This document shows positions 1 to 64,000 of a stretch of 64,000 nt of DNA, piece after piece. Position 1 is the first letter of the stretch. Every line of letters starts with the position of its first letter. Both the position numbers and the translations under genes were made by a program. Below the pieces are notes generated by a model. That model was not told the origin of the DNA. It did not search any database and saw nothing but the letters and a program-made list of their open reading frames with translations. The DNA is from Terriglobia bacterium (GTDB taxonomy: Bacteria; Acidobacteriota; Terriglobia; 2-12-FULL-54-10), in assembly GCA_963666975.2 (NCBI GenBank), contig CAXVYR010000004.1, forward strand, positions 1,088,001-1,152,000, written 5' to 3'.

Positions 1-238
1 GGAAATTCACCTCCGGCAGTGCGCCGTCTATCCCGAATTCGCCCGCGCGCGCGACCAACGCCGCCACGTTGGCCGAGCGGATCAGCGCCTTGCTCGGAAC
101 GCAGCCCGTGTTCAGGCAATCGCCTCCCAGCTTGTGGCGCTCCACCAATAGAGTGCGAGCCCCCAATTGGGCGGCGGCCCCGGCCGCGGTCAGCCCGGCC
201 GAGCCTCCTCCCAGCACAATCAGATCGTAGTCAGCCAT
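1..238 (-). CDS. Pyridine nucleotide-disulfide oxidoreductase (MerA/dihydrolipoamide dehydrogenase-like), N-terminal part, runs off window edge
   Basis: Not in the ORF track. Minus-strand translation from ATG 238 gives MADYDLIVLGGGSAGLTAAGAAAQLGARTLLVERHKLGGDCLNTGCVPSKAL, with the FAD GxGxxG and redox CxxxxC motifs. A GGAGGG RBS lies upstream. Confidence 0.9.
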   Translation of the reverse strand, partial: MADYDLIVLGGGSAGLTAAGAAAQLGARTLLVERHKLGGDCLNTGCVPSKALIRSANVAALVARAGEFGIDGALPEVNF

Positions 239-360
239 TGCTGAACCCTCCACAACAGAACATAACAATATACTGGCAGAATATACGGGCGGAATGTACG
301 CGCAGAATGCAGGTGCGGATGCCCGTGGGGATGTCTGCGCCGTGCCGATGCGGTCCTCTT

Positions 361-1083
361 CTACAACGGATCGGGCGGTGCGCCCATGAGCACAACGTTT
401 CCTTCTTCCACGCTCATTTTGTCGATCGAGAAAGGCAGCCGAAAAGGCCGGTCGATGGAGACCTCCGGGAAGGAGGGCTTCAGATACCGCTCGATCAGAA
501 AATCCACCACCATGCGGGGCAGAGCCACCCCATCCAGCGTGACCGTCTGGAGCGCGAACCGGGCGATTCCGCCGGAACTGGTGAAGGTCCCGTCCGCTCC
601 CAGCGTATGCACGCCCTGCAAAAAATAATCGATCAGAGGATTTCCCGAGCCGCCAAAAGCTGCTTTCAATTTACCAAAGTCCGCCTGCAGGGACCCTTGA
701 GTACGCGCCGGATGGAACTGGAGGCGAACCCGCGAAACACCCGGAGGATAATAAGGAAGCATTTCAAATTGTAGATAGGAATTCGCTTCCACCTCGCTGA
801 TCCGGACCGAGCCAAAGGAACGTCCCTGACCGGCAGCCTCCCGGACCTGCTCTAACTTGCGGGCCGCTGACTGCGCCGCCTCCCAGGAAAGCCGTTGTTG
901 CAACTCACCGTCCTGCGCACGGCCTGTTTGAGCCAGCCCCCCCCAACCAAGCAACGCAAAAACCAGGCAGTTCATTCCCGCCCGGCTTGCGAACGCGCAA
1001 ATCGCTCTCTCATTCACAATCGTCATCCCCTCCACTTTTGCTCTTACATTGCTTAGAGGCGGACATCCGCTGATTGGATGCAT
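361..1083 (-). CDS. Hypothetical exported/membrane-anchored protein (true start probably downstream of 1083)
   Basis: Long ORF co-oriented with the AsmA operon, with a signal-peptide-like segment MNCLVFALLGWGGLAQTGRA. Confidence 0.6.
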   Translation of the reverse strand: MHPISGCPPLSNVRAKVEGMTIVNERAICAFASRAGMNCLVFALLGWGGLAQTGRAQDGELQQRLSWEAAQSAARKLEQVREAAGQGRSFGSVRISEVEANSYLQFEMLPYYPPGVSRVRLQFHPARTQGSLQADFGKLKAAFGGSGNPLIDYFLQGVHTLGADGTFTSSGGIARFALQTVTLDGVALPRMVVDFLIERYLKPSFPEVSIDRPFRLPFSIDKMSVEEGNVVLMGAPPDPL

Positions 1084-1116
1084 TAAATGACTGGATGAAC
1101 GAAATGAGTGGACACA

Positions 1117-3777
1117 TTAATTGTGAGAATCAAGCAGCAAGGCGACGGTCTCCGTGAGGCGAGGCTCGGCCAGCGTGCCCGCCCAGTGGTATTGATGCCC
1201 TCCGGATTCCCTTCTTACGTTGAGGTCCAGAGTGCGATCAAAACCAACCGAGCCGGTCACGATCAGCGCAGGCAACTCCGGCGCACTCTCCCTGCCTCGC
1301 ACTGTGCCGGCCCCCGTAACCGCCCTGAGTTCTTCCAGCAGAACTTCCCTGCCGCCTATGTGGAAGCTGGCCGATAAGGAGGCAAACCCGGTGACAGGAT
1401 TCAGATCGGCTGGCGACGGCGCGCCCGACAGGTCCAGGCCATGGAGCACCAGATCGCTCCCGGCAACTTCCCCGGACCCTTCCAGGCGGTCTAGGATTTC
1501 ATTCAAATTCCCTCCGGAGCTTTCCAGGCGGAGGCTGCCATTTAATTTTCCGGAAAAAAATCCTCCCCAACCCGCTGACGCTTCCGTGAGCCTGTCCAAA
1601 TCCATGTTCGCGTAGTGGCTCTCCAGATGAAAGGCCGGTGAATCGGAATCAAAGCGAATGGCGGCGCTGCCAATTTGAGTGCCTCCGGCGAACTCTCCTC
1701 TGAAATGCTCGATCGTGAGAAGCCGGTCGCGGAAATCAACAGCGGCATCGAAATTCTCGATTCCCGTACCGCCAAGCCCGACCCAGCCGGTATGGAGCGT
1801 GCCCCTGGCTGATAAGCCGTCGAAAAACGGGGAGCCGCGGTTGCTGCCTCTTCCAAACCCGAAGAACGCTCCAGGCCGGTGGCGCGGGTTCAGGAGCTGG
1901 TCCAGCTCGGCAATGTCAATCCCGGAAGCATGGAAGTCAAACTCGACCTCCAGCCGGTTGTTCTTTCCCGCCACACCGGGTTTCGCCAAAAAGTTTCCCG
2001 TGAGTTCCATTCCTCCGAGCACGGCGACAAAAGGGCCGGCGCGAACTTCACCCGGTTGAAACTCCAGCCGGGCGCTGGAAACCTGGACTGGCTGGTTGAC
2101 CGCCCTTGATTTCAACTCTGCGCCGGAAAGCTCGGCCCAGCCGGTGAGTTGGGGAGGCTTTCCCGCTGCCGTGGCAACGCCGATCTCGAAGGAGAGGTCC
2201 CCCCCGGCGAGGTCCGCTTCGCCCCACCGGCTTCCAAACGCCCGGGCCCATTGCAAAAAGGAAGCCGTCGGAAGCGTCTCGCCGCGAAGCTGAATGGTGC
2301 TTTCCCAATTCTCCAGGTCCCAGCGCACAGCGGCCTCAAGATCGCCGCCCTGCTCGAAGCTCACGGTCACGGGTTCGGCCCGCCCGGTTTTCCCTTCAAA
2401 AACAGCCCGAAAATCGGCGAGGCGGGCGATTTGGCCTGATCTTTTTTCCTCAAGAACTCCTTCCGACAGGCTCAAGCTGCCAACCCAGCTCCGGGCAGCG
2501 CCCTCCATGTGAAGGCGGCCGTCCACTACTCCTTCGGCAAGCAACTGCGTATCGAGATCCGGGGTGAACTGTTTGACGATGTCCACGATCACCGCCAAGG
2601 GGACCCGGCGGAATTGCGCGCTCCAGTCCGGCTGGGGATCATGAAACAGACTTTCAACCTCTCCCCGAATCACCACGGCGCCTTCCGCCAGGGGAACGGC
2701 TATGGAAGTAAGCTGCAGGGACCCTCCCTGCACATCCAGGATTCCCGCGATCTGGGCGCGGAGGGTGGAGGCGACGGCGGGCGGCAATAAATCCCAGCGA
2801 TGCAGGTCCTCGACTCCGACCTCGCCCGTCAAACGAAGCAGCGAGGTCGTGCCCGTCAGGTGGAAGCGGAGGTTGAGCTCCCCATGCATCCCGTAATCGT
2901 TTCCCGTAAAGACCTTGAGCAGGTCTCCCAGCAGAGCGTTCTCAGCGGCCAGGTCCAGGCGCAAGGGCGTGCCCGTCTCGGCATGAATCCCCGAAGCAAA
3001 ATCCAACGGGCCAAACTCCGCCTCCCCCCGGACCCTGCTGATGGGATGGAGCGGGAAGTCGGTCCGGTTCGGAGTTCCCTCAAACCACAGTTTCCAGGGC
3101 TGTCCCGAGGAGGAGGGCGGAAGCAACTCCAAATCCAGCGCATCGATGACATACACTTTTTTTTGGTTCTGGGACTTGAAGTTGATCCGGCCGGAATCCA
3201 CGCGGATTTCCGGCAACGAGCGGAACGGAGGGAATGACGGGAGAGACTCTTCTTCGCTCGCCGGCTCCACACTCCCTGTCTCTAGCCTCGCCGCCTCCAG
3301 CATGGACGAAGCCGGGCCGCCGTCAACCGCTCCGAGTGATTCCCCTAGCGATTCCCCAAGTGTTTCGAGGTTCCAATGGCCGTCTCCGTTGAGGACAACA
3401 TTCAGGCTGGGACGCACAAAGACCAGAGAGGAAAATTGCATCCGGTCTTGCCAGAGCGAACGCAGGCCGACCGTCGCCTGCAAGGTTTCCATGCGCGCAA
3501 ACGGCTCGATGCCAAAGCGAGGGTCCTCCCCGACCACCACATTCTCGATCTCAAATCCCGGTCCCCCCAGCAGCTTCAATCGGATTTGTCCCGTGCGCAC
3601 AGGCCGACCCAGCTCCCGGGAGAGAGCAGCGGTAATTTTTTCCTGCCAGGAATTGACCTCGACGACCAGGGGAAGCAGCAAGCTCAGCAACAGCAAAGCC
3701 GCCGCGGTCCAGAAGATGGTTCGAGCCCAACGCAGGCGCAGCATGCCAACTCTCGTATCGCAGCTTTCCTCTCTCAT
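1117..3777 (-). CDS. AsmA family protein
   Basis: 886 aa with an N-terminal TM, the AsmA-like 'ITAALSRELGRPV...PSLNVVLNGDGHWNL' region and a beta-rich body. Lies downstream of lepB. Confidence 0.85.
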   Translation of the reverse strand: MREESCDTRVGMLRLRWARTIFWTAAALLLLSLLLPLVVEVNSWQEKITAALSRELGRPVRTGQIRLKLLGGPGFEIENVVVGEDPRFGIEPFARMETLQATVGLRSLWQDRMQFSSLVFVRPSLNVVLNGDGHWNLETLGESLGESLGAVDGGPASSMLEAARLETGSVEPASEEESLPSFPPFRSLPEIRVDSGRINFKSQNQKKVYVIDALDLELLPPSSSGQPWKLWFEGTPNRTDFPLHPISRVRGEAEFGPLDFASGIHAETGTPLRLDLAAENALLGDLLKVFTGNDYGMHGELNLRFHLTGTTSLLRLTGEVGVEDLHRWDLLPPAVASTLRAQIAGILDVQGGSLQLTSIAVPLAEGAVVIRGEVESLFHDPQPDWSAQFRRVPLAVIVDIVKQFTPDLDTQLLAEGVVDGRLHMEGAARSWVGSLSLSEGVLEEKRSGQIARLADFRAVFEGKTGRAEPVTVSFEQGGDLEAAVRWDLENWESTIQLRGETLPTASFLQWARAFGSRWGEADLAGGDLSFEIGVATAAGKPPQLTGWAELSGAELKSRAVNQPVQVSSARLEFQPGEVRAGPFVAVLGGMELTGNFLAKPGVAGKNNRLEVEFDFHASGIDIAELDQLLNPRHRPGAFFGFGRGSNRGSPFFDGLSARGTLHTGWVGLGGTGIENFDAAVDFRDRLLTIEHFRGEFAGGTQIGSAAIRFDSDSPAFHLESHYANMDLDRLTEASAGWGGFFSGKLNGSLRLESSGGNLNEILDRLEGSGEVAGSDLVLHGLDLSGAPSPADLNPVTGFASLSASFHIGGREVLLEELRAVTGAGTVRGRESAPELPALIVTGSVGFDRTLDLNVRRESGGHQYHWAGTLAEPRLTETVALLLDSHN

Positions 3778-3797
3778 CCGGCCCGGCTGGCGCCGGC

Positions 3798-4574
3798 TTA
3801 CCGGATCAGATGAAACATCCGCTTCCAGCGCGTCTTCTGCGGGAAGTGGATGACTACATCGAGCAGCCTCCTCACAAAATTCACAGCGCCCGTCTGGCGG
3901 TATTCCTCGCTGGAAGACTCAAACGACCAGTAGATCAACAGCGGCTGGCCGACAATGTTTCCCCTGGGCACAAAACCCCAGTACCGGCTGTCGGAGCTGA
4001 AATCGCGGTTGTCTCCCATGACAAAATACCGGCCCGGTGGAACCACGATTTCGCCGTCCTGAACGTGCTCCTGAAAAGTGTCGGCCCATTCGGAAAACAC
4101 CGTTCCGGAAGGCGGGGAAGGGAAATTATCCCGGTACGGTTGCATGCGGGTGCTTTTGTGGATTGCGTAGGGCTCCTCCAGCGCTTCCCCGTTGCGGAAG
4201 ACCTGCTTGTCCTCCAGATGGATTCGGTCGCCCGGCACGCCGACCACCCGCTTCACAAAATAAATTTTCGGGTCCAGCGGATAGCGAAACACGATGATCC
4301 GGTCGCGCTCCACCGGGTGATAGGGGACGATTCGGTCCCAAAATGAGGCGGGCCCGTAAGCCACCTTGTCGACCATCAGATGATCCCCGATCAACAGGGA
4401 ATCTTCCATGGAGCTGGAGGGAATTTTGAACGCCTGGATGAGAAACGTGGTGCCGAACAAAGCCAGGATCACGGTGACCACCAGCGATTCCAGATATTCC
4501 CGCGCAGTCGATTTCCCGCTCCCAGGCTGGGACTCGAGGTCCTTCTCAACCGGTCTCTCTGTTTTCACTGCCAA
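3798..4574 (-). CDS. lepB: Signal peptidase I
   Basis: Motifs IPSSSMEDSLLIGD (catalytic Ser), FVKRVVGVPGD (catalytic Lys) and GDNRDFSSDSRYWG. Confidence 0.97.
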   Translation of the reverse strand: MAVKTERPVEKDLESQPGSGKSTAREYLESLVVTVILALFGTTFLIQAFKIPSSSMEDSLLIGDHLMVDKVAYGPASFWDRIVPYHPVERDRIIVFRYPLDPKIYFVKRVVGVPGDRIHLEDKQVFRNGEALEEPYAIHKSTRMQPYRDNFPSPPSGTVFSEWADTFQEHVQDGEIVVPPGRYFVMGDNRDFSSDSRYWGFVPRGNIVGQPLLIYWSFESSSEEYRQTGAVNFVRRLLDVVIHFPQKTRWKRMFHLIR

Positions 4575-5268
4575 ATGGGTCCTCTCGCAGTTTAGACAAT
4601 GCCATCCGTGCAGCCGCCTGCTGGGCTGCCTTCTTGGTCTCTCCCTCCGCTTCCGCCAGTTGGTCGGCTCCTACACGGACCTGGACGGTAAAGACCTTGC
4701 TGTGCTCGGGGCCTCGCTCCTGAACGACCACATAATGGGGCTGAGGCGCCCGCCGGGCTTGCAACCATTCCTGCAACTCCGACTTGTAATCGCCGGTCTG
4801 AATCTGCTCCCAGTCGATCTTGCTGAGAATCGAGCGCCGGATGAAATCCCGGGCCGCTTCTACGCCGCCATCCCAGTACAGGGCCGCCACCAAAGACTCC
4901 AGGGCGTCGACCTGCAACGTCCTTTTGGTCCGGCCTCCGCTTTCCTCTTCCCCCTTGCCCAGAAGCAGGTAACGGCCGAGATGGATCTCGCGCGCAGCCT
5001 GGTCCAGATGGGCGGCACTGACCAAATGAGCCTTGAGCTTGGAAAGCTGCCCGGCGGAATGTGTGGGATACTGCCCGACTAAAACCTCGCTCACCAGGAA
5101 ACCCAGGATGGAATCTCCTAAAAACTCCATCCGCTCGTTGGAGCATTCCTCCCCCGCCCCGGAATGTTGTGCGTGGGAGCTGTGCGTGAGAGCCTGCAGC
5201 AGCAGCTCCGGCTGGGCAAAGGAGTACCCGATTTTTTCTTCTAACTCCAGCAGCGCAGCCGACTTCAT
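4546..5268 (-). CDS. rnc: Ribonuclease III
   Basis: ALTHSS, the NERMEFLGDSILG signature, and a C-terminal dsRBD (DYKSELQE...KKAAQQAAA). Start placed at MKSAALL (5268). Confidence 0.97.
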   Translation of the reverse strand: MKSAALLELEEKIGYSFAQPELLLQALTHSSHAQHSGAGEECSNERMEFLGDSILGFLVSEVLVGQYPTHSAGQLSKLKAHLVSAAHLDQAAREIHLGRYLLLGKGEEESGGRTKRTLQVDALESLVAALYWDGGVEAARDFIRRSILSKIDWEQIQTGDYKSELQEWLQARRAPQPHYVVVQERGPEHSKVFTVQVRVGADQLAEAEGETKKAAQQAAARMALSKLREDPFGSENRETG

Positions 5269-5349
5269 GCCTCTTTCCCCATCTCCCCCGGCCCCATCTG
5301 CTGGAAGAAAGAGTGTCTCGCAAGCATCCCTGGCCGCTCTGCTGTATTT

Positions 5350-5409
5350 ACAGAACAATAATTTGCAGAACTGCGATTAGCAGAACTACAATCTGGCAAA
5401 CTACAATGA
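5350..5409. repeat. 4 x 15-bp degenerate tandem repeat between the TPR gene stop and rnc
   Basis: ACAGAACAATAATTT / GCAGAACTGCGATTA / GCAGAACTACAATCT / GGCAAACTACAATGA. Confidence 0.7.
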
Positions 5410-6351
5410 TCCGGCCCCGGAATCCTCACTTCTCTCCTCTTGACTGATCGGGGACTGGAACAGAACAGAGCCGGAGACAGGCACCCGGGAGACGGCCTTC
5501 GACTTGAGCGCAAATTCTTTGGCCTCCGAGACCAAGTCCCTGGTTCCTCCGCCTGGAGACGGCACCCGCACGCCTCCGGCAGTCGCCGATTGCTCCAGCG
5601 CTTCCAGAGCCAGATCGTACTTCTCTTGGTAAGAGTAGGAAAGGCCCAGCCGGTACCATGTCACCGGGTCGGGCCGGGAGGCCAGCGTCGTGGCCATCTT
5701 AAACTCCGCCTCCGCTCTGGCAAAGTCCTCGCGGATCAAAGCAATCAAACCCAGCGCCGCGCGCGGGGTTGCCTCTGCGTCTTTTTTGGTGGCAACCCAT
5801 TGCGCGATGGTGAAATGGGGCGGCTTCCGGAGATTCGAGATCTGCTGCAAGGCACGCCCGGCGTATCTCTCCACTTCAACCAGTTTTTCCTGATAGTCGA
5901 TGTCTCTCCTGCTGGTTCTTTCCGCAATCGCCGAGGCGAGAATCAACAGCGCCACCAGGTTGTTTTCATTCTCCGAGAGAGTCAATTCGCCATAGGTCAG
6001 CACCCTGGCAAAGTCATTTTTCGCCTGATAGGCTTGCGTGGCCGCTTGAAAGGCGTGTTCTTTTAACTCTGATTGGGGATACTCCAGCAGAAAGTCCTCG
6101 ACCAGGCGTATCTGCTCATCCGGGTCCTGTTCCTGCATGAACTGCTGGTAGGCTGCAAACTCCTCTTGCGACCTCGCCTCCGGGACCGGCGGCGGTCCTC
6201 CTTCCTGGGCCTGCGGTTGAGCGTCCTGTGGTTGAGAGACCTGTGGTTGAGCGGCCTGCGGCGGCGGGGCAGCCGCCTCAGCCGGAATTGGAGACAGGAC
6301 TACCATGGCGCTCAGCACCAGAATGCCAAAAGCAGACCATAATCGTTTCAT
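5401..6351 (-). CDS. Exported tetratricopeptide-repeat protein
   Basis: Signal peptide, P/Q-rich linker and TPR-like helices (e.g. PVTWYRLGLSYSYQEKYDLALEALEQ). Confidence 0.8.
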   Translation of the reverse strand: MKRLWSAFGILVLSAMVVLSPIPAEAAAPPPQAAQPQVSQPQDAQPQAQEGGPPPVPEARSQEEFAAYQQFMQEQDPDEQIRLVEDFLLEYPQSELKEHAFQAATQAYQAKNDFARVLTYGELTLSENENNLVALLILASAIAERTSRRDIDYQEKLVEVERYAGRALQQISNLRKPPHFTIAQWVATKKDAEATPRAALGLIALIREDFARAEAEFKMATTLASRPDPVTWYRLGLSYSYQEKYDLALEALEQSATAGGVRVPSPGGGTRDLVSEAKEFALKSKAVSRVPVSGSVLFQSPISQEERSEDSGAGSL

Positions 6352-6419
6352 GAGTACGTACTCCTTCTTGCAATACTCTATTGCTATGCTGCCGGGGGGG
6401 GAAGCTGATCTTGCCCTTC

Positions 6420-8018
6420 TTAACCCAGGGGAACACCGTGCCGGGGCTTTCTTTCCTCCCTTGGAATTTCCTGCGGCGGACTCTCTCTGCCAGCCGGTGC
6501 GAACTCTTCCTGCATGCCCTTTTCGGCTGCGGCGCGCGTTTCGGCGGAAGAATCACCGGCTGCCAGGGCGGCGGCATACTCGGCCTGCGCCGCCTCCCGG
6601 TTTCCCTCCATGTCCAGCATGCGTCCGAGATATATATGAGACCATGCTTTCAAATGAGGGTCTGCGTTCGAAGCCGCCACCTGCGTGAAGTATTGCTTTG
6701 CCATCACCGGCTTGTTCTGACGGGTGGCGACAATCGCCAGCCCGTAGAGCGTCCGCGGGCGCGAGTCATATTGTTTGGCAAGGCCCTCGAAGATGCGCAG
6801 CGCGCCCTCATAATCTCCTTGCCCAATGCTGTCCTCTCCCCGGCGGGCCATCTGTTCGTAGGAAAACCAGAGGAGTTCACTCCTCGGCTCGGCGGGCTGG
6901 GCGCGGAACTGGACCTGCGCGATGCGCTCTTGTTCCTCTTCCACAGAGATGGCTTCGATCATCTCCGGATAATACCGCCGCATGCCTACCGGTTGCTGCT
7001 CAAATACCTCCATCGCCTCGAAGAAATACGTTGTCAGAAAAAATCCTTCCTCGACGGCGTCCTCCACGGCGCGCAGCTTAGCCTTGGAATCGGCAGGGGA
7101 ACGGCGCGCTTGGACCGCCTGGATCAGCGACTCGGTCAGCAGCAGGCTGAAACTTCTTTGGAAGGCAACATCGAGCGCGGGAGCTTGCTCGGTGATCTTC
7201 AGCAGCTCCTGTTTCGCCGCCACCTCCCTGCCGTATTTCAAAAGATAGGGATCGAAATGATAGTGGAGCCACCCGTGCTGAATCTCCTGCTCGGGAATCT
7301 CCGCCGAGGGGCTTGCCACGATGAAGTAGTCGTCCCCGTAGCTGCGCGCGTGGGTCTGGTTGGGCGCTCCCAGCGGGTTGATATAAATGGCGAAGCGGCG
7401 ATTCCAGTAGCCGGGCGTGTTCACCCGCAGGTAGCTGTTGGTCTCCACGATGGTTCGCGCCAGCGCTTTTTGATACCGCTCGCTCTCCTGCTCCATTGCC
7501 GGCAGATATTTTTCCCACATAGATTGGATGCCGGCTTCCTGGTAAAAGGCGGCGATCAGAGGAACCATATCTTGCAGGTCCACCACGTCGGGAGGCAGGT
7601 TGGCGGGGCTCACTTGCAACTCGAAAGAGGGCGGACCGGACAGAAGCAAGGCCAGGGAAACATACTGGCCCAGGTCGCGGGAGGGATCAAAAAGCTGATG
7701 ATCGCCATAGAACACCCGCAACGCCGGCAGGCTGGGGATGTCCTTTGCGGCCAACTCCTTTCGCACAGCGTAGCGCATCGGCGCCAGCTCCGGCCTGCCT
7801 GCGCCCACGTCGAAACCGGCGGCGTTGACCGCGGCCAGCACCGTGAACAGTTGCAGGTTCGGCTCGGCGACGATTCCTTGTTGTTGCCCTTGTCGTTGTT
7901 GTTGCGCTTGCAGCGACACCACTCCCAGTGAGGCTGCTCCCAGCCACAACACAAAGCCATACAAGAAGATAGGAGGGAATTTTCTGAGTCTCAAAGGGCC
8001 TGTTTGCCTTTCGGCCAC
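6420..8018 (-). CDS. Exported protein with C-terminal TPRs; first gene of the operon
   Basis: 532-aa ORF with a signal-like N-terminus and TPR 'AWSHIYLGRMLDMEGNREAAQAEYAAAL'. GTG start lies just downstream of a sigma70 promoter. Confidence 0.8.
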   Translation of the reverse strand: MAERQTGPLRLRKFPPIFLYGFVLWLGAASLGVVSLQAQQQRQGQQQGIVAEPNLQLFTVLAAVNAAGFDVGAGRPELAPMRYAVRKELAAKDIPSLPALRVFYGDHQLFDPSRDLGQYVSLALLLSGPPSFELQVSPANLPPDVVDLQDMVPLIAAFYQEAGIQSMWEKYLPAMEQESERYQKALARTIVETNSYLRVNTPGYWNRRFAIYINPLGAPNQTHARSYGDDYFIVASPSAEIPEQEIQHGWLHYHFDPYLLKYGREVAAKQELLKITEQAPALDVAFQRSFSLLLTESLIQAVQARRSPADSKAKLRAVEDAVEEGFFLTTYFFEAMEVFEQQPVGMRRYYPEMIEAISVEEEQERIAQVQFRAQPAEPRSELLWFSYEQMARRGEDSIGQGDYEGALRIFEGLAKQYDSRPRTLYGLAIVATRQNKPVMAKQYFTQVAASNADPHLKAWSHIYLGRMLDMEGNREAAQAEYAAALAAGDSSAETRAAAEKGMQEEFAPAGRESPPQEIPREERKPRHGVPLG

Positions 8019-8128
8019 CTGAATCGACGGCCATTTTCTGCCTCTTTACAGTCTAGGGAAATCGGGGTCCGCAGTCAACCGTTTGGCGGGGTGAGCACTA
8101 TACCCCCCCTGAAGTTGGCCCACCCCCC
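7818..8128. repeat. Direct repeat copy 1 (~310 bp): TPR-gene 5' end + promoter + G/C-run 'A' motif
   Basis: Aligns by eye with 16732-17024 at high identity, apart from an 18-bp indel in the Q-rich tract. Confidence 0.92.
8050..8078 (-). promoter_or_regulatory. sigma70-type promoter of the TPR-rnc-lepB-AsmA operon
   Basis: Minus strand reads TTGACT-17 nt-TAGACT, about 30 nt upstream of GTG 8018. Confidence 0.75.
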
Positions 8129-9036
8129 TGTGGAAAATCGAGGTTTCTCCGGCTGAGTCTATGTGGCTTCTTTGAGGGCGGCTGGTTCCCTAGACGATTG
8201 CCAGAGTGCTATATTGGTGATTAGTCTTGCTTGGTTCCAACACGTTTTAGCATGATTTTTCTACCACACTATTCACGCAATTAATGGACCATAATCGGGC
8301 TCATATTTGGATTAGGAGGTGAGCTACTATGTTGATGGTGGTATTCGGGGCTGGTGCCTCTTATGACTCAGTCCCTTCGCGTCCTCCGAATAAGTTCCCA
8401 CTTCCACACCGTCCACCGCTTGTGGATGAATTGTTTGCGGACAGGAGTGAGTTTGCTGAACCGATGTCCCTCTTTCCGAAAATCCACCCCATCATTCCCA
8501 ACCTTCGGGCTATCCCCGAAGATTCTACGTTGGAGCAAGAACTCGAAAAATTACAGAAACAGTCGAGGGAGCACCCAGCGCGACATGGACAACTGGCTTC
8601 TGTCCGTTTTTATCTCCAGTACATGCTTTCGCAGTGTCAAGACAGGTGGAATGAAGATGTTGCTAAGGGCATAACGAATTACAACGTATTATTAGACGAC
8701 ATTGAACGTTTGCGTAGAAAAGAAGAGCGAATCTGCATGGTTACTTTTAACTATGACACTTTGCTTGAAGCAGTTCTACACACTATTAACATTGAAGTAA
8801 GAGATATTCATGATTACGTTGCAGACGAGTATTATACACTGATTAAGCTGCACGGCTCCGTCAACTGGGCCCGCGAAGTCGAAACGGTAATCGATGCAAA
8901 TCACGGATTTGATGTTGCACACGAGTTGATTGCAAAGGCCGACAAACTTGTAATTAGCCAAAGATACCGCATAGTGTACGTCGTCAGATAATGTTGGACA
9001 CAGAGCATAAAAAGATAAGATGTGGCGTTCAGGCTC

Positions 9037-10485
9037 GAGGGTGTCCCATACATAGTTGAAGGTTGAACGGCGGTTCGGCCCGAATCGAATAGAATCGGGC
9101 CAAGCCTAAATCCTATAGAAGGAGAACCGCCGAATGAAGGGAAAATATCACGTTTTGGAACTGGGTTCCAAGGGAGCCGAAGAAACCATCCAGAAGTTTT
9201 GCCAAACCAACGGACAGATGCTGTTGCCGGTGGTGGATCTGATCACGGAGGCGCGTCTGGCGGTGGATGAGGTGATTGATCGGGCCGGGCGAGGTTTGAT
9301 TGAAACGATTCTGAGCATGAGCGCAGAGCAAATCGCGGGGCCAAAGAGTCCCGGGAAGGCGAGCGGAGAGGTGCGCTGGCATGGCCGGCAATTGGGGAGG
9401 GTGAAACTGGCCGATCGCCAGCTGCGGGTGGAGCGGCCCCGGCTGCGCCGGAAGGGCGGAGGGGAAGAAGCGGTGCCGGCCTACGAAGCACTGCGGAAAA
9501 GCGAGAAGACGGGCGAGGAGATGTTCGAGGCACTGTTGAAAGGGGTTTCGACGCGGAACTACCGCGAGGTGATCCCGGAGATGGCCAACAGCGCTGGGGT
9601 GTCGAAGTCTCAGGTGAGCCGGGAAGCGGCCGAGCAAGGAGCGCGGCGGCTGGAAGAACTGTTGGCGCGGCGCTGGGAGGAGGTCGAGATTCTGGTGATT
9701 TACCTGGACGGAATGCGGTTCGGCTCCCACCACGTCATCAGCGCCGTGGGCGTGGACATCGAGGGCCGCAAGCATGTGCTGGGGATTCAACTGGGCGCGA
9801 CCGAAAACGCCGCTGCGGTGAAAGACCTTCTCACCCGCCTGCGCCAGCAAGGTTTGCGCACGGATCAGCGCTATCTGTTTGTGATCGACGGCGCCAAAGC
9901 GCTCCGCGCGGGGATCGAGGAAGTATTCGGCAGCAATCAGCTGGTGCAGCGTTGCCGTACTCATAAGCTGCGCAACGTGGCTGAGCGGTTACCAAAGGGC
10001 GACAAAATGCTGGCGAATCAGGTGCGGTCGCTGATGCGCGCCGCCTGGCGATTGCCCCAAGCCGAGGAAGGCATCGTGCGCATAAAAAAGCTCGCTGGGA
10101 TGATCGAGTGCGATCATCCGGCAGCAGCCGCCAGCTTGCGCGAAGGGTTGGAGGAGACCTTTACGATCAATCGAGCCGACGTTCCTCCCAGCCTCCACCG
10201 CTGCCTGGCAACCACGAACCTCATCGAGAGCCCGCAGTCGGGCGTGCGGAAAAAGACTGGCAATGTTTGCCGCTGGCGCGACGGCGAGATGACGTTGCGC
10301 TGGGTGGCAGGAGCGTTTCTGCTGACCGAGAAGAATTTCCGGAAGATCATGGGTTATCACGATCTCTGGGCTTTGGCATCGATTCTCGGCCGAAGTCCAA
10401 ACGCTGCTTCCTCTCACAAGGAGAAAGTGGCGTAATATGAACTCAACCCGCCGTCCCAACCTGCAACTGAGTTTGGGACACCTTC
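9037..10485 (+). mobile_element. IS256-family element, complete
   Basis: IRs GAGGGTGTCCCATACATAGTTG / GAAGGTGTCCCAAACTCAGTTG. 8-bp TSD TCAGGCTC at 9029-9036 and 10486-10493. Confidence 0.95.
9134..10435 (+). CDS. IS256 (Mutator-type) transposase
   Basis: Motifs GVSTRNY, IYLDG, VIDGAKAL, QRCRTHKLRN and TTNLIES. Confidence 0.95.
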   Translation: MKGKYHVLELGSKGAEETIQKFCQTNGQMLLPVVDLITEARLAVDEVIDRAGRGLIETILSMSAEQIAGPKSPGKASGEVRWHGRQLGRVKLADRQLRVERPRLRRKGGGEEAVPAYEALRKSEKTGEEMFEALLKGVSTRNYREVIPEMANSAGVSKSQVSREAAEQGARRLEELLARRWEEVEILVIYLDGMRFGSHHVISAVGVDIEGRKHVLGIQLGATENAAAVKDLLTRLRQQGLRTDQRYLFVIDGAKALRAGIEEVFGSNQLVQRCRTHKLRNVAERLPKGDKMLANQVRSLMRAAWRLPQAEEGIVRIKKLAGMIECDHPAAAASLREGLEETFTINRADVPPSLHRCLATTNLIESPQSGVRKKTGNVCRWRDGEMTLRWVAGAFLLTEKNFRKIMGYHDLWALASILGRSPNAASSHKEKVA

Positions 10486-10506
10486 TCAGGCTCCTCTGGG
10501 TTGATG

Positions 10507-11490
10507 TTAGGCTGCCCTTCTTTTGAAGTGCAACCGTTTTCTTAAGATCATAGTTTTCTCTTTGATGCGATCCCGTTTTTGCAGGATGGCACTGCCTTGG
10601 CCTGTAAAAACGTCATACGGTGTCAGGTTGTTCAGGCTTTCATGGTATCGGTTGGTGTTGTAGTGGTTGACGAAGGCATCGATCTGCCGCTCCAGCTCTT
10701 CTGGCAGGTAATAGTTGTTGAGCAGGATGCGGTCTTTCAGAGTTCGGTGCCAGCGTTCGATCTTGCCCTGCGTCATGGGGTGATAGGGCTTGCCGCGAGT
10801 ATGCGGCACGCTGTTTTCTGCCAGCCATGATTGCAGTTCGGAAGAGACGTAGCACGGCCCGTTGTCGCTCAGGAGGCGAGGTCTGTGCCGGGCGCCCACG
10901 CGGTCGAGGCCGGTGGCTTGCAAAGCATCCCGCAACGTGGCCGAGACGTCACTTGCGCTCATGGTTTTGCACAGCCGCCAGGCGATGATATAGCGCGAGA
11001 AGTCGTCCAGCACCGTGGACAGGTAGAACCAGCCCCAACCGATGACTTTCAGGTAGGTGAAGTCGGTCTGCCAGAGCTGGTTGACCGCCGTGGTCGGGTT
11101 GGCGAACCGTTCCGCCGCTTTCAGGACAATAAAGGCTGGCGCGGTAATCAGGTCATGGCTTTTCAGGACGCGGTAAACCGTCGATTCAGAAAGGTAATAC
11201 CGCCTTTCCTCGGTAAAACGCACCGCCAGCTCGCGTGACGACAGATCGGGCTCGGCCAGGGCTAACGTCACCAACTGCTGAGTTATCTCCTCCGGCACCT
11301 TGTTCCAGACAGGGCCAGGATCGGGTTTTTTGTCTTCCAGCCCATCAAAGCCTTCCGACACATAGCGGTCGTACCAGTTGTAAAACGTCGATCTGGGAAT
11401 GCCAACCTGCTGCAGCGTCCGGCGCACCCCCAGGGCAGATTGCTCCACCGTGCAGATGATCTCCAGCTTCTCCGAGGCAGGGTATCTCAT
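10507..11490 (-). CDS. IS transposase OrfB (HTH + rve DDE)
   Basis: Motifs WQTDFTY, LSDNG and TQGKIERWHRTLK. Confidence 0.93.
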   Translation of the reverse strand: MRYPASEKLEIICTVEQSALGVRRTLQQVGIPRSTFYNWYDRYVSEGFDGLEDKKPDPGPVWNKVPEEITQQLVTLALAEPDLSSRELAVRFTEERRYYLSESTVYRVLKSHDLITAPAFIVLKAAERFANPTTAVNQLWQTDFTYLKVIGWGWFYLSTVLDDFSRYIIAWRLCKTMSASDVSATLRDALQATGLDRVGARHRPRLLSDNGPCYVSSELQSWLAENSVPHTRGKPYHPMTQGKIERWHRTLKDRILLNNYYLPEELERQIDAFVNHYNTNRYHESLNNLTPYDVFTGQGSAILQKRDRIKEKTMILRKRLHFKRRAA

Positions 11491-11858
11491 GTATGTTCCT
11501 CCCCATCCCCGATCACGCTTTTTTTTAGCAGGCGATTTTCCAGCATAGCCTCGGCCAGGGCCTCTTTCAGCTGTACGGCCTGCTCCCGCAGAGTCTTGAC
11601 TTCGCCACTGGTTGCCTCACGGTCTATGTCGCCCGCCAGCCGCTTGCGGCCAGCCTCCAGAAACTCCTTGCTCCAGCGGTAATACTGGTTCTGGTGCAGC
11701 CCCTCGCGGCGGCACAGCTCCGCGATGCTGTCCTCGCCGCGAAGTCCCTGCAATACAATGCGGATTTTGTCTTCCGGGCTGAACCTGCGCCGCGTCCTGC
11801 GTTTGATCTCCCGGACGGCCTTCTCGACCGCCCCCCTGTCGTCTTGTTTTTGTCTCAT
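11487..11858 (-). CDS. IS transposase OrfA (HTH)
   Basis: RRRFSPEDKIRIVL...SIAELCRREG. Its stop overlaps the OrfB start (ATGA). Confidence 0.9.
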   Translation of the reverse strand: MRQKQDDRGAVEKAVREIKRRTRRRFSPEDKIRIVLQGLRGEDSIAELCRREGLHQNQYYRWSKEFLEAGRKRLAGDIDREATSGEVKTLREQAVQLKEALAEAMLENRLLKKSVIGDGEEHT

Positions 11859-12654
11859 CTTCGTTCCTTTCAGTCTCTACGATGAGCCAAAAACATCACC
11901 TTAACTATTACCCTCTACCTGTCCAACAAGCCCTGACGGGGCACAACCGCATAGTACCAAGTGGTCCCAATTGGAAAACAAGGGAATATGCTCTTTTCCC
12001 CGCATTGGCTTTACCAGTCGTGACTAAAAGTGATTTTGCATGTCCAGCGGAGCACCTAGATGTATTGCAGGAATTTATTCCAAATGTAACGAAATTAATG
12101 GTGATCGGGTGGCGTGCAAGAGACGAAGCTTTTCTCCGCTTACTTGCGAGCAAAATTCAAAACAATCTACGGGTGATGGTTGTCGCGGGAAATCCAGTAT
12201 CTGCACGAGAGGTAATTCAAAATCTCAAAAATCAGGGTATAAGAGGGGATTATTCATCGACTTCTGGTGGATTTACCGAAATGATCCTCAATCACCAGGC
12301 GGAAGATTTTTTGCGAAGCGGGTAGCCACGGTGAGAGCTTTACTCGTCGTGAGCATTTCTTCAGCTTCCTTTTGGCTCGATTCCAACAAGCCCCGCAAGC
12401 GTTTGCCAATGCCGTGGATGCGGAACCCGCCTGCCAGCACGAATAGTCACGGCGTAAGGCTCAGAGACCCCAAGTGTTGATGACAAGATTGAGAGGGTGA
12501 CCCCTGCAAGACGGGGCTGTATCTGTTCGAGATATTCCTTTTCAGTAAGCCCGGCGGGGTATCCAGACTTTTTCCAGGTGCGCTGTGCGGCGGCATGGCG
12601 GCGCTGTGTGTTTGCCCGACGGGCCTGAGCCTCGGCATTTACAAACCCACGGCA

Positions 12655-12699
12655 AATTGAACTGCAAATTTGCCGTGGCTACCACTTAAGCCGCCCCAA
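12655..12699 (-). pseudogene. hicA: hicA toxin remnant (internally deleted)
   Basis: Overlapping the hicB end, the minus strand gives (L)GRLK followed out of frame by SGSHGKF, the HicA GSH motif. The rest of the gene is missing. Confidence 0.45.
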
Positions 12700-12892
12700 T
12701 CTCAACCTCGACCATGCGAACCTTTGGAGGGCGTGTGGCTTGTGGCGGCTCAAAGTACAATTCCAGCGCTTCTTGCAGGTTTGCGAGGGCTTCTTCTTCC
12801 GTCTCTCCCTGGCTCGTTACATCGACCTCCAAACACTGGGAGACAAACCAGTCTCCTTCGCGCCAGACGGTAGCAGCAAATGAACGCTTCAT
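12686..12892 (-). CDS. hicB: HicB-family antitoxin
   Basis: MKRSFAATVWREGDWFVSQCLEVDVTSQGETEEEALANLQEALELYFE, with an AGGAGG RBS. Confidence 0.9.
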   Translation of the reverse strand: MKRSFAATVWREGDWFVSQCLEVDVTSQGETEEEALANLQEALELYFEPPQATRPPKVRMVEVEIGAA

Positions 12893-12961
12893 GCCCTCCT
12901 TTTTCGCACACCCCATCGGAGTTCGCCTAGCCCGGAAGCGACTCGGTAGCGTGGCAGCCAT

Positions 12962-13072
12962 GGCCCGCCGAACCGAAAGTCCTCTGGATCGCAGGCTGGT
13001 GAGCGTTTTTCCCTCGACTTCTCCCTCGGTTTCGCTCGGGACAAGTCTCGCCTTGGGTCTTTCGGCGGCGTT
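12962..13072. repeat. 'B' arm copy 1 (interrupted by a ~40-bp REP-like insert at 13011-13047)
   Basis: GGCCCGCCGAACCGAAAGTCCTCTGGATCGCAGGCTGGTGAGCG...TCGCCTTGGGTCTTTCGGCGGCGTT matches 16666-16740. Confidence 0.88.
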
Positions 13073-14637
13073 TACTTTGAAGTGATCAGCAAATGTGCAT
13101 AGGTAAAACTATCCACAAGAGCTTTCCAGCTGGCGTCGACGATATTCCCATCGACTCCAACTGTTCCATAGCTTTTTTCGCCGATCACCGATTCAATCAG
13201 CACTCTTACCTTTGCCGCCGTTCCCCTTTGCTCTGGAATGATCCTGACCTTATAGTCCTCCAGCTTAATCTCCCCCAGCTCCGGATACTTGCTCACCAGC
13301 GCTGCCCTTAAGGCTAGGTCTAAGGCATTTACAGGACCATCTCCATAAGCCATTTTTGTAACTTCCTCGCCGCCGACCTTGATCCTGACGATAGCGCACG
13401 ACTCGGAGCTAACTGATTCTTTTCTGGCAACCTCAACGCGATATTCTAACAAGTTAAATATTTCCGTATGTTCGCCTTTGATGCTCCTTACGAGCAAATC
13501 CAGCGACGCATCCGCCGCCTCAAACGTGTAACCCTGGTGCTCCAGGCTTTTAATCTTGTTGACCACCTTGCGGGCAAGCGAATCTCCCTTTCGAATGCCG
13601 AATCCCTCCAAGGCTTCTATATGCGCTGTCCCAGCCAAATCAGAAACCAGAAACTGTCTTCTATTCCCTACCACTTCCGGATTGATATGCTCATATAATC
13701 CGGAGTTTTTCAGGACGGCGTCCACGTGAACTCCGCCTTTATGGGCAAAGGCGGAATCTCCAACATAAGGCTGCTGGCTGGCCGCCGGCAAATTCGCTAT
13801 CTCATAAACGAATCTTGCCAGCGCCCTTAATCCCGATACATCAATATTTCCTTTCGTTGGGGTGCCGTTTTTAAATAAATTGGCGATGGAGGTGATTAAG
13901 TCGGCATTTCCGACCCTTTCGCCAATGCCATTGATAGTGCCCTGCGCCATCTCCACGCCTTCATAAACCGCCACCAGGCTGTTTGCCACCCCGTAGCCAA
14001 TATCGTTATGCGCGTGAATTCCCAACCTCGCATCGGGCAACTCTTTTTTTACCTGCCGGATCATGTCCGCGACGGCAAGAAAGTCCGTTCCGCCGTTTGT
14101 GTCGCATAGCACTATGTGCTGGGCTCCCGACGAATGCGCAGCATGCAACGTGCTGATGGCGTAGTCCTGATCCAATTGGAAGCCATCAAAAAAATGCTCC
14201 GCATCATAAATCACGTCTTTCCCGCGGCTTCGCAGATATGCAATGGAATCGGAAATCATTCGCAGATTTTCCTCCGGCTTGGTTAGTAGAGCCTCTCTGA
14301 CATGGAATGTGGAACTCTTGCCGAAGATGGTTACAGTTTGCGTGTCAGCTTCAATGAGCAACTTCAAATTGGCATCATCTTCCGGATTAACGCCTTTTTT
14401 GCGAGTACTCCCGAAAGCCGCAACCCGAGCGTATTTTATTGGAACATCTTTTATTCGATGAAAAAACTCGATATCTTTCGGATTGGAACCGGGCCATCCG
14501 CCCTCAATATAATCGAAGCGCAAATCATCCAGCCTCTTGGCTATTTGCACCTTGTCGTCGGCGGAAAACGAGATGCCATTGCCTTGGGTTCCATCTCTCA
14601 ACGTTGTGTCATAAATTAGGATTGGTGTTTTTTGCAA
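13072..14637 (-). CDS. cimA: Citramalate synthase (CimA/LeuA-related, with regulatory domain)
   Basis: YDTTLRDGTQ, IEGGWPGSNPKD, YDAEHFFDG, HAHND, FAHKGGVH, GDGPVNALD. Lower GC than the core genes. Confidence 0.9.
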   Translation of the reverse strand: MQKTPILIYDTTLRDGTQGNGISFSADDKVQIAKRLDDLRFDYIEGGWPGSNPKDIEFFHRIKDVPIKYARVAAFGSTRKKGVNPEDDANLKLLIEADTQTVTIFGKSSTFHVREALLTKPEENLRMISDSIAYLRSRGKDVIYDAEHFFDGFQLDQDYAISTLHAAHSSGAQHIVLCDTNGGTDFLAVADMIRQVKKELPDARLGIHAHNDIGYGVANSLVAVYEGVEMAQGTINGIGERVGNADLITSIANLFKNGTPTKGNIDVSGLRALARFVYEIANLPAASQQPYVGDSAFAHKGGVHVDAVLKNSGLYEHINPEVVGNRRQFLVSDLAGTAHIEALEGFGIRKGDSLARKVVNKIKSLEHQGYTFEAADASLDLLVRSIKGEHTEIFNLLEYRVEVARKESVSSESCAIVRIKVGGEEVTKMAYGDGPVNALDLALRAALVSKYPELGEIKLEDYKVRIIPEQRGTAAKVRVLIESVIGEKSYGTVGVDGNIVDASWKALVDSFTYAHLLITSK

Positions 14638-14737
14638 TGTCGTTCCTTATTTCTTATTGTAACTTCGCTTTGATGGCAAATCCCCGGCCAGGCCATTTTC
14701 GTTCATGGCCCAACCTCACCTTGCGAGGCCCACGAGT

Positions 14738-14798
14738 CTCAACCGGAATTAGTTTTTTGACTCTCCGGCGGTCGCCAGTATACACCCGTCTTGCTCCC
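14738..14798 (-). mobile_element. Isolated IS1380-family right-end remnant pointing at cimA
   Basis: Minus strand GGGTGTATACT...AAAAAACTAATTCCGG resembles the IS1380 right ends at 53470-53492 and 36560-36603. Confidence 0.7.
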
Positions 14799-14799
14799 G

Positions 14800-14926
14800 A
14801 GGGGGGTGTGGGCCAGAAACAGGGGGGTAGCACTTTTTCCTTTTGTATAGCCTACCCCATCAACCATTTGGCATTTGGGGGGGGGGGGGTGAGCACTATA
14901 CCCCCCGATTGTTAGCCCACCCCCCT
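14800..14926. repeat. 'A' motif copy 2 (14860-14926) plus an inverted partial copy (14800-14829)
   Basis: TCAACCATTTGGC..GGGGTGAGCACTATACCCCCC..CCCACCCCCC matches 8075-8128. AGGGGGGTGTGGGCCAGAAACAGGGGGGTA matches the reverse complement of 8100-8129. Confidence 0.85.
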
Positions 14927-15147
14927 TGCAGCAGCTAAAATCAGGTCACCTATTGTCACTCGGGAGGCTTGCTTTGGGCTACGGAGGAAATGTGCTTGGG
15001 AACGCGACGGGCTGCCCATAGGAAAAACCGGATGGCAAACCGAATTGATGCTGTCCGGAGTTGCTGGCACCGTTGCAGTTTCAGTTTGTGATAAGGCAGG
15101 TGGGGAATTTTTATCCGGCGCTCTACAGATTCTCCCAATTATCTTCA

Positions 15148-15834
15148 TTATCTTCGCGGCGCTGCGGTGGTTTTGCCGAAGAGCCGGAAGCGGTAGTTTT
15201 TGGTGTCGTAGGTGATCCGCATGAGCGTCAGCAAGAGCAGCGCTGTCAGGAAAAGAAGCCCGGCATAGAGCATCTGCGGAATTCGAACCGGCAGCCAAGC
15301 CATCCAGACGAAAGCCCGTTCGAGTTTCCGGAGATCGGCAACAAAGCGGTCACGCCGTTTCGCCCAGCGGTAGCGTGTGACGTGGTTCACCCAGCGATAG
15401 CTGATTGTGTGGTAGCGCAATTCCAGGTGCGCCCGCAGGTGCGCCTGATTCTCCTGGTCGAGCCAGAACCCGTCACCATTTTCATTGAAAACAAAAAAAC
15501 GCCTGGGGCGCATCACCAGCAAAGCAAAGGCCCGGCAGAGACTTAATTTGAATTCCCCTGTGGCGAAGATCACAACCAAATCATATTCTTTTCGCGCTTT
15601 CCACTCGAGACGGAGACCGCCGAGCAAGCGTTTTACCCGGAAAGTGTTGCGGAACCCGAATCCAGACCGCGCCGTCTTTGCCAGCAGGTCGAAGGTCAGG
15701 AGCGGGAATACATCCCGCAACTTGGCGTAAGCACAGGAGGCCGTATCGGCGGAAGCAGATTCGATGATCAGGCCTTTTCCAGACCACCGGTCAAATGGCG
15801 AACCCTGGAATGTGTAGCGAAAGTTTGGAAACAT
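15148..15834 (-). CDS. Hypothetical membrane protein
   Basis: ORF starts immediately after the methyltransferase stop, has a C-terminal TM and a 'FVFNENGDGFWLD' segment. Confidence 0.65.
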   Translation of the reverse strand: MFPNFRYTFQGSPFDRWSGKGLIIESASADTASCAYAKLRDVFPLLTFDLLAKTARSGFGFRNTFRVKRLLGGLRLEWKARKEYDLVVIFATGEFKLSLCRAFALLVMRPRRFFVFNENGDGFWLDQENQAHLRAHLELRYHTISYRWVNHVTRYRWAKRRDRFVADLRKLERAFVWMAWLPVRIPQMLYAGLLFLTALLLLTLMRITYDTKNYRFRLFGKTTAAPRR

Positions 15835-15835
15835 G

Positions 15836-16576
15836 TCAGGGCGCCACCAGAATGTTATCAAAGGAACAGACAGGGCACTTCCACAACCCATTCGATCCAG
15901 CGGAATATTCCGAAATCGGGGCGCCGCATTGGGAGCAGACAACGTGAATCTGCTGATAGCCCCGCTGTTCTCCGAGGCGGAACAGCAGAAGATAGTCGTT
16001 CGCCTCCAGCGGATTGTTTCCCGTGGCCCGGCGCCATGTCCGAAAACTTCGATAGATTAGACGCCGGATCAAGTTGCCGAGAGGAACGTCCCGCAGCCAT
16101 GTGAATCCGCCTGGCGCAAGCCCCATTCCCTCCAGCTTGAAGCTGCTTTGCTGGTAAACCAGCGAGATGAATGTATCGAACCCATATAACTGAATGTGCC
16201 CGCCGCCTTTGAAGGTAAATCGGTAAAGACGGTCCTCCAGGCTGCTGGATCGCGGGATGGCGATGTAAAGCAGACCGCCGGGCCGTATGACTCGATTCAG
16301 TTCGCGCAGTGCAGAACGCGGATCGCGGAAATGCTCGAACACATAACCGCAGATGGCCGCGTCAAAGGCGGAACTGGCCCAGGGCAGTTGTTCGGCTTCG
16401 GCCCGGACGATCCAGGCATTGGGAGGCCATGAGCCGGATTCCGTATGCGCAAACTGTTCCGTGCCGAAAAACCGCAGCTGCGGAAAGCGGGTGTAGGACA
16501 CCGTGCCGGAGCCGCATCCCAGGTCCAGCACGCACGCACCAGCGGGAAGCTGCGCCAAGGGGAGAAAATTATTCAT
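15836..16576 (-). CDS. Class I SAM-dependent methyltransferase with C-terminal Zn-ribbon
   Basis: VLDLGCGSG, AEQLPW..FD, VFEHF, RVIRPGG, then CSQC...CPVC. Confidence 0.88.
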   Translation of the reverse strand: MNNFLPLAQLPAGACVLDLGCGSGTVSYTRFPQLRFFGTEQFAHTESGSWPPNAWIVRAEAEQLPWASSAFDAAICGYVFEHFRDPRSALRELNRVIRPGGLLYIAIPRSSSLEDRLYRFTFKGGGHIQLYGFDTFISLVYQQSSFKLEGMGLAPGGFTWLRDVPLGNLIRRLIYRSFRTWRRATGNNPLEANDYLLLFRLGEQRGYQQIHVVCSQCGAPISEYSAGSNGLWKCPVCSFDNILVAP

Positions 16577-16665
16577 CTGCCGGCACCTTGTCTCACCACG
16601 AAAGCAAAGAATCTGAGATTAGGCGATGGGCGTGCTTCAAGTCAACCCTGCAAGCGGATAGCAAC

Positions 16666-16740
16666 GGCCCGCCGTACCGAAGGTCCTCTGGACCGCAGGC
16701 TGGTGAGCGCTTTTTTCGCCGTGGGCATTTAGGCGACGTT
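16666..16740. repeat. 'B' arm copy 2
   Basis: Matches 12962-13072 without the REP insert and ends in GGCGACGTT. Confidence 0.88.
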
Positions 16741-16914
16741 GCCTGCTGCCAGCACCGTGAACAGTTGCAGGTTCGGCTCGGCGACTATACCTTGTTGTTG
16801 CCCTTGCAGCGACACCACTCCCGGTGACACTGCCCCCAGCCACAACACAAAGCCATACAAGAAGATAGGAGGGAATTTGCGAATTCTCAAAGGGCCTGAT
16901 TGCCTTTCGGCCAC
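16729..16914 (-). pseudogene. Duplicated, truncated 5' end (61 codons) of the TPR gene 6420-8018
   Basis: MAERQSGPLRIRKFPPIFLYGFVLWLGA...PNLQLFTVLAAGNVA* is nearly identical to the N-terminus of 6420-8018. Confidence 0.92.
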
Positions 16915-17024
16915 CAGAATCGATGGCCAATTGCTACATCATTACAGTCTAGGAAATCGGGGTCCGCAGGCAACCGTTTGGCGGGGGTGAGCACAATACC
17001 TCCCCTGAAGTTACCCCACCCCCC
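16732..17024. repeat. Direct repeat copy 2 (TPR 5' end + degenerate promoter TTGCCT-16-TAGACT + 'A' motif copy 3)
   Basis: Aligns with 7818-8128. Confidence 0.92.
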
Positions 17025-17245
17025 TGGTCTGGGGATGCCGGTGCCAAGCGGTGAGAAATGTGGCTATAACTCAGGCCAATGGCGTACACTTGCTAGCAGC
17101 GGGAGGACACAGCGAATAATCCTGGCAAACCAACCGCCATGGCACCCCCATGGCTCATTCAATCTTGGATTGACCGATGAGCCATCTCCCAAATGTTTCG
17201 GGGACACATGAAAGTAAGATTGGACATTCCTCATTAGGAGGAACA

Positions 17246-17814
17246 ATGAACGCGATGAGAACATCCATCTTAGCCGGCTTACTCATTGCTCTGGTACCCG
17301 TTGCTTACGCTCAAGAGATTGAGCCTGATCAACAGTACTTATTACTTGCTACAACAAAAACATCCACGATGCAGAAAGAACTCGATGAGGCCTCCTCGCA
17401 AGGTTTCAGGGTCGTGGTAGGTTCGCCGACCAGTGGCAAGGAAATGGCATTGCTGCTCGAGCGGGTGACCCACCCGCACCTCCAAAAATTTACACCTACC
17501 AACTGCTCGCGACTACTCGCACGAGCACCATGCAGAAAGAACTCGATGAGGCTGCCTCAGAGGGGTTTCGCCTGCTACCAAATACCATGATTGCGAAAGA
17601 TCGGATGTTTGGCGACGAGGAAATTGTGGTCATATTGGAACGGGAGCCGAACGCAACCAAACGCTACTCCTACAAGCTTCTCGCTACAAGTAGGACTGGA
17701 ACATTGCAAAATGAAATTTCGGAAGCAGAGGCGGACGGATATGTTGTGGCAGGAATGGTCAGCCGTGGTGAGCACATGGTCATATTGGAGAAGGAATCCC
17801 CCGGGCGCGAGTGA
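17246..17814 (+). pseudogene. Exported protein with three internal repeats, 1-nt frameshift near 17470
   Basis: AGGAGG RBS and signal peptide. The repeat Y.LLAT..TSTMQKELDEA..EG[FY] occurs three times across two frames. Length is 569 nt (3n+2). Confidence 0.75.
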
Positions 17815-17957
17815 AAACGTACGGGGATGTTCTGCTCAGCTTCCCTTCAGCGAAAGCTTTGCGACCCGGCTGGCTGCCGTGTACAATACCACCGTCAGGC
17901 GCTCAAAACCGTAAATTCCAGGCTAATTTTCCGGGACCGGCAAGTAGAGGAGGAACA

Positions 17958-18881
17958 ATGAACCTTCAGAAGATTCGCACGACAACTGTTTTCCCAGGGT
18001 ATGCTGCGGCGCTTGTGCTGGCCGTCTGCCTGCTACCGGGCTGCAACCAGCAACCGGCGCAACCGGACGCCGGCATGACGGAGGCCCAGGTCAAAACCGG
18101 GGAGGCGCGCGCCCGTTTGTCGGCCAGCGAAGGCGGCCAGATCGTGCTGCGGGCGATTGAGGCCCACGGCGGTTTGGAGGCGTGGTACAGCGCGCCGACC
18201 AGTTCCTACGCCTGGGAATACTCCAACGTCGGCTCCAACCGGCGGTTCAAGACGTTCCTGGTCGCCGACAACGCCACGCGCCGAATCTACCATGAGATTC
18301 AAACGCTCGGAACGCCCGAGAAGACCGAGCCCTTCCAGGGCAGCTTCGCCTGGGACGGCGAGAACGCATGGATCAGCCCGCCCGACGTCGAAGGAATCAA
18401 CCCCCGGTTCTGGGCCGCCACCGGCTTTTACTTCGAGCAGATGCCGTTCGTCCTCGCCGACCCGGGAATTTCCTATGAAGTGCTGCCCGACGAAGAACTG
18501 GACGGCGTTCCGCACGACATGGTGAAGTGCTCTTTCGGCTCCGGCGTGGGGGACACGCCCGGCGACAACTACACGCTGTACGTCAACAAGGACACCGGCA
18601 TGGTCGGCGCGCTTCGCTACACGGTCACTTACTACGACCGCGAGCGGCCGGGCGGTCCGCGCGCGACGTTGTTTTATTATGAGGACTACGTCGAGGTGGA
18701 CGGGCTGAAGGTCGCGACGCACTTCGATGGATACTGGTTCGAGGACGGCAAGAAAGGCGAGTTCAAGAACGAAGCATGGGCTTCGGATATTTCCTACCGA
18801 AAACCGTTTGACGAATCGCAACTCCAGATGCCGCCGGACGCGCGGATCGAGCCTCCGCCGGGGCAGGCCCAGGGAGACTAA
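17958..18881 (+). CDS. Lipoprotein, LolA-like/DUF6503-like
   Basis: GGAGG RBS, lipobox LPGC, 'AIEAHGGLEAW' and 'MPFVLADPG'. Confidence 0.75.
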   Translation: MNLQKIRTTTVFPGYAAALVLAVCLLPGCNQQPAQPDAGMTEAQVKTGEARARLSASEGGQIVLRAIEAHGGLEAWYSAPTSSYAWEYSNVGSNRRFKTFLVADNATRRIYHEIQTLGTPEKTEPFQGSFAWDGENAWISPPDVEGINPRFWAATGFYFEQMPFVLADPGISYEVLPDEELDGVPHDMVKCSFGSGVGDTPGDNYTLYVNKDTGMVGALRYTVTYYDRERPGGPRATLFYYEDYVEVDGLKVATHFDGYWFEDGKKGEFKNEAWASDISYRKPFDESQLQMPPDARIEPPPGQAQGD

Positions 18882-18889
18882 CTATACTA

Positions 18890-19850
18890 AGTTAAGTAAT
18901 CATGATGAGTCATCGAACCGAGTCTGACACCAGGGGCAGCGTCCCACAAGCCTAATGAGTATGACTGGCAGCCTCTTCCTCACCATCGGCAAGGTCACAC
19001 CAGAAGTTTTTTTTCAGGCGTGCCTGTTCAGAGCGAAGGAACGCATAGGCGAAACTGACCCGGCAAACGTGATGGTGCCAGCCCAGCCACTGACGGCCCT
19101 CGTAATGATCCAGTCCCAGTTCTTGTTTCAATTCGCGGTAATCCAACTCCACCCGCCAGCGAGCCTTGGCGATGCGCACCAGCCGCCTCACCCCCGGAGG
19201 CCGGGCGCCGAGCCAGCCAGTATTTCGTGGGCTCTTTGGACTGCTTTGGCCATTCCACCAGCAGCCATTCCACCACCCGGGCCGGGTGTTGCTGTTTTCG
19301 CCAACCGTGAGCCGCCCAAATGGGGATCATGGCGAAGCGCGAGCGCTGCATGCCTCGGCTTCCTGGACGCCAAGCCACGGTTCGCCAGGCCGAGGCCGGC
19401 AACTGCCCGGCCAGCGCTCGCAGGTTCTGCGGTCGCGGCAGAGTCTCCAGCGGAGGATACTGCCGTGACCGACCTCTCTGCTTCGGGATCGGCAAGGGCC
19501 GATTCGGATCCTCGGTCCAAATCACCGTCGTCGGTTCCACCTGCACTGCGTAGGACAGACGCCGCTCTCGCAGGGCCTGCCGGAAGCCAAAATCGTTGCC
19601 GTAATAGGAATCAGCCACTACCGGCAGGCAGGGCAACCCCCACCCCAGAGCCTGATCGATCCCTTCCAGGGCCAGTTCCGTCTAGCTGCGGTACCTCGTT
19701 CCGAGAGGCAACTTGACCTCCGCTGCCCGCTCGGCGTCTTCCAGCCATTCCTTCGGCAGGTAGAGCCGCCACAGGATCGGACAACCGGCCTCCGAACTGG
19801 ACCAGTGCAGGCTCACCGCTACCTGGCAGTTCGCCACCTTGCACAGCTTC
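18890..19850 (-). mobile_element. IS701-family transposase remnant (5'-truncated, frameshifted)
   Basis: KVANCQVAVSL, VVADSYYG and RWRVELDYRELKQELGLDHYEGRQWLGWHHH spread over several frames. Boundaries are approximate. Confidence 0.85.
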
Positions 19851-20038
19851 GCTTGTGCATTTTTGCTTCAGCGGATTAGGGGTTGGGGAACCTGGGTCGC
19901 ATTGGGGTCACATCGGGGCTTGAAGCGAAGGGGCGGCGGGTATAGGATTTTGGGCGCAAGGAAAATGCAAACCGGACCGCTGTAGGATGGATTACAGGTC
20001 CGCACATTCCAGCGCCGGGCCGGGAAAGGAACCATCCC

Positions 20039-20401
20039 ATGGCTAAACTGATCCAGTCCCCTACGACCATCAAAGCTTGCGGCAATAAGCCGAAGCTCAT
20101 CGAGGAGTTCGTCGGACGTGTGAACTCGGGAACACGGCAAGTAAGCATTGCAAGGATGCGCAGCACCGAAGGTTGGGAGGAGCCTGCGCAGACTCCGGAG
20201 TTCGATGAATATACCGTCGTCCTTTCCGGCACGCTGCGGGTGGAAACCGGCGGGCAAACCTTCGACGTCAAAACCGGCCAGGCGGTCGTTGCTCCGAAAG
20301 GGGAGTGGGTTCGATACAGCACGCCGCTCGAAGGCGGGGCGGAATACGTTGCTGTGTGTGTGCCGGCGTTCAGCCCCGAAATCGTGCATCGCGACGAATA
20401 G
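20039..20401 (+). CDS. Cupin domain protein (EutQ-like)
   Basis: KPKLIEEFVGRVNS, EPAQTPEFDEYTVVLSG and AVCVPAFSP. Confidence 0.85.
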   Translation: MAKLIQSPTTIKACGNKPKLIEEFVGRVNSGTRQVSIARMRSTEGWEEPAQTPEFDEYTVVLSGTLRVETGGQTFDVKTGQAVVAPKGEWVRYSTPLEGGAEYVAVCVPAFSPEIVHRDE

Positions 20402-20583
20402 GAAAACGGAACTGAAACATGTCAATCCGCCCGCCACCCGGAGCAGCTTACCGGATGCTTTCCTGGCTCGGCTGCGGCCGCCCAATCCGTCAATCCTTAA
20501 TCCTTGTTGTTGACCTGCCACTAGCCGATCCAATAGACTTTCGATGCAAGATGTTGAGCGCGTGAATATTCGGGAGCTTTTTT

Positions 20584-21168
20584 ATGCTGAGAATTTTCCT
20601 CTTTGTTCTTTTAGGAGCACAGTTGCCGTTGCTGGGCCCGCTGGACGGCGAAGGGCTGCCTCCGATAGATTTGGATCGCGTTCAAGCGGGCCAAATCGCC
20701 CCGGATTTCCGTCTGATTGACGATCAAGGAGTCGTCCGCCAGCTTTCCCAGTATCGGGGGGTAAAAAACGTTGTGCTGGTCGTTTACCGGGGACATTGGT
20801 GAGGAGCTTGCGCCAATCAGTTGGGACAGCTGAAAGATCTGCTGAACGGGGAGGCTGAATCCTCCACTCAAATTCTCGCGCTGAGCCCGGACAACCCTGA
20901 TGGCGGACCGAAAATGGTGGAGCGCGTCACAAAGGAATCTGGCGCGCCGCCCGGTTTCCCGCTATTGGCGGATGTGGATCACAAGGTGATCGACAGATAT
21001 GGACTGCTCAATCCGGAGCTGTTTCGGGGGAGAACGGTGCCGCACCCGGCCGTGTTCGTTATTGACCGTTCCGGGAAAGTGCGCTGGAGATTCGCCAATA
21101 CGAATGCTCGCATTCGGGCGGAGAATGCAGACATCCTGGAAGCGTTAAAGCAGCTTGAGGAAAAATAA
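20584..21168 (+). CDS. Selenocysteine-containing peroxiredoxin/AhpC-TSA-like redoxin (UxxC), 194 aa
   Basis: In-frame TGA at 20800-20802 joins two track ORFs: APDF...VLVVYRGHW-U-GAC-ANQL...PAVFVIDRSGKVRW. Confidence 0.87.
20817..20833 (+). promoter_or_regulatory. Candidate bacterial SECIS hairpin
   Basis: TCAGTTG-GGA-CAGCTGA stem-loop. The G-initiated loop starts 22 nt after the UGA. Confidence 0.6.
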
Positions 21169-21337
21169 CCTTAAAAGGCCTGCTTCTGTTGCAAGCTGAA
21201 AAGAGGGAGCTGGAAAAAGGGATAAGCTAACGGCGGTAATTTCACTGCTCTCCGATGCGGCCGGACCCGCGATCGAAGTTTCGTTTCGAGCGGCTGGCAA
21301 GCACCGGGAGTGGACATAGCAATTGGGATTAAAAAAA

Positions 21338-22765
21338 ATGGCCAAGAAACCAGTTCAAGTCATGAACACTGCATTCCGGGACGGATTTCAGTCCTGCCTC
21401 GGAGCGCGAGTAATCACAAAGGACTTTCTCCCGGCGGTAGAGGCCGCCAAAGAAGCGGGCATCACCCATTTTGAATTTGGCGGCGGGGCCCGTTTTCAGT
21501 GCCTCTTTTTCTACTGCGGCGAGAGCGCCTTTGACATGATGGATGCCTTCCGCCAGGCCGCGGGTCCCGAGGCAAATCTCCAGACCCTGGGCCGCGGGAT
21601 CAACGTGGTGGCTCTGGACAGCCAGCCCTCCGACGTCATCGAGCTGCACGCCAAACTTTTCCAGAAGCACGGCGCCACGACCATCCGTAATTTCGACGCC
21701 CTGAACGACGTCAACAACCTGGTCTACTCCGGACAGATGATCCGGAAATACGGGCTGAAACATGAAATCTGCATCACGTTGATGGCATTGCCGCCCGGCT
21801 GCAACGGCTCCCATGACACGGCCTTCTACATGAAGACGCTGGATCAAATTCTTGCCGCGGACGTGGAATTCGACTCGCTGTGTTTCAAAGACGCATCGGG
21901 AACAGCGACACCGGCAACGGTCTACGAAACCATCCAGCAGGCGCGCCGGAAGCTCGGCCCGGACATGCACATCCGGATGCATACCCACGAAACCGCCGGC
22001 ACCTCCGTGCTGACCTACAAGGCGGCGCTCGATGCCGGCGTGGATGGAATCGACCTCTCCCTGGCGCCCATGTCCGGCGGCACCTGCCAGCCGGATATCG
22101 TCACCATGTGGCACGCTCTGCGCGGCACCGACTACGACCTCGGGTTCGACATCGACAAGGTGCTTGAGGTGGAGAAGGTCTTCAAGGACTGTATGAACAA
22201 GTATCATCTTTTGCCGGAAGACCGCTTGGTCGAGCCGTTGATTCCGTGGGCTCCCATGCCGGGCGGCGCTCTCACCACCAACACGCAGATGCTGCGGGAC
22301 CTCGGCATTCTCGACAAGTATCCCAAAATCTTTGCGAAGATGGGGGAATGCGTCCGTCGCGGCGGTTTCGGCACCTCCGTCACGCCGGTCTCCCAGTTCT
22401 ACTTTCAGCAAGCCTTCAACAACTTCATGTTCGGCGACTGGAAGAGAATTGCTGAAGGGTACGGCAAGATGGTGCTCGGTTACTTCGGCAGAACCCCGGT
22501 TGCCCCGGACCCGGAAATCGTGAAAATCGCAAGCGATCAACTCCATCTGGAACCGACCACGGAGGACCCGCGAGCGATCAACGACCGGAACCCGGCCAAA
22601 GGCGCCGAAGCCGCCAAAAAGAAACTGGCCGAAGCCGGCATAAGCGAATTGTCCGAGGAGAACATCTTCATCGCCGCCACCTGCAAGGAAAAGGGTATCC
22701 AGTTTCTAAAAGGCGAAGCCACGGTCAACGTACCCTACAAGAAAAAAGAAGAGACGAAGAAGTAA
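21338..22765 (+). CDS. Pyruvate/oxaloacetate carboxyltransferase (OadA/PycB-like) lacking the biotinyl domain
   Basis: TAFRDGFQS, RNFDALND, CFKDASG, MHTHETAG, MPGGA and SVTPVSQ. The ORF ends at ~475 aa with no EAMKM motif. Confidence 0.88.
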   Translation: MAKKPVQVMNTAFRDGFQSCLGARVITKDFLPAVEAAKEAGITHFEFGGGARFQCLFFYCGESAFDMMDAFRQAAGPEANLQTLGRGINVVALDSQPSDVIELHAKLFQKHGATTIRNFDALNDVNNLVYSGQMIRKYGLKHEICITLMALPPGCNGSHDTAFYMKTLDQILAADVEFDSLCFKDASGTATPATVYETIQQARRKLGPDMHIRMHTHETAGTSVLTYKAALDAGVDGIDLSLAPMSGGTCQPDIVTMWHALRGTDYDLGFDIDKVLEVEKVFKDCMNKYHLLPEDRLVEPLIPWAPMPGGALTTNTQMLRDLGILDKYPKIFAKMGECVRRGGFGTSVTPVSQFYFQQAFNNFMFGDWKRIAEGYGKMVLGYFGRTPVAPDPEIVKIASDQLHLEPTTEDPRAINDRNPAKGAEAAKKKLAEAGISELSEENIFIAATCKEKGIQFLKGEATVNVPYKKKEETKK

Positions 22766-23011
22766 GCAAGCTAAAAGTAGCCTGATTTCACAAACAAATT
22801 TCTAACATTTTGAGGGTTGCTTTCTTGCCCGGCAATTGTGTGCAAGGCATTGATTACACGGCTGTTGACCTCCTGGAGAGATTGCAGTAGGATCGTGTCC
22901 AGTTAAGCGGGGATAGTGGGTCGTTCAAACAATGGGTGATTCCAGTAATGGATGGACAGGGCGGGATGTGGTTCCGCAGCATTTCCAAACCGTTGGATTG
23001 GGGCAAACACT

Positions 23012-24940
23012 ATGAAAAAAACCGAGAAACAGGCCAAGAAAAAATCGATGGGGCGACGCAACTTCATGAAGGTGGCCGCCGGAGGCGCGGCGGCATTGGT
23101 TGCCACCGCTAAGGCGGCGAGCGCACAACAATCCACGGCTGCCGCGACTGCCGGGTCCGGCGCCGCGGCGGAGGGAGTGGAGGTCTTGACCGGAGAGCGT
23201 CCGGGCGCGGACTTCATGGTCGATGTCCTCAAGTCGCTGGATATCGAGTACATCACTTCTAATCCCGGCTCCAGCTTCCGCGGGCTTCAAGAATCGATCG
23301 TCAACTACGGCGGGAACCGGAATCCGGAGTTTCTGACCTGCTGCCATGAAGAGTCCTCAGTCGCCATGGCGCACGGCTACTTCAAGATAGAAGGCAAACC
23401 GATGGGAGTGCTGGCGCACGGGACGGTGGGGCTGCAGCACGCCTCGATGGCGATCTACAATGCGTTTGGCGACCGAGTGCCGGTTTACTTGATTCTGGGG
23501 AACTCGTTCGATGCGACGCAGCGGCGACCGGGACCGGAATGGGCGCACAGCGTGCAGGACGCAGCGGCGATGGTGCGCGACTATACGAAGTGGGATGACA
23601 TGCCGGTCTCGCTGCCGCACTTTGCCGAGTCGGCGGTGCGGGCGTATAAGATAGCGATGACGCCGCCGATGCTGCCGGTGGTGCTGGTAGCCGACAGCGA
23701 ATTGCAGGAAAAACCGATTGCGAAAGGAACCAAGCTGCGCATCCCGAAGCTGACGCTGACGTCGCCGCCGCAAGGCGACTCGGGGGCGGTGAACGAAGCA
23801 GCGCGGCTGCTGGTGGAGGCGGAAAATCCTGTTCTGATTGCCGACCGCGTCGCGCGCACCGAAGCCGGCAAGAAGTATTTCACCGAGCTAGCCGAGTTCC
23901 TTCAAGCCTCGGTCATCGACCGGGCCGGGCGGATGAACTTTCCAACGCGGCACCCACTCAACCAGTCCGAGGGCAGCAGCGCGTTCCTGGCCAATGCGGA
24001 CGTTATCTTGGGCCTGGAGCTGGGGGATTATTGGGGCAACATCAATGCCATGCGCGATCAACTGCACCGCTCATCGCGGTCTCGTACCAAGCCTGGCGTG
24101 AAGCTCATCAGCATTACAGCCCAAGACTTGTTTAGCCGGAGCAACTATCAGGACTTCCAACGCTATCCGGAAGTTGACATGGCGCTGGCAGCCGACGCAG
24201 AGGCCACGCTGCCGTCTTTGATTGAGGCCGTCAAGCGTTTGGCCAATGGCGACCGGAAGAGGGCGTTCCAGAATCGCGGGGCCAAGCTGGCAAAGGCGCA
24301 CGAGCGGTCCCAAGAGCGGTTACGGACCAACGCGACCTACGGATGGAACGCGAGTCCGGTCAGCACCGCGCGTGTCGCCGCCGAAGTTTGGGCGCAGATC
24401 AAAAATAAGGACTGGTCGCTGGTCTCCGCCTCCCGCTCGATGAGCGGATGGGCGCGGCGGCTGTGGTCGTTTGAAAAGTATTATCAATGCATCGGCGGCT
24501 CCGGGGCGGCCGGCGTGGGCTACGGCTCTCCCGCTGCGGTGGGGGCGGCGCTGGCGAACCGGAAACACGGGCGGCTGTCGGTCAACTTCCAGAACGACGG
24601 CGACCTGATGTACGCTCCGGGCGTTCTATGGACTGCCGCGCATCACCGCATCCCGCTCCTGAACATCATGCACAACAACCGTGCATATCATCAGGAGGTC
24701 ATGCACCTCCAGCGCATGGCGAACCGGTACAACCGCGGCATTAGCGACAAAAGTGTCAATATCGGCACGACGATTGACAACCCCAACATCGACTACGCCC
24801 AGCTCGCGCAGAGCATGGGCTGGTATGCCGAGGGGCCGATTTCAGACCCCAAAGACCTGGGTCCGGCCATTCGCCGCGCGATCGCCGTGGTCGAGCGAGG
24901 CGAGCCGGCTCTGCTCGACGTTGTCACGCAGCCTCGCTAA
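23012..24940 (+). CDS. Thiamine-diphosphate-dependent enzyme (ALS/POX/BFD superfamily) with Tat-type signal
   Basis: GRRNFMKVAAGGAAAL..ASA, NPGS, CCHEESSVAMAHGY and NDGD-x24-NN. Confidence 0.88.
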   Translation: MKKTEKQAKKKSMGRRNFMKVAAGGAAALVATAKAASAQQSTAAATAGSGAAAEGVEVLTGERPGADFMVDVLKSLDIEYITSNPGSSFRGLQESIVNYGGNRNPEFLTCCHEESSVAMAHGYFKIEGKPMGVLAHGTVGLQHASMAIYNAFGDRVPVYLILGNSFDATQRRPGPEWAHSVQDAAAMVRDYTKWDDMPVSLPHFAESAVRAYKIAMTPPMLPVVLVADSELQEKPIAKGTKLRIPKLTLTSPPQGDSGAVNEAARLLVEAENPVLIADRVARTEAGKKYFTELAEFLQASVIDRAGRMNFPTRHPLNQSEGSSAFLANADVILGLELGDYWGNINAMRDQLHRSSRSRTKPGVKLISITAQDLFSRSNYQDFQRYPEVDMALAADAEATLPSLIEAVKRLANGDRKRAFQNRGAKLAKAHERSQERLRTNATYGWNASPVSTARVAAEVWAQIKNKDWSLVSASRSMSGWARRLWSFEKYYQCIGGSGAAGVGYGSPAAVGAALANRKHGRLSVNFQNDGDLMYAPGVLWTAAHHRIPLLNIMHNNRAYHQEVMHLQRMANRYNRGISDKSVNIGTTIDNPNIDYAQLAQSMGWYAEGPISDPKDLGPAIRRAIAVVERGEPALLDVVTQPR

Positions 24941-24963
24941 GAGAGGACGCTAAGGAGGAAATT

Positions 24964-25368
24964 ATGAACCGGCCTGTTGCAATCCGCTGTGCAGGAAGTG
25001 TTGCTGCCCTGATGGTGGTGGCTTGCATGATGCTCGCGAGCCCGGAGGCAGGAGCCCAGTCTTCGGGCTCGGCTTCGAAAACGAACGCCGCTCCGGCGGG
25101 GAACGCCGAAAACGGGAAGCGGATATACACCAGCTACGGCTGCTATCAGTGCCACGGCCGTGTAGGACAGGGGGGGGCCGCACCACGGCTGGGCCCGAAC
25201 CCGATTTCGTTTACAGCCTTTGTCCGCTACATCCGCCATCCGAGGGGCCAGATGCCGCCCTACACGGACAAGGTGGTATCGGACTCGGAGCTGGCAGACA
25301 TCCACGCCTTTCTGCGAACGTTGCCGCAGCCGCCGGCGGTGAAAGACATTCCTTTGCTGAACGACTAA
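24964..25368 (+). CDS. Monoheme cytochrome c
   Basis: Signal peptide, CYQCH and distal GQMPPY. Strong AAGGAGG RBS 23 nt after the ThDP gene. Confidence 0.92.
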   Translation: MNRPVAIRCAGSVAALMVVACMMLASPEAGAQSSGSASKTNAAPAGNAENGKRIYTSYGCYQCHGRVGQGGAAPRLGPNPISFTAFVRYIRHPRGQMPPYTDKVVSDSELADIHAFLRTLPQPPAVKDIPLLND

Positions 25369-25412
25369 CAGGCCAAGCAAGAGCAGATCCATCTGACCAG
25401 TTCCCGCGGGAC

Positions 25413-25699
25413 TAGACCAATTTCAGAGTTGGTGTAGAGTGCTTCACAGCCCTGCAAGGGCGGCAGAATCTAGCCCAGGGCATAATAAGCCCTGGACAAC
25501 GGGGACCTGTATTACCCCAAGCCCCAGAGGGGCGAAAGACGCTCCGGCCCTCTTCTTTCACCCCTTCTGGCGCCCCTTCCGGGGCTGATCCGGCGTGGCC
25601 TTTCCCACCCACGGCTGGCGCCGTGGGCTAAACTCTTGCGCCCCTCTGGGGCTTCACGAGCGTTCTGGAAAGCTATACAGCAGCTATGAATTTGCTCTA
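25413..25699. mobile_element. MITE-like element filled with REP-type palindromes
   Basis: Terminal IRs TAGACCAATTTCA / TGAATTTGCTCTA, with internal GCCCC-N4-GGGGC hairpins. The first ~150 bp are shared with 31111-31298. Confidence 0.75.
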
Positions 25700-25864
25700 A
25701 TAGCCTGAACCCGGAAAAAGCAATATCAACGAATTCAATCCAAGATTTTCTATTCGACGCCCTTCTTGGCACAAAAGAGTACGCTAGCTACCCTGTCAAT
25801 TCAACCTCGGATCACTTCACCTCACCATGGCACCTTTGAGGCTGGCTTGCGGTTTGCAGTTTGA

Positions 25865-26374
25865 TCAATCCGGTGAGTCATCTTGTTGTTTATCCTCCTC
25901 GGATTTGCCCGGCACAGCCTGATAGAAGCCGTTGACCTGCAATAGCTGGATGGGGGTATCGAAAAGCCGGGTAAGACTCTCGGGGGTGAGAACAGCAGCC
26001 TTCTCGCCGTCGGAAACCACCTTTCCATTTTTCAGCAGCACTACGCGGGAGATCTCCGGCGGGATCTCGTGAATATGCTGGGTGACGAGGATGACGGTCT
26101 TTCCTGCCTGCATCAGCCCGCGAACAATGCCGAGATGCGAGCGCAGCTCCCACACGTTCCAGCGTTTCTGTCCGAACAACTGCACAGAGCTGCCGTCGCG
26201 CGCTACAGGGTAGAGTTCGCAGGACAGCAGCTTCAGCAGCGTGGATTTGCCGGCGCCGTTGGGGCCGAGGATGGCGGTATTGCAGCCCCGCGTTATCTCG
26301 AGCGAGAGGTTATGGAATACTTTTGTCTCCCCGCGATACACCGTGGCGTTGTTGATCTCGATCATTTTCTGCAT
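25865..26374 (-). pseudogene. ABC ATPase (ModF-like) with in-frame internal deletion
   Basis: Walker A GPNGAGKST and the H-loop (LVTQH) are present. Q-loop, LSGG signature and Walker B are absent (junction ...HLGIV|RGLMQAG...). Confidence 0.8.
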
Positions 26375-26471
26375 GCGGAGTTCGCCGGATTCCTGCGACA
26401 ACAAACCAAGAGGTGACGCCGAACGCCCAGTAATCCAGCCTCGCCGCCCAGGAGGCGCGAGTTGCACCTTC

Positions 26472-26786
26472 TTAGAGCTTCAGCTCGTCGAAAACTTTCT
26501 TGGCGACTTGGACAGCATTGGCTGCCGTGGGCCACCCTCCATAGAAGGCCATGTGAGTGATGACCTCGCAGATCTCCTCTTTCGTTACCCCGTTCTCTAC
26601 CGCCCGGCGGATGTGGACTTGGAGTTGATCGGTCCGGTAGAGAGCAGTCAGTGCGGCTACAGTGATCAGGCTCCGGTCGCGCTTGGACAAACCAGGGCGT
26701 TCCCAAACGTCTCCGTAGAGCACCTTTGTGGTGAGGTCTGCCAGGTGGGGTGTGATTTCCTGCATGACGGGTAGCGCTCGACTCAT
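26472..26786 (-). CDS. Carboxymuconolactone decarboxylase family protein
   Basis: YGDVWERPGLSKRDRSLITVAAL...HIRRAVENGVT..EI...HMAFYGGWP. Confidence 0.92.
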   Translation of the reverse strand: MSRALPVMQEITPHLADLTTKVLYGDVWERPGLSKRDRSLITVAALTALYRTDQLQVHIRRAVENGVTKEEICEVITHMAFYGGWPTAANAVQVAKKVFDELKL

Positions 26787-27016
26787 TTTAACTCCTTACG
26801 ATGTATGGCAGAGCGGGGCCATGCGGCCCCGTGAATGATCTCCGCCAGGATAGAAGTGCTGATGATGGAAGCTGCGGTAGATTACACGATGCGCCAGGGC
26901 AAATCAAATGCCGGCCAGATACATGCCGGCAAGATGCAAGACAAGATACAAGCAGTGTGGTTGCGCAGCCTGCTTTACGGGGCGGGCTGGGCGGTTTTCT
27001 CCGCGAGCGGAACCGG

Positions 27017-27364
27017 TTAGGAGGCGCCCCAATCTTCCGGAGGGGAAAGAACTCCCCAAATGTTTTCCGCGCGCTCCATCTCCACTCCGATCTGGTAAAT
27101 GCCTCCAGCGTGGGGCCCGCCGCTGATCCAGGCCACCCTGCATCGCTGCTGCCGCTCCGTGCGCGGAACTTTGACGACGACTTCGGACCCTAAAGAAAAC
27201 TGGTGCTGCACGGAAATACAAGCCCCGTGCTTATTCACCAGGTTGGAGGTTGTTTTCTCATGAACTTCCTGCCCGCCGGCATCGAGACCGGAAACTTCAA
27301 CAGGGATGGAACACGCTACCCGCGTGCTGCGCCGTAAGTCCTTTAAGGTTGGGTTTTCCCCCAT
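27017..27364 (-). CDS. PilZ-domain protein
   Basis: RRSTRV (RxxxR) and NKHGACI (degenerate D/NxSxxG), ending in IGVEM...NIWG. Confidence 0.7.
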   Translation of the reverse strand: MGENPTLKDLRRSTRVACSIPVEVSGLDAGGQEVHEKTTSNLVNKHGACISVQHQFSLGSEVVVKVPRTERQQRCRVAWISGGPHAGGIYQIGVEMERAENIWGVLSPPEDWGAS

Positions 27365-27412
27365 AGTTGCTTTCCATATTAACTTTCTATAGTTAGTTTC
27401 TATAGTTACTTT
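27361..27412. repeat. 4 x 13-bp tandem repeat overlapping the PilZ start codon
   Basis: CCATAGTTGCTTT / CCATATTAACTTT / CTATAGTTAGTTT / CTATAGTTACTTT. Confidence 0.7.
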
Positions 27413-27569
27413 ACCGAATAGCTGCTCCAACCCAACAGATCGATTCTACAGGTCCCTGATGAATAATTCCAAGCTGCGTAATGCTAGCGCGAATTTCCGA
27501 TTGAAGCTTCCCCGTTGCCAAAACCCATATGCCGTCCGGTGTGACGTGGCAACTTGCTGGAGACGCCTC

Positions 27570-27670
27570 GCCTGTCCTCCCACAATAGTCAACAAAGGGT
27601 TGATCTCCACGATCTCGTCTTCCGGGACGGTCAGGTAGCCCTGGTCCAAAACCACCATGTCCGCTTCCAA
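27570..27670 (-). pseudogene. C-terminal remnant of an Amidohydro_3-type gene
   Basis: ADMVVLDQGYLTVPEDEIVEINPLLTIVGGQ resembles the C-termini of the 39-47 kb paralogs. Confidence 0.7.
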
Positions 27671-27685
27671 CCCAGCTGCCTGCCC

Positions 27686-27820
27686 CGAGCCTTGTCCCGC
27701 CTGCCCTGAGCGGAGTCGAAGGGAGCGAAGCCGAGGGAGAAACCGAGGGATCAACAAGCGGGTCCGCAGATTGCACAGATTACGCAGAACGGTATCTGTG
27801 AAATCTGCGAAATCTGCGGA
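27686..27820. repeat. Nested REP-like repeats plus a CGCAGAT/ATCTGCG palindrome
   Basis: The outer unit is the reverse complement of 13011-13050. The inner GCCTGCCCTGAGCGGAGTCGAAGGG is related to 31261-31282. Confidence 0.7.
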
Positions 27821-27839
27821 TGATGTCGCGGCTCGGATT

Positions 27840-27955
27840 ACTGTGTCGGCACGCGCCGCTTCAGTTCTTCAAACCAGTTCAGCACGACGTTGATTTGCAT
27901 CGCTGCCTCCTTGCTTTCCTGAATCATAAGGAACCGCCGGCCAGCGGGCGAAAGC
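27840..27955 (-). pseudogene. C-terminal remnant of a Ser/Thr kinase-TolB/PD40 gene
   Basis: LSPAGRRFLMIQESKEAAMQINVVLNWFEELKRRVPT. Confidence 0.7.
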
Positions 27956-27990
27956 GCGCCAACTAGTTTGGAGCGCCACGGCTGGGGTTC

Positions 27991-28917
27991 TTAGCAGGAC
28001 TTATGCTTCCTTCCGGCGCTGGAGCCGCGAGGCAGGCGGTAGTGCAGCCCCATGGCGGGCGGACCGTCGCATTCGACCTGTCCCAAGCTGACAAGCTCGA
28101 TCAGGTGAGCCTCCACAGAAAGGGCCGCCGCCCCGCGCAATCCCGCCGAAAGGCCGATATAGACGGCCTCTACGATCTCCGGGATAGTCGCATCTGCTTT
28201 GCCGAGCCGCTGCAAGATCGCCGCGGTTCGTTCCCGCCGGTGTTCGATGAAGGCGCGGACGTGCTGCTTGGGGTCGGGAATGGCCGGGCCATGGGTCGGC
28301 ATATAAATTGCTTCGTCCCGGTCGAGCAGCTTTTCCAGCGAGCGCATATAGTTGCCCATCTCCCCGTCCGGCGGGATAATCACGCTGGTCGACCATCCCA
28401 TCACATGGTCGCCGGAGAACAGCACATGCTCCCCGGGAAATGCAAAACAGAGATGGTCGGAGGTATGGCCGGGGGTGTGCACTGCCTCGATCTGCCAGCC
28501 GTGTCCGTCCAGCACGTCGCCGTCGCGCATGGATTGGTCGTGGAGGGAGCCGTAACCTGCGACTCGCCCGCCGGAGGTGGCGGGCATGTTTCGGTCGGGC
28601 CCGAAGCCATAGGTCCTCGCCCCGGTCGCCTGTTGGATCGACTCGGCTGCCGGCCAATGGTCCGGATGGGTGTGGGTGATCAGAATGTGCTCGATGGTCT
28701 CGCCGCGCAGTGCATGAAGAATCGCCTCAATGTGGCTGGAAAGCGCCGGTCCCGGGTCGATGAGAGACACTCGCCCATGGCCGATGACGTAAGTCCCTGT
28801 GCCGGGACCTGTGAAGGACCCCGGATTCCGGGCGACGATCCGCCGGATGAGAGGCGAAACGGTTTCGAGAACGCCGTATTCGAAATCGAAATCGCGGTAG
28901 AAGCGGATGTTGGTCAT
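27991..28917 (-). CDS. MBL-fold metallo-hydrolase (LACTB2-like, C-terminal winged helix)
   Basis: NPGSFTGPGT, THTHPDH, HTPGHTSDH, FSGDHVMGWST and PTHGP. Confidence 0.92.
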   Translation of the reverse strand: MTNIRFYRDFDFEYGVLETVSPLIRRIVARNPGSFTGPGTGTYVIGHGRVSLIDPGPALSSHIEAILHALRGETIEHILITHTHPDHWPAAESIQQATGARTYGFGPDRNMPATSGGRVAGYGSLHDQSMRDGDVLDGHGWQIEAVHTPGHTSDHLCFAFPGEHVLFSGDHVMGWSTSVIIPPDGEMGNYMRSLEKLLDRDEAIYMPTHGPAIPDPKQHVRAFIEHRRERTAAILQRLGKADATIPEIVEAVYIGLSAGLRGAAALSVEAHLIELVSLGQVECDGPPAMGLHYRLPRGSSAGRKHKSC

Positions 28918-29253
28918 AGCCGGAAACTTTACGTCTGCCGAAAATAGACCGGCAGGCCGGGCCGTTGTTTGCAACTGGCAGAGTCTACACCACAGTCATT
29001 ACTCCGGGAAACCGCCATGCCGGCGCCCTTCGCCGCCTGGAAATATTGGGTAGAGATTACATGAGGGACGAGGACAAATCAATTGTGCGAGGAGACGGGC
29101 CGGCACCCCTTTCGCTGAAGTTTTTCCATTTTCACAGTCAGGGGCTATGAGGTAGACTTTCATTCCGAGTGGCACAGAAAACCCCGGTCAGATCATCCCA
29201 TAGTTGGCCCATAGTTGGCGGAAGCAACAATCCAAAGCAGAGAGGGAAACATT

Positions 29254-31113
29254 ATGAATCCCAGCGAGAAAAAGCAAAAAAGGATCAGCCGCCGGGACTT
29301 CGTCCGAGGGGCGGGCGTGGGCGCGGCGGCGATAGCCGGCGCAGGCGCTTTACCCGCTGTCGCTGTCCAGGCAGAAGCGCAGGAGCGCGCTTCCTCTGCG
29401 ATTCCAGCGGAATGGGACCTGGAGGCAGACGTTGTCATTCTCGGCTCCGGGGCCACGGGAATGCCCGCCGCTATTCGGGCGGCAGACCAAGGCGTCTCCG
29501 TTCTCGTCGTCGAAGCCAATTACGACATCGGAGGACACGGGTTGCTCAATGGAGGGCAAGTCCCTCTGGGTGGCGGGACGAGTGCTCAGAAGAAATATGA
29601 GATCAAGGATTCGCCCGACATCTTATTCAAGGATCTCACCGACTGGTCGGTAGTGGAAACCAACGGCATGCCGGAATACAGGTACAACGACCGAGGCGTC
29701 CAGCGGGCCCTGGCCGACAACGAGGCTCCGACCTTTGAATTTTTGCTGGAAAATGGGGTGGTATTCGCGGACAGAGCCCCGGGCGTAGCAGGCGGCCACG
29801 CCATTGGCATCTCCGCACCGAGAGAAAATTACGCCATCTGGAGAAAAGGACAGAGCCTCGAGAGTCCCAGGGGCGGAGGCGGAACCAGCATCTATCGTCC
29901 ACTAGAGGCCAGCGCCAGGAAGAAAGGCGTCCAGTTCCTGCTGAACTACCACATGGACGTCATTTTCCGCGAGACTTCCACATCGGGGAGGGTTGTTGGC
30001 ATCCAGGCAAGCTACACGCCCACAATCCTGCCGGGAACCAGCACTCCTCTCCAGGGCTTCCGTTCCGATGGCAACATCGAAATGGACACCCAAACCATCA
30101 CCGTCAAGGCGAAGAAGGCTGTCATCATCGCCACAGGCGGGAGCACGGGCAACGTCAACTTCCGCAGGATGTTTGATCCAAGAATGACCGAGGAGTTCCA
30201 ACTTTCCGGCGACCCCTACTCCCACCAGGACGCCAGCGGAGAGCTGGCCGCTATGGCTATTGGATCATCGCTCTGGGGCACGGCAAACCAGACGTTTGAA
30301 AGAAACGGCTTCTTCCGGAAGCGTCCCCGGATTGGAGCGCAGTATCTCTACATTGTGTGGACCCCCCAAAGCCCCGTATTCCCTCTGGCCCGCGCCACCG
30401 GCCTGGGCGTTCGCAATTGGCAGGATTTGATTTTGGTGAACCAAGTGGGCCAGCGATTCTACGATGAGACGGCAGGGAACTGGCCTTACGGGACTCATCA
30501 TGGGTTCCTGGACCCGTATGTCCAAGGGGATTGGCGCAATCCCAAACGAATCGAATACAATCCACAGAACTACCTCGACGCCGCAGTGGCTATGAACGAG
30601 GGTTCGGTTCCTCCAGACTATGGCGCCGGGCCAACCTGGGCCATCTTTGACGCCGAGGCGGTGAAGCGGGAAAGATGGAAAGTCGAGCCGCCTGCCATTG
30701 ATCCTCTCTACTTTTTCAGCGCTGACACGCTGGCGGAGCTGACGAAGAAGCTGAAGAAAAATCCGTATCAGAAAACCGAGATGCCTGCGAAAAACCTGGA
30801 AGCGACCGTGGCCAGATACAACTCCATTGTGGATTTCGGCTACGACCCTGATTTTGAGAAGCCCAAACCCCTATACAAAATCCAGACGCCGCCGTTCTAC
30901 GCTGCCTGGGCCACGCCCGTGGTGCACGACACCTATGCGGGACTCCGGATCAACATGAAGTGCCAGGTGATGGACACGAAAGGCGAGGTCATACAGGGCC
31001 TCTACTGCGGAGGAGAGTCGGCCGGCGGATGCAGCCAGCATGGCCAGGGCCGATGCACCACCCAGGGCTACATCGCCGGCAAGGAAGCCGCCTTCGAGCC
31101 CAGTTGGGACTAG
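29254..31113 (+). CDS. Tat-exported FAD-dependent oxidoreductase (FAD_binding_2; flavocytochrome c/KstD-like)
   Basis: SRRDFVRG Tat motif, DVVILGSGATG, IIATGG and HDTYAGL..GLYCGGE. Confidence 0.88.
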   Translation: MNPSEKKQKRISRRDFVRGAGVGAAAIAGAGALPAVAVQAEAQERASSAIPAEWDLEADVVILGSGATGMPAAIRAADQGVSVLVVEANYDIGGHGLLNGGQVPLGGGTSAQKKYEIKDSPDILFKDLTDWSVVETNGMPEYRYNDRGVQRALADNEAPTFEFLLENGVVFADRAPGVAGGHAIGISAPRENYAIWRKGQSLESPRGGGGTSIYRPLEASARKKGVQFLLNYHMDVIFRETSTSGRVVGIQASYTPTILPGTSTPLQGFRSDGNIEMDTQTITVKAKKAVIIATGGSTGNVNFRRMFDPRMTEEFQLSGDPYSHQDASGELAAMAIGSSLWGTANQTFERNGFFRKRPRIGAQYLYIVWTPQSPVFPLARATGLGVRNWQDLILVNQVGQRFYDETAGNWPYGTHHGFLDPYVQGDWRNPKRIEYNPQNYLDAAVAMNEGSVPPDYGAGPTWAIFDAEAVKRERWKVEPPAIDPLYFFSADTLAELTKKLKKNPYQKTEMPAKNLEATVARYNSIVDFGYDPDFEKPKPLYKIQTPPFYAAWATPVVHDTYAGLRINMKCQVMDTKGEVIQGLYCGGESAGGCSQHGQGRCTTQGYIAGKEAAFEPSWD

Positions 31114-31298
31114 GGCTGTTTCAGAGTTGGTGTAGAGTGCTTCGCAGCCCTGCAAGGGCGGTAGAATCTAGCCCAGGGCGTAAGCCCTGGGACAACGGGG
31201 ACCGGTATTACCCCAAGCCCTAGAGGGGCGCAAGACGTTCCGGCCCTCGTCTTTCGCCCCCTTCGGCAAGCTCAGGGCAGGCTCTCAGAATGACCCTA
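31111..31298. mobile_element. MITE-like REP element; its end supplies the TAG stop of the FAD gene
   Basis: Termini TAGGGCTGTTTCAGAG / CTCAGAATGACCCTA. The body matches 25421-25568. Confidence 0.72.
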
Positions 31299-31317
31299 CA
31301 CATAAAGGCTGGAAGGG

Positions 31318-33570
31318 TCACAGGCCCAGAAAACGTTCCAGCTTTTCCACGTTTTGTTCGGCTAGGTCGAGGTTTCTTTTGGCGGTGGCGGCATCTCCTG
31401 CTGCCAGAGAAGCGTCGGCTTCCCCCATCAGATATTCCACGCTTTGCTTGGCAGCGGCCATGTCCCCTCGCAGCGAGAGACCGGCCTGACGTTGCTGGTT
31501 TTCCAGGGTCGCAACGCTGCCGCGAACGGCGCTCGCCCGTGCCGCAAGAAAGAGCATCCTTTCCCGTAGTTCCTGAAGCAATGCCCGATCGACTGAGCTA
31601 GGCGATGCTTGTGCTGGAGCGGTTGCTGCCGCGGTTGCAGGCGGCTGCTGGACCGGCTGTGATTCCGTCCTGTTCTGTGGAGGAACTACCGCCGCTGGCG
31701 GGGAGGGCTGGCGCGGAGCTTCTGGAGCCGACGCTTGTGGCGCCACATCCACCGGGAACTGCTGAGGAAAGGCAGCGGAGGTTGCTGGCGTGGGCGTGGA
31801 ACCAGACGGCGGGGCCGGGGCAGTTGTGCCGGTGAGTGGGGGTGGCGGAGGGGGAGAAGAAGGTTCTGCGGGAGTCACCGCCGCCGGAATCGCTGGAGTT
31901 CGACTTTCAGGGCCCGTGTCCCTTCGGGCGAATTGAAGAACCCCCAAAACGACGATTGCGACTGCTACGAGGCCTCCCCCCAACCAGTACAGTTTGCGGC
32001 TGGAGGCCGCAGCCGGAACCAGATATGCGACCGGTGGCTGCGGTGTGGCCGAAATCACCGGCAATTTCTGGCTGATTTTTTGCGGGAGGTTCGGATTGCC
32101 GACCGCACCCGTACAAAAATTCACCAGCTGAACCATCACGCCGTGCTTGACTTCGTGTTCTCCAAAGTCGTGAAGATGACCCGACCAATCGCTGAGCTGG
32201 CTGAGGATATCCGCAACGGTCTTGGAAACCAGAATATGCCCTGCATCTCCGCAATCCATCACCCGCTGCGCCAGATTGATCCCGCCGCCGGCAACGTTCC
32301 AATTGGCGTTAATATCGGCGATGCGGTAGACGGGACCGGTATGTACACCCATGCGTAGCTTCAATTCCGGATAACTCTGCAGAGCGCGAGAGATCTCTGT
32401 GGCGCATTGCACCGGAGCAACCGGATTCTGGAAAAACACCAGAGCCATGCCGTCGCCGGTGGGTAAGGATATCAGTTGGCCGCTTTGCTGGGCGCGTTGA
32501 AACTCTTCTGTGTTCCGCACAATCTCCTGGAGTTGCTGAATCCGCTGGCTTTGGCGATCCATATGCAGCGTCGAGTAGCTGACCAAGTCCATAAACAGCA
32601 CGAAAGCCATTTCCATGTTGGCCGCAGTGCTTGGCGCGGGAGCAACCGAACCGGGCGTCGTGGGCCGGGACAAGACTTCTGGCACTGGTTTGGGAGCAGG
32701 AACGCTTGAAACCGCCAGAGTTTTCGCAACCGTTTGCTCCTCTGCGAAACCGGGAACACCCTGGATCGCTGTAAGAAACTCATCGGCCGATTGGAAACGC
32801 TCCGAGGGTTCCTTCGCCAGCGCCTTCAGAATGATCCGGTTCAACTCGGAAGGGATGCCGGGGTTCAGATCCACCGGAGGAACAGGCGCTTGGCTGAGAT
32901 GCGCCGACATGATGATGTAATCAGTTTCACCCTGGAAGGGGCGCTGCCCTGCGACGGCTTCGTAGAAAGTCACACCCAAGGAATACAGGTCCGACCGGGT
33001 GTCGAAGTCGGTATCTCCCTTTACCTGTTCGGGAGACATGTAATAGAGCGAGCCCATCGTGGCACCCGTCGCGGTGAGCTTCCGATCATGGAGCAGCTTG
33101 GCAATTCCGAAGTCAGTCAGTTTAATCATCCCCTTGTGGGTCACCATGATGTTGGCTGGTTTGATGTCACGATGGATCACCCCACGGCCGTGCGCATAAG
33201 AGAGGGCCGCCAGGACTTGAACCATATAGGAGATGGCCTCTTGCAACGGGAGAGGCCGACCCTCGAGCAGGGCTTGCAAGGCAGTCCCGTCCACCAACTC
33301 CATGACCATCACCATCTGGTCTCCATGACGCAGGGCCGTTCGCAGGGCGGCGATATTGGGGTGCTCCAGGCTGGCCTGCAATCGGATTTCTCGGAGGAAG
33401 CGTTCGGCCTGCTCCGGCGCCTCCGGCAAATTCGTCAACAAGACCTTCATCGCTTCAAGACGGTCTGAGAGGATATTGCGGACCTTGTAAACCCGCCCCA
33501 TGCCCCCGGCACCGAGCACGCTCACAATTTCGTAATCGCCAACTGTGTCTCCAAGTTTGAAGTCCATCAT
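31318..33570 (-). CDS. Ser/Thr protein kinase - class III nucleotide cyclase - TM - Pro-rich extracytoplasmic fusion
   Basis: Kinase motifs GAGGMG, AMK, HRDIKPAN, DFG and SPE. Cyclase motifs FMDLVSYS, TGDG, RMGVHTG and GINLAQR. TM segment LYWLGGGLVAVAIVVLGVL. Confidence 0.92.
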   Translation of the reverse strand: MMDFKLGDTVGDYEIVSVLGAGGMGRVYKVRNILSDRLEAMKVLLTNLPEAPEQAERFLREIRLQASLEHPNIAALRTALRHGDQMVMVMELVDGTALQALLEGRPLPLQEAISYMVQVLAALSYAHGRGVIHRDIKPANIMVTHKGMIKLTDFGIAKLLHDRKLTATGATMGSLYYMSPEQVKGDTDFDTRSDLYSLGVTFYEAVAGQRPFQGETDYIIMSAHLSQAPVPPVDLNPGIPSELNRIILKALAKEPSERFQSADEFLTAIQGVPGFAEEQTVAKTLAVSSVPAPKPVPEVLSRPTTPGSVAPAPSTAANMEMAFVLFMDLVSYSTLHMDRQSQRIQQLQEIVRNTEEFQRAQQSGQLISLPTGDGMALVFFQNPVAPVQCATEISRALQSYPELKLRMGVHTGPVYRIADINANWNVAGGGINLAQRVMDCGDAGHILVSKTVADILSQLSDWSGHLHDFGEHEVKHGVMVQLVNFCTGAVGNPNLPQKISQKLPVISATPQPPVAYLVPAAASSRKLYWLGGGLVAVAIVVLGVLQFARRDTGPESRTPAIPAAVTPAEPSSPPPPPPLTGTTAPAPPSGSTPTPATSAAFPQQFPVDVAPQASAPEAPRQPSPPAAVVPPQNRTESQPVQQPPATAAATAPAQASPSSVDRALLQELRERMLFLAARASAVRGSVATLENQQRQAGLSLRGDMAAAKQSVEYLMGEADASLAAGDAATAKRNLDLAEQNVEKLERFLGL

Positions 33571-33700
33571 CGCGTCTCAACAGGCTCGTAAGCGATCTTG
33601 GTTTCTATGATGCGAGATGTTATTCACTGCGACCGGTCGATCTCCTGCGCCTGAACCGCCAGGGAAGCACCAGGTCCAGGGCGGTGTTCTCCGCGGCCTT

Positions 33701-34694
33701 CTACTGTGCATTCGTTACCGTGTCCCCAACCTGGGCCGGAGAGCTGCCGGTAAATGTCCCGACGGAGGATACTTCATCTACCTCCGTGATCACCACTTCC
33801 CCCATCGTGTCTTCGATTCTTCGCAGGACTCGGCCCGTGGCCGGATCCTTTACTTCCCGCACCGCCCGGCGAATCTCCAGACGGTCCCCCACTTTCACAC
33901 CGGTGTTCGTGCCCACGTTCAAGATCAGCGTGCCTTCAGTCGCGTCGGCAACTAGCCCCTCAATTTTCAGCTCTTTGGCGGGTACGCGTTCCGCATTCTG
34001 ATCTAGTTCCCGACTGAGCGAGCCAACGGCCTCGTGCACGGCTTCGCCCAAAATGGTCTGGGCAAAGTTCGAACTGCTCATGTCGTATGCAGCATTTCCC
34101 GACGCACTGCTGCTGCCGCCTGCACCGAGCAATGAGGTTCCTGAACGGTTGGATTCTCCCTTTCCGCTGGCGACGGTAAGGATCTCCGCCGTCTCCGTGC
34201 TGACCAGCCTTGCACTAATGCCCACGACTGCCTTGCTCTCTCGCTTGGAGACCCCTCCAATGCCAAAACGCCCAGTAATTCCCCCAAGCATTCCGCCACC
34301 CACGCTGGTGGCTTTATCATCTCTGCCAAACTGCGTGATGCTTCCAATGGATGATGGCGTCCACTCCCAATATGCGCCCCAACTGGGCCGCCGTGGTGGA
34401 GTCCGCCCGGTCACTGTTCGAGAAATTTTGTTCCGCCAGAACTTTCTCCAGTGCTGCCCGTTCGATGACCGAGTACACGCCGCTTTTGACCAGGTTATTG
34501 ACCACCAAGTCGCTGATCCCCTTCCCAACATCCACGTTTGTTCCAAACACCCCAGAGACGGAATCCTGGACGGTTGCATAGTCAAAGTCCAAAACCGCGA
34601 CTCGTTTCTTCTCCTGGGCAGCGCAAACTGAGACGACAAAAACCGAGAGAAAAACCAATCCGACCCATCGATCCATACTGTCCTCCTTCATCAC
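33701..34694 (-). pseudogene. CsgG/FlgT-like exported protein, 1-nt frameshift near 34349
   Basis: RVAVLDFDY...VIERAALEKVLAEQ...GRILGVDAII then, in another frame, IGSITQFG...ARLVSTETAEIL and a FlgT-C-like LNVG..GVKVGD. Length is 994 nt (3n+1). Confidence 0.8.
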
Positions 34695-34800
34695 CGGTTA
34701 GGATTAGCGTTCTTTCTTGTGAACTGAAACAAATTATACACCACTCCTTCCGTTCAACCGGGCCGGTCTAATTCTTGAGACGGATTCCGAAACCCGTCAA

Positions 34801-35148
34801 CTGAAATTAGTTTTCGGTCTCCTGGCGATTAGAAGATTACACTCGTTTGTCTCCAACCGAGCTCATCCAGAGCGGCTTTCTTTCCCTGGATCTCCAAGCG
34901 GTCCCCAACAACCCATCCATGGGTCCTGAAAACCAGTCTCCGGGGCTTCCAGCACCAACTGTTGCACTCGCGATCCTTGAAGCCCGACTCGCAGAAACCT
35001 GTTGAACGACATCTGAAATTCCTGTTTTTGGCTCTCACTCATTGGGTTTACAACCCCGGAAGGCAATGTTGATGTTTGAACCCGCATGAATATTGACGTT
35101 GGAGTCATTCAGAAGATTGCAGTTAAAAGTTCATAAAGGAAATCCGTG
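34801..35148 (-). mobile_element. Internally deleted IS1380 derivative (MITE 1)
   Basis: The left part matches 51870-51970 and 36376-36500. The right end reads AAACTAATTTCAG. Confidence 0.8.
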
Positions 35149-35341
35149 CTAAGGTCGAGGTGCAAGGGTTGGCCGCGATTGGTATGCGGACGGTAGCGGG
35201 TCAGGCGCTCATCTCGTGGCGCAATGAACTGCTGGCCCCGTGGAGCCAGAGGAAGAACCGGAGCGCATAAACGAAGTTTCCACCTTTGGGGGAGCCGGAC
35301 CGCGACTGCAACTTCCGCCTTCACTGCGGTAAGATTACGCC

Positions 35342-35995
35342 ATGGAAGAATTTCCACACTACCGCGTCCGGGAGACTCTGCTGTCGCGAAAACCGCGGGA
35401 GTACAGCATGGAAGTGGCGGCACTTTCCGTCTTGACGATCCTGGGGATTTCCCTGCTGGCCTGGCAGAACGGAGCTGCCCTCCTGCCGACTCTTGCCGCC
35501 ACTTCACAAGGGGCTCTGAAGGAACAGGAGTACTGGCGACTGCTGACGGCCGTAGCGGTGCATACGGACATTGTGCATTTTTTCTCGAATGCCCTCTTTC
35601 TCGCCTTCTTTCCCTATCTGCTCTTTGGCTACTTCGGTTTCTGGGTCTTCCCGGTTCTGGGTCTGGCCCTGGCCGGTTTGACCAACTACCTTTCGCTACT
35701 GACTTATCCTCCTGAGGTCAGCCTCGTGGGGGCGTCAGGATTGGTCTACTGGATGGCGGGTTTCTGGCTGAGCATGTACCTGCTGGTGGACCGCAGCTTG
35801 GCTCTTGGAAAGCGGATCATGCGGGCTGTAGTCATCGCCCTGTTGGTCCTGTTTCCGACGACGCTTCAGGAAAACGTCGGCTACCGTGTCCACGCCATCG
35901 GTTTCGGACTGGGGGTTGCCTCGGCCTTCGTCTATTTCCAGCGCAATCGCGCGTTCATCCGGGCGACAGAGGTGGTGGAGATGGAAGACCTGTGA
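35342..35995 (+). CDS. Rhomboid intramembrane serine protease
   Basis: YWRLLT, H..HF..N, GASG (catalytic Ser) and HAIGF (catalytic His). Confidence 0.9.
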   Translation: MEEFPHYRVRETLLSRKPREYSMEVAALSVLTILGISLLAWQNGAALLPTLAATSQGALKEQEYWRLLTAVAVHTDIVHFFSNALFLAFFPYLLFGYFGFWVFPVLGLALAGLTNYLSLLTYPPEVSLVGASGLVYWMAGFWLSMYLLVDRSLALGKRIMRAVVIALLVLFPTTLQENVGYRVHAIGFGLGVASAFVYFQRNRAFIRATEVVEMEDL

Positions 35996-36375
35996 GACCG
36001 GATTTCAGCGATTTTGATGTGTGGGAGACTAGGCAGTAAGGGAAAGTGCAGCACAAGAGGCCGCTAGTGCCGGATGATGGCGGTCGAGCCGGAAGAAGAC
36101 TGCCGGGATTGAGCCGGGACTGACCTGCGGAACTGCCAAGCCGGGATGGAGCAGCGGCCCTTAACCCCAAAAGCTGAAAACCCGGACGCCGATCCTCACC
36201 CCTGCCGGGGGGCGGTTTGTCCACCGCCGGACAAAAGTGGCGGGTTTGAAATTTAGGGGTTTCCTCGAACGACGTATCGGGACCGCAGACGACTAAGGCG
36301 GCAGGCCGCACCATAGTTTCCGAGTGGGCGACCATACGCCCGGAATGGTCTGTTGACGGCGTACTCGGGCTCTAT

Positions 36376-36603
36376 CCCGGATTTCCTTTATGAACTTTCG
36401 TAGGCAACCTTCTGCTAACCTCCAACGTCAATATTGATGGGAGTTCGAGCGTCAACATTGCCTTCCGGAGGTGTAAACCCAGTGGGTGAGAGCCAAATAC
36501 AGCCACTCGGAGTCCCCGGAGAGCAAGACTGCGCTGGAAGGGCTCAGTTGAAGGCCAACGGGTGTATACTCACGAGACGGAAGGGCCAACAAACTAATTC
36601 CGA
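36376..36603 (+). mobile_element. Internally deleted IS1380 derivative (MITE 2)
   Basis: Left end CCCGGATTTCC; AACCTTCTGCTAACCTCCAACGTCAATATTGATG is identical to 51876-51909; right end AAACTAATTCCG. Confidence 0.85.
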
Positions 36604-36673
36604 TTAAATCCGCGAAGTGGTTGAATCGTGCGAGAATCTGGGAGATTCCGGAATTTCCTAATATTGTATTCCT

Positions 36674-38872
36674 ATGCGTATTGCGAGAGCAATTTTCCTC
36701 TTCCTGCTAGTTGGAGTCTTAGGGCCCGGTGTCGCCGCGGGTCAGGAGGAGCAAAACGGACAAAGGACGATGACTGCCATCCCGCTAGACGAAGGAGAGC
36801 GGATCGAGCTGGACGGAATTCTCGATGAAGCTGTGTGGGACCGTGCGGAGCCGGCCACTGGTTTCATCCAGCAGGACCCCGCCTTCGGCCAGCCCGCCAC
36901 GGAGCAGACCGAGGTGCGGATCGTCTTCACCCCGGAGCGGCTCTACATGGGGGTGATCTGTTACGACTCGGAGCCGGACCGGCTGCTGGGCTACCAGCGG
37001 CGGCGCGACGAATTTCTCTCCTCCGATGACCGCTTCATGTGGACGATGGATACCTACCTGGACACGCGGGGAGGCTACTTCTTCGAGATCAACCCGTCGG
37101 GATTGATGGGCGATTCGCTGATGGGAAGCAACGGAAACAACCGTCAGTGGGACGGCATCTGGACGGCGAAGGTGCGGCGCACCGACATCGGCTGGGTGGC
37201 GGAGATTGAGATTCCCTTTCGCACGCTCAATTTCGATCCGGACGCGCCGGCCTGGGGGATCAATTTTCAGCGTACCGTGCGGCGCAAGAGCGAAGAGAGT
37301 TTGTGGACCGGATACGCGCGCAATCAAGGGCTGCGGCGAATGACGAACGCCGGGCGGTTGGAGGGTCTCCGCGAGACGAGCCAGGGAAAGGGATTGGAGG
37401 TCAAGCCGTATCTGCTGGGGACTGCCTCCGCATCACCGGGCACCGGCCAGCAGGGCGCCACCTACCAGGGCGACGTGGGTTTGGACGTTTTTTACAGCTT
37501 GACGCCGCGACTGCGCGCCAATTTTACGCTGAATACGGACTTTGCGCAGACGGAAGTGGATGATCGGCAGGTGAACCTGACCCGCTTCTCCCTGTTTTTC
37601 GATGAGAAGCGCGATTTTTTTCTCGAAGGAGCTGGCTTTTTCGACTTCCGGTCGAACCGGGGTTTCGAGCGCGATGTCCGCGTGTTTCCCTTCTTCAGCC
37701 GCCGGATCGGATTGAGCGAGGACCGCGAGCCGCAGAAGATCGATTTCGGAACAAAGCTGACGGGACAGATCGGCCAGCAGGATGTGGGGGTGCTGCACGT
37801 CCGCACCGGCGCGCACGAGGACGAAGCAGGGGACGATTTCACGGTGGCGCGGGTGAAACGCCGGATTTTCAGCCAGTCGTACGTCGGGGGGATGCTGACG
37901 CGGCGGGGCCCGCGAGGCGGCGGGGACGCGCTCTACACGATGGGCTTGGACGCGCTGCTGGCGACGCGAAATTTTCTGGGGTCGCAGAACCTGGAGTGGA
38001 GCGCGTTTCTGCTGGGCGCATCGAACCACGAAGGGGAATCGGGGAACCGGATGGCCTACGGGATGGTGCTGGACCTTCCGAACGACCCCTGGGACCTGAC
38101 GCTCAATTTCCGGGGCGTGCAGCGGAACTTTGACCCGGCCGTAGGCTTCGTGGCCCGCAGGGCTTACCGGCGCTACAGCCCGCGGGTGTTCTATTCGCCC
38201 CGCCCGCGGCAGCACCCCTGGATCCGGTCGTTTTCCTTCGGGACGGATCTGGACTGGCAGACCGATCCGCAGAACAGCACGCTGACGCGCAAATGGCAGT
38301 TCCGGGTGTTTCAACTCCAGGCCCACTCGGGCGACAGCTTTTCGGTGGACATTACGCCGCAGTTTGAGCGGCTGGAGGAGGATTTCGAGATCAGCGACGG
38401 CATCGTGCTGCCCGCAGGCAGGGAATACCGCTTCACGCGGTACCAGTTGGAGGGACGCACGGCGAACCGGCGCAAGCTGGCGGTGGAAGCCAGCATGGAA
38501 CGGGGAAATTTCTTTTCCGGGGCGCGGCAGGAGTATCGGCTGGAGCTGACGGTGCGGGTGCGTCCCGGCGTGATCCTTTATAGCGAAGCGGAATGGAACC
38601 GCGTCCAGCTCGCCGAAGGCAGGTTTCAGACACGGGTGTACAGTTTCACCCCGGAGGTGCAGTGGAGCCCGTGGGTGTCGCTCGTAAACATCTTCCAGTA
38701 TGACAGCGAGAGCCGCGTGCTGGGCTGGCAGGGACGATTCCGGTGGATTCTGCGGCCGGGCAACGACCTCTACTTCGTTTACACGCACAACTGGCTGGAC
38801 GATCCGGAGCTTGGGTTCCGGACAGAAAACCGGCGCGCTTCGACAAAGTTCATATATACGCACCGATTTTAA
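36674..38872 (+). CDS. CBM9/DOMON-like + DUF5916 outer-membrane beta-barrel protein
   Basis: Signal peptide, IELDGILDEAVW, AEIEIPFRTL, NTDFAQTEVD..VNLTRFSLFF.EKR.FFLEG and a terminal F. Confidence 0.88.
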   Translation: MRIARAIFLFLLVGVLGPGVAAGQEEQNGQRTMTAIPLDEGERIELDGILDEAVWDRAEPATGFIQQDPAFGQPATEQTEVRIVFTPERLYMGVICYDSEPDRLLGYQRRRDEFLSSDDRFMWTMDTYLDTRGGYFFEINPSGLMGDSLMGSNGNNRQWDGIWTAKVRRTDIGWVAEIEIPFRTLNFDPDAPAWGINFQRTVRRKSEESLWTGYARNQGLRRMTNAGRLEGLRETSQGKGLEVKPYLLGTASASPGTGQQGATYQGDVGLDVFYSLTPRLRANFTLNTDFAQTEVDDRQVNLTRFSLFFDEKRDFFLEGAGFFDFRSNRGFERDVRVFPFFSRRIGLSEDREPQKIDFGTKLTGQIGQQDVGVLHVRTGAHEDEAGDDFTVARVKRRIFSQSYVGGMLTRRGPRGGGDALYTMGLDALLATRNFLGSQNLEWSAFLLGASNHEGESGNRMAYGMVLDLPNDPWDLTLNFRGVQRNFDPAVGFVARRAYRRYSPRVFYSPRPRQHPWIRSFSFGTDLDWQTDPQNSTLTRKWQFRVFQLQAHSGDSFSVDITPQFERLEEDFEISDGIVLPAGREYRFTRYQLEGRTANRRKLAVEASMERGNFFSGARQEYRLELTVRVRPGVILYSEAEWNRVQLAEGRFQTRVYSFTPEVQWSPWVSLVNIFQYDSESRVLGWQGRFRWILRPGNDLYFVYTHNWLDDPELGFRTENRRASTKFIYTHRF

Positions 38873-39240
38873 CGCAACGTGCGGCGGGGGCGGGTTCCTA
38901 TGGATGCAAAATGAGGCGGCGGTTGCGGGGGAAGACCGCATATGGCCGTGGACAATAGCGTCAGCAGCCTGGCCACGACGACCTCAGCTAATCACACTGT
39001 CAATGGTACAAAAGATCGGTCTAGTCAGTAGTGACTGTAGTGCGTATCTAGGGAGGGTGTATCCTGGAGGACCCAGGCCAGGCCGCCTTCGGCCCTTTCT
39101 CTCATACCCCCTCACAAGTCACTACACCCACTACAGAATCTGCGGAGACGAGGCTTTCAAATTGCTGATCGCTTGTCCCAGTAGATCCCAATTTGTCAGA
39201 TGGCCTACCCCACGACGGAAGGCGAAACTCGGCGCATCTT

Positions 39241-41118
39241 TTACCATTGAGCCGCTGGTCCGCCGAGTTCCACCTGGGCTCCAGTCGGTTGCATCCCCCA
39301 TTTCCTGGCCAGCGAAGGAACCAAGTGCCTCACCTTGCCCCCAACCACAGTCATCAGAACCCTTATGTTCTCAATGTCGTCTTCCGGGATAGTGAGGTAG
39401 TCCCGGTCCAGCACGAGGAAATCGGCAAATTTGCCTGGTTCTAAAGCACCTAGCTTGTCCTCTTTCATTAAATAGTCAGCTCCCCAAATCGTTGCCGACT
39501 TCAGAGCCAACTCGCGGTTGATCCGTTGATTCGGACCGTAAACCCTGCCGTCCGCCGCTTTACGATCGATGAACCGTGCTAAGGTCCAAAACACAGTCAG
39601 CGAAGTGGTTGCCAATGGCCGGTCAATCTCGAAACCGGTGGGAATCTGAGCATCGATCAGTGATTTCTTCGGCACACTCCACTGGACAGCAGTTTCCCCG
39701 TAAGTTTTGAATATCCTGGGAGCATTCTGCATATAAAAGAAAGGAGAGCCGCCGACAGCCATCCCCAGTCGCTTGATCCGTTCTATCTGGTCCGGCCGCG
39801 GGGACATGGTCAGGTGGTCCCAGGCATGTTTCTTCGCCCGGATTTGTTCTGGTGTGAAGCCAGCCTCCTTGCTCCCTTGTTCAATCGCTTCCATTAGATA
39901 ATCGACATCCAGGTCCCCGCCCATATGAAGCGCCGCAACGCGGCCTCCAGCCTTAACGAATTCAACGAGTCGTCGAAAATTGGGATCACTTGGGGCATAC
40001 GCACAGCTGTTCGATCCGGGAGGTAATTCGATGAGTGGCTGGGCTGTGGTGCAACCACTGCCAGGGCGCTCAACTCCCCATCCTCCGGCGTTCCAGAAGA
40101 AGTCATTTCCTGTCCCTTCCAACAAAACGATTGTGTTGAACAAGTACGGGTCAGCATCAAAAAACGCTTCCCTCCAGCCCCAGGTCCACGCATTCCGCAC
40201 CGGCATGTCTCCGGCTTGCGACATATCGTGGTACACCTTCAGATTGGAAGGCGTATAGGCTCTCGATGCGAATGTACCAACTCCCAGACTCGCCCACCAA
40301 CTCAGCTCTATGCGATGAATCTCCCGCAGTGCCTGGTAGTGTTCTCGCATGATCACTTCATGGAATCCCCAACGCATGAAGCCCATTGGCCTGCCTCCCC
40401 CCCCTAGCCCTGTTTCCTTGTCGATGTAACTCAGCATGTCCTCGTGGGGGAAGATCTTCCGCGTTGCCTCCATGGCTTTTGTATTCACCATCACACCTGT
40501 GAACGGATCTCTCAGTAACACGGGGTTATTCGGAGCCAGTTGGTCAATCAAACCAAGCGGAATCATCTCCCCATCTAACACCCTTCCATATCTTTCGCTG
40601 TTGAGCGCATATTCGTACTTGTCTCCCAGCGAAAAGACGATGAAAACCCACTGCTCTGGATTGGCTTTGCCGACCGCTTCCCGCAACACTCCCGGAAACG
40701 CCTGAGCCTGCTCTTGCGGTGGCCCCTCCATATAGCGCGTGACCAGAATATCGTCCGTCAGCACTTTCTTGATGGCGTAGGGATTCTGGGGCGCCCAATC
40801 GTAAGGATGATCATGCACTACGATCAGCCCCGGCAGGACCGTCCGGCCTTCCAAATCAATCTGCTTGGTATTCGGGCCCGCTTGCCCACGAATCTGGGCG
40901 TTGGTCCCCACTGCCACAACATTGCCATCCCGAATGGCCATCGCTTGGGCTACCGTTCCTAGGTTCGAGGTGAAGCTCTTATCACTCATCGTCACGATCT
41001 TCCCGTTGTATACGATCATTTCTGGGGTCGCTTGCCCTCGAACATCACCGGCTCCTACCCAAAGCACCCCAAGGCTTACCAACAGCATGTAAGCGTACAT
41101 TCTCCTCTGCATATTCAT
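39241..41118 (-). CDS. Secreted amidohydrolase (Amidohydro_3/YtcJ-like), paralog 1
   Basis: Signal peptide, NGKIVT, DLEGRTVLPG, HDH, HMGGD, DH, EIDRP and LEPGKFAD. Confidence 0.9.
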   Translation of the reverse strand: MNMQRRMYAYMLLVSLGVLWVGAGDVRGQATPEMIVYNGKIVTMSDKSFTSNLGTVAQAMAIRDGNVVAVGTNAQIRGQAGPNTKQIDLEGRTVLPGLIVVHDHPYDWAPQNPYAIKKVLTDDILVTRYMEGPPQEQAQAFPGVLREAVGKANPEQWVFIVFSLGDKYEYALNSERYGRVLDGEMIPLGLIDQLAPNNPVLLRDPFTGVMVNTKAMEATRKIFPHEDMLSYIDKETGLGGGGRPMGFMRWGFHEVIMREHYQALREIHRIELSWWASLGVGTFASRAYTPSNLKVYHDMSQAGDMPVRNAWTWGWREAFFDADPYLFNTIVLLEGTGNDFFWNAGGWGVERPGSGCTTAQPLIELPPGSNSCAYAPSDPNFRRLVEFVKAGGRVAALHMGGDLDVDYLMEAIEQGSKEAGFTPEQIRAKKHAWDHLTMSPRPDQIERIKRLGMAVGGSPFFYMQNAPRIFKTYGETAVQWSVPKKSLIDAQIPTGFEIDRPLATTSLTVFWTLARFIDRKAADGRVYGPNQRINRELALKSATIWGADYLMKEDKLGALEPGKFADFLVLDRDYLTIPEDDIENIRVLMTVVGGKVRHLVPSLARKWGMQPTGAQVELGGPAAQW

Positions 41119-41271
41119 CTCCTCTTTCCGACAACCACCTCAGCGGTGGCTAAGCTTATCCAGAACCATTTGTGTTAAACGGAAGATCGAAGGGAGGAGA
41201 CAATCCTCTTCCCTTCTCTTTGCTCTGATTCGTATCAAACTTTTCCTTTCCCGACTTGGCAGGACTGCTAA

Positions 41272-41402
41272 GAGGTTGTTGAAAAACTGGTGTATGGGTC
41301 CGCTTGCTAACGTGCGCGGCTCGGTAAGTGCAGCTAAATCAGCATACCGATTCCGAGCCGCGACCGTGAGGGAGCGGGCAAATGGTGTTTTTCAACAACC
41401 TG
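41272..41402. mobile_element. 131-bp MITE with internal REP palindrome
   Basis: IRs AGGTTGTTGAAAAA / TTTTTCAACAACCT, flanked by a CTAA duplication (41268-41271, 41403-41406). The right half recurs at 62830-62883. Confidence 0.82.
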
Positions 41403-41484
41403 CTAAAAGCTAATTGATCCACCTTGCGGGCATTTCTACCATTGAGCCGCCGGTCCGCCAAGCTCTACCTGAGCTCCATCGTCA

Positions 41485-43311
41485 TTAATGCGTCGGCTGC
41501 ATCCCGATTTCGCGGGCCAGCGACGGCGACAGATGTTCTACTTTGCCCCCCACCATCGTCATTAATGCGCGGATCGTGCGAATGTCGTCCAAAGGAACGG
41601 TCAGGTAATCCTTATCCATCACCACCAGGTCGGCCCATTTGCCCACCTCCAACGAGCCCAGCATATCCTCCCGCTTCGTGGCATAGCCCCCAAAAATAGT
41701 CGCCACCTTCAACATCGATTGCCGGTCTATCGCCAGCGCAGGCGCATAAATCGTTCCATTGTGATCCTTGTGCGTGAGAGCCGCGTAAAAAATATCGAAG
41801 AACGTCAAATCAGTGTATTCAATGGGACGGTCATTCTCGAAATTATTCATCACGCCAGCGGCAAACATAGCCTTCCGAGGAACGACCTGCGCCACGCCCC
41901 GCTCTCCATAATTCCGCATCACACTCCTGGCACCTCCGTCATACCAAGTGATGTCATACCCGCTGGTCATCATGCCCAGGTTCTTGAACCGCTGGATTTG
42001 GTCCGTGCGGGGATACATCCCCATGTGATTACTAATATGGCGCTTTTCTCGAATCTCCTCCAGCGTCATGCCCGCGTCATTGCTCGCCTTCTCAATGATG
42101 TCGAGCATCGTATCAACTTGGACATCCCCCGTCATGTGATTTCCCGACATCCTTCCGCCAGCCTTGATGAATTCATAAAGAGCCCTTTGAACAGCGGGCA
42201 GATCATAACGCATATTTGCGCAGGCCCGGTCATGCCTTTCTTGCCCCTCCGCAGTCGGCGTGAGCTTGCTGCATCCGCCGCCATGTTCCGGATCGATTCC
42301 GTCAAACCAAAAATAATCCGAACCCGAACCCACCATCGCGGCTAAAGCTTCTGTGAAATAGGAATCCACAAAGAAGTCGTTCCGAAACGGCCAGAACCAG
42401 GACCAGGCAAAACGCATGGCCAGCTGACCTCGCCGATCCAACGTACGGTAAGCGTGAAGCGTCGCTGGCGCGTACAATGACGTACCGTTCAACGTCTGCC
42501 CATATCCTGTATACCACGACAGGCCCAGACGGTAGATCTCCGTGATTTGCTCAGGAGTAAACACCACACCCGGTTCAGTATACCGATAACCGTTGCCCGT
42601 ATAGAAAGTTCTAGTGGTCGCCCCTGGAAAATTGCTAAGGGTCTCTCCATAGAATTTATCCATTGCCTCCATGCCTTTTTGGTTCACAATCGAACCCGTA
42701 AATCCCCAGCGAACTTGCACCGGATTATCGGGAGCAGCCAGGTCCAGCATTTGCTTGTTAATTTGCCTCCCTGAATACCCGGAGATTGCGATTCGCCAAT
42801 CCGGGTTGTAGTCTTTTCCGTAGAGAAGGACAATCCGAATCCATTTTTCCGGCGTGGGTTTGGCCTTTAAGGCTGCTTCTTCCAGCACTCGGGGAAATTG
42901 CCGCAGTACCTCATCGGGCGAGACATTTATAAACCGCTGAATGCTGTTATCGTCGTTGACAACTTTACTGACGATTTTTTCATTCAGTGTGTTCCAATCC
43001 TGCGGGTGATCGTGCGTCACGATAAAACCAGGAACGACGGTCCGCCCTTTCAGGTCGATTGATTCTGTATTCGTCCCAGCCAGACGACGGACACCCGCGT
43101 TGTTTCCTACCGCCACGATCTTTCCTTCCCGAATGGCCAGCGCCTGAGCGATGGTCCCCAGGTTTTCGTTCACCTCGTGGTTATCCACCGTGACAATTTT
43201 GCCGTTGTACAAAATCGTATCCGGAGCCTGTTGCTGAGCCCATCCCATCCCGCTACCGCACCACATTCCAGCTACTACCAGCAAAGCAAACACGATTATT
43301 TTCTTTGTCAT
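41485..43311 (-). CDS. Secreted amidohydrolase paralog 2 (C-terminal 13 aa lost by a 13-nt insertion)
   Basis: THDHP, HMTGD, NH and ENDRP. The out-of-frame tail GAQVELGGPAAQW* is still present at 41436-41477. Confidence 0.88.
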   Translation of the reverse strand: MTKKIIVFALLVVAGMWCGSGMGWAQQQAPDTILYNGKIVTVDNHEVNENLGTIAQALAIREGKIVAVGNNAGVRRLAGTNTESIDLKGRTVVPGFIVTHDHPQDWNTLNEKIVSKVVNDDNSIQRFINVSPDEVLRQFPRVLEEAALKAKPTPEKWIRIVLLYGKDYNPDWRIAISGYSGRQINKQMLDLAAPDNPVQVRWGFTGSIVNQKGMEAMDKFYGETLSNFPGATTRTFYTGNGYRYTEPGVVFTPEQITEIYRLGLSWYTGYGQTLNGTSLYAPATLHAYRTLDRRGQLAMRFAWSWFWPFRNDFFVDSYFTEALAAMVGSGSDYFWFDGIDPEHGGGCSKLTPTAEGQERHDRACANMRYDLPAVQRALYEFIKAGGRMSGNHMTGDVQVDTMLDIIEKASNDAGMTLEEIREKRHISNHMGMYPRTDQIQRFKNLGMMTSGYDITWYDGGARSVMRNYGERGVAQVVPRKAMFAAGVMNNFENDRPIEYTDLTFFDIFYAALTHKDHNGTIYAPALAIDRQSMLKVATIFGGYATKREDMLGSLEVGKWADLVVMDKDYLTVPLDDIRTIRALMTMVGGKVEHLSPSLAREIGMQPTH

Positions 43312-43392
43312 TGGACCCTCCCTTCCCATTTCGTGTGGGTTAAGTAGTTCGCCAATTCCTGACTCTCTTATCTTGTCTTCTTCTGTCTACAC

Positions 43393-45279
43393 TTACCAAC
43401 CCGGCGGAATCGATTCCTTCCACGTCGTAGGCCCCACCGGTTGCATCCCCACCTCGCGCGCCAACGAATCCCCTAGATGCACCGTCTTGCCTCCTACCAC
43501 TGTCATCAGCACTCTAATATTCGGAATGTCATCATCCGGAATCGCCAGAAAATCCCGGTCCAGCACCATGAAATCCGCAAACTTACCCGGCTCCAGCGTA
43601 CCTAACAGGTCTTCCCGCAGCATGTAGTAGGCACCCCAACGGGTATGCGCTTTCAACTGAATAATCCGGTCAGTCCTCTCCGCCGGCCCATAGACTTGTC
43701 CATCATTTTTGTTGACTCGAGTCATTCCCTTGTGAAGGAAAAGGAACACTTTCTCAGGCCGTGGCTTGTCAATCTCGGCGCTGGTCATCACCCCCGCCTC
43801 CGTCATGCTCTTGCGTGGGGCCGTCCAATTAGCATATTCAATTCCATACTTCTCGGCTTGATTCTTTGCGTTATCCGCCCACAAATAGGTGTTATTCTGG
43901 CTGGCCATCATTCCTAAATTCTTGATCCGCGGAATCTGATCCGGACGAGGAGCACCCGCGCCGTGGTCAAATGTATGGCGCTTCTCGCGAACTTGCTCCA
44001 AAGTCAGGCCAGCTTCCCGACTAGCCTCTTCAATAATGTCCATGAGATAGTCAATGTCTTTATCCCCACCGCTGTGCATCGTGGCAATCCGCAACCCCGC
44101 CTTTATGATGTCTTTCATCCTTTCTCTATACTGACTTCCCGGTTGAAAAATACATCGTGCTGCCTCGCTATCTGCGGCTTGCTGTCCGTTCTGCTCAATC
44201 CACTGCTGTCGGTGGGGAATAGTCATACAGTTGTACGCAGATCTGCCCCAAGCCCCTATGAGCCAGAGGTGATCAGTCCCATGACCCTGAATCGCCGCCA
44301 AGGTCCGTAAAGTATCTACTGCCCAGTTCGGTCCTGTATACCCCCAGCCAAACCGCGCAGGCATTTCCCCTCTCTTATCCAAGTAATCCAGCGCTTTCAA
44401 GTTCCCATAGGCGTAAGGAGAAGAACCATGGGTTGTAATCCCATAGCTGGCCCACAATTCGAATTGCGCCCCGAGAATCGCAGCCAGTATCGGTAGATCG
44501 TCTTTGAACATAATGTCTGCTGGGATATGCCGATTAAAGCCGCGCCCTTCCTTTAACCACCGGTCGAGAGGCAACATGCTGTTTTCCACAGTATCGGTAA
44601 TCACGGAAAACGTGGGATGCACTTCACGCGTTGCATCAATGGCTCGCTGGTTTAGTATCGAGGTGATAAACCCGTTTTTTACCGCCACCGGATTGTTGGG
44701 AGCTAGTTGGTCGAGCCAGGCTTTGGTGATGCTCTTGTTATACATTTCGTTAACTTCTTTCGACCACTGGTAATCCGTGCCGTAAGCAAAGCTGATCTGA
44801 ATCCACTGCCCGGGTTTGGCCTTGGCTACTGCCTCCGTCATGGTCGGTTCAAATTGTGCTAACTGCTCATTCGCAGGACCCCCTCGCAGCCAACGGTGAA
44901 TGATCACATCGTCATTGGGCAGAACGTGGGTAATCCCTCGCGGCTCCTGAAAAGCCCAATCGGTAGGATGTTCGTGGGTCATGATGAAGCCCGGCAGTAC
45001 GGTCCTTCCCTTCAGATCAACGGACCGGGTCTGTGGCCCAGCCAACGCTCGAATCTCCGTATCGCTCCCGGTCGCCAGAATCTTCCCATCACGGATAGCC
45101 AGTGCCTGCACAATGGTTCCGATACGGGACTCAAACGAGGTATCGTCCACCGTCACGATCTTGCCGTTGTAAACAATCAACTGCGGATAGCCCAGTCGGG
45201 CCGCCACATTTACTTGCTGTGCCCATCCCCACACGCTGCATAGAACTACCGCAAAAGCTATAGTCAATGTTTTCTTCAT
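43393..45279 (-). CDS. Secreted amidohydrolase paralog 3
   Basis: Start MKKTLT, then THEHP, HSGGD, DH, EIDKP and LEPGKFAD. Confidence 0.9.
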   Translation of the reverse strand: MKKTLTIAFAVVLCSVWGWAQQVNVAARLGYPQLIVYNGKIVTVDDTSFESRIGTIVQALAIRDGKILATGSDTEIRALAGPQTRSVDLKGRTVLPGFIMTHEHPTDWAFQEPRGITHVLPNDDVIIHRWLRGGPANEQLAQFEPTMTEAVAKAKPGQWIQISFAYGTDYQWSKEVNEMYNKSITKAWLDQLAPNNPVAVKNGFITSILNQRAIDATREVHPTFSVITDTVENSMLPLDRWLKEGRGFNRHIPADIMFKDDLPILAAILGAQFELWASYGITTHGSSPYAYGNLKALDYLDKRGEMPARFGWGYTGPNWAVDTLRTLAAIQGHGTDHLWLIGAWGRSAYNCMTIPHRQQWIEQNGQQAADSEAARCIFQPGSQYRERMKDIIKAGLRIATMHSGGDKDIDYLMDIIEEASREAGLTLEQVREKRHTFDHGAGAPRPDQIPRIKNLGMMASQNNTYLWADNAKNQAEKYGIEYANWTAPRKSMTEAGVMTSAEIDKPRPEKVFLFLHKGMTRVNKNDGQVYGPAERTDRIIQLKAHTRWGAYYMLREDLLGTLEPGKFADFMVLDRDFLAIPDDDIPNIRVLMTVVGGKTVHLGDSLAREVGMQPVGPTTWKESIPPGW

Positions 45280-45445
45280 CTCACGTATCTCCTCAGCAAA
45301 AAGCTTTCCAAGCAAAAAGGCGCTTCCAGAAATAGCGCACCCCAAATAAGGTACCGCCCGTCGCGAAAGCACCCCTGTCTCTCTTCAGCCTTTCAGAACT
45401 CAAACCTTCAGCGCCAATTGAATCTGGTGTTTTTCACCTCGAAGC

Positions 45446-47305
45446 TTACCATTGAGCCGCCGGTCCGCCAAGTTCTACCTGGGCCCCGGTCGGTTGCATC
45501 CCGATCTCGCGGGCCAGAGATGGAACCAGATGGACTACTTTGCCGCCCACCATGGTCATCAAAACCCGTAGCTTTGGAATATCGTCTACAGGAACTGTGA
45601 GGTAGTCCTTGTCGAGCACTGCCAAGTCGGCCCACTTGCCGGACTCCAGAGAGCCGAGCTGATCCTCTTTCTTGGCGTAGTAAGCTCCCCAAATCGTTCC
45701 CGCCTTTAACATTACCTCCCGGCTCACTACTTGACCTGGTGCCCAGACCTTACCGTTTTTATCCTTCCGGGTAATCCCAATATGGAGAACGGTAAAGTAG
45801 GTCAGATCGGTGTATCCAATAGGCCGGTCAATCTCCACACTACTCATCACCCCGGCATCCAGCAGGCTTCTCCGTGGTTGTATCCATGCCACCGCCTGCT
45901 CTCCGTAATCATTAAATATCCGTTCTGCGTTCCCTTCCCAAAGGAACATGTTGTACCCACCTACCATCATGCCCAGATTCTTGAGCCGCTGGACCTGATC
46001 CGGTCGGGGACTCATCCCCATATGATCGTAGGCATGCCGTTTGGTTTTAATTTCTTCCAGAGTCAGCCCAGCGTCCTTGCTGGCTCTCTCGATGATATCC
46101 AGCATGTAATCTATGTCCTTGTCGCCTTCGGTGTGGATCCCTGTTAAACGTCCGCCTGCTTTGATCATATTATACAAGGCTAGCTCATTCGGAGTACTTG
46201 GAGCAAAAATGCAACTCCGTTCCCGCTGTTTCACCTCTGGGGTGGTGCCAGGCAATGTGGAGCAATTAAAAGAGCTCCCAGTCGGCCATAGTCCAACTAG
46301 CCAGAGATAGTCCGACCCTTTCCCTACCAAGGCGGACGCAGCCTCCGGAAGATAGGGGTCGACCCATAAATCAGGGCGGGGCCTCCACTGCCAAGTCCAG
46401 GGCACTCGAATCGCCATTTGTCCCCTCTGGTCCAGTGTGCGGTAAGCCGCAATAGCGGAGCCTGTGTAGAGACCCGAAGAGTTCAGAGTGACCCCATACC
46501 CTCCCATCCAGGACAGCCCCAGGCGGTAGATCTCTCGCAAATCATCCGGTGTGTAAATCACCTCCTGTTCCACCTCCCGATAGCAGACAGGACAGGTTCC
46601 TGTTTCCTCATCCCGTTCCGTTATGGGCGGAAAGACGAACTTTTGCCACATGTCCCCGTAGTGGTTCTTGTACTCGTCGATTGCCGGCTGGTTAAACAAG
46701 GTTCCCACAAAACCCCCTCGGACAATCACCGGATTATTGGGAGCGGCCAGATCCAGCATCTGTTTGTTAATCTGCCGCCCCAACATGGGCTGAATCTCAT
46801 CCCTCCACAGAAATTCTCTCCCATACAGCAGGCTAATCCGAACCCATTGGCCCGGCCTGGCCTTTTGGACGGCCTCCTGCAAAACCCCAGGAAATTCTTG
46901 TAACACTTCATCCGGGGCAACGTTTATAAACCGCTCGATATGCGTGTCGTCAGTTACTACTTTCTTTACGATATAGGGATTCAGCGGGTTCCAGTCCATC
47001 GGGTGATCATGAGTACCCGCAAAGCCTGGCAACACCATCCGACCCTTTAGGTCAATGCTCTTGGTATTGGAGCCTGCCAAGGCCCGAACCTGGGCGTTGG
47101 TTCCCACGGCCAGGATTGTATTGCCTCCGATGGCCAGAGCCTGAGCGAGGGTGCCTAAATCCTCATTAACCTCATGGTTGTCCACCGTCACGATTTTCCC
47201 ATTGTAGAGAATGGTATCCGGGGCTTGTTGAGCCCACAGGAGGTCCTGTGCAGCCCAAATGACACACACCATCAGCACAACTCGCAAAACCCATTGCCTT
47301 TTCAT
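45446..47305 (-). CDS. Secreted amidohydrolase paralog 4
   Basis: THDHP, HTEGD, DH, EIDRP and tail MQPTGAQVELGGPAAQW. Confidence 0.9.
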   Translation of the reverse strand: MKRQWVLRVVLMVCVIWAAQDLLWAQQAPDTILYNGKIVTVDNHEVNEDLGTLAQALAIGGNTILAVGTNAQVRALAGSNTKSIDLKGRMVLPGFAGTHDHPMDWNPLNPYIVKKVVTDDTHIERFINVAPDEVLQEFPGVLQEAVQKARPGQWVRISLLYGREFLWRDEIQPMLGRQINKQMLDLAAPNNPVIVRGGFVGTLFNQPAIDEYKNHYGDMWQKFVFPPITERDEETGTCPVCYREVEQEVIYTPDDLREIYRLGLSWMGGYGVTLNSSGLYTGSAIAAYRTLDQRGQMAIRVPWTWQWRPRPDLWVDPYLPEAASALVGKGSDYLWLVGLWPTGSSFNCSTLPGTTPEVKQRERSCIFAPSTPNELALYNMIKAGGRLTGIHTEGDKDIDYMLDIIERASKDAGLTLEEIKTKRHAYDHMGMSPRPDQVQRLKNLGMMVGGYNMFLWEGNAERIFNDYGEQAVAWIQPRRSLLDAGVMSSVEIDRPIGYTDLTYFTVLHIGITRKDKNGKVWAPGQVVSREVMLKAGTIWGAYYAKKEDQLGSLESGKWADLAVLDKDYLTVPVDDIPKLRVLMTMVGGKVVHLVPSLAREIGMQPTGAQVELGGPAAQW

Positions 47306-47494
47306 GATTCACCCCCTCGACTATTGTTAGCAGGTTAATCCCGAAGCTCCGAGTACAAAGTATACGCTTCCCCGTTATCGGTTCCATCTCTTTTCGCCTC
47401 TCTTGTTGCAAGGCCTCAATCCTGTCCCTAATTGATTTCCCCTCTCCCCTCGTGTAATCTTTTCCCGATCTATTCAATCTGGCGGGGTTAAAGC

Positions 47495-47615
47495 GTGCCC
47501 ATATCCCCAGGTGCCCGTCTTGGCTCTTACGAGGTCCTCAACCCACTAGGTGCGGGTGGTATGGGAGAAGTCTACAAGGCCAGGGACACTCGCCTGGACC
47601 GCACAGTAGCCATCA
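47495..47615 (+). pseudogene. N-terminal remnant of a Ser/Thr kinase
   Basis: [40 protein letters not shown], broken off at the VAIK lysine. Confidence 0.85.
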
Positions 47616-47622
47616 CCGTAAG

Positions 47623-48084
47623 ATGGAAATCAAGGAACATCTAAAGATCACCGGGACGGCCCTGAAAGGCTGGCTGATCGCCCAAGCCTACGATGCGCTG
47701 GCTGTGGGACTGCTTTGGCTGGTTGGATTGCTAGTCCTTGGCGTTCCCCTTGCACCCTTGTGGGCATTGCTCGGGGCCCTCTTCCAATTTATCCCTGTCA
47801 TCGGAATGGTGCTTGCACTGGTGGGACCTGCGGCGGCCACGGCGATCAGCGGCGAGTTGGAATTGACGCTGTATGTGGTGATCCTTTATGTCCTGATTGC
47901 CGCGATAGATGGCTTGCTGCTGCAGCCATATATGATCAAGCGAACTGTTCGAGTCCCAATCTGGGCTTCGATTCTCACGCCTCTAGTGCTGGGCATCTTC
48001 CTGAATGTTTGGGGAATCTTGCTGTCGATTCCCCTACTTGCGGTGATCTATGCGTATCGCGCGCATTACAGAGGAAGGTACTGA
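47623..48084 (+). CDS. AI-2E (PerM) family membrane protein, short form
   Basis: [21 protein letters not shown] and GILLSIPL. Highly hydrophobic. Confidence 0.8.
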
Positions 48085-48315
48085 CCAGGCCGATACCTTG
48101 TAGCGCCGCCAGTGAAAGAGGGTACATTACAGCCTGGGGCTGGGACTGTGATATAACGCTCTCACTGAGACTGGTACTAACAATCGGTCTGGTCACACCG
48201 GTGGCGCAAATGCGATCTTTAAGCTAACATCTAGGCTGGACCGCCCGGTGGGGGTCGGTCCGGCCCGCACCGGGTCGTTGGTGGGTATCAAACCAAAGAA
48301 CAGGGGAGACGCGTC

Positions 48316-49005
48316 GTGACCCATAGACACATCATTCTTGCCGCAGTCGCGGCCATCGCTTTGAGTTCGGCCGTTTTTTTTGCCCAGGGCCAGGAATCGC
48401 AGCCACCGCTGGGTTTCTTTGTCACGAGCACCACACATAATGGCAATCTCGGCGGCCTCGCCGGTGCCGACGCCGAGTGCCAACGTCTGGCGGGCGCTGT
48501 CGGCGCGGGCAATCGCACCTGGCGCGCTTATCTCAGCACCCAGGGCAGCCAAGCCGTGCCGGCCGTCAACGCACGTGATCGTATCGGCAACGGACCTTGG
48601 TACAATGCCAACGGAATCATGGTAGCGGCCAGCCTCGCAGATCTGCATGGCGATCTTCAGCGTGGCAGCAACCTCATCAATGTGAGAACTGCGGTAACGG
48701 AAGCTGGCGAGCTTGTGAACGGGTTCGGTCGTGCCGAGGGCACCCCGTCAGAACACGACATACTTACGGGATCGGATTCGCATGGTCGGGCATTTCCGCC
48801 AGGCCTGTCCAACCAAGGCGACGACCGCACTTGCAACAACTGGACGTCCGATAGCCCCGATGCCCATGCCATGATCGGTCACCATGACCGTATGAGTGGC
48901 TGGAATACATCGTGGAATTCATCGCACTCGACCGCGGGCTGTAGCCTAGCGGCGTTTAACGACACTGGCGGCGCTGGACGCTTTTATTGCTTCGCCGCTG
49001 ACTGA
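48316..49005 (+). CDS. Exported endostatin/collagenase-NC10 (lectin-like) protein
   Basis: FFVTS..GNLGGLAGADAECQ, WRAYLS, ARDRIGNGPW, HDILTGS, TCNNWT and FYCFA. Confidence 0.85.
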   Translation: MTHRHIILAAVAAIALSSAVFFAQGQESQPPLGFFVTSTTHNGNLGGLAGADAECQRLAGAVGAGNRTWRAYLSTQGSQAVPAVNARDRIGNGPWYNANGIMVAASLADLHGDLQRGSNLINVRTAVTEAGELVNGFGRAEGTPSEHDILTGSDSHGRAFPPGLSNQGDDRTCNNWTSDSPDAHAMIGHHDRMSGWNTSWNSSHSTAGCSLAAFNDTGGAGRFYCFAAD

Positions 49006-49239
49006 CACAGTGCGAATAGGGTATCGCTCGCCAGTGGTATTCCTAAGTGGGAGCTTTTTCGCGAGGGTTCACGGTCAGGCAGACGATCTTCAGATTGAAC
49101 TGCCAGGCATGCCAGGGGCACTCAAACTTCTCCGTCCAAGTACGCTTCCCCGGGCGGCCCACCACGATGGATGCAGATATTGTCGAGGGCGGGAATTATC
49201 CTTCAGCGGGCGTGTCTTCGGCGATTCCCCATGAGTAAC

Positions 49240-49382
49240 GTGCAGACTACGACGTCACACCCGACGGCCAGCGGTTCGTGATGGTCCAGCCCAGCGAGCA
49301 GCAACAGGAATCTTCGACCCAAATCAACGTCGGGCTGAACGGGTTTGAAGAGCTGTAGCAGCGGGTGCCTACAGGGAACTGA
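49240..49382 (+). pseudogene. C-terminal remnant of a Ser/Thr kinase-TolB/PD40 gene
   Basis: DYDVTPDGQRFVMVQPSEQQQESSTQINVGLNGFEEL*QRVPTGN*. Confidence 0.78.
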
Positions 49383-49815
49383 TGAGTCTGAAATCAGGCA
49401 GCCCGTTGTTTCGGTTAGAAGGGAGGGCTGGCGAGCGGTGCCAGCCCCTTTTGTGGATCAAGGTGAAATGTATTTGTCTCAGTCTACCGAATCTCAGAAA
49501 GCACACAATCGCCCGAAGGTCACTTTTTACCTGTGCCTTTTGTACTAGAGCGGTTCTCCAGTTGCTATCTACCGTGTCCGAGCCGCGACCACCTTGCGGC
49601 CACCACTCAACCGGCGCTCGTTTAAGTTGGATTCCGGTCACACCCGCGTCACAAGCACTATTTCGAAAGTTTCCGGGGACTATCGTGTGTTCCCTATTTT
49701 CGTCTTGAGCGAGTTAATTCGGACAACTCTCGATAATGCTCTAACCCCTTCAGAGACAGGGTCTTGAGCAATATCCCCACGAGGAATAATCGCCGGGATT
49801 GATAGCTGAAAATTC

Positions 49816-49892
49816 TGGCGCGCCCGGCCCGACTCGAACGGGCGACCTGCGGATTCGAAGTCCGACGCTCTATCCAACTGAGCTACGGGCGC
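49816..49892 (-). tRNA. tRNA-Arg, anticodon TCG
   Basis: GCGCCCG TA GCTC AGTTGGATA GAGC G TCGGA CT-TCG-AA TCCGC AGGTC GCCCG TTCGAGT CGGGC CGGGCGC G CCA forms a full cloverleaf with encoded CCA. Confidence 0.95.
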
Positions 49893-49908
49893 GCATGTCT
49901 GTAACCAC

Positions 49909-49937
49909 ATATTATCTATGCGGTTGTGGGAAATCAA
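49909..49937 (-). promoter_or_regulatory. Probable tRNA promoter
   Basis: TTGATT-17 nt-TAATAT on the minus strand. Confidence 0.6.
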
Positions 49938-50003
49938 GGGTGTTGTCCGAAAGGTCGGTATGCACAATAATTGTGCAAACTGTCCGAAAACTGTCCGAGT
50001 TTC

Positions 50004-50189
50004 GAGGGTTGTCCCATACATAGTTGAAGGTTGAACGGCGGTTCGGCCCGAATCGAATAGAATCGGGCCAAGCCTAAATCCTATAGAAGGAGAACCGCCG
50101 AATGAAGGGAAAATATCACGTTTTGGAACTGGGTTCCAAGGGAGCCGAAGAAACCATCCAGAAGTTTTGCCAAACCAACGGACAGATGC
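50004..50189 (+). mobile_element. Left-end fragment of the same IS256 as 9037-10485
   Basis: Near-identical to 9037-9221 and truncated where the next IS begins. Confidence 0.93.
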
Positions 50190-51561
50190 CGTACGGTCCA
50201 AAAACTCGATCTGACTGAAACCATTGGGGGAGAGTTGCTGAGCTCGCCGGGGTGATAGAATTCACCAATGAGAGCGGATTTGGATCCATTTCGATTTGTG
50301 GTGGTCGCCGTCGCTGGCTGGATGAACCAGCACCAACAGCATGTCATCGAGTATCTCGTGGAGGAGAATCGCGTTCTTCGAGAACAGCTCGGCGGTAGGC
50401 GATTGCGATTCAACGATGACCAGCGTCGTCGGCTAGCAGCCAAGGGAAAGCAACTGGGAAGAAAATTGCTGGCTCAGATTGCAACCGTTGTCACTCCGGA
50501 AACTTTGTTAACCTGGCACCGCAAGTTGATCGCCAAGAAATATGATGGCAGTGCGAACCGCCTGCCCGGACGACCTCGGAAGATTGCGGAGATGGAAACC
50601 ATAGTCGTTCGGATGGCCCAGGAGAATCGGGAATGGGGTTACCGGCGGATCCAAGGAGCCCTGGCGAACTTGGGACACGACCTCTCGCACGGCACCATTG
50701 CTAATATTCTGAAGCAACATGGCATCGAGCCAGCGCCAGAGCGCATTCGCAAGACGACATGGAAGGAGTTTCTCGCCCGGCACTGGGAACAGATTGTGGC
50801 CACGGACTTCTTCACGATTGAAGTGTGGACTCGGACGGGATTGCAGCGTTTTCTCGTGCTCTTCTTTATTGAACTCTCGACGCGGAGGGTGAAGGTCGGG
50901 GGAATCGCGAAGGTCGCGAATGGGTTATGGATGAGCCAGATCACGCGTAATCTCACCGACGCTGTGGATGGCTACTTCCTCGGGAAGCGTTACTGATCCA
51001 TGATCGAGACCCGTTGTACACGACAGAGTTTCTGAGCATGCTTGCGGACGTTGGCGTGAAGTCCGTAAAACTACCACCTCGGTCACCCAACCTGAACGCA
51101 TACGCGGAGCGGTTTGTGAGAACAATCAAGGAAAGCTGTCTGGAGCGCATGATCTTCTTTGGCGAAGGGTCATTGCGGACCGCCATCTCAGAGTTTCTTT
51201 CGCACTATCATTTGGAACGGAACCACCAGGGACTGGAAAACCGCCTGATCACTCCCATGGACACGACGATAGAAAGCTCCGGCACAGTGCAACGGCGACA
51301 GCGGCTGGGTGGCATGCTCAATTATTACTATCGCGAAGCGGCTTGAGGAGAGCGTAGCGTACGGTTTGTCTTGCGGCTCTTCCTTTGCTTCGTTAACCGG
51401 GAACCCTCCCAAATTGAACGTCTGAGCTGATCGTAACGGCAAGCCCGTCTGACGTTATACACGACGTGAATCACTCGCGCTGGAGAGTTGTATCCAAAGC
51501 TTCGATCAAAAATTGCGGGAGCTTCCGACCGACCACCGGTTTCGGTTTTTTATACCTTACG
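50190..51561 (+). mobile_element. IS with HTH + integrase-core (rve) transposase, frameshifted (50268-51346)
   Basis: IRs CGTACGGTCCAAAAAC / GTTTTTTATACCTTACG. Motifs TDFF, KRY|LIHDRD (1-nt deletion at ~50994) and NAYAERFVRTIKE. No TSD. Confidence 0.85.
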
Positions 51562-51821
51562 CGGGCTTTGCGTATGTCACCAATGCGAGCGCCGTTCCAG
51601 TGAAACACATATAGCGGGAAGGCAACCGTTCCCTCTGGGCGCCGGTGCTCGCGCAATTTCCATTGGCGCTCGATGATCTGGAGGAGTTCACCTTCGAGCG
51701 CCAGCAATTTACTTTGTCCGTTCTTTGAGTTCTCTGGCCGGAGCCGGATCACCTTTTCGAGCAGGTCAACATCGCCCCCTGCGAGGGAAGCAATCTCCCC
51801 CTTGCGCCAGCCTGTGAGGAA
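51562..51821 (-). pseudogene. Tyrosine recombinase/integrase internal fragment
   Basis: FLTGWRKGEIASL..DVD (box I Arg), then IRLRPENSKNG (catalytic Lys), and YVFH..G.RIGDIRKA. Confidence 0.8.
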
Positions 51822-51845
51822 GCATCAGCGATGCGCTACCCTAAT

Positions 51846-53492
51846 CCCGCATTTCCAGTTTGAAATCGTAGAAGCAACCTTCTGCTAACCTCCAACGTCA
51901 ATATTGATGCTGGTTCGAGCAGCAACATTCCCTTCCGGAGGTTCACACCGAATGGGTGAGAGACAAAATCAGCCATTTCAACTCACTTTTAATGCCTGCG
52001 TTGAAGGTCGCTTTCCACGGATCGAGGGTCACCTCCAACGGAGGGTTGATTCTGGTGCGGGAGTTGGACGAACGACCGGGATTCGGTGAACTCATCAAGC
52101 AGCACCTAGCCGATCCTCGGGGGAAGAACACACGGTTGCCCCTCGCGGACCTGCTACGGCAGTCCGTGTACAGTCGCCTGGCTGGATACGAGGATGTGAA
52201 CGATGCCGAGAAACTCTCCCAAGGTCCGACCTTCCGGCTGATCGGTTCCGAGAAGAATTGGGATCGAGGGGCAGCACTGCCATCCCGGTTGCAAACCTTC
52301 GAGACGGAACTCCTGGCTGAGGAGGGGACCTTCGCGGGGCTGGCACGGGTAAACCGGGAGCTGATCGGCAAGGCAGAAGGGATCGATTCGCCGCACCGAA
52401 CAGTGTTGGACATGGATTCGACCGAGATTCCGGTCTACGGCGAACAGGAGGATAGCGCCTACCACGGGCATTTTGAGTCCACCTGTTATCACCCGCTGCT
52501 GTTGTTCAATGGAGGCGGCGATTGTCTGGCGGGCAAGCTCCGTCCTGGCAACGTTCACAGTGCTGAGGGATGGGAAAGTTCCTCTTGCCGGAGATTGAAC
52601 GGCAGCAGCGAATGGGAAAAGAAGTCGCGGTTCGGGCCGACGCGGCCTTTGCCAAGCCAGAGGTCTTCGAGGCCCTGGAAGAGCGGAGCGTGAAGTACGC
52701 CATCCGCATACCCGCGAACGAGAACCTGCAACGGGATATCGCCGAACTGTTGCCGCGTCCGGTGGGAAGACCCAGTGTGAAGACGTTGGTAGAGTACAAG
52801 GGCTTTCTCTATCAAGCAGCGAGTTGGAGCAAAGCGAGACGGGTCGTTGCCAAGGTGGAACATCACCAGGGAGAGCTGTTTCCGCGAGTGGGTTTCATCG
52901 TGACGAATCTGACCCTGCCGAGTCGGGCGGTGGACGGTTCTACAACAAGCGCGGGACGGCTGAGCAATGGATCAAAGAGGGCAAGCAGGCAGTGAAGATG
53001 ACGCGGCTGAGTTGCCATCGGTTTCGATCCAACGAGGTGCGGCTGTGGCTCACCATCATCGCCTATAACCTGGGCAACCTGTGGCGGCGGCTGGTATTGC
53101 CGCAGAGGATCGGGCACTGGTCCTTGACGAGCCTGCAGCAGCGGTTGGTGAAAACGGGAGGACGGCTGGTGAAGCATGCGCGCTATTACTGGCTGCTTTT
53201 GGCAGAGAACCATCTGACTCGGCGGCTGTTTGCCAGTATGCTGGGGCGGATCGATGGGCTGCCGCTTCCGTCGGGCGCTCAAGCGGCACCCAAGAAAACG
53301 ATTCCGATATCCCCCAGGAATGGAGAGTTGTCTGAAAAAGCTGGTTCTGGAAGCCGGAGCCGATGGTTTTCGGGGACCCGAAAAGGCCGGCTGCGAGCCG
53401 CAGGCAGCATCTCGGAGAAAACACTGCGCTGGAAGGGCTGCATTGAAGGAAGACCGTATTCTCACCGCGGAAGGCCAAAAAACTAATTCCGG
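51846..53492 (+). mobile_element. IS1380-family element, full length (1647 bp), transposase frameshifted
   Basis: 5-bp TSD CTAAT at 51841-51845 and 53493-53497. Motifs TSNGGL, LDMDST, CYHPL, RADAAF and FYNKRGTAEQWIKEGK across several frames. Confidence 0.92.
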
Positions 53493-53605
53493 CTAATACC
53501 CCGCGCACAACAACGCCCCCATGCCCAGGCTGACCACCCTGCTCGCCAGGTTTCTGCAATTCATAAAGACACCCTCTCGCCGCCGCATACAATGCCCATT
53601 GCCTC

Positions 53606-55444
53606 TTACCGGAAATCCACCACGAAGTGCGCCGTGTTCGACGTCGAACCCCACTGCGCTTGCGACAGAAACGGTCCCGGATTTTGAACGGTGATGGGAT
53701 GGATTCCGGCGCGCGCAATCAAACCCGCATCGATCGTGGCTCTCAACTCCGAAGCGCTCACCAACTGCGCGGGGACGGGCCTCCGTCCGAAATAGACCAC
53801 AGACTTGCTGGTGAAGTTCACTCCGCGGATGGTGAGGGTCACGTCTGAACTTTCCGCCGTCACCACCAGCGGAGAAAGTGACTCAATCCCCGGACACGGC
53901 TGCCCAAAGGACCAGGTCGGGTCTGTCAACCCGGCAATCGTCCGAGCCCCTTGTGCGGTTGCCTGCTTCAGGGCATGGACCCACTCGAGCGACCGCACCT
54001 CGTCGCCTGCGAATGGATCGGTGAAGGTCCGGTGATAGGTTCTGTCAACTACTTTCCCATCCTGGACCACCCACGCAATCTTTTTTGTGTTCCGGATATC
54101 TTCCAGGGGGTCGGCGTTGACGACGATCAGATCGGCCAGCTTCCCGGCCTCGATGGTTCCCACACGGTCGAGGACGCGGTACCCCTCCGCGGAATTCCGT
54201 GTCGCTGCCACGATGGCCTGGATTGGGGTCAACCCCGCATCGACCAGCAACTCCATCTCGCGATGCATTCCGATGCCGGCCACGGCCCAGCCCACCGCCC
54301 CTGTATCGGTCCCCGCCATCACCTTTCCTCCACCCCGCACAAACTGCCCGATGAAGCGCATCATGTTCTCGAAGCCCTGCTTCATCTGCTCCCGGTCTGC
54401 GAGGTCCCAGGCGTCAAACTCGGTGTAGTTCGACATCCACTTATGGCGAGTCCCGGCGGGGATATAGGCGAGGTCGGGATTTTCCAAAAGTTCATAGTCC
54501 TCCAGCTCCCACTCCTTGCGCTGCCGGAACAGCCCCCGCCCTTCGGCAATCAGGTCCGGCTCCAGATAGGTGTTTCGGTCCACCATCAACTGGATTAATT
54601 CCGCCGCCTTGCGCTCGTCAATGTCTGCGAAAGGTCTTGTGTCGAGCGAGTGCAGCTCGATTCCACCCCAGCCCTCCCATTTGAAAGGATCATTGGCCAT
54701 CGAGATGTTGAGTCCCGCCGCATGCTCCAAAATGTCGGCCCCTGCCAGGACGGCTTCTCTCCCGTATACCGCGGGCCCAATCGGCTGGGCTACCACGGGC
54801 AAGCCTGCTCTGTGAGCTTCGGCGACGGCTGCCTCAAAAGCTGCCTGCGAGAGTCCGCGCCGGATGTTAATCAGATCGGCCCCGGAGGCTGCCGTGCGCC
54901 TGACAACTTCTCTTGCCTTCTCCACTGTAAATGGCTCCACCTCCCGGCCTCTGGACCGGCTATAGACGACACGTCCGGGTTTGACCGGAGCCAGCAAACT
55001 CTCCCCCGCTACAAAGAGCCGGGGACCGGGGATCACTCCTCGCGCAATCGCCTCGCGGCGGACCAACTGCGACGGCCCGCGACCGCCGATATCAAAAACA
55101 GATGTCACGCCGTGCGAGAGCAACAGCTCCGCCATAAAACCCGAGTAGTGAACATGCGCGTCCATCAAACCGGGAAGAATGAACTTTCCATCGGCGCGCA
55201 GGACCCTGGCTCCCGCCGGGTAGGATGCTTGTCCTCGCCGAGTCACGGTCTCGATCCTGTTTCCCCGGATGACAATGAGCGCGTCCGGAACGGGCGCTCC
55301 CCCGTTGCCGTCAATGAGGGTTCCCCCTTCGATCACCAGGGTGACCGGCTGCTCTGCTTGGGCGGCTGCATGAACGGAGAATAGGATGCTCCAGCAAAGA
55401 AGCAAGAGGCAATAGACGAGCGAACAATAAGTAGACCTTCTCAT
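53606..55444 (-). CDS. Secreted amidohydrolase (Amidohydro_1) with C-terminal IPT/TIG-like Ig domain
   Basis: PGLMDAHVH, AGTD, GKLADL, then LSP...LTIRGVNF...ITVQNPGP. Confidence 0.88.
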   Translation of the reverse strand: MRRSTYCSLVYCLLLLCWSILFSVHAAAQAEQPVTLVIEGGTLIDGNGGAPVPDALIVIRGNRIETVTRRGQASYPAGARVLRADGKFILPGLMDAHVHYSGFMAELLLSHGVTSVFDIGGRGPSQLVRREAIARGVIPGPRLFVAGESLLAPVKPGRVVYSRSRGREVEPFTVEKAREVVRRTAASGADLINIRRGLSQAAFEAAVAEAHRAGLPVVAQPIGPAVYGREAVLAGADILEHAAGLNISMANDPFKWEGWGGIELHSLDTRPFADIDERKAAELIQLMVDRNTYLEPDLIAEGRGLFRQRKEWELEDYELLENPDLAYIPAGTRHKWMSNYTEFDAWDLADREQMKQGFENMMRFIGQFVRGGGKVMAGTDTGAVGWAVAGIGMHREMELLVDAGLTPIQAIVAATRNSAEGYRVLDRVGTIEAGKLADLIVVNADPLEDIRNTKKIAWVVQDGKVVDRTYHRTFTDPFAGDEVRSLEWVHALKQATAQGARTIAGLTDPTWSFGQPCPGIESLSPLVVTAESSDVTLTIRGVNFTSKSVVYFGRRPVPAQLVSASELRATIDAGLIARAGIHPITVQNPGPFLSQAQWGSTSNTAHFVVDFR

Positions 55445-55527
55445 GATGTCCCTCCATGGGTGGAAAAATCACTTAAGGATAGACGGTTTTTAGTTCTTGA
55501 AACGGCTTGCCGGGCGTTCATTTCCGA

Positions 55528-57312
55528 CTAAGGAACGAGAAAAAAATTCTGGACCTCAGAATCTCCCCCTTCCGGCGACGGGTTTCGCACGACCACCCGG
55601 TAGGTGCCGGTCCGGCTGAGCAGCCGGGCGGGCACTATGGCCGTGAGCCGCGAATAAACCGGCTGGAAGACCGTTTCCGGCACAAGGGTGTTTTCGTCCG
55701 GAGTGGCCGGAAGGGCCACGCCATCGAATTCCACCACGGACCCATCCATGAAATTGCGTCCTTCGAGTGTCAGGGTCACCTCTTGGTTCAGCCCCTTGGC
55801 GGTGATCGGGACCAGAGCCCTGAGAAATGGCTTGGGATGAGGAAAACGGACCGACCGCGGAGGGCGCGGATCGGGATTGGTGAAGTCCGCGTGATAGCTG
55901 GTGTCGATCACCTCTCCGTCTTGAATCACACGGTCGATCGTCTTGCTGTTGCGGATGTCAGCCAGGGGGTCCTCTCTTAGGATAATCAAGTCGGCCAGCT
56001 TGCCGGGCTCGACCGTGCCCAGCTCGCTCTCCTGCAAAAACTCGGCATTATTTTGAGTAGCTGCCTGAATCGCCTGCATCGGAGTCAGCCCGGCGTCCAC
56101 TAATAGCTCCAGTTCCCGGTGGAGACTGATGCCGGGCAAGATGAAGGATGTGGTATCACTCCCCGCCAGCACGGTTCCTCCCGCCTGGACAAACTCCCGG
56201 ATAAAACTTTGCAGGTTTTCATATCCCCGAAGGAGTTGCTCGTGCTGCTCGCTGTTCAGCCGTTCCAGGGGTTTTGAGTAAAATGCCTTTTCCCGGTTGT
56301 CGGCGGGGACATACTGCAGGTTGGGGTCCTCCAACAAGCGTTGATCCTCAGTAATCCAGACCTCCCGGCGCGGGCTGCCCCAGCGGGCTATATTCACCAA
56401 GTCCGGCTCCAAACGAACGTTTTTCTCCACCAGCAAGGCGACCAATTCATCCATCCGAGTAGGCTCCATGAAGGCGTGGTACAGCAAGTACAGCGGATAA
56501 TCCACCGCGATTCCCAGCCGAGCAAAGGCTCGCAACTCCGCAGCCCTGGCAGGGTCGGAGATGGTTGCCAGCGCAATGCCGCTCGCATGCGCCAGCGCAT
56601 CCACCCCCAGCTCGGCTGCCTGCCGGGCGTCGATACTCCCCAGATGGGCTATGACGCTGCGCCCGGCCTTGTGGGATTCCTCCACCATGGCCTGCAGTTG
56701 ATCAGCGGTCAGTTCCGTGTAAGCCTTCGTCAGAGCAAATGGGCTCCTGCCCGTGCCGGCCTGTTGCACCAGCCGCCGTGCCGTCGGGACGGAGTCCACC
56801 GGCTGGTTTGGGGGAGTATCCCAGAGCAGCCGCCCACCCGTCGTGGCGGTCGCGTTAAACATTCGAGGCCCGCGGATCCGCCCGCTGGCAATCAGTTCTT
56901 TTTGCTCCAGTTGCCAGTCCCCGGAACTCAAATCTACGACCGAGGTAACCCCGTGGGCCAGGAATAATTCGGGCGCCCAATCATACCAATGGACGTGCAT
57001 ATCGATCAGGCCCGGCAGGATGAATTTCCCCTCTGCCGAAATGACCTGTGCGCCGGGTGGATAGGAGACGGTTCCCTTTTGACCCACCGCGGTAATCCTA
57101 TTCCCCTCGATCACGACGACGGCATCCTGCAGGGGGGGTGCTCCTGTGCCGTCAATGAGCGTCCCTCCCTCGACGACCAAGGCAGGGCTCTGCGCCGGGC
57201 TGCAGTTTCCGAACAGCACCAGCACAAGGGCCAGCGATAAAACCCAAAGCTCCATATGGCTGACTACTGTATGCCGTGTATCCTGTGTGTGCCGTACATC
57301 CGGGTTTCGCAT
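55528..57312 (-). CDS. Secreted amidohydrolase with C-terminal IPT/TIG-like domain, paralog
   Basis: PGLIDMHVH, AGSD, GKLADL, then LTLEGRNF...VVVRNPSP. Start uncertain. Confidence 0.87.
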   Translation of the reverse strand: MRNPDVRHTQDTRHTVVSHMELWVLSLALVLVLFGNCSPAQSPALVVEGGTLIDGTGAPPLQDAVVVIEGNRITAVGQKGTVSYPPGAQVISAEGKFILPGLIDMHVHWYDWAPELFLAHGVTSVVDLSSGDWQLEQKELIASGRIRGPRMFNATATTGGRLLWDTPPNQPVDSVPTARRLVQQAGTGRSPFALTKAYTELTADQLQAMVEESHKAGRSVIAHLGSIDARQAAELGVDALAHASGIALATISDPARAAELRAFARLGIAVDYPLYLLYHAFMEPTRMDELVALLVEKNVRLEPDLVNIARWGSPRREVWITEDQRLLEDPNLQYVPADNREKAFYSKPLERLNSEQHEQLLRGYENLQSFIREFVQAGGTVLAGSDTTSFILPGISLHRELELLVDAGLTPMQAIQAATQNNAEFLQESELGTVEPGKLADLIILREDPLADIRNSKTIDRVIQDGEVIDTSYHADFTNPDPRPPRSVRFPHPKPFLRALVPITAKGLNQEVTLTLEGRNFMDGSVVEFDGVALPATPDENTLVPETVFQPVYSRLTAIVPARLLSRTGTYRVVVRNPSPEGGDSEVQNFFLVP

Positions 57313-57415
57313 GGTTCCGCCTTCTCCTGTTTGCCGAAAGTTTAAAAGGTCCAATAGAAATTTCCAATTCCAGTTTTCGTTTGGAACGGGATTTAGCGTC
57401 AGCACCCCCGCCGGT

Positions 57416-57749
57416 TCAAAACCGCTCGTTGATCCACATCGTCACGTAATCGAAAAAGTTCCTCGCGCTGTTGGAATATTGCCCGGGGAAAGGTTTCACA
57501 CGCGGTACACGGACTGATCCCGTGCGTGGCGCCCTCTGATGATGACGAAGTCTTTATCGTCGCTCGCCGCCACCTCATAGTGGATATCGTTGTCTCGAAT
57601 GAAGTAGTGCGCCCCCATTGCGGCGATGAGAACGGGGACCACGGTGAGAATGGCGCGTACACCGGGTTGCTCTGGGCGAGCGACGGTAACACGGATGCGG
57701 CCAAGACCAGGCTAAAGATCAGGCCGAAGATCAAGATTCGGCTATTCAT
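57416..57749 (-). pseudogene. Exported alpha/beta-hydrolase-like gene with large internal deletion
   Basis: Signal peptide MNSRILIF..SLAQSNPVY joined out of frame to VPVLIAAMGAHYF...EGATHGISPCTAC...WINERF*. Confidence 0.6.
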
Positions 57750-58366
57750 CTCAAACCTCCGAGACCATTCGCTTCGGTGGCCAATTATACCTGATTGAGA
57801 TGCCAATGTGGTTTCCCGGCATCAAGCCCCGCCCAGGAATACACTCTGCGGCCCCGGTGTCTATAGGGATGAAGGAACGGCGAGGGCTGAAACGTTCACT
57901 CAGTCGCGAGAGGCTGTAAATGAAGAGGACCTGGATCCGGTGAGCCGATCATTTCCTCAAAGTGCAGGAATCAAGCCTCATGTTTTGGCTGGGCATGAAC
58001 CGTGCCCTGAGGTGGAAGCTGCCCCAATACCGGCATCCACTCTATCCCTTATTTATTATCTATTATCTATCCCTCCTCCTATCTATCCCTCCTCCCAATA
58101 TTTCCTCCCACACAGCCTCATCCAGTCAAGCATCCGGTGAAGCGTTATATATATTCATTTTATTGATATAAAATGAGTTATACACCGAGAACAAGTCTAA
58201 GCCTTTCAAACCTTTACATTGGCGTGCGAATGCGAATGATCTATTTATAAATGCAAACAGGGTGTAGAATAATGTCATAATTACAATAAATACCAATAAA
58301 ATACAAATTCATAGATAATTTTATGCACTATATGCAAAATTATTATAGCAATTTTCAATTTTACCC

Positions 58367-58395
58367 TTGACACGCCCCGCTTTCCCCTCTAATCT
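58367..58395 (+). promoter_or_regulatory. sigma70 promoter upstream of amtB, preceded by an AT-rich tract (58140-58365)
   Basis: TTGACA-17 nt-TAATCT. Confidence 0.7.
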
Positions 58396-58651
58396 ACACC
58401 CCGTTATCGGTTGTGGCGAGCCGACCCACTGAGATGATAGGTCACCTGCTTAACTGAATAGACTTAAATGCGCAGGGGGTACGGATGGAAACGATTTATG
58501 CAGGCAACAAAATAGGCGGGCGGTTGCTTCGGTGCCTGGGCTTTTGCGTTCGGAGCGGTTGTGGCACGGAGTCCCGACCGGTTCCGGGCCACAAACGTCG
58601 AGTGTCAATTGATTAACCTCGTAAGCGAGAGTGAGAGCGAGAAGGAGGAGC

Positions 58652-59977
58652 ATGCTCATTACATGTTGGACTCGTAGATTGATAATGCTGGCAGGTGTGG
58701 TCGTATGTATGAGTTCCTATGCCCACGCCCAGGCCACCGGCGATGACGCCGTGTTCGTGGCGAACAACATCTGGATGATGGTGGCGACTTTTCTGGTGTT
58801 CATCATGCATCTGGGCTTTGCCACGCTGGAGTCGGGTTTGGTCCAGGCCAAACACACGGTCAATATCCTGTTCAAGAACACAATGATCGTGGCCATCGGC
58901 CTGCTGACTTATGCCATGTGGGGCTTCAACCTGATGTATCCCGGAGAATTCTTTAGCGGGAACTGGCTGGGATTTGCGGGTTTTGGTATCAGCTCGCCCG
59001 AGGGCGCGGCCGGCTTGATTGCCTATGCCGACGGCGGATACACCTACTGGACCGATTTTCTGTTCCAGGCGATGTTCGCGGCCACCGGCGCCACCATTGT
59101 TTCCGGAGCTGTCGCAGGGCGCATCAAGCTCCGCAGTTTTCTTGTGTTCACGTTCTTTTTCGTGGGCTTTGTCTATCCCTGGGTCGGCAGCTGGAAGTGG
59201 GGCGGCGGCTGGCTGGATCAGATGGGCTTCTACGATTTTGCCGGATCGACGCTGGTCCACTCGGTTGGCGGCTGGGGCGCCCTTGCCGGCGCGTTGCTGT
59301 TAGGCCCCCGGCTCGGGAAGTACGTGGGGAACCAGGTGCGTGCGATACCTGGCTCGAACATGCCGCTGGCGACGATCGGGGTCTTCCTCCTGTGGCTGGG
59401 CTGGTTTGGATTCAACGGCGGTTCGGTGCTGTCGGCGGATCCCGAACTCGTGTCGAGGACATTGGTGACGACCTGTCTGGCGGCGGCAGCAGGCATCGTG
59501 GCGGCCTACATCGCGTCCAGCCTGTTGCAGAAGAAGCCTGACCTTTCGATGGTGTTAAACGGCTGCCTGGCCGGTCTGGTCGGCATCACGGCCGGCGCCG
59601 ATACCGTGTCCGTGATGCACGCGGTAATCATTGGTCTGGTTGCGGGCGCCCTCGTCGTGCTGGCGGTGATCACCATCGACTCGAAATTGAAGATCGATGA
59701 CCCCGTCGGTGCGATTTCCGTGCACTTGGTATGCGGCATCTGGGGGACTCTGGCCGTCGGGCTCTTCAGCACGGACCCGGACCACACCTTCCTGAAACAG
59801 CTCACCGGCGTGGCAGCCTATGGCGTTGCCACTTTTTCTATAGCCCTGTTGATCTTCTTCCTTTTGAAAACCACGATGGGAATCCGTGTTTCGGAAGAGG
59901 AAGAGCAGGAGGGATTGGATATCGGGGAACACGGCATGGAGGCCTACGCTGGTTTCCAAAGGGCGGCGTGGGAGTAG
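58652..59977 (+). CDS. amtB: Ammonium transporter
   Basis: MHLGFATLESG, FQAMFA, DFAGSTLVHSVGG, WLGWFGFNGGS, NGCLAGLVGITA and DDPVGAISVH. AGGAG RBS before ATG 58652. Confidence 0.96.
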   Translation: MLITCWTRRLIMLAGVVVCMSSYAHAQATGDDAVFVANNIWMMVATFLVFIMHLGFATLESGLVQAKHTVNILFKNTMIVAIGLLTYAMWGFNLMYPGEFFSGNWLGFAGFGISSPEGAAGLIAYADGGYTYWTDFLFQAMFAATGATIVSGAVAGRIKLRSFLVFTFFFVGFVYPWVGSWKWGGGWLDQMGFYDFAGSTLVHSVGGWGALAGALLLGPRLGKYVGNQVRAIPGSNMPLATIGVFLLWLGWFGFNGGSVLSADPELVSRTLVTTCLAAAAGIVAAYIASSLLQKKPDLSMVLNGCLAGLVGITAGADTVSVMHAVIIGLVAGALVVLAVITIDSKLKIDDPVGAISVHLVCGIWGTLAVGLFSTDPDHTFLKQLTGVAAYGVATFSIALLIFFLLKTTMGIRVSEEEEQEGLDIGEHGMEAYAGFQRAAWE

Positions 59978-60140
59978 CGGATTTTACGGCTCCGGCGTGG
60001 CGCATGCTGTGGGAGGTTTTGTGGCTCTGGCCGGAGCCATGCTGCTGAGACGACGAACTGCCAATGGGATTGTGCTCTTGCCGGCCGTTGCTGCAATGAT
60101 CGGGCCACGTATGTTCACGGCGCATCGGCGAAGCAGGTCG
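59978..60140 (+). pseudogene. Eroded remnant of a second amt gene
   Basis: DFYGSGVAHAVGGFVALAGAMLL (compare DFAGSxxVHxVGG), followed by TANG.. and VHG scraps. Confidence 0.6.
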
Positions 60141-60317
60141 TACGGCATGCCGCCGCGCCTGGCGGGCGGGATATGGGAGCATCCCGGGAAGTGGGAGTCT
60201 GAGGATTGAGCGGAGATTTCGAGAAGAACGAACCGGTCACCCTCGGCGGATCAGGAGTCTCATCTTTTGCCGGATGAACCGTCAACGAACACTTGATTTG
60301 ATAAGGAGAAAAGTCTA

Positions 60318-61187
60318 ATGAAATCAAGGATTCCTGTTCTGATTGCAGGTTTGATTGTAGTGTGGGGTGGATTTGCGGGTACTGCCAGAGCCCAGTATTC
60401 GGCGGGTGTGGATACCGCATTTGTCAGCAAATATATCTGGCGCGGACAGCGACTGACAAACGACTGGAGTTTTCAACCCTCGCTAACGGTCGGCAAAGGA
60501 GGTTTCGCCTTCAATGCATGGGGCACCATGGACCTCACTGCGGTGAACCCGGCCGACGGGATCACGATTCCCGAGGATCCGGCTGTGACTCCCGGAGACA
60601 ACGACAATGGATTGAGAGGCCAATTCAGTGAGGTGGACTATACGTTCTCCTACGATCACTCTTTTGAAAGCGTCTCCCTCGGAGGTGGTGTCATCTTCTA
60701 TACTTTCCCCCAGCGTTCTTCGACGCTGGCGACGACTGAGGAGATCTACGGGTCAATCAGTTTCGACTCGGTTCCCCTGGCGCCAAGCGCCACGCTCTAC
60801 ATAGATGTCGACGAGACCAGCGCCGGAGACGGCGACATGGGCGTCTATTTCCTGCTAGGGGCGGGGCACAGCATCGCAACCGGCAACGACGTATTCACTT
60901 CCTTGGACCTGTCGGCCTCAATCGCCTTCGCGAACAGTGGTTTTGGGAATTTTTACTACGGATTGGACCATAGCGGCCCGCATGACTTCAGCTTTTCGAT
61001 CTCGGCTCCCATCGCAATCAACGACAACTGGTCGTTTGGCGCCTTCATCACCTATAGCGCGCTGCTTGGGGACTACCGCGACGGCGCGTACTCCGATCCC
61101 CGGACCGATTTTCTGGGGACCTCGGGAACTCCCAGAAGTTTCGCCGACACGGTGTGGGGTGGCATTACCATGAGCCTGACGTTCTGA
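60318..61187 (+). CDS. TorF/TIGR02001-like outer-membrane beta-barrel
   Basis: Signal peptide, SKYIWRGQ..QP, EVDY and a terminal F. Sits next to amtB, as is typical for the family. Confidence 0.8.
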   Translation: MKSRIPVLIAGLIVVWGGFAGTARAQYSAGVDTAFVSKYIWRGQRLTNDWSFQPSLTVGKGGFAFNAWGTMDLTAVNPADGITIPEDPAVTPGDNDNGLRGQFSEVDYTFSYDHSFESVSLGGGVIFYTFPQRSSTLATTEEIYGSISFDSVPLAPSATLYIDVDETSAGDGDMGVYFLLGAGHSIATGNDVFTSLDLSASIAFANSGFGNFYYGLDHSGPHDFSFSISAPIAINDNWSFGAFITYSALLGDYRDGAYSDPRTDFLGTSGTPRSFADTVWGGITMSLTF

Positions 61188-61429
61188 GAGGAAGGAAGCG
61201 GGCTCAACGGCGTTTTCAGTCCGCCGGCTGGAGAGCTCTGGCACCGCTTCCCCGGTCGTTGTGGCGTTCCGGTTCTTGAATCCGCGTTATGAGTTGAATC
61301 TCTGCCAGGCGGCTGGCTGAGCAGGCCCACGGGCAGTAGCAAGAATGAGGAAAAGAGCAGGACGATGATGAAAAGACGGGTCCTGGCAATGATCTGCCTG
61401 AGTTTGCGTTCCGCGGCGATAGGAAGATG

Positions 61430-61484
61430 AGGACGTGAGATTCTCAATCTCAAAACCCGGGTTCGATTCCCGGTAGCGCTACCA
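61430..61484 (+). other. 3' half of tRNA-Glu(CTC), att-like fragment
   Basis: AGGACG TGAGA TT-CTC-AA TCTCA AAAC CCGGG TTCGATT CCCGG TAGCGCT A CCA. The matching 5' acceptor strand AGCGCTA is absent upstream. Confidence 0.82.
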
Positions 61485-61699
61485 ATTACCCACCGCTACT
61501 AAGCACTACAGAAATGACTTAGCGAATTGACCCTTTTTGCCGGTATTACTCTGCGGCGATGCAGGGCCAAGTTAGCTGTTGGGCTGTGGCCACGTGTATC
61601 ATGCCTACTGCGTCGACTTGATGCGCAAAGTTGTCCTGAGAGAGCTTCATCGTTATGGAATCGCCGGACCCGTTACGCAACGTCCCGTCGCAGCCTCAG

Positions 61700-61982
61700 C
61701 AGGTATGCCCGCTTCGCCCCCGCCGACAAGTTTGCCATCGCGCAGCGCTTCGAGTACTTCGACGACATAGAAGCCCGATCAACCGGAGAGGAGCAAATCC
61801 TCAGGGAGTACACCTTGACGTTCGAATACGCTCCAGAACCACGCTTCATTACGCGCTTTGAGTACCGTCGCGAATGGTCGACTGTCCCAGACTTCTTCAG
61901 CCGTGGCGCCTTGGGCGGGTTCGACACTTCTCAAGACACGCTTACCCTCGGCATGATGTGGGTCTTCGGTCCCAGGGAATAA
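61700..61982 (+). pseudogene. C-terminal fragment of an outer-membrane porin (BBP2/OmpL-like)
   Basis: AQRFEYFDD...EYTLTFEY...RFEYRREWS...QDTLTLGMMWVF. No plausible N-terminus. Confidence 0.62.
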
Positions 61983-62017
61983 TCCCCGACGACTCGCAAA
62001 GTTCTCCGCTCGTTCGC

Positions 62018-62050
62018 ACCGCGGTCTCTTCGGAGACCGCGGTTTTTTTT
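62018..62050 (+). terminator. Rho-independent terminator
   Basis: ACCGCGGTCTC-TTCG-GAGACCGCGGT followed by a T-run. Confidence 0.9.
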
Positions 62051-62091
62051 CTGAACTTCTTGTGTGCCCAGCAGCGGGTGGGCGAACCGAT

Positions 62092-62670
62092 TTAGCCACC
62101 CCGCTTCGCCTGCACCGCCCGATAGCGAAAGCAATCCACGGTGTGGTCATTAACCATCCCGACCGCCTGCATAAAGGCATAACAGATCGTCGAGCCGACG
62201 AACTTAAAGCCGCGTCTGACCAGGTCTTTGCTCATCGCTTCCGATTCCGGTGTTTTGGCCGGAATCTCGCGGAGCGACTTCCACGCGTTTCGTTTCGGCT
62301 TACCGCCCGCGAACCGCCAGATGTAGGCGTCAAAGCTGCCGAACTTCTCCTGCACCTGCAAGAAAGCTTTGGCGTTCCCGACGGCGGCGGCAACTTTCAG
62401 TTTGTTTCGCACGATGCCGGGGTCCGCGAGCAGTTTTTTCACCTTTGCCCGGTCAAAGCGGGCGATTTTGCGGGCGTCAAAACGGGCGAACGCTCTGCGG
62501 TAGTTTTCGCGCTTCCGGAGGATCGTCAGCCAACTCAGACCCGCCTGCGCGCCTTCCAGCAGCAGGAATTCAAACAACACACGGTCGTCATGGACGGGGA
62601 CTCCCCATTCCTGGTCGTGATAAGCAATGTAGAGCGGGTCATCGGCCACCCACTCGCATCTTTTTCTCAA
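62092..62670 (-). CDS. tag: DNA-3-methyladenine glycosylase I
   Basis: RCEW..DPLYIAYHDQEWG, LEGAQAGLSW, GFKFVGSTICYAFMQAVG.VNDH..C. TTG start inferred. Confidence 0.95.
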   Translation of the reverse strand: MRKRCEWVADDPLYIAYHDQEWGVPVHDDRVLFEFLLLEGAQAGLSWLTILRKRENYRRAFARFDARKIARFDRAKVKKLLADPGIVRNKLKVAAAVGNAKAFLQVQEKFGSFDAYIWRFAGGKPKRNAWKSLREIPAKTPESEAMSKDLVRRGFKFVGSTICYAFMQAVGMVNDHTVDCFRYRAVQAKRGG

Positions 62671-62928
62671 TTCTTTTCTCCCATCCTGGCTCCATGAAAT
62701 AACTTGGATTGGCAGTGACTGCGGGGAAGCTTGTGAGTGACGGGAGCAAGTGTGTGCCGGGAACCGGGCAGCCTGCAACCGTTTGACCAGTTTCAGGGTT
62801 GGTGTAACGTGCGTTGTTGGTGAATCCATCCGAGCCGCGACCATGAGGGAGCGGGTAAATGGTGTTTTTCAACAACCTGTTAGAGACCGTGGATGAAAAA
62901 CAACCGCAGCCAGGCAGGCTGGCGCGGC

Positions 62929-64000
62929 TCAATCGACGGCACGGGGGGCGTAGTAGCCTTTTCGCACCCGAATTTCGTATTTGATTTCTTTGCGTTTTTC
63001 GTCCACTACTTTCAAACGCTTGCCGTCCGGCCCCACCAACTCCACCTTAATTTTGCGGAATTTGCCGTCGCGCTTCGTATTGGTTGGGGTATAGCTGAGG
63101 TTGTATTCGTTCCGCAGCGAAGCGGCGATGTCGCGGTAGATCTCCGGGAACTGGCCTTCAAAGCGCGGGAAATAGGACTTGCCGCCGGAGAGCTTGGCGA
63201 AGCTGCGAAGCTGATTGTCGGCTTGCAGGAAGCCGATATTTGTCGAGGAACCCATGTATCCCCGCGCATCGTACCTCATCCGCAGCGCCTGGCCCGTGCC
63301 GATGGCGTAAACGGGCGTATCGGAGCTTTCGACCAGCTTGAGCGTTTTGTCGTAGCGCGTTTTGCTGAAGGTGTCGACGCCGCTTGAGATCAGCAGGATG
63401 GCTTTTTTTCCGTCAATGTCATCCATCCGCGTGAGGGTGTCCGATAAGGCGTCAAACAGATTGGTTTCGCTGAACCCCGGTATCCGCATCCGGTTCAGCG
63501 CCTGGAAGGCTCCCGCTTTGTTCCGCGTGAAGTCCTGCAAAATTTCGGGGCGCATGTCGTAGGCGATCACGGCTACCCAGTCCTCCTCTTGCAAGGAGTT
63601 GACGAAGCCATAGGCCGCCTCCATCGTCTGCCACAAAAACTGCCAGTAGAGATCGCTGAATTCGATCACCATGGCCACCGTCATGGGCGCCGCGGCGGCC
63701 TCCATGCGCTCGATTTGCTGCTCCACTCCGTCTTCCAGGACCCGGAAATGCCCCTTTTGCAAGTTGGGAATGAAGAAGCCTTTCTTGTTCTGCACCACCA
63801 CGCTCAGATTCACCAGTTGCACGTCCGAGCGAAGGTAGAAACCGTCGGCGGGGTCGGCGCCCCTCTCCTTTTCCAGAGGCTCCCGGGGCGGCTTGGTGGG
63901 GCGTTTGCGGGGAACCACCACCGTTTCGCCTACGCTTCTGCGCGGCCCTCCCTGGTTGATGGGAGCTGTTTCCCGTGGCCCGGCCTGCTCCGGTTCCTCG
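62929..64000 (-). CDS. VWA domain protein (Acidobacteria VWFA-related type), 5' end outside the window
   Basis: LVNLSVVV..IPNL..F.VLEDGVEQ, TNLFDAL, KKAILLISSG.D, YTPTN..RDGKFRKIKV and RKGYYAP. Confidence 0.9.
   Translation of the reverse strand, partial: EEPEQAGPRETAPINQGGPRRSVGETVVVPRKRPTKPPREPLEKERGADPADGFYLRSDVQLVNLSVVVQNKKGFFIPNLQKGHFRVLEDGVEQQIERMEAAAAPMTVAMVIEFSDLYWQFLWQTMEAAYGFVNSLQEEDWVAVIAYDMRPEILQDFTRNKAGAFQALNRMRIPGFSETNLFDALSDTLTRMDDIDGKKAILLISSGVDTFSKTRYDKTLKLVESSDTPVYAIGTGQALRMRYDARGYMGSSTNIGFLQADNQLRSFAKLSGGKSYFPRFEGQFPEIYRDIAASLRNEYNLSYTPTNTKRDGKFRKIKVELVGPDGKRLKVVDEKRKEIKYEIRVRKGYYAPRAVD

Follow-up and report, generated by a model that had tools for sequence, protein, structure and literature searches.

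A foreign-looking insert at the start of a TPR gene heading an rnc-lepB cluster in a Terriglobia genome resembles a site-specific genomic island in decay

The intact TPR gene (6420..8018, minus strand; 532 aa, open translation) headed a conserved cluster in the order TPR, TPR, RNase III (rnc), signal peptidase I (lepB) and AsmA-like, in which rnc and lepB were assigned by Pfam and NCBIfam. The TPR gene had homologues in Acidobacteriota (n = 286). In related loci the synteny of the cluster was kept downstream and the upstream neighbours of the TPR gene were different in every case, so that the conserved flank was the downstream side only. In the window (the whole 64-kb stretch of DNA that was analysed), an insert of ~9 kb with a G+C content of 0.45-0.56, against ~0.60 in the flanks, lay inside the TPR gene start, and from its sequence this block of defence-like, antitoxin-like and metabolic genes looks foreign. 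A second copy of the promoter and of the first 67 codons left the TPR gene whole: the 5' end was disrupted and the gene retained, with the intact 532-aa frame and a promoter copy on one side and a detached 61-codon fragment left over on the other. The arrangement supports the view that the TPR-TPR-rnc-lepB-asmA cluster owes its integrity to the spare promoter and gene start, and agrees with the proposal of the initial annotation that the promoter of the rnc-lepB operon was restored.

The duplicated module measured ~310 bp and consisted of an upstream region (A), the promoter and the first 67 TPR codons; its copies were 85-90% identical overall. The direct repeat 7818-8130 / 16732-17026 aligned over 314 nt with 85.0% identity including gaps (E 3e-86), and its ungapped blocks were 89-97% identical, which bears out the duplication of A, promoter and 5' fragment claimed initially. 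Module M_b (7818..8130, minus strand; repeat search, promoter scan and alignment) was joined to the intact gene and held, all on the minus strand, A at 8088-8130, promoter P2 at 8050-8078 (TTGACT-17-TAGACT; promoter scan), the leader, and codons 1-67 ending in the core at 7818-7826. Module M_psi (16732..17026, minus strand; repeat search and alignment), the detached gene start, held A at 16984-17026 (minus strand), a promoter copy reading TTGCCT-16-TAGACT, and a 5' fragment of 61 open codons that ended at the core and read into a stop codon within the adjoining B1 arm. On the gene side both copies of the module ran precisely to the core, and on the A side they stopped at an identical base; in the alignment the 5' fragment ceased to match the intact TPR gene at the core.

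Over 183 coding nt the two 5' copies had 15 differing nt, besides a single 18-nt indel that kept the frame (pS ~0.19, pN ~0.045; both frames open). The M_b copy, the M_psi copy and the relative L001 were roughly equidistant (87-90%). Because of this divergence, the open frames and the near-equidistance, two alleles from different lineages fitted better than a fresh local duplication. A four-way comparison gave 6, 10, 7 and 17 private changes and 2-2 splits of 2 and 1; the attached copy accounted for the 6 and the detached fragment for the 10, and the branch of the fragment was only ~1.5x longer. Four changes were the detached fragment's own, some of them at conserved-block positions. The attached copy had L11 and A29 in common with P0004, the closest full-length relative, and the residues of the detached fragment tracked the TPR gene body no better than those of the attached copy did. 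A protein search found no short proteins (33-107 aa) resembling the detached fragment. A search of 1.84 billion representatives returned 3 matches, none of them a truncated fragment; the sole relative among these 3, P0243 (203 aa), continued past the core.

In locus L002, A was the gene's own upstream region before an unduplicated TPR gene, and A was contiguous with the conserved operon promoter, so the initial reading of A as a cassette arm did not hold. The promoter pattern was present in L002, L004 and L011, and L010 kept the second hexamer only, in a check that covered 4 of 13 loci, those with the gene start placed by script. The flank of A at 8131-8145 had a 15-nt resemblance, which may be chance, to the edge of a repeat in locus L005.

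The core GGCGRCGTT (AACGYCGCC on the gene strand) occurred at 7818, 13064 and 16732, and at an unrelated site at 57; this count of 4 vs 1.82 expected was reached in 13/100 shuffles and is not significant alone. In the TPR gene the core fell on codons 65-67, inside a nearly invariant coding block (the 'AAVNAAG' stretch). The B1 arm (16660..16740, minus strand) comprised a core at 16732-16740, a 25-nt block at 16716-16740 and a conserved block at 16660-16714. The B2 arm (12956..13072, minus strand) comprised a core at 13064-13072, a 25-nt block at 13048-13072 and a conserved block at 12956-13010, with a 37-nt insertion (13011-13047) between the 25-nt and the 55-nt block. The 55-nt blocks (12956-13010 / 16660-16714) were 89% identical (E 2.5e-13). 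B homology started at the first core base in both copies, with 20/25 identities in the 25-nt block, and 0/5000 dinucleotide shuffles attained the score of this core-anchored block; for the spacer between core and B block the MAFFT alignment differed from the ungapped alignment, and the shuffle test was used instead. Alignment and shuffle test agree with the initial observation that the core ends both B arms, lies in the intact gene and stops the 5' fragment. Core plus B stood beside two unrelated left contexts, the gene fragment in B1 and the cimA stop codon, which the B2 core abutted.

Only two copies of B were found, both at this locus. The sequence right of 17026 yielded neither B nor core nor a gene fragment, and a further unit expected there, beyond 17024, was thus not recovered. 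Single-strand folds of B were not above shuffles on 3/4 strands (z -0.39, 0.30 and -0.24; the fourth, -1.91), and B had no significant fold and no internal symmetry. No Rfam family was detected in the arms, either with the gathering score across the whole window or with E values up to 1 across 12400-17300. No inverted repeats bounding the units were found and the duplication was of 310 bp, so the ends were not transposon- or IS-like.

On the TPR side of the insert, the 5' part of a SIR2_2-like gene (8329..8991, plus strand; Pfam PF13289 E 1e-5; PADLOC SIR2 E 1e-6 or weaker) started with a GAGAS-type motif, was divergent from the TPR gene and had a G+C content of 0.45-0.51. Its probable 3' part (11921..12325, plus strand) was read from translation only, with no Pfam match. 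An IS256-family element (9037..10485, plus strand; inverted ends; transposase 9134-10435, Pfam Transposase_mut E 4e-35) was flanked by 8-bp target duplications (9029-9036 and 10486-10493), and its left end was 99.5% identical to 50002-50189. It was followed by an IS3-family element (10494..11945, minus strand; orfA 11487-11858, orfB 10507-11490; Pfam rve, HTH_Tnp_1 and LZ_Tnp_IS481), in which no clear terminal repeats were found. As read from its two parts, the SIR2_2-like gene is interrupted by both elements; of the SIR2 gene annotated initially the family stood, and its minus-strand placement did not, the gene being on the plus strand and broken by IS256 and IS3 elements that had not been mentioned. 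The ORF at 12364..12678 (minus strand), earlier called hicA, had no Pfam, NCBIfam or PADLOC match, which leaves that name without support and the ORF without a family; the Atlas gave a weak helix-turn-helix lead only (0.82-0.86). Its proposed partner is HicB-like, a small protein (DUF7387 / UPF0150-like; 12686..12892, minus strand; Pfam PF24113 E 3e-8), and the DNA of this gene was 68% identical to an annotated HicB family antitoxin on a Thermus plasmid, the only match when 12440-17100 was compared with plasmids by BLAST.

The cimA gene (13072..14637, minus strand) encoded a full-length citramalate synthase, as initially identified (TIGR00977, 632 bits vs a cut-off of 450), with a G+C content of ~0.50 vs ~0.60 in the flanks. 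The best database relatives of CimA were from Acidobacteria at 73-78% identity, so cimA was neither clearly native nor clearly foreign. Beyond it, S (14743..14797, plus strand; ~55 nt) matched the right end of the IS1380-family element at ~51844-53500 and short derivatives of that element, in agreement with the IS1380 end noted before. The junction of S with A recurred in L002, and promoter-like hexamers in S, read by eye and not listed by the promoter scan, pointed into A''. A'' (14798..14830, plus strand; alignment), an inverted partial A head to head with A', was weak by BLAST alone (25 nt, 80%, E 0.18) and drew support from the S junction, which L002 also has. A' with a decayed P2 copy (14840..14926, minus strand) extended to about the gene start, and the 5' coding fragment was missing; its A portion (14883-14926) was partial (46 nt, 87%, E 6e-8). 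It stood 1.8 kb from core and B2, beside the inverted A''. Thus the third direct A reported initially was present as a partial copy, and the inverted one had been overlooked. The A''/A' pair folded no better than shuffles (z -0.06). The middle junction read A' with decayed promoter, inverted A'', IS1380 end, cimA, core and B, and given this order the array was not the clean stack of like units that had been proposed: the junction was scrambled, the 5' fragment was absent and cimA preceded the core.

On the distal side, two ORFs in overlapping frames (264 aa and 128 aa; 14912..15942, minus strand) had no family match in searches including Pfam, NCBIfam and PADLOC, and the hydropathy profile contained a single hydrophobic stretch; the single membrane protein annotated there was not substantiated. 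The class I SAM-dependent methyltransferase (15836..16576, minus strand; Pfam Methyltransf_11 E 7e-15) had a zinc-ribbon-like C-terminal end. Its NCBIfam matches were all under their cut-offs, PADLOC gave mad2 at 32 bits only, and there was no DNA-methylase match in Pfam or NCBIfam; the enzyme class assigned initially was retained, and its modification role was not.

Neither the insert nor the rest of the window encoded a tyrosine or serine recombinase (Pfam, 66 ORF translations), which extends to 64 kb the earlier statement that none lay inside. No integrase, excisionase, transfer gene or integrase remnant was found among the 66 ORFs, only DDE transposases of IS elements. Among 152 upstream ORFs scanned from 27 related loci, 0 matched a recombinase. 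The B arm was present in 0/31 related loci and a second 5' fragment in 0/31 (self-comparison; 23/31 loci hold at least 2 kb upstream), and none of the 31 relatives had insert genes near its TPR gene. Cargo that is swappable, as first suggested, was not evident from two units in one genome and 0/31 loci with B or a second 5' fragment. What lay upstream of the TPR gene varied between loci, with toxin-antitoxin genes in L005 and L011. In L005, a direct repeat of 117-122 bp (91-93% identity), consisting of the acs promoter and the first 13 nt of acs, enclosed an Xre-RES toxin-antitoxin pair without a recombinase. In L011, a 180-bp repeat (81%) of the vapC 3' end enclosed a vapBC pair. The contig of L001 ended 27 bp upstream of the TPR gene start.

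The locus resembles a site-specific genomic island in decay more than it does a novel type of cassette system. We hold with about even confidence that it is made of the remnants of at least one site-specific integrative element, accreted at an att site in the TPR gene and later scrambled. The element or elements would have inserted at a short att site with the core AACGYCGCC (gene strand), within the 'AAVNAAG' stretch. The intermediate would have been circular, with B on one side of the core and a spare upstream region, promoter and 67 codons on the other, and a crossover in the core, by a recombinase whose type, like the order of events, we infer, would split the TPR gene yet rebuild it, as with SXT at prfC. 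A second recombination event in this sequence, through tandem accretion or by way of an internal att site, would have given the junction of core and B after cimA. An integrase may have been lost, or may act from elsewhere. Later rework of the interior would include the entry of IS256- and IS3-family elements into the SIR2 gene and the fusion of an IS1380 end to an inverted A; the head-to-head A pair has the appearance of a long palindrome cut back to a stump.

The site-specific reading is favoured by the 310-bp repeat ending at the core and, on the A side, at the same base; by the recurrence of core plus B, with a sharp edge, beside two unrelated contexts; and by the position of the core in a nearly invariant coding block, where att sites often fall. 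It is favoured as well by the fit of the two 5' copies to alleles of different lineages, by the atypical G+C content of the insert and by the absence of its genes near the TPR gene in 31 relatives. Decay with att sites kept, together with tandem accretion, is an established outcome according to the available part of one source (PMC5704250). The reading is weakened by the absence of integrase, excisionase and their remnants from the window, by the lack of a relative, among 31, showing the site in use, and by the absence of short proteins like the detached fragment in protein searches. It is also weakened by the middle junction, which has cimA and not promoter plus 5' fragment, by a B without significant fold or internal symmetry, and by the existence of only two B copies, both at one locus. 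A crossover in the core predicts that 16732-17026 is the native allele; the residues do not favour this, which counts against it.

The main rival, which we consider rather unlikely, is a Campbell-type insertion by RecA-driven homologous recombination with no dedicated recombinase. A circle from a related strain, with the TPR upstream region and gene start, would have entered by a single crossover and duplicated the homologous segment, and B likewise; recombination between the repeats could free a circle and allow spread between relatives without an integrase. The missing recombinase is in line with this, and so are the long repeats (310 and ~80-117 bp), 10-15% diverged as homologous segments from different lineages would be. 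The attached copy looks no less 'native' than the detached one, which would put the crossover near the A end and not at the core; the acs locus of L005 shows the same layout around its Xre-RES pair, and L011 has the vapC 3'-end repeat around vapBC. However, a Campbell-type insertion leaves unexplained that the homologies of B and of the gene fragment end at the same 9 bases, that core plus B has a sharp left edge beside cimA, and what first event made the circle; homologous recombination is also inefficient between segments only 85-90% identical. Resident DNA could instead have undergone local segmental duplication and IS-driven rearrangement, with old copies drifting in place and no mobile island involved. 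Four IS families in or near the region, the head-to-head A pair with the IS1380 end at the middle junction, and the four changes of the detached fragment's own, including conserved-block positions as in a decaying copy, point that way. This local origin is nevertheless improbable: the genes between the repeats are atypical in G+C content and absent from the loci of relatives, the fragment's branch is only ~1.5x that of the attached copy (10 vs 6 private changes), its frame is open with a low pN/pS, and the IS elements, which have ends of their own, do not delimit the repeats.

An active cassette platform, in which small units armed with A and B would exchange cargo through a recombinase acting in trans and stack in an integron-like manner, would account for two units with different cargo that each start with core plus B, for an A-type sequence after each cargo block, for the absence of an internal recombinase and for the variable interval upstream of TPR with its toxin-antitoxin genes in L005 and L011. 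We regard it as improbable, since A is the TPR gene's own upstream region in L002, just two units are known from one genome, their junction is rearranged, the cargo is decaying (SIR2 cut by two IS elements, some ORFs overlapping in frame), B occurs in 0/31 related loci and attC features are absent. An assembly chimera of co-existing strains is very improbable. The module copies do differ about as related strains or species do, and the L001 contig ends 27 bp short of the gene start; yet the window's TPR and CimA proteins lie on one 4,519,525-bp contig, the junctions are precise and recurrent, and copies 10-15% apart are seldom collapsed or mis-joined in assembly. A broader conjecture, which we also think unlikely, is that Terriglobia carry 'gene-start' cassettes: recombinase-free units that would travel as circles, each bringing along an extra promoter and the opening codons of some conserved gene. 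They would deliver small modules for defence, toxin-antitoxin or metabolic functions, inserted at the start of that gene without breaking it, either by RecA alone or by a recombinase of the host that recognises a short core; parking accessory genes ahead of essential operons in this way would then be general, with the TPR locus and the L005 acs locus as two instances.

If the site-specific reading is true, the conserved coding stretch heading the rnc-lepB cluster would be a new attachment site with two arm sequences, and these arms could be used to seek the missing recombinase and sister elements in Acidobacteriota, whose mobile elements have been little studied. Foreign genes could then occupy the start of an important operon at no cost. 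The arrangement may also account for some contig breaks of metagenome bins at the TPR locus. The locus is so far one decayed example in one genome. To our knowledge, no related integrase-bearing element is known for it.

Among known systems, the locus was compared with CIMEs, for which a definition and a three-step accretion scenario of integrative elements are given, and decayed integrase-less elements retaining attL and attR and their tandem accretion described as established, in the available part of PMC5704250. As in CIMEs and the ICESt1/ICESt3-type islands of streptococci, integration and transfer genes are gone and flanking att repeats kept, and, as in their accretion, a second unit is joined at the att site and the cargo is decaying. 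Flanking repeats were found here at 7818-8130 / 16732-17026 (85-90%, ending at the core), and no integrase or transfer genes inside, only IS DDE transposases. An internal att junction between units would read element arm, core, element arm; here the core plus B2 edge was sharp, but cimA stood on its left and A' was 1.8 kb off. Unlike in CIMEs, the site targeted lies in the 5' coding part of a protein gene of an acidobacterial genome; the units are small, ~3.7 and ~5.2 kb (2.9 kb of the larger one being IS elements), and their junction is rearranged.

Hochhut and Waldor are said to have reported in 1999 that SXT gives prfC a new promoter and 5' coding end. Site-specific insertion within the 5' end of a conserved gene is described for SXT/R391 in the available parts of PMC2791158 and PMC4542580, and tandem arrays are known (PMC4542580, in part). 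The locus resembles them in insertion in the 5' end of a conserved gene that is kept, whereas SXT/R391 elements are of 79-110 kb, conjugative and defined by Int, and the Int tyrosine recombinase and conjugation module are absent here. In Neisseria, minimal mobile elements are blocks free of mobility genes at a fixed place, thought to be exchanged by homologous recombination (PMC3787668, in part). The acs-to-TPR interval of L005, L010 and L011 behaves in this way; minimal mobile elements, however, have two conserved flanks without duplication, while here only the downstream flank is conserved and the target is duplicated.

ISEcp1 can capture an adjacent gene by one-ended transposition. An IS1380-family (ISEcp1-like) right end was found ~105 bp upstream of cimA, pointing at it, but only ~55 nt of the IS is left and an alternative right end after cimA was not seen; capture of this kind would at most explain the arrival of cimA, not the repeats. 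The 8-bp duplication of the IS256-family element is its own and not that of the units. Complete integrons have IntI, attI and Pc, and attC is an imperfect palindrome that folds single-stranded, with a GTTRRRY core site. Integron arrays and CALINs share with the locus a stack of small units that lack an internal recombinase and carry accessory genes as well as toxin-antitoxin-like and defence-like ones. In contrast to integrons, the arms had no attC-like fold and the sequence following GTT in the three cores did not fit RRRY, in accordance with the initial annotation, which had held the arms not to be attC; there was no IntI or attI (no tyrosine recombinase in 64 kb); and the units were multigene, in both orientations and with their own promoters, and their insertion duplicated 310 bp of the target. 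Decayed tandem integrative elements are therefore a better fit to the locus than an integron-like platform.

The direct repeat 7818-8130 / 16732-17026, reported in the initial annotation, was real (314 aligned nt, 85.0% identity with gaps, E 3e-86). Each copy was a continuous module of A, a sigma-70-like promoter, the leader and the opening codons of the TPR gene as far as the core; one copy was attached to the intact gene (7818-8130) and the other detached (16732-17026). The promoter was TTGACT-17-TAGACT at 8078-8050 in the attached copy (promoter scan) and TTGCCT-16-TAGACT in the detached copy (read from the sequence by eye). The detached copy kept an open 61-codon frame, terminated by a TAA from the adjoining sequence. 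The B arm was also present twice, as annotated (55 nt at 89%, E 2.5e-13), and its homology began at the first core base in both copies (20/25 identities; score reached by 0 of 5000 shuffles). Thus, the same core plus B adjoined two unrelated left contexts, a gene fragment (16732) and the cimA stop codon (13064). Homology to the intact gene stopped at the same nine bases (7818). The B copy next to cimA consisted of a 25-nt block, a 37-nt insertion and the 55-nt block. The number of cores in the window, 4 vs. 1.82 expected, was not significant alone (13/100 shuffles reached 4).

A had been annotated as a cassette arm. Because it ran without break into the operon promoter, and because its outer edge was the same base in five contexts (SIR2 side, 17027, unknown ORF, and IS end twice), the most fitting reading of A is the outer end of the duplicated gene-start module rather than an arm owned by the cargo. 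Outside the window, A was found in just one of the 31 related loci, L002. The promoter pattern TTGAC-N16-19-TAGACT occurred in 3 of the 4 loci, out of 13, with the gene start placed by script; the operon promoter is conserved well outside the lineage of the window.

The third A annotated was present (14883-14926) and continued as a degenerate copy of the promoter that reached roughly to the gene start; this promoter copy and an inverted partial A (14798-14830) facing the third A head to head had been overlooked. The inverted partial A was fused to about 55 nt of an IS1380-family right end (14743-14797), and the same IS-end/A junction was found upstream of the unduplicated TPR gene in L002 (79% protein identity). 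We infer that the head-to-head pair, with its 55-nt spacer, would be the remainder of two facing gene-start modules after trimming of a long palindrome. Its fold was no better than that of shuffles. Elsewhere in the window, an IS1380-family element (51844-53500) had its transposase divided between two ORFs (51956-52693 and 52824-53486), and two short IS1380 derivatives (36374-36602 and 35014-35146) kept both ends, like miniature elements, with promoter-like hexamers on their right ends.

Over the shared 183 coding nt, the two module copies had 15 differences (6 amino-acid changes) and one in-frame 18-nt indel, with pS of about 0.19 and pN of about 0.045 (48.5 synonymous and 134.5 non-synonymous sites). 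Both copies and L001, the closest related locus, were about equidistant (87.5-89.9%), and L002 was further off; private changes numbered 6 in the attached copy, 10 in the detached copy, 7 in L001 and 17 in L002. The sequences fit two alleles that would have diverged mostly under selection, one of them from another lineage, with partial decay of the detached one afterward. The detached copy had four private changes, two of them inside the nearly invariant 'AAVNAAG' block, and had I11 and V29 in common with the related TPR proteins P0243 and P0005 and with L002. The attached copy had L11 and A29 in common with the closest full-length relative, P0004. This residue pattern sat somewhat uneasily with a core crossover, because such a crossover predicts that the detached copy is native.

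The window, part of a Terriglobia-like acidobacterial chromosome, contained three Acido-Lenti-1 RNAs. The TPR protein had 286 homologues, of which every one with a source name was labelled Acidobacteria or Terriglobia. On the minus strand, the TPR gene (6420-8018) was at the head of a cluster with a second TPR gene (5401-6351), the RNase III gene (4546-5358), the signal peptidase I gene (3798-4574) and an AsmA-like gene (1117-3777). Related loci (n = 31) were obtained from a protein-anchored scan with one genome per species, and those that extended far enough kept the gene order downstream of the TPR gene. No match to any of the 17 proteins encoded upstream or as cargo in the window turned up in the 31 loci, so that the TPR gene stands at the head of a conserved block whose left side varies. 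In more distant Terriglobales (L014, L021-L026 and L028-L030), ECF sigma and zf-HC2 anti-sigma genes were directly 5' of the TPR homologue on the same strand, an arrangement suggestive of envelope-stress control of the cluster in those bacteria.

In agreement with the initial annotation, no tyrosine or serine recombinase was found inside the units, or anywhere else among 66 window ORF translations. None was found upstream of the TPR gene among 152 ORFs of 27 related loci (three scans; E thresholds 1e-3, 1e-6 and 1e-8). B was absent from 31/31 related loci, and a second gene-start copy was found in 0/31, 23 of them with at least 2 kb upstream. The upstream side of L001 (88%) was uninformative because its contig ended 27 bp before the gene start.

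In three related loci (L005, L010 and L011) the upstream gene was acs, and the acs-TPR interval was variable. L005 had an Xre-RES toxin-antitoxin pair between direct repeats (5517-5638 / 6704-6825; 117-122 bp, 91-93% identity) that each took in the acs promoter and 13 nt of the acs start; the detached copy read five codons before it diverged. No recombinase was found with this pair, and its layout was like that at the TPR gene, with a different gene. L011 had a vapB-vapC pair directly 3' of a 180-bp repeat of the vapC 3' end and its downstream flank (4832-5011 and 5663-5842, 81% identity). Given these two loci, gene-end duplications around small recombinase-free accessory modules recur in the clade. 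A 45-nt inverted repeat pair was beside the vapC repeat (4614-4815). L002 had several 60-110-bp repeats in both orientations at 1-4000 (e.g., 79-187 / 291-399, 94.5%), resembling a family of dispersed intergenic repeats.

The SIR2_2-like gene (8329-8991; Pfam E 1e-5), previously read on the minus strand, lay on the plus strand and carried two interruptions. One was an IS256-family element at 9037-10485 with inverted ends and a target duplication of 8 bp, and the other was an element of the IS3 family. The 3' part of the gene, judged from translation, is probably at about 11921-12325 (no Pfam match). Family searches did not support hicA; hicB retained a HicB-like label from DUF7387 (E 3e-8) and a Thermus plasmid gene annotated HicB. 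The methyltransferase was a class I SAM enzyme without a DNA-methylase match, and the searches gave no support to the modification role proposed for it. The supposed membrane protein matched no known family and had one hydrophobic stretch. The cimA gene was full length. Because its best database relatives, from Acidobacteria, had only 73-78% identity while those of the TPR protein had 89, 80 and 78%, the comparison suggests that cimA may not be the native copy of the lineage. G+C was 0.45-0.52 over the SIR2 parts, and 0.49-0.54 over cimA; the methyltransferase unit had 0.56-0.60, and 16801-17800 had 0.50-0.52. In contrast, the operon had a G+C of 0.575-0.63, and the DNA past about 17600 one of 0.585-0.65.

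The low G+C stretch 17027-17814 (0.50-0.52) encoded a small protein that looks secreted, and its gene was read in two frames, apparently frameshifted, and had an internal 71-nt repeat (17336-17406 / 17497-17567); no B, core or TPR gene fragment was beside it. A 79-aa ORF at 18952-19191 (minus strand) had a translation resembling the C terminus of a DDE transposase. A second site of mobile-element remains (49816-51346) comprised, in this order, tRNA-Arg (TCG), a 188-bp fragment 99.5% identical to the IS256-family left end at 9035-9221, and IS3-like fragments (50268-51346). A tRNA-like Rfam match at 61415-61481 (plus strand; 36 bits, cut-off 29) received no call from ARAGORN. The Acido-Lenti-1 RNAs were at 25448-25496 (minus), 25608-25653 (plus) and 31146-31191 (minus), two of them within a 166-bp direct repeat (25408-25571 / 31106-31267, 88.5% identical) bracketing a 5.7-kb block of ABC fragment, CMD, PilZ, metallo-beta-lactamase-fold and FAD oxidoreductase genes. 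Of the two repeats, one began 16 bp ahead of the start of gene 24937-25392, and the other overlapped the oxidoreductase gene stop codon. Six amidohydrolase-family paralogues (612-659 aa), several 73-78% alike in DNA, formed an array at 39241-47305 and 53606-57405.

A decayed site-specific integrative element that kept its att repeats and was joined in tandem to another has about an even chance of being the origin of the insert. The sharp core plus B boundary, common to both junctions, points to the core as the place of a site-specific event. PMC5704250 describes decayed integrative elements keeping att repeats, and tandem joining, as an established outcome, and PMC4542580 and PMC2791158 describe insertion into a conserved gene 5' end, by SXT/R391 at prfC. 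A RecA-driven Campbell insertion is a less probable origin, at perhaps one chance in five; the lack of any integrase, the long and diverged repeats, the L005 case and residues that single out neither copy as native speak for it. The active cassette platform of the initial annotation, a bolder version of the integrative-element origin, is improbable, with two units only to rest on, and local duplication with IS scrambling is equally so. An assembly chimera is very improbable.

The arms were not attC, as annotated, and the locus differs from an integron array in having neither attC features nor, within the window, IntI. The units differ from a transposon in having no terminal repeats and a duplication of 310 bp, and from a minimal mobile element, as described in PMC3787668, in the conservation of a single flank and the duplication of the target. 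By analogy, the arrangement would work like a CIME pair, and would resemble SXT at prfC in target logic.
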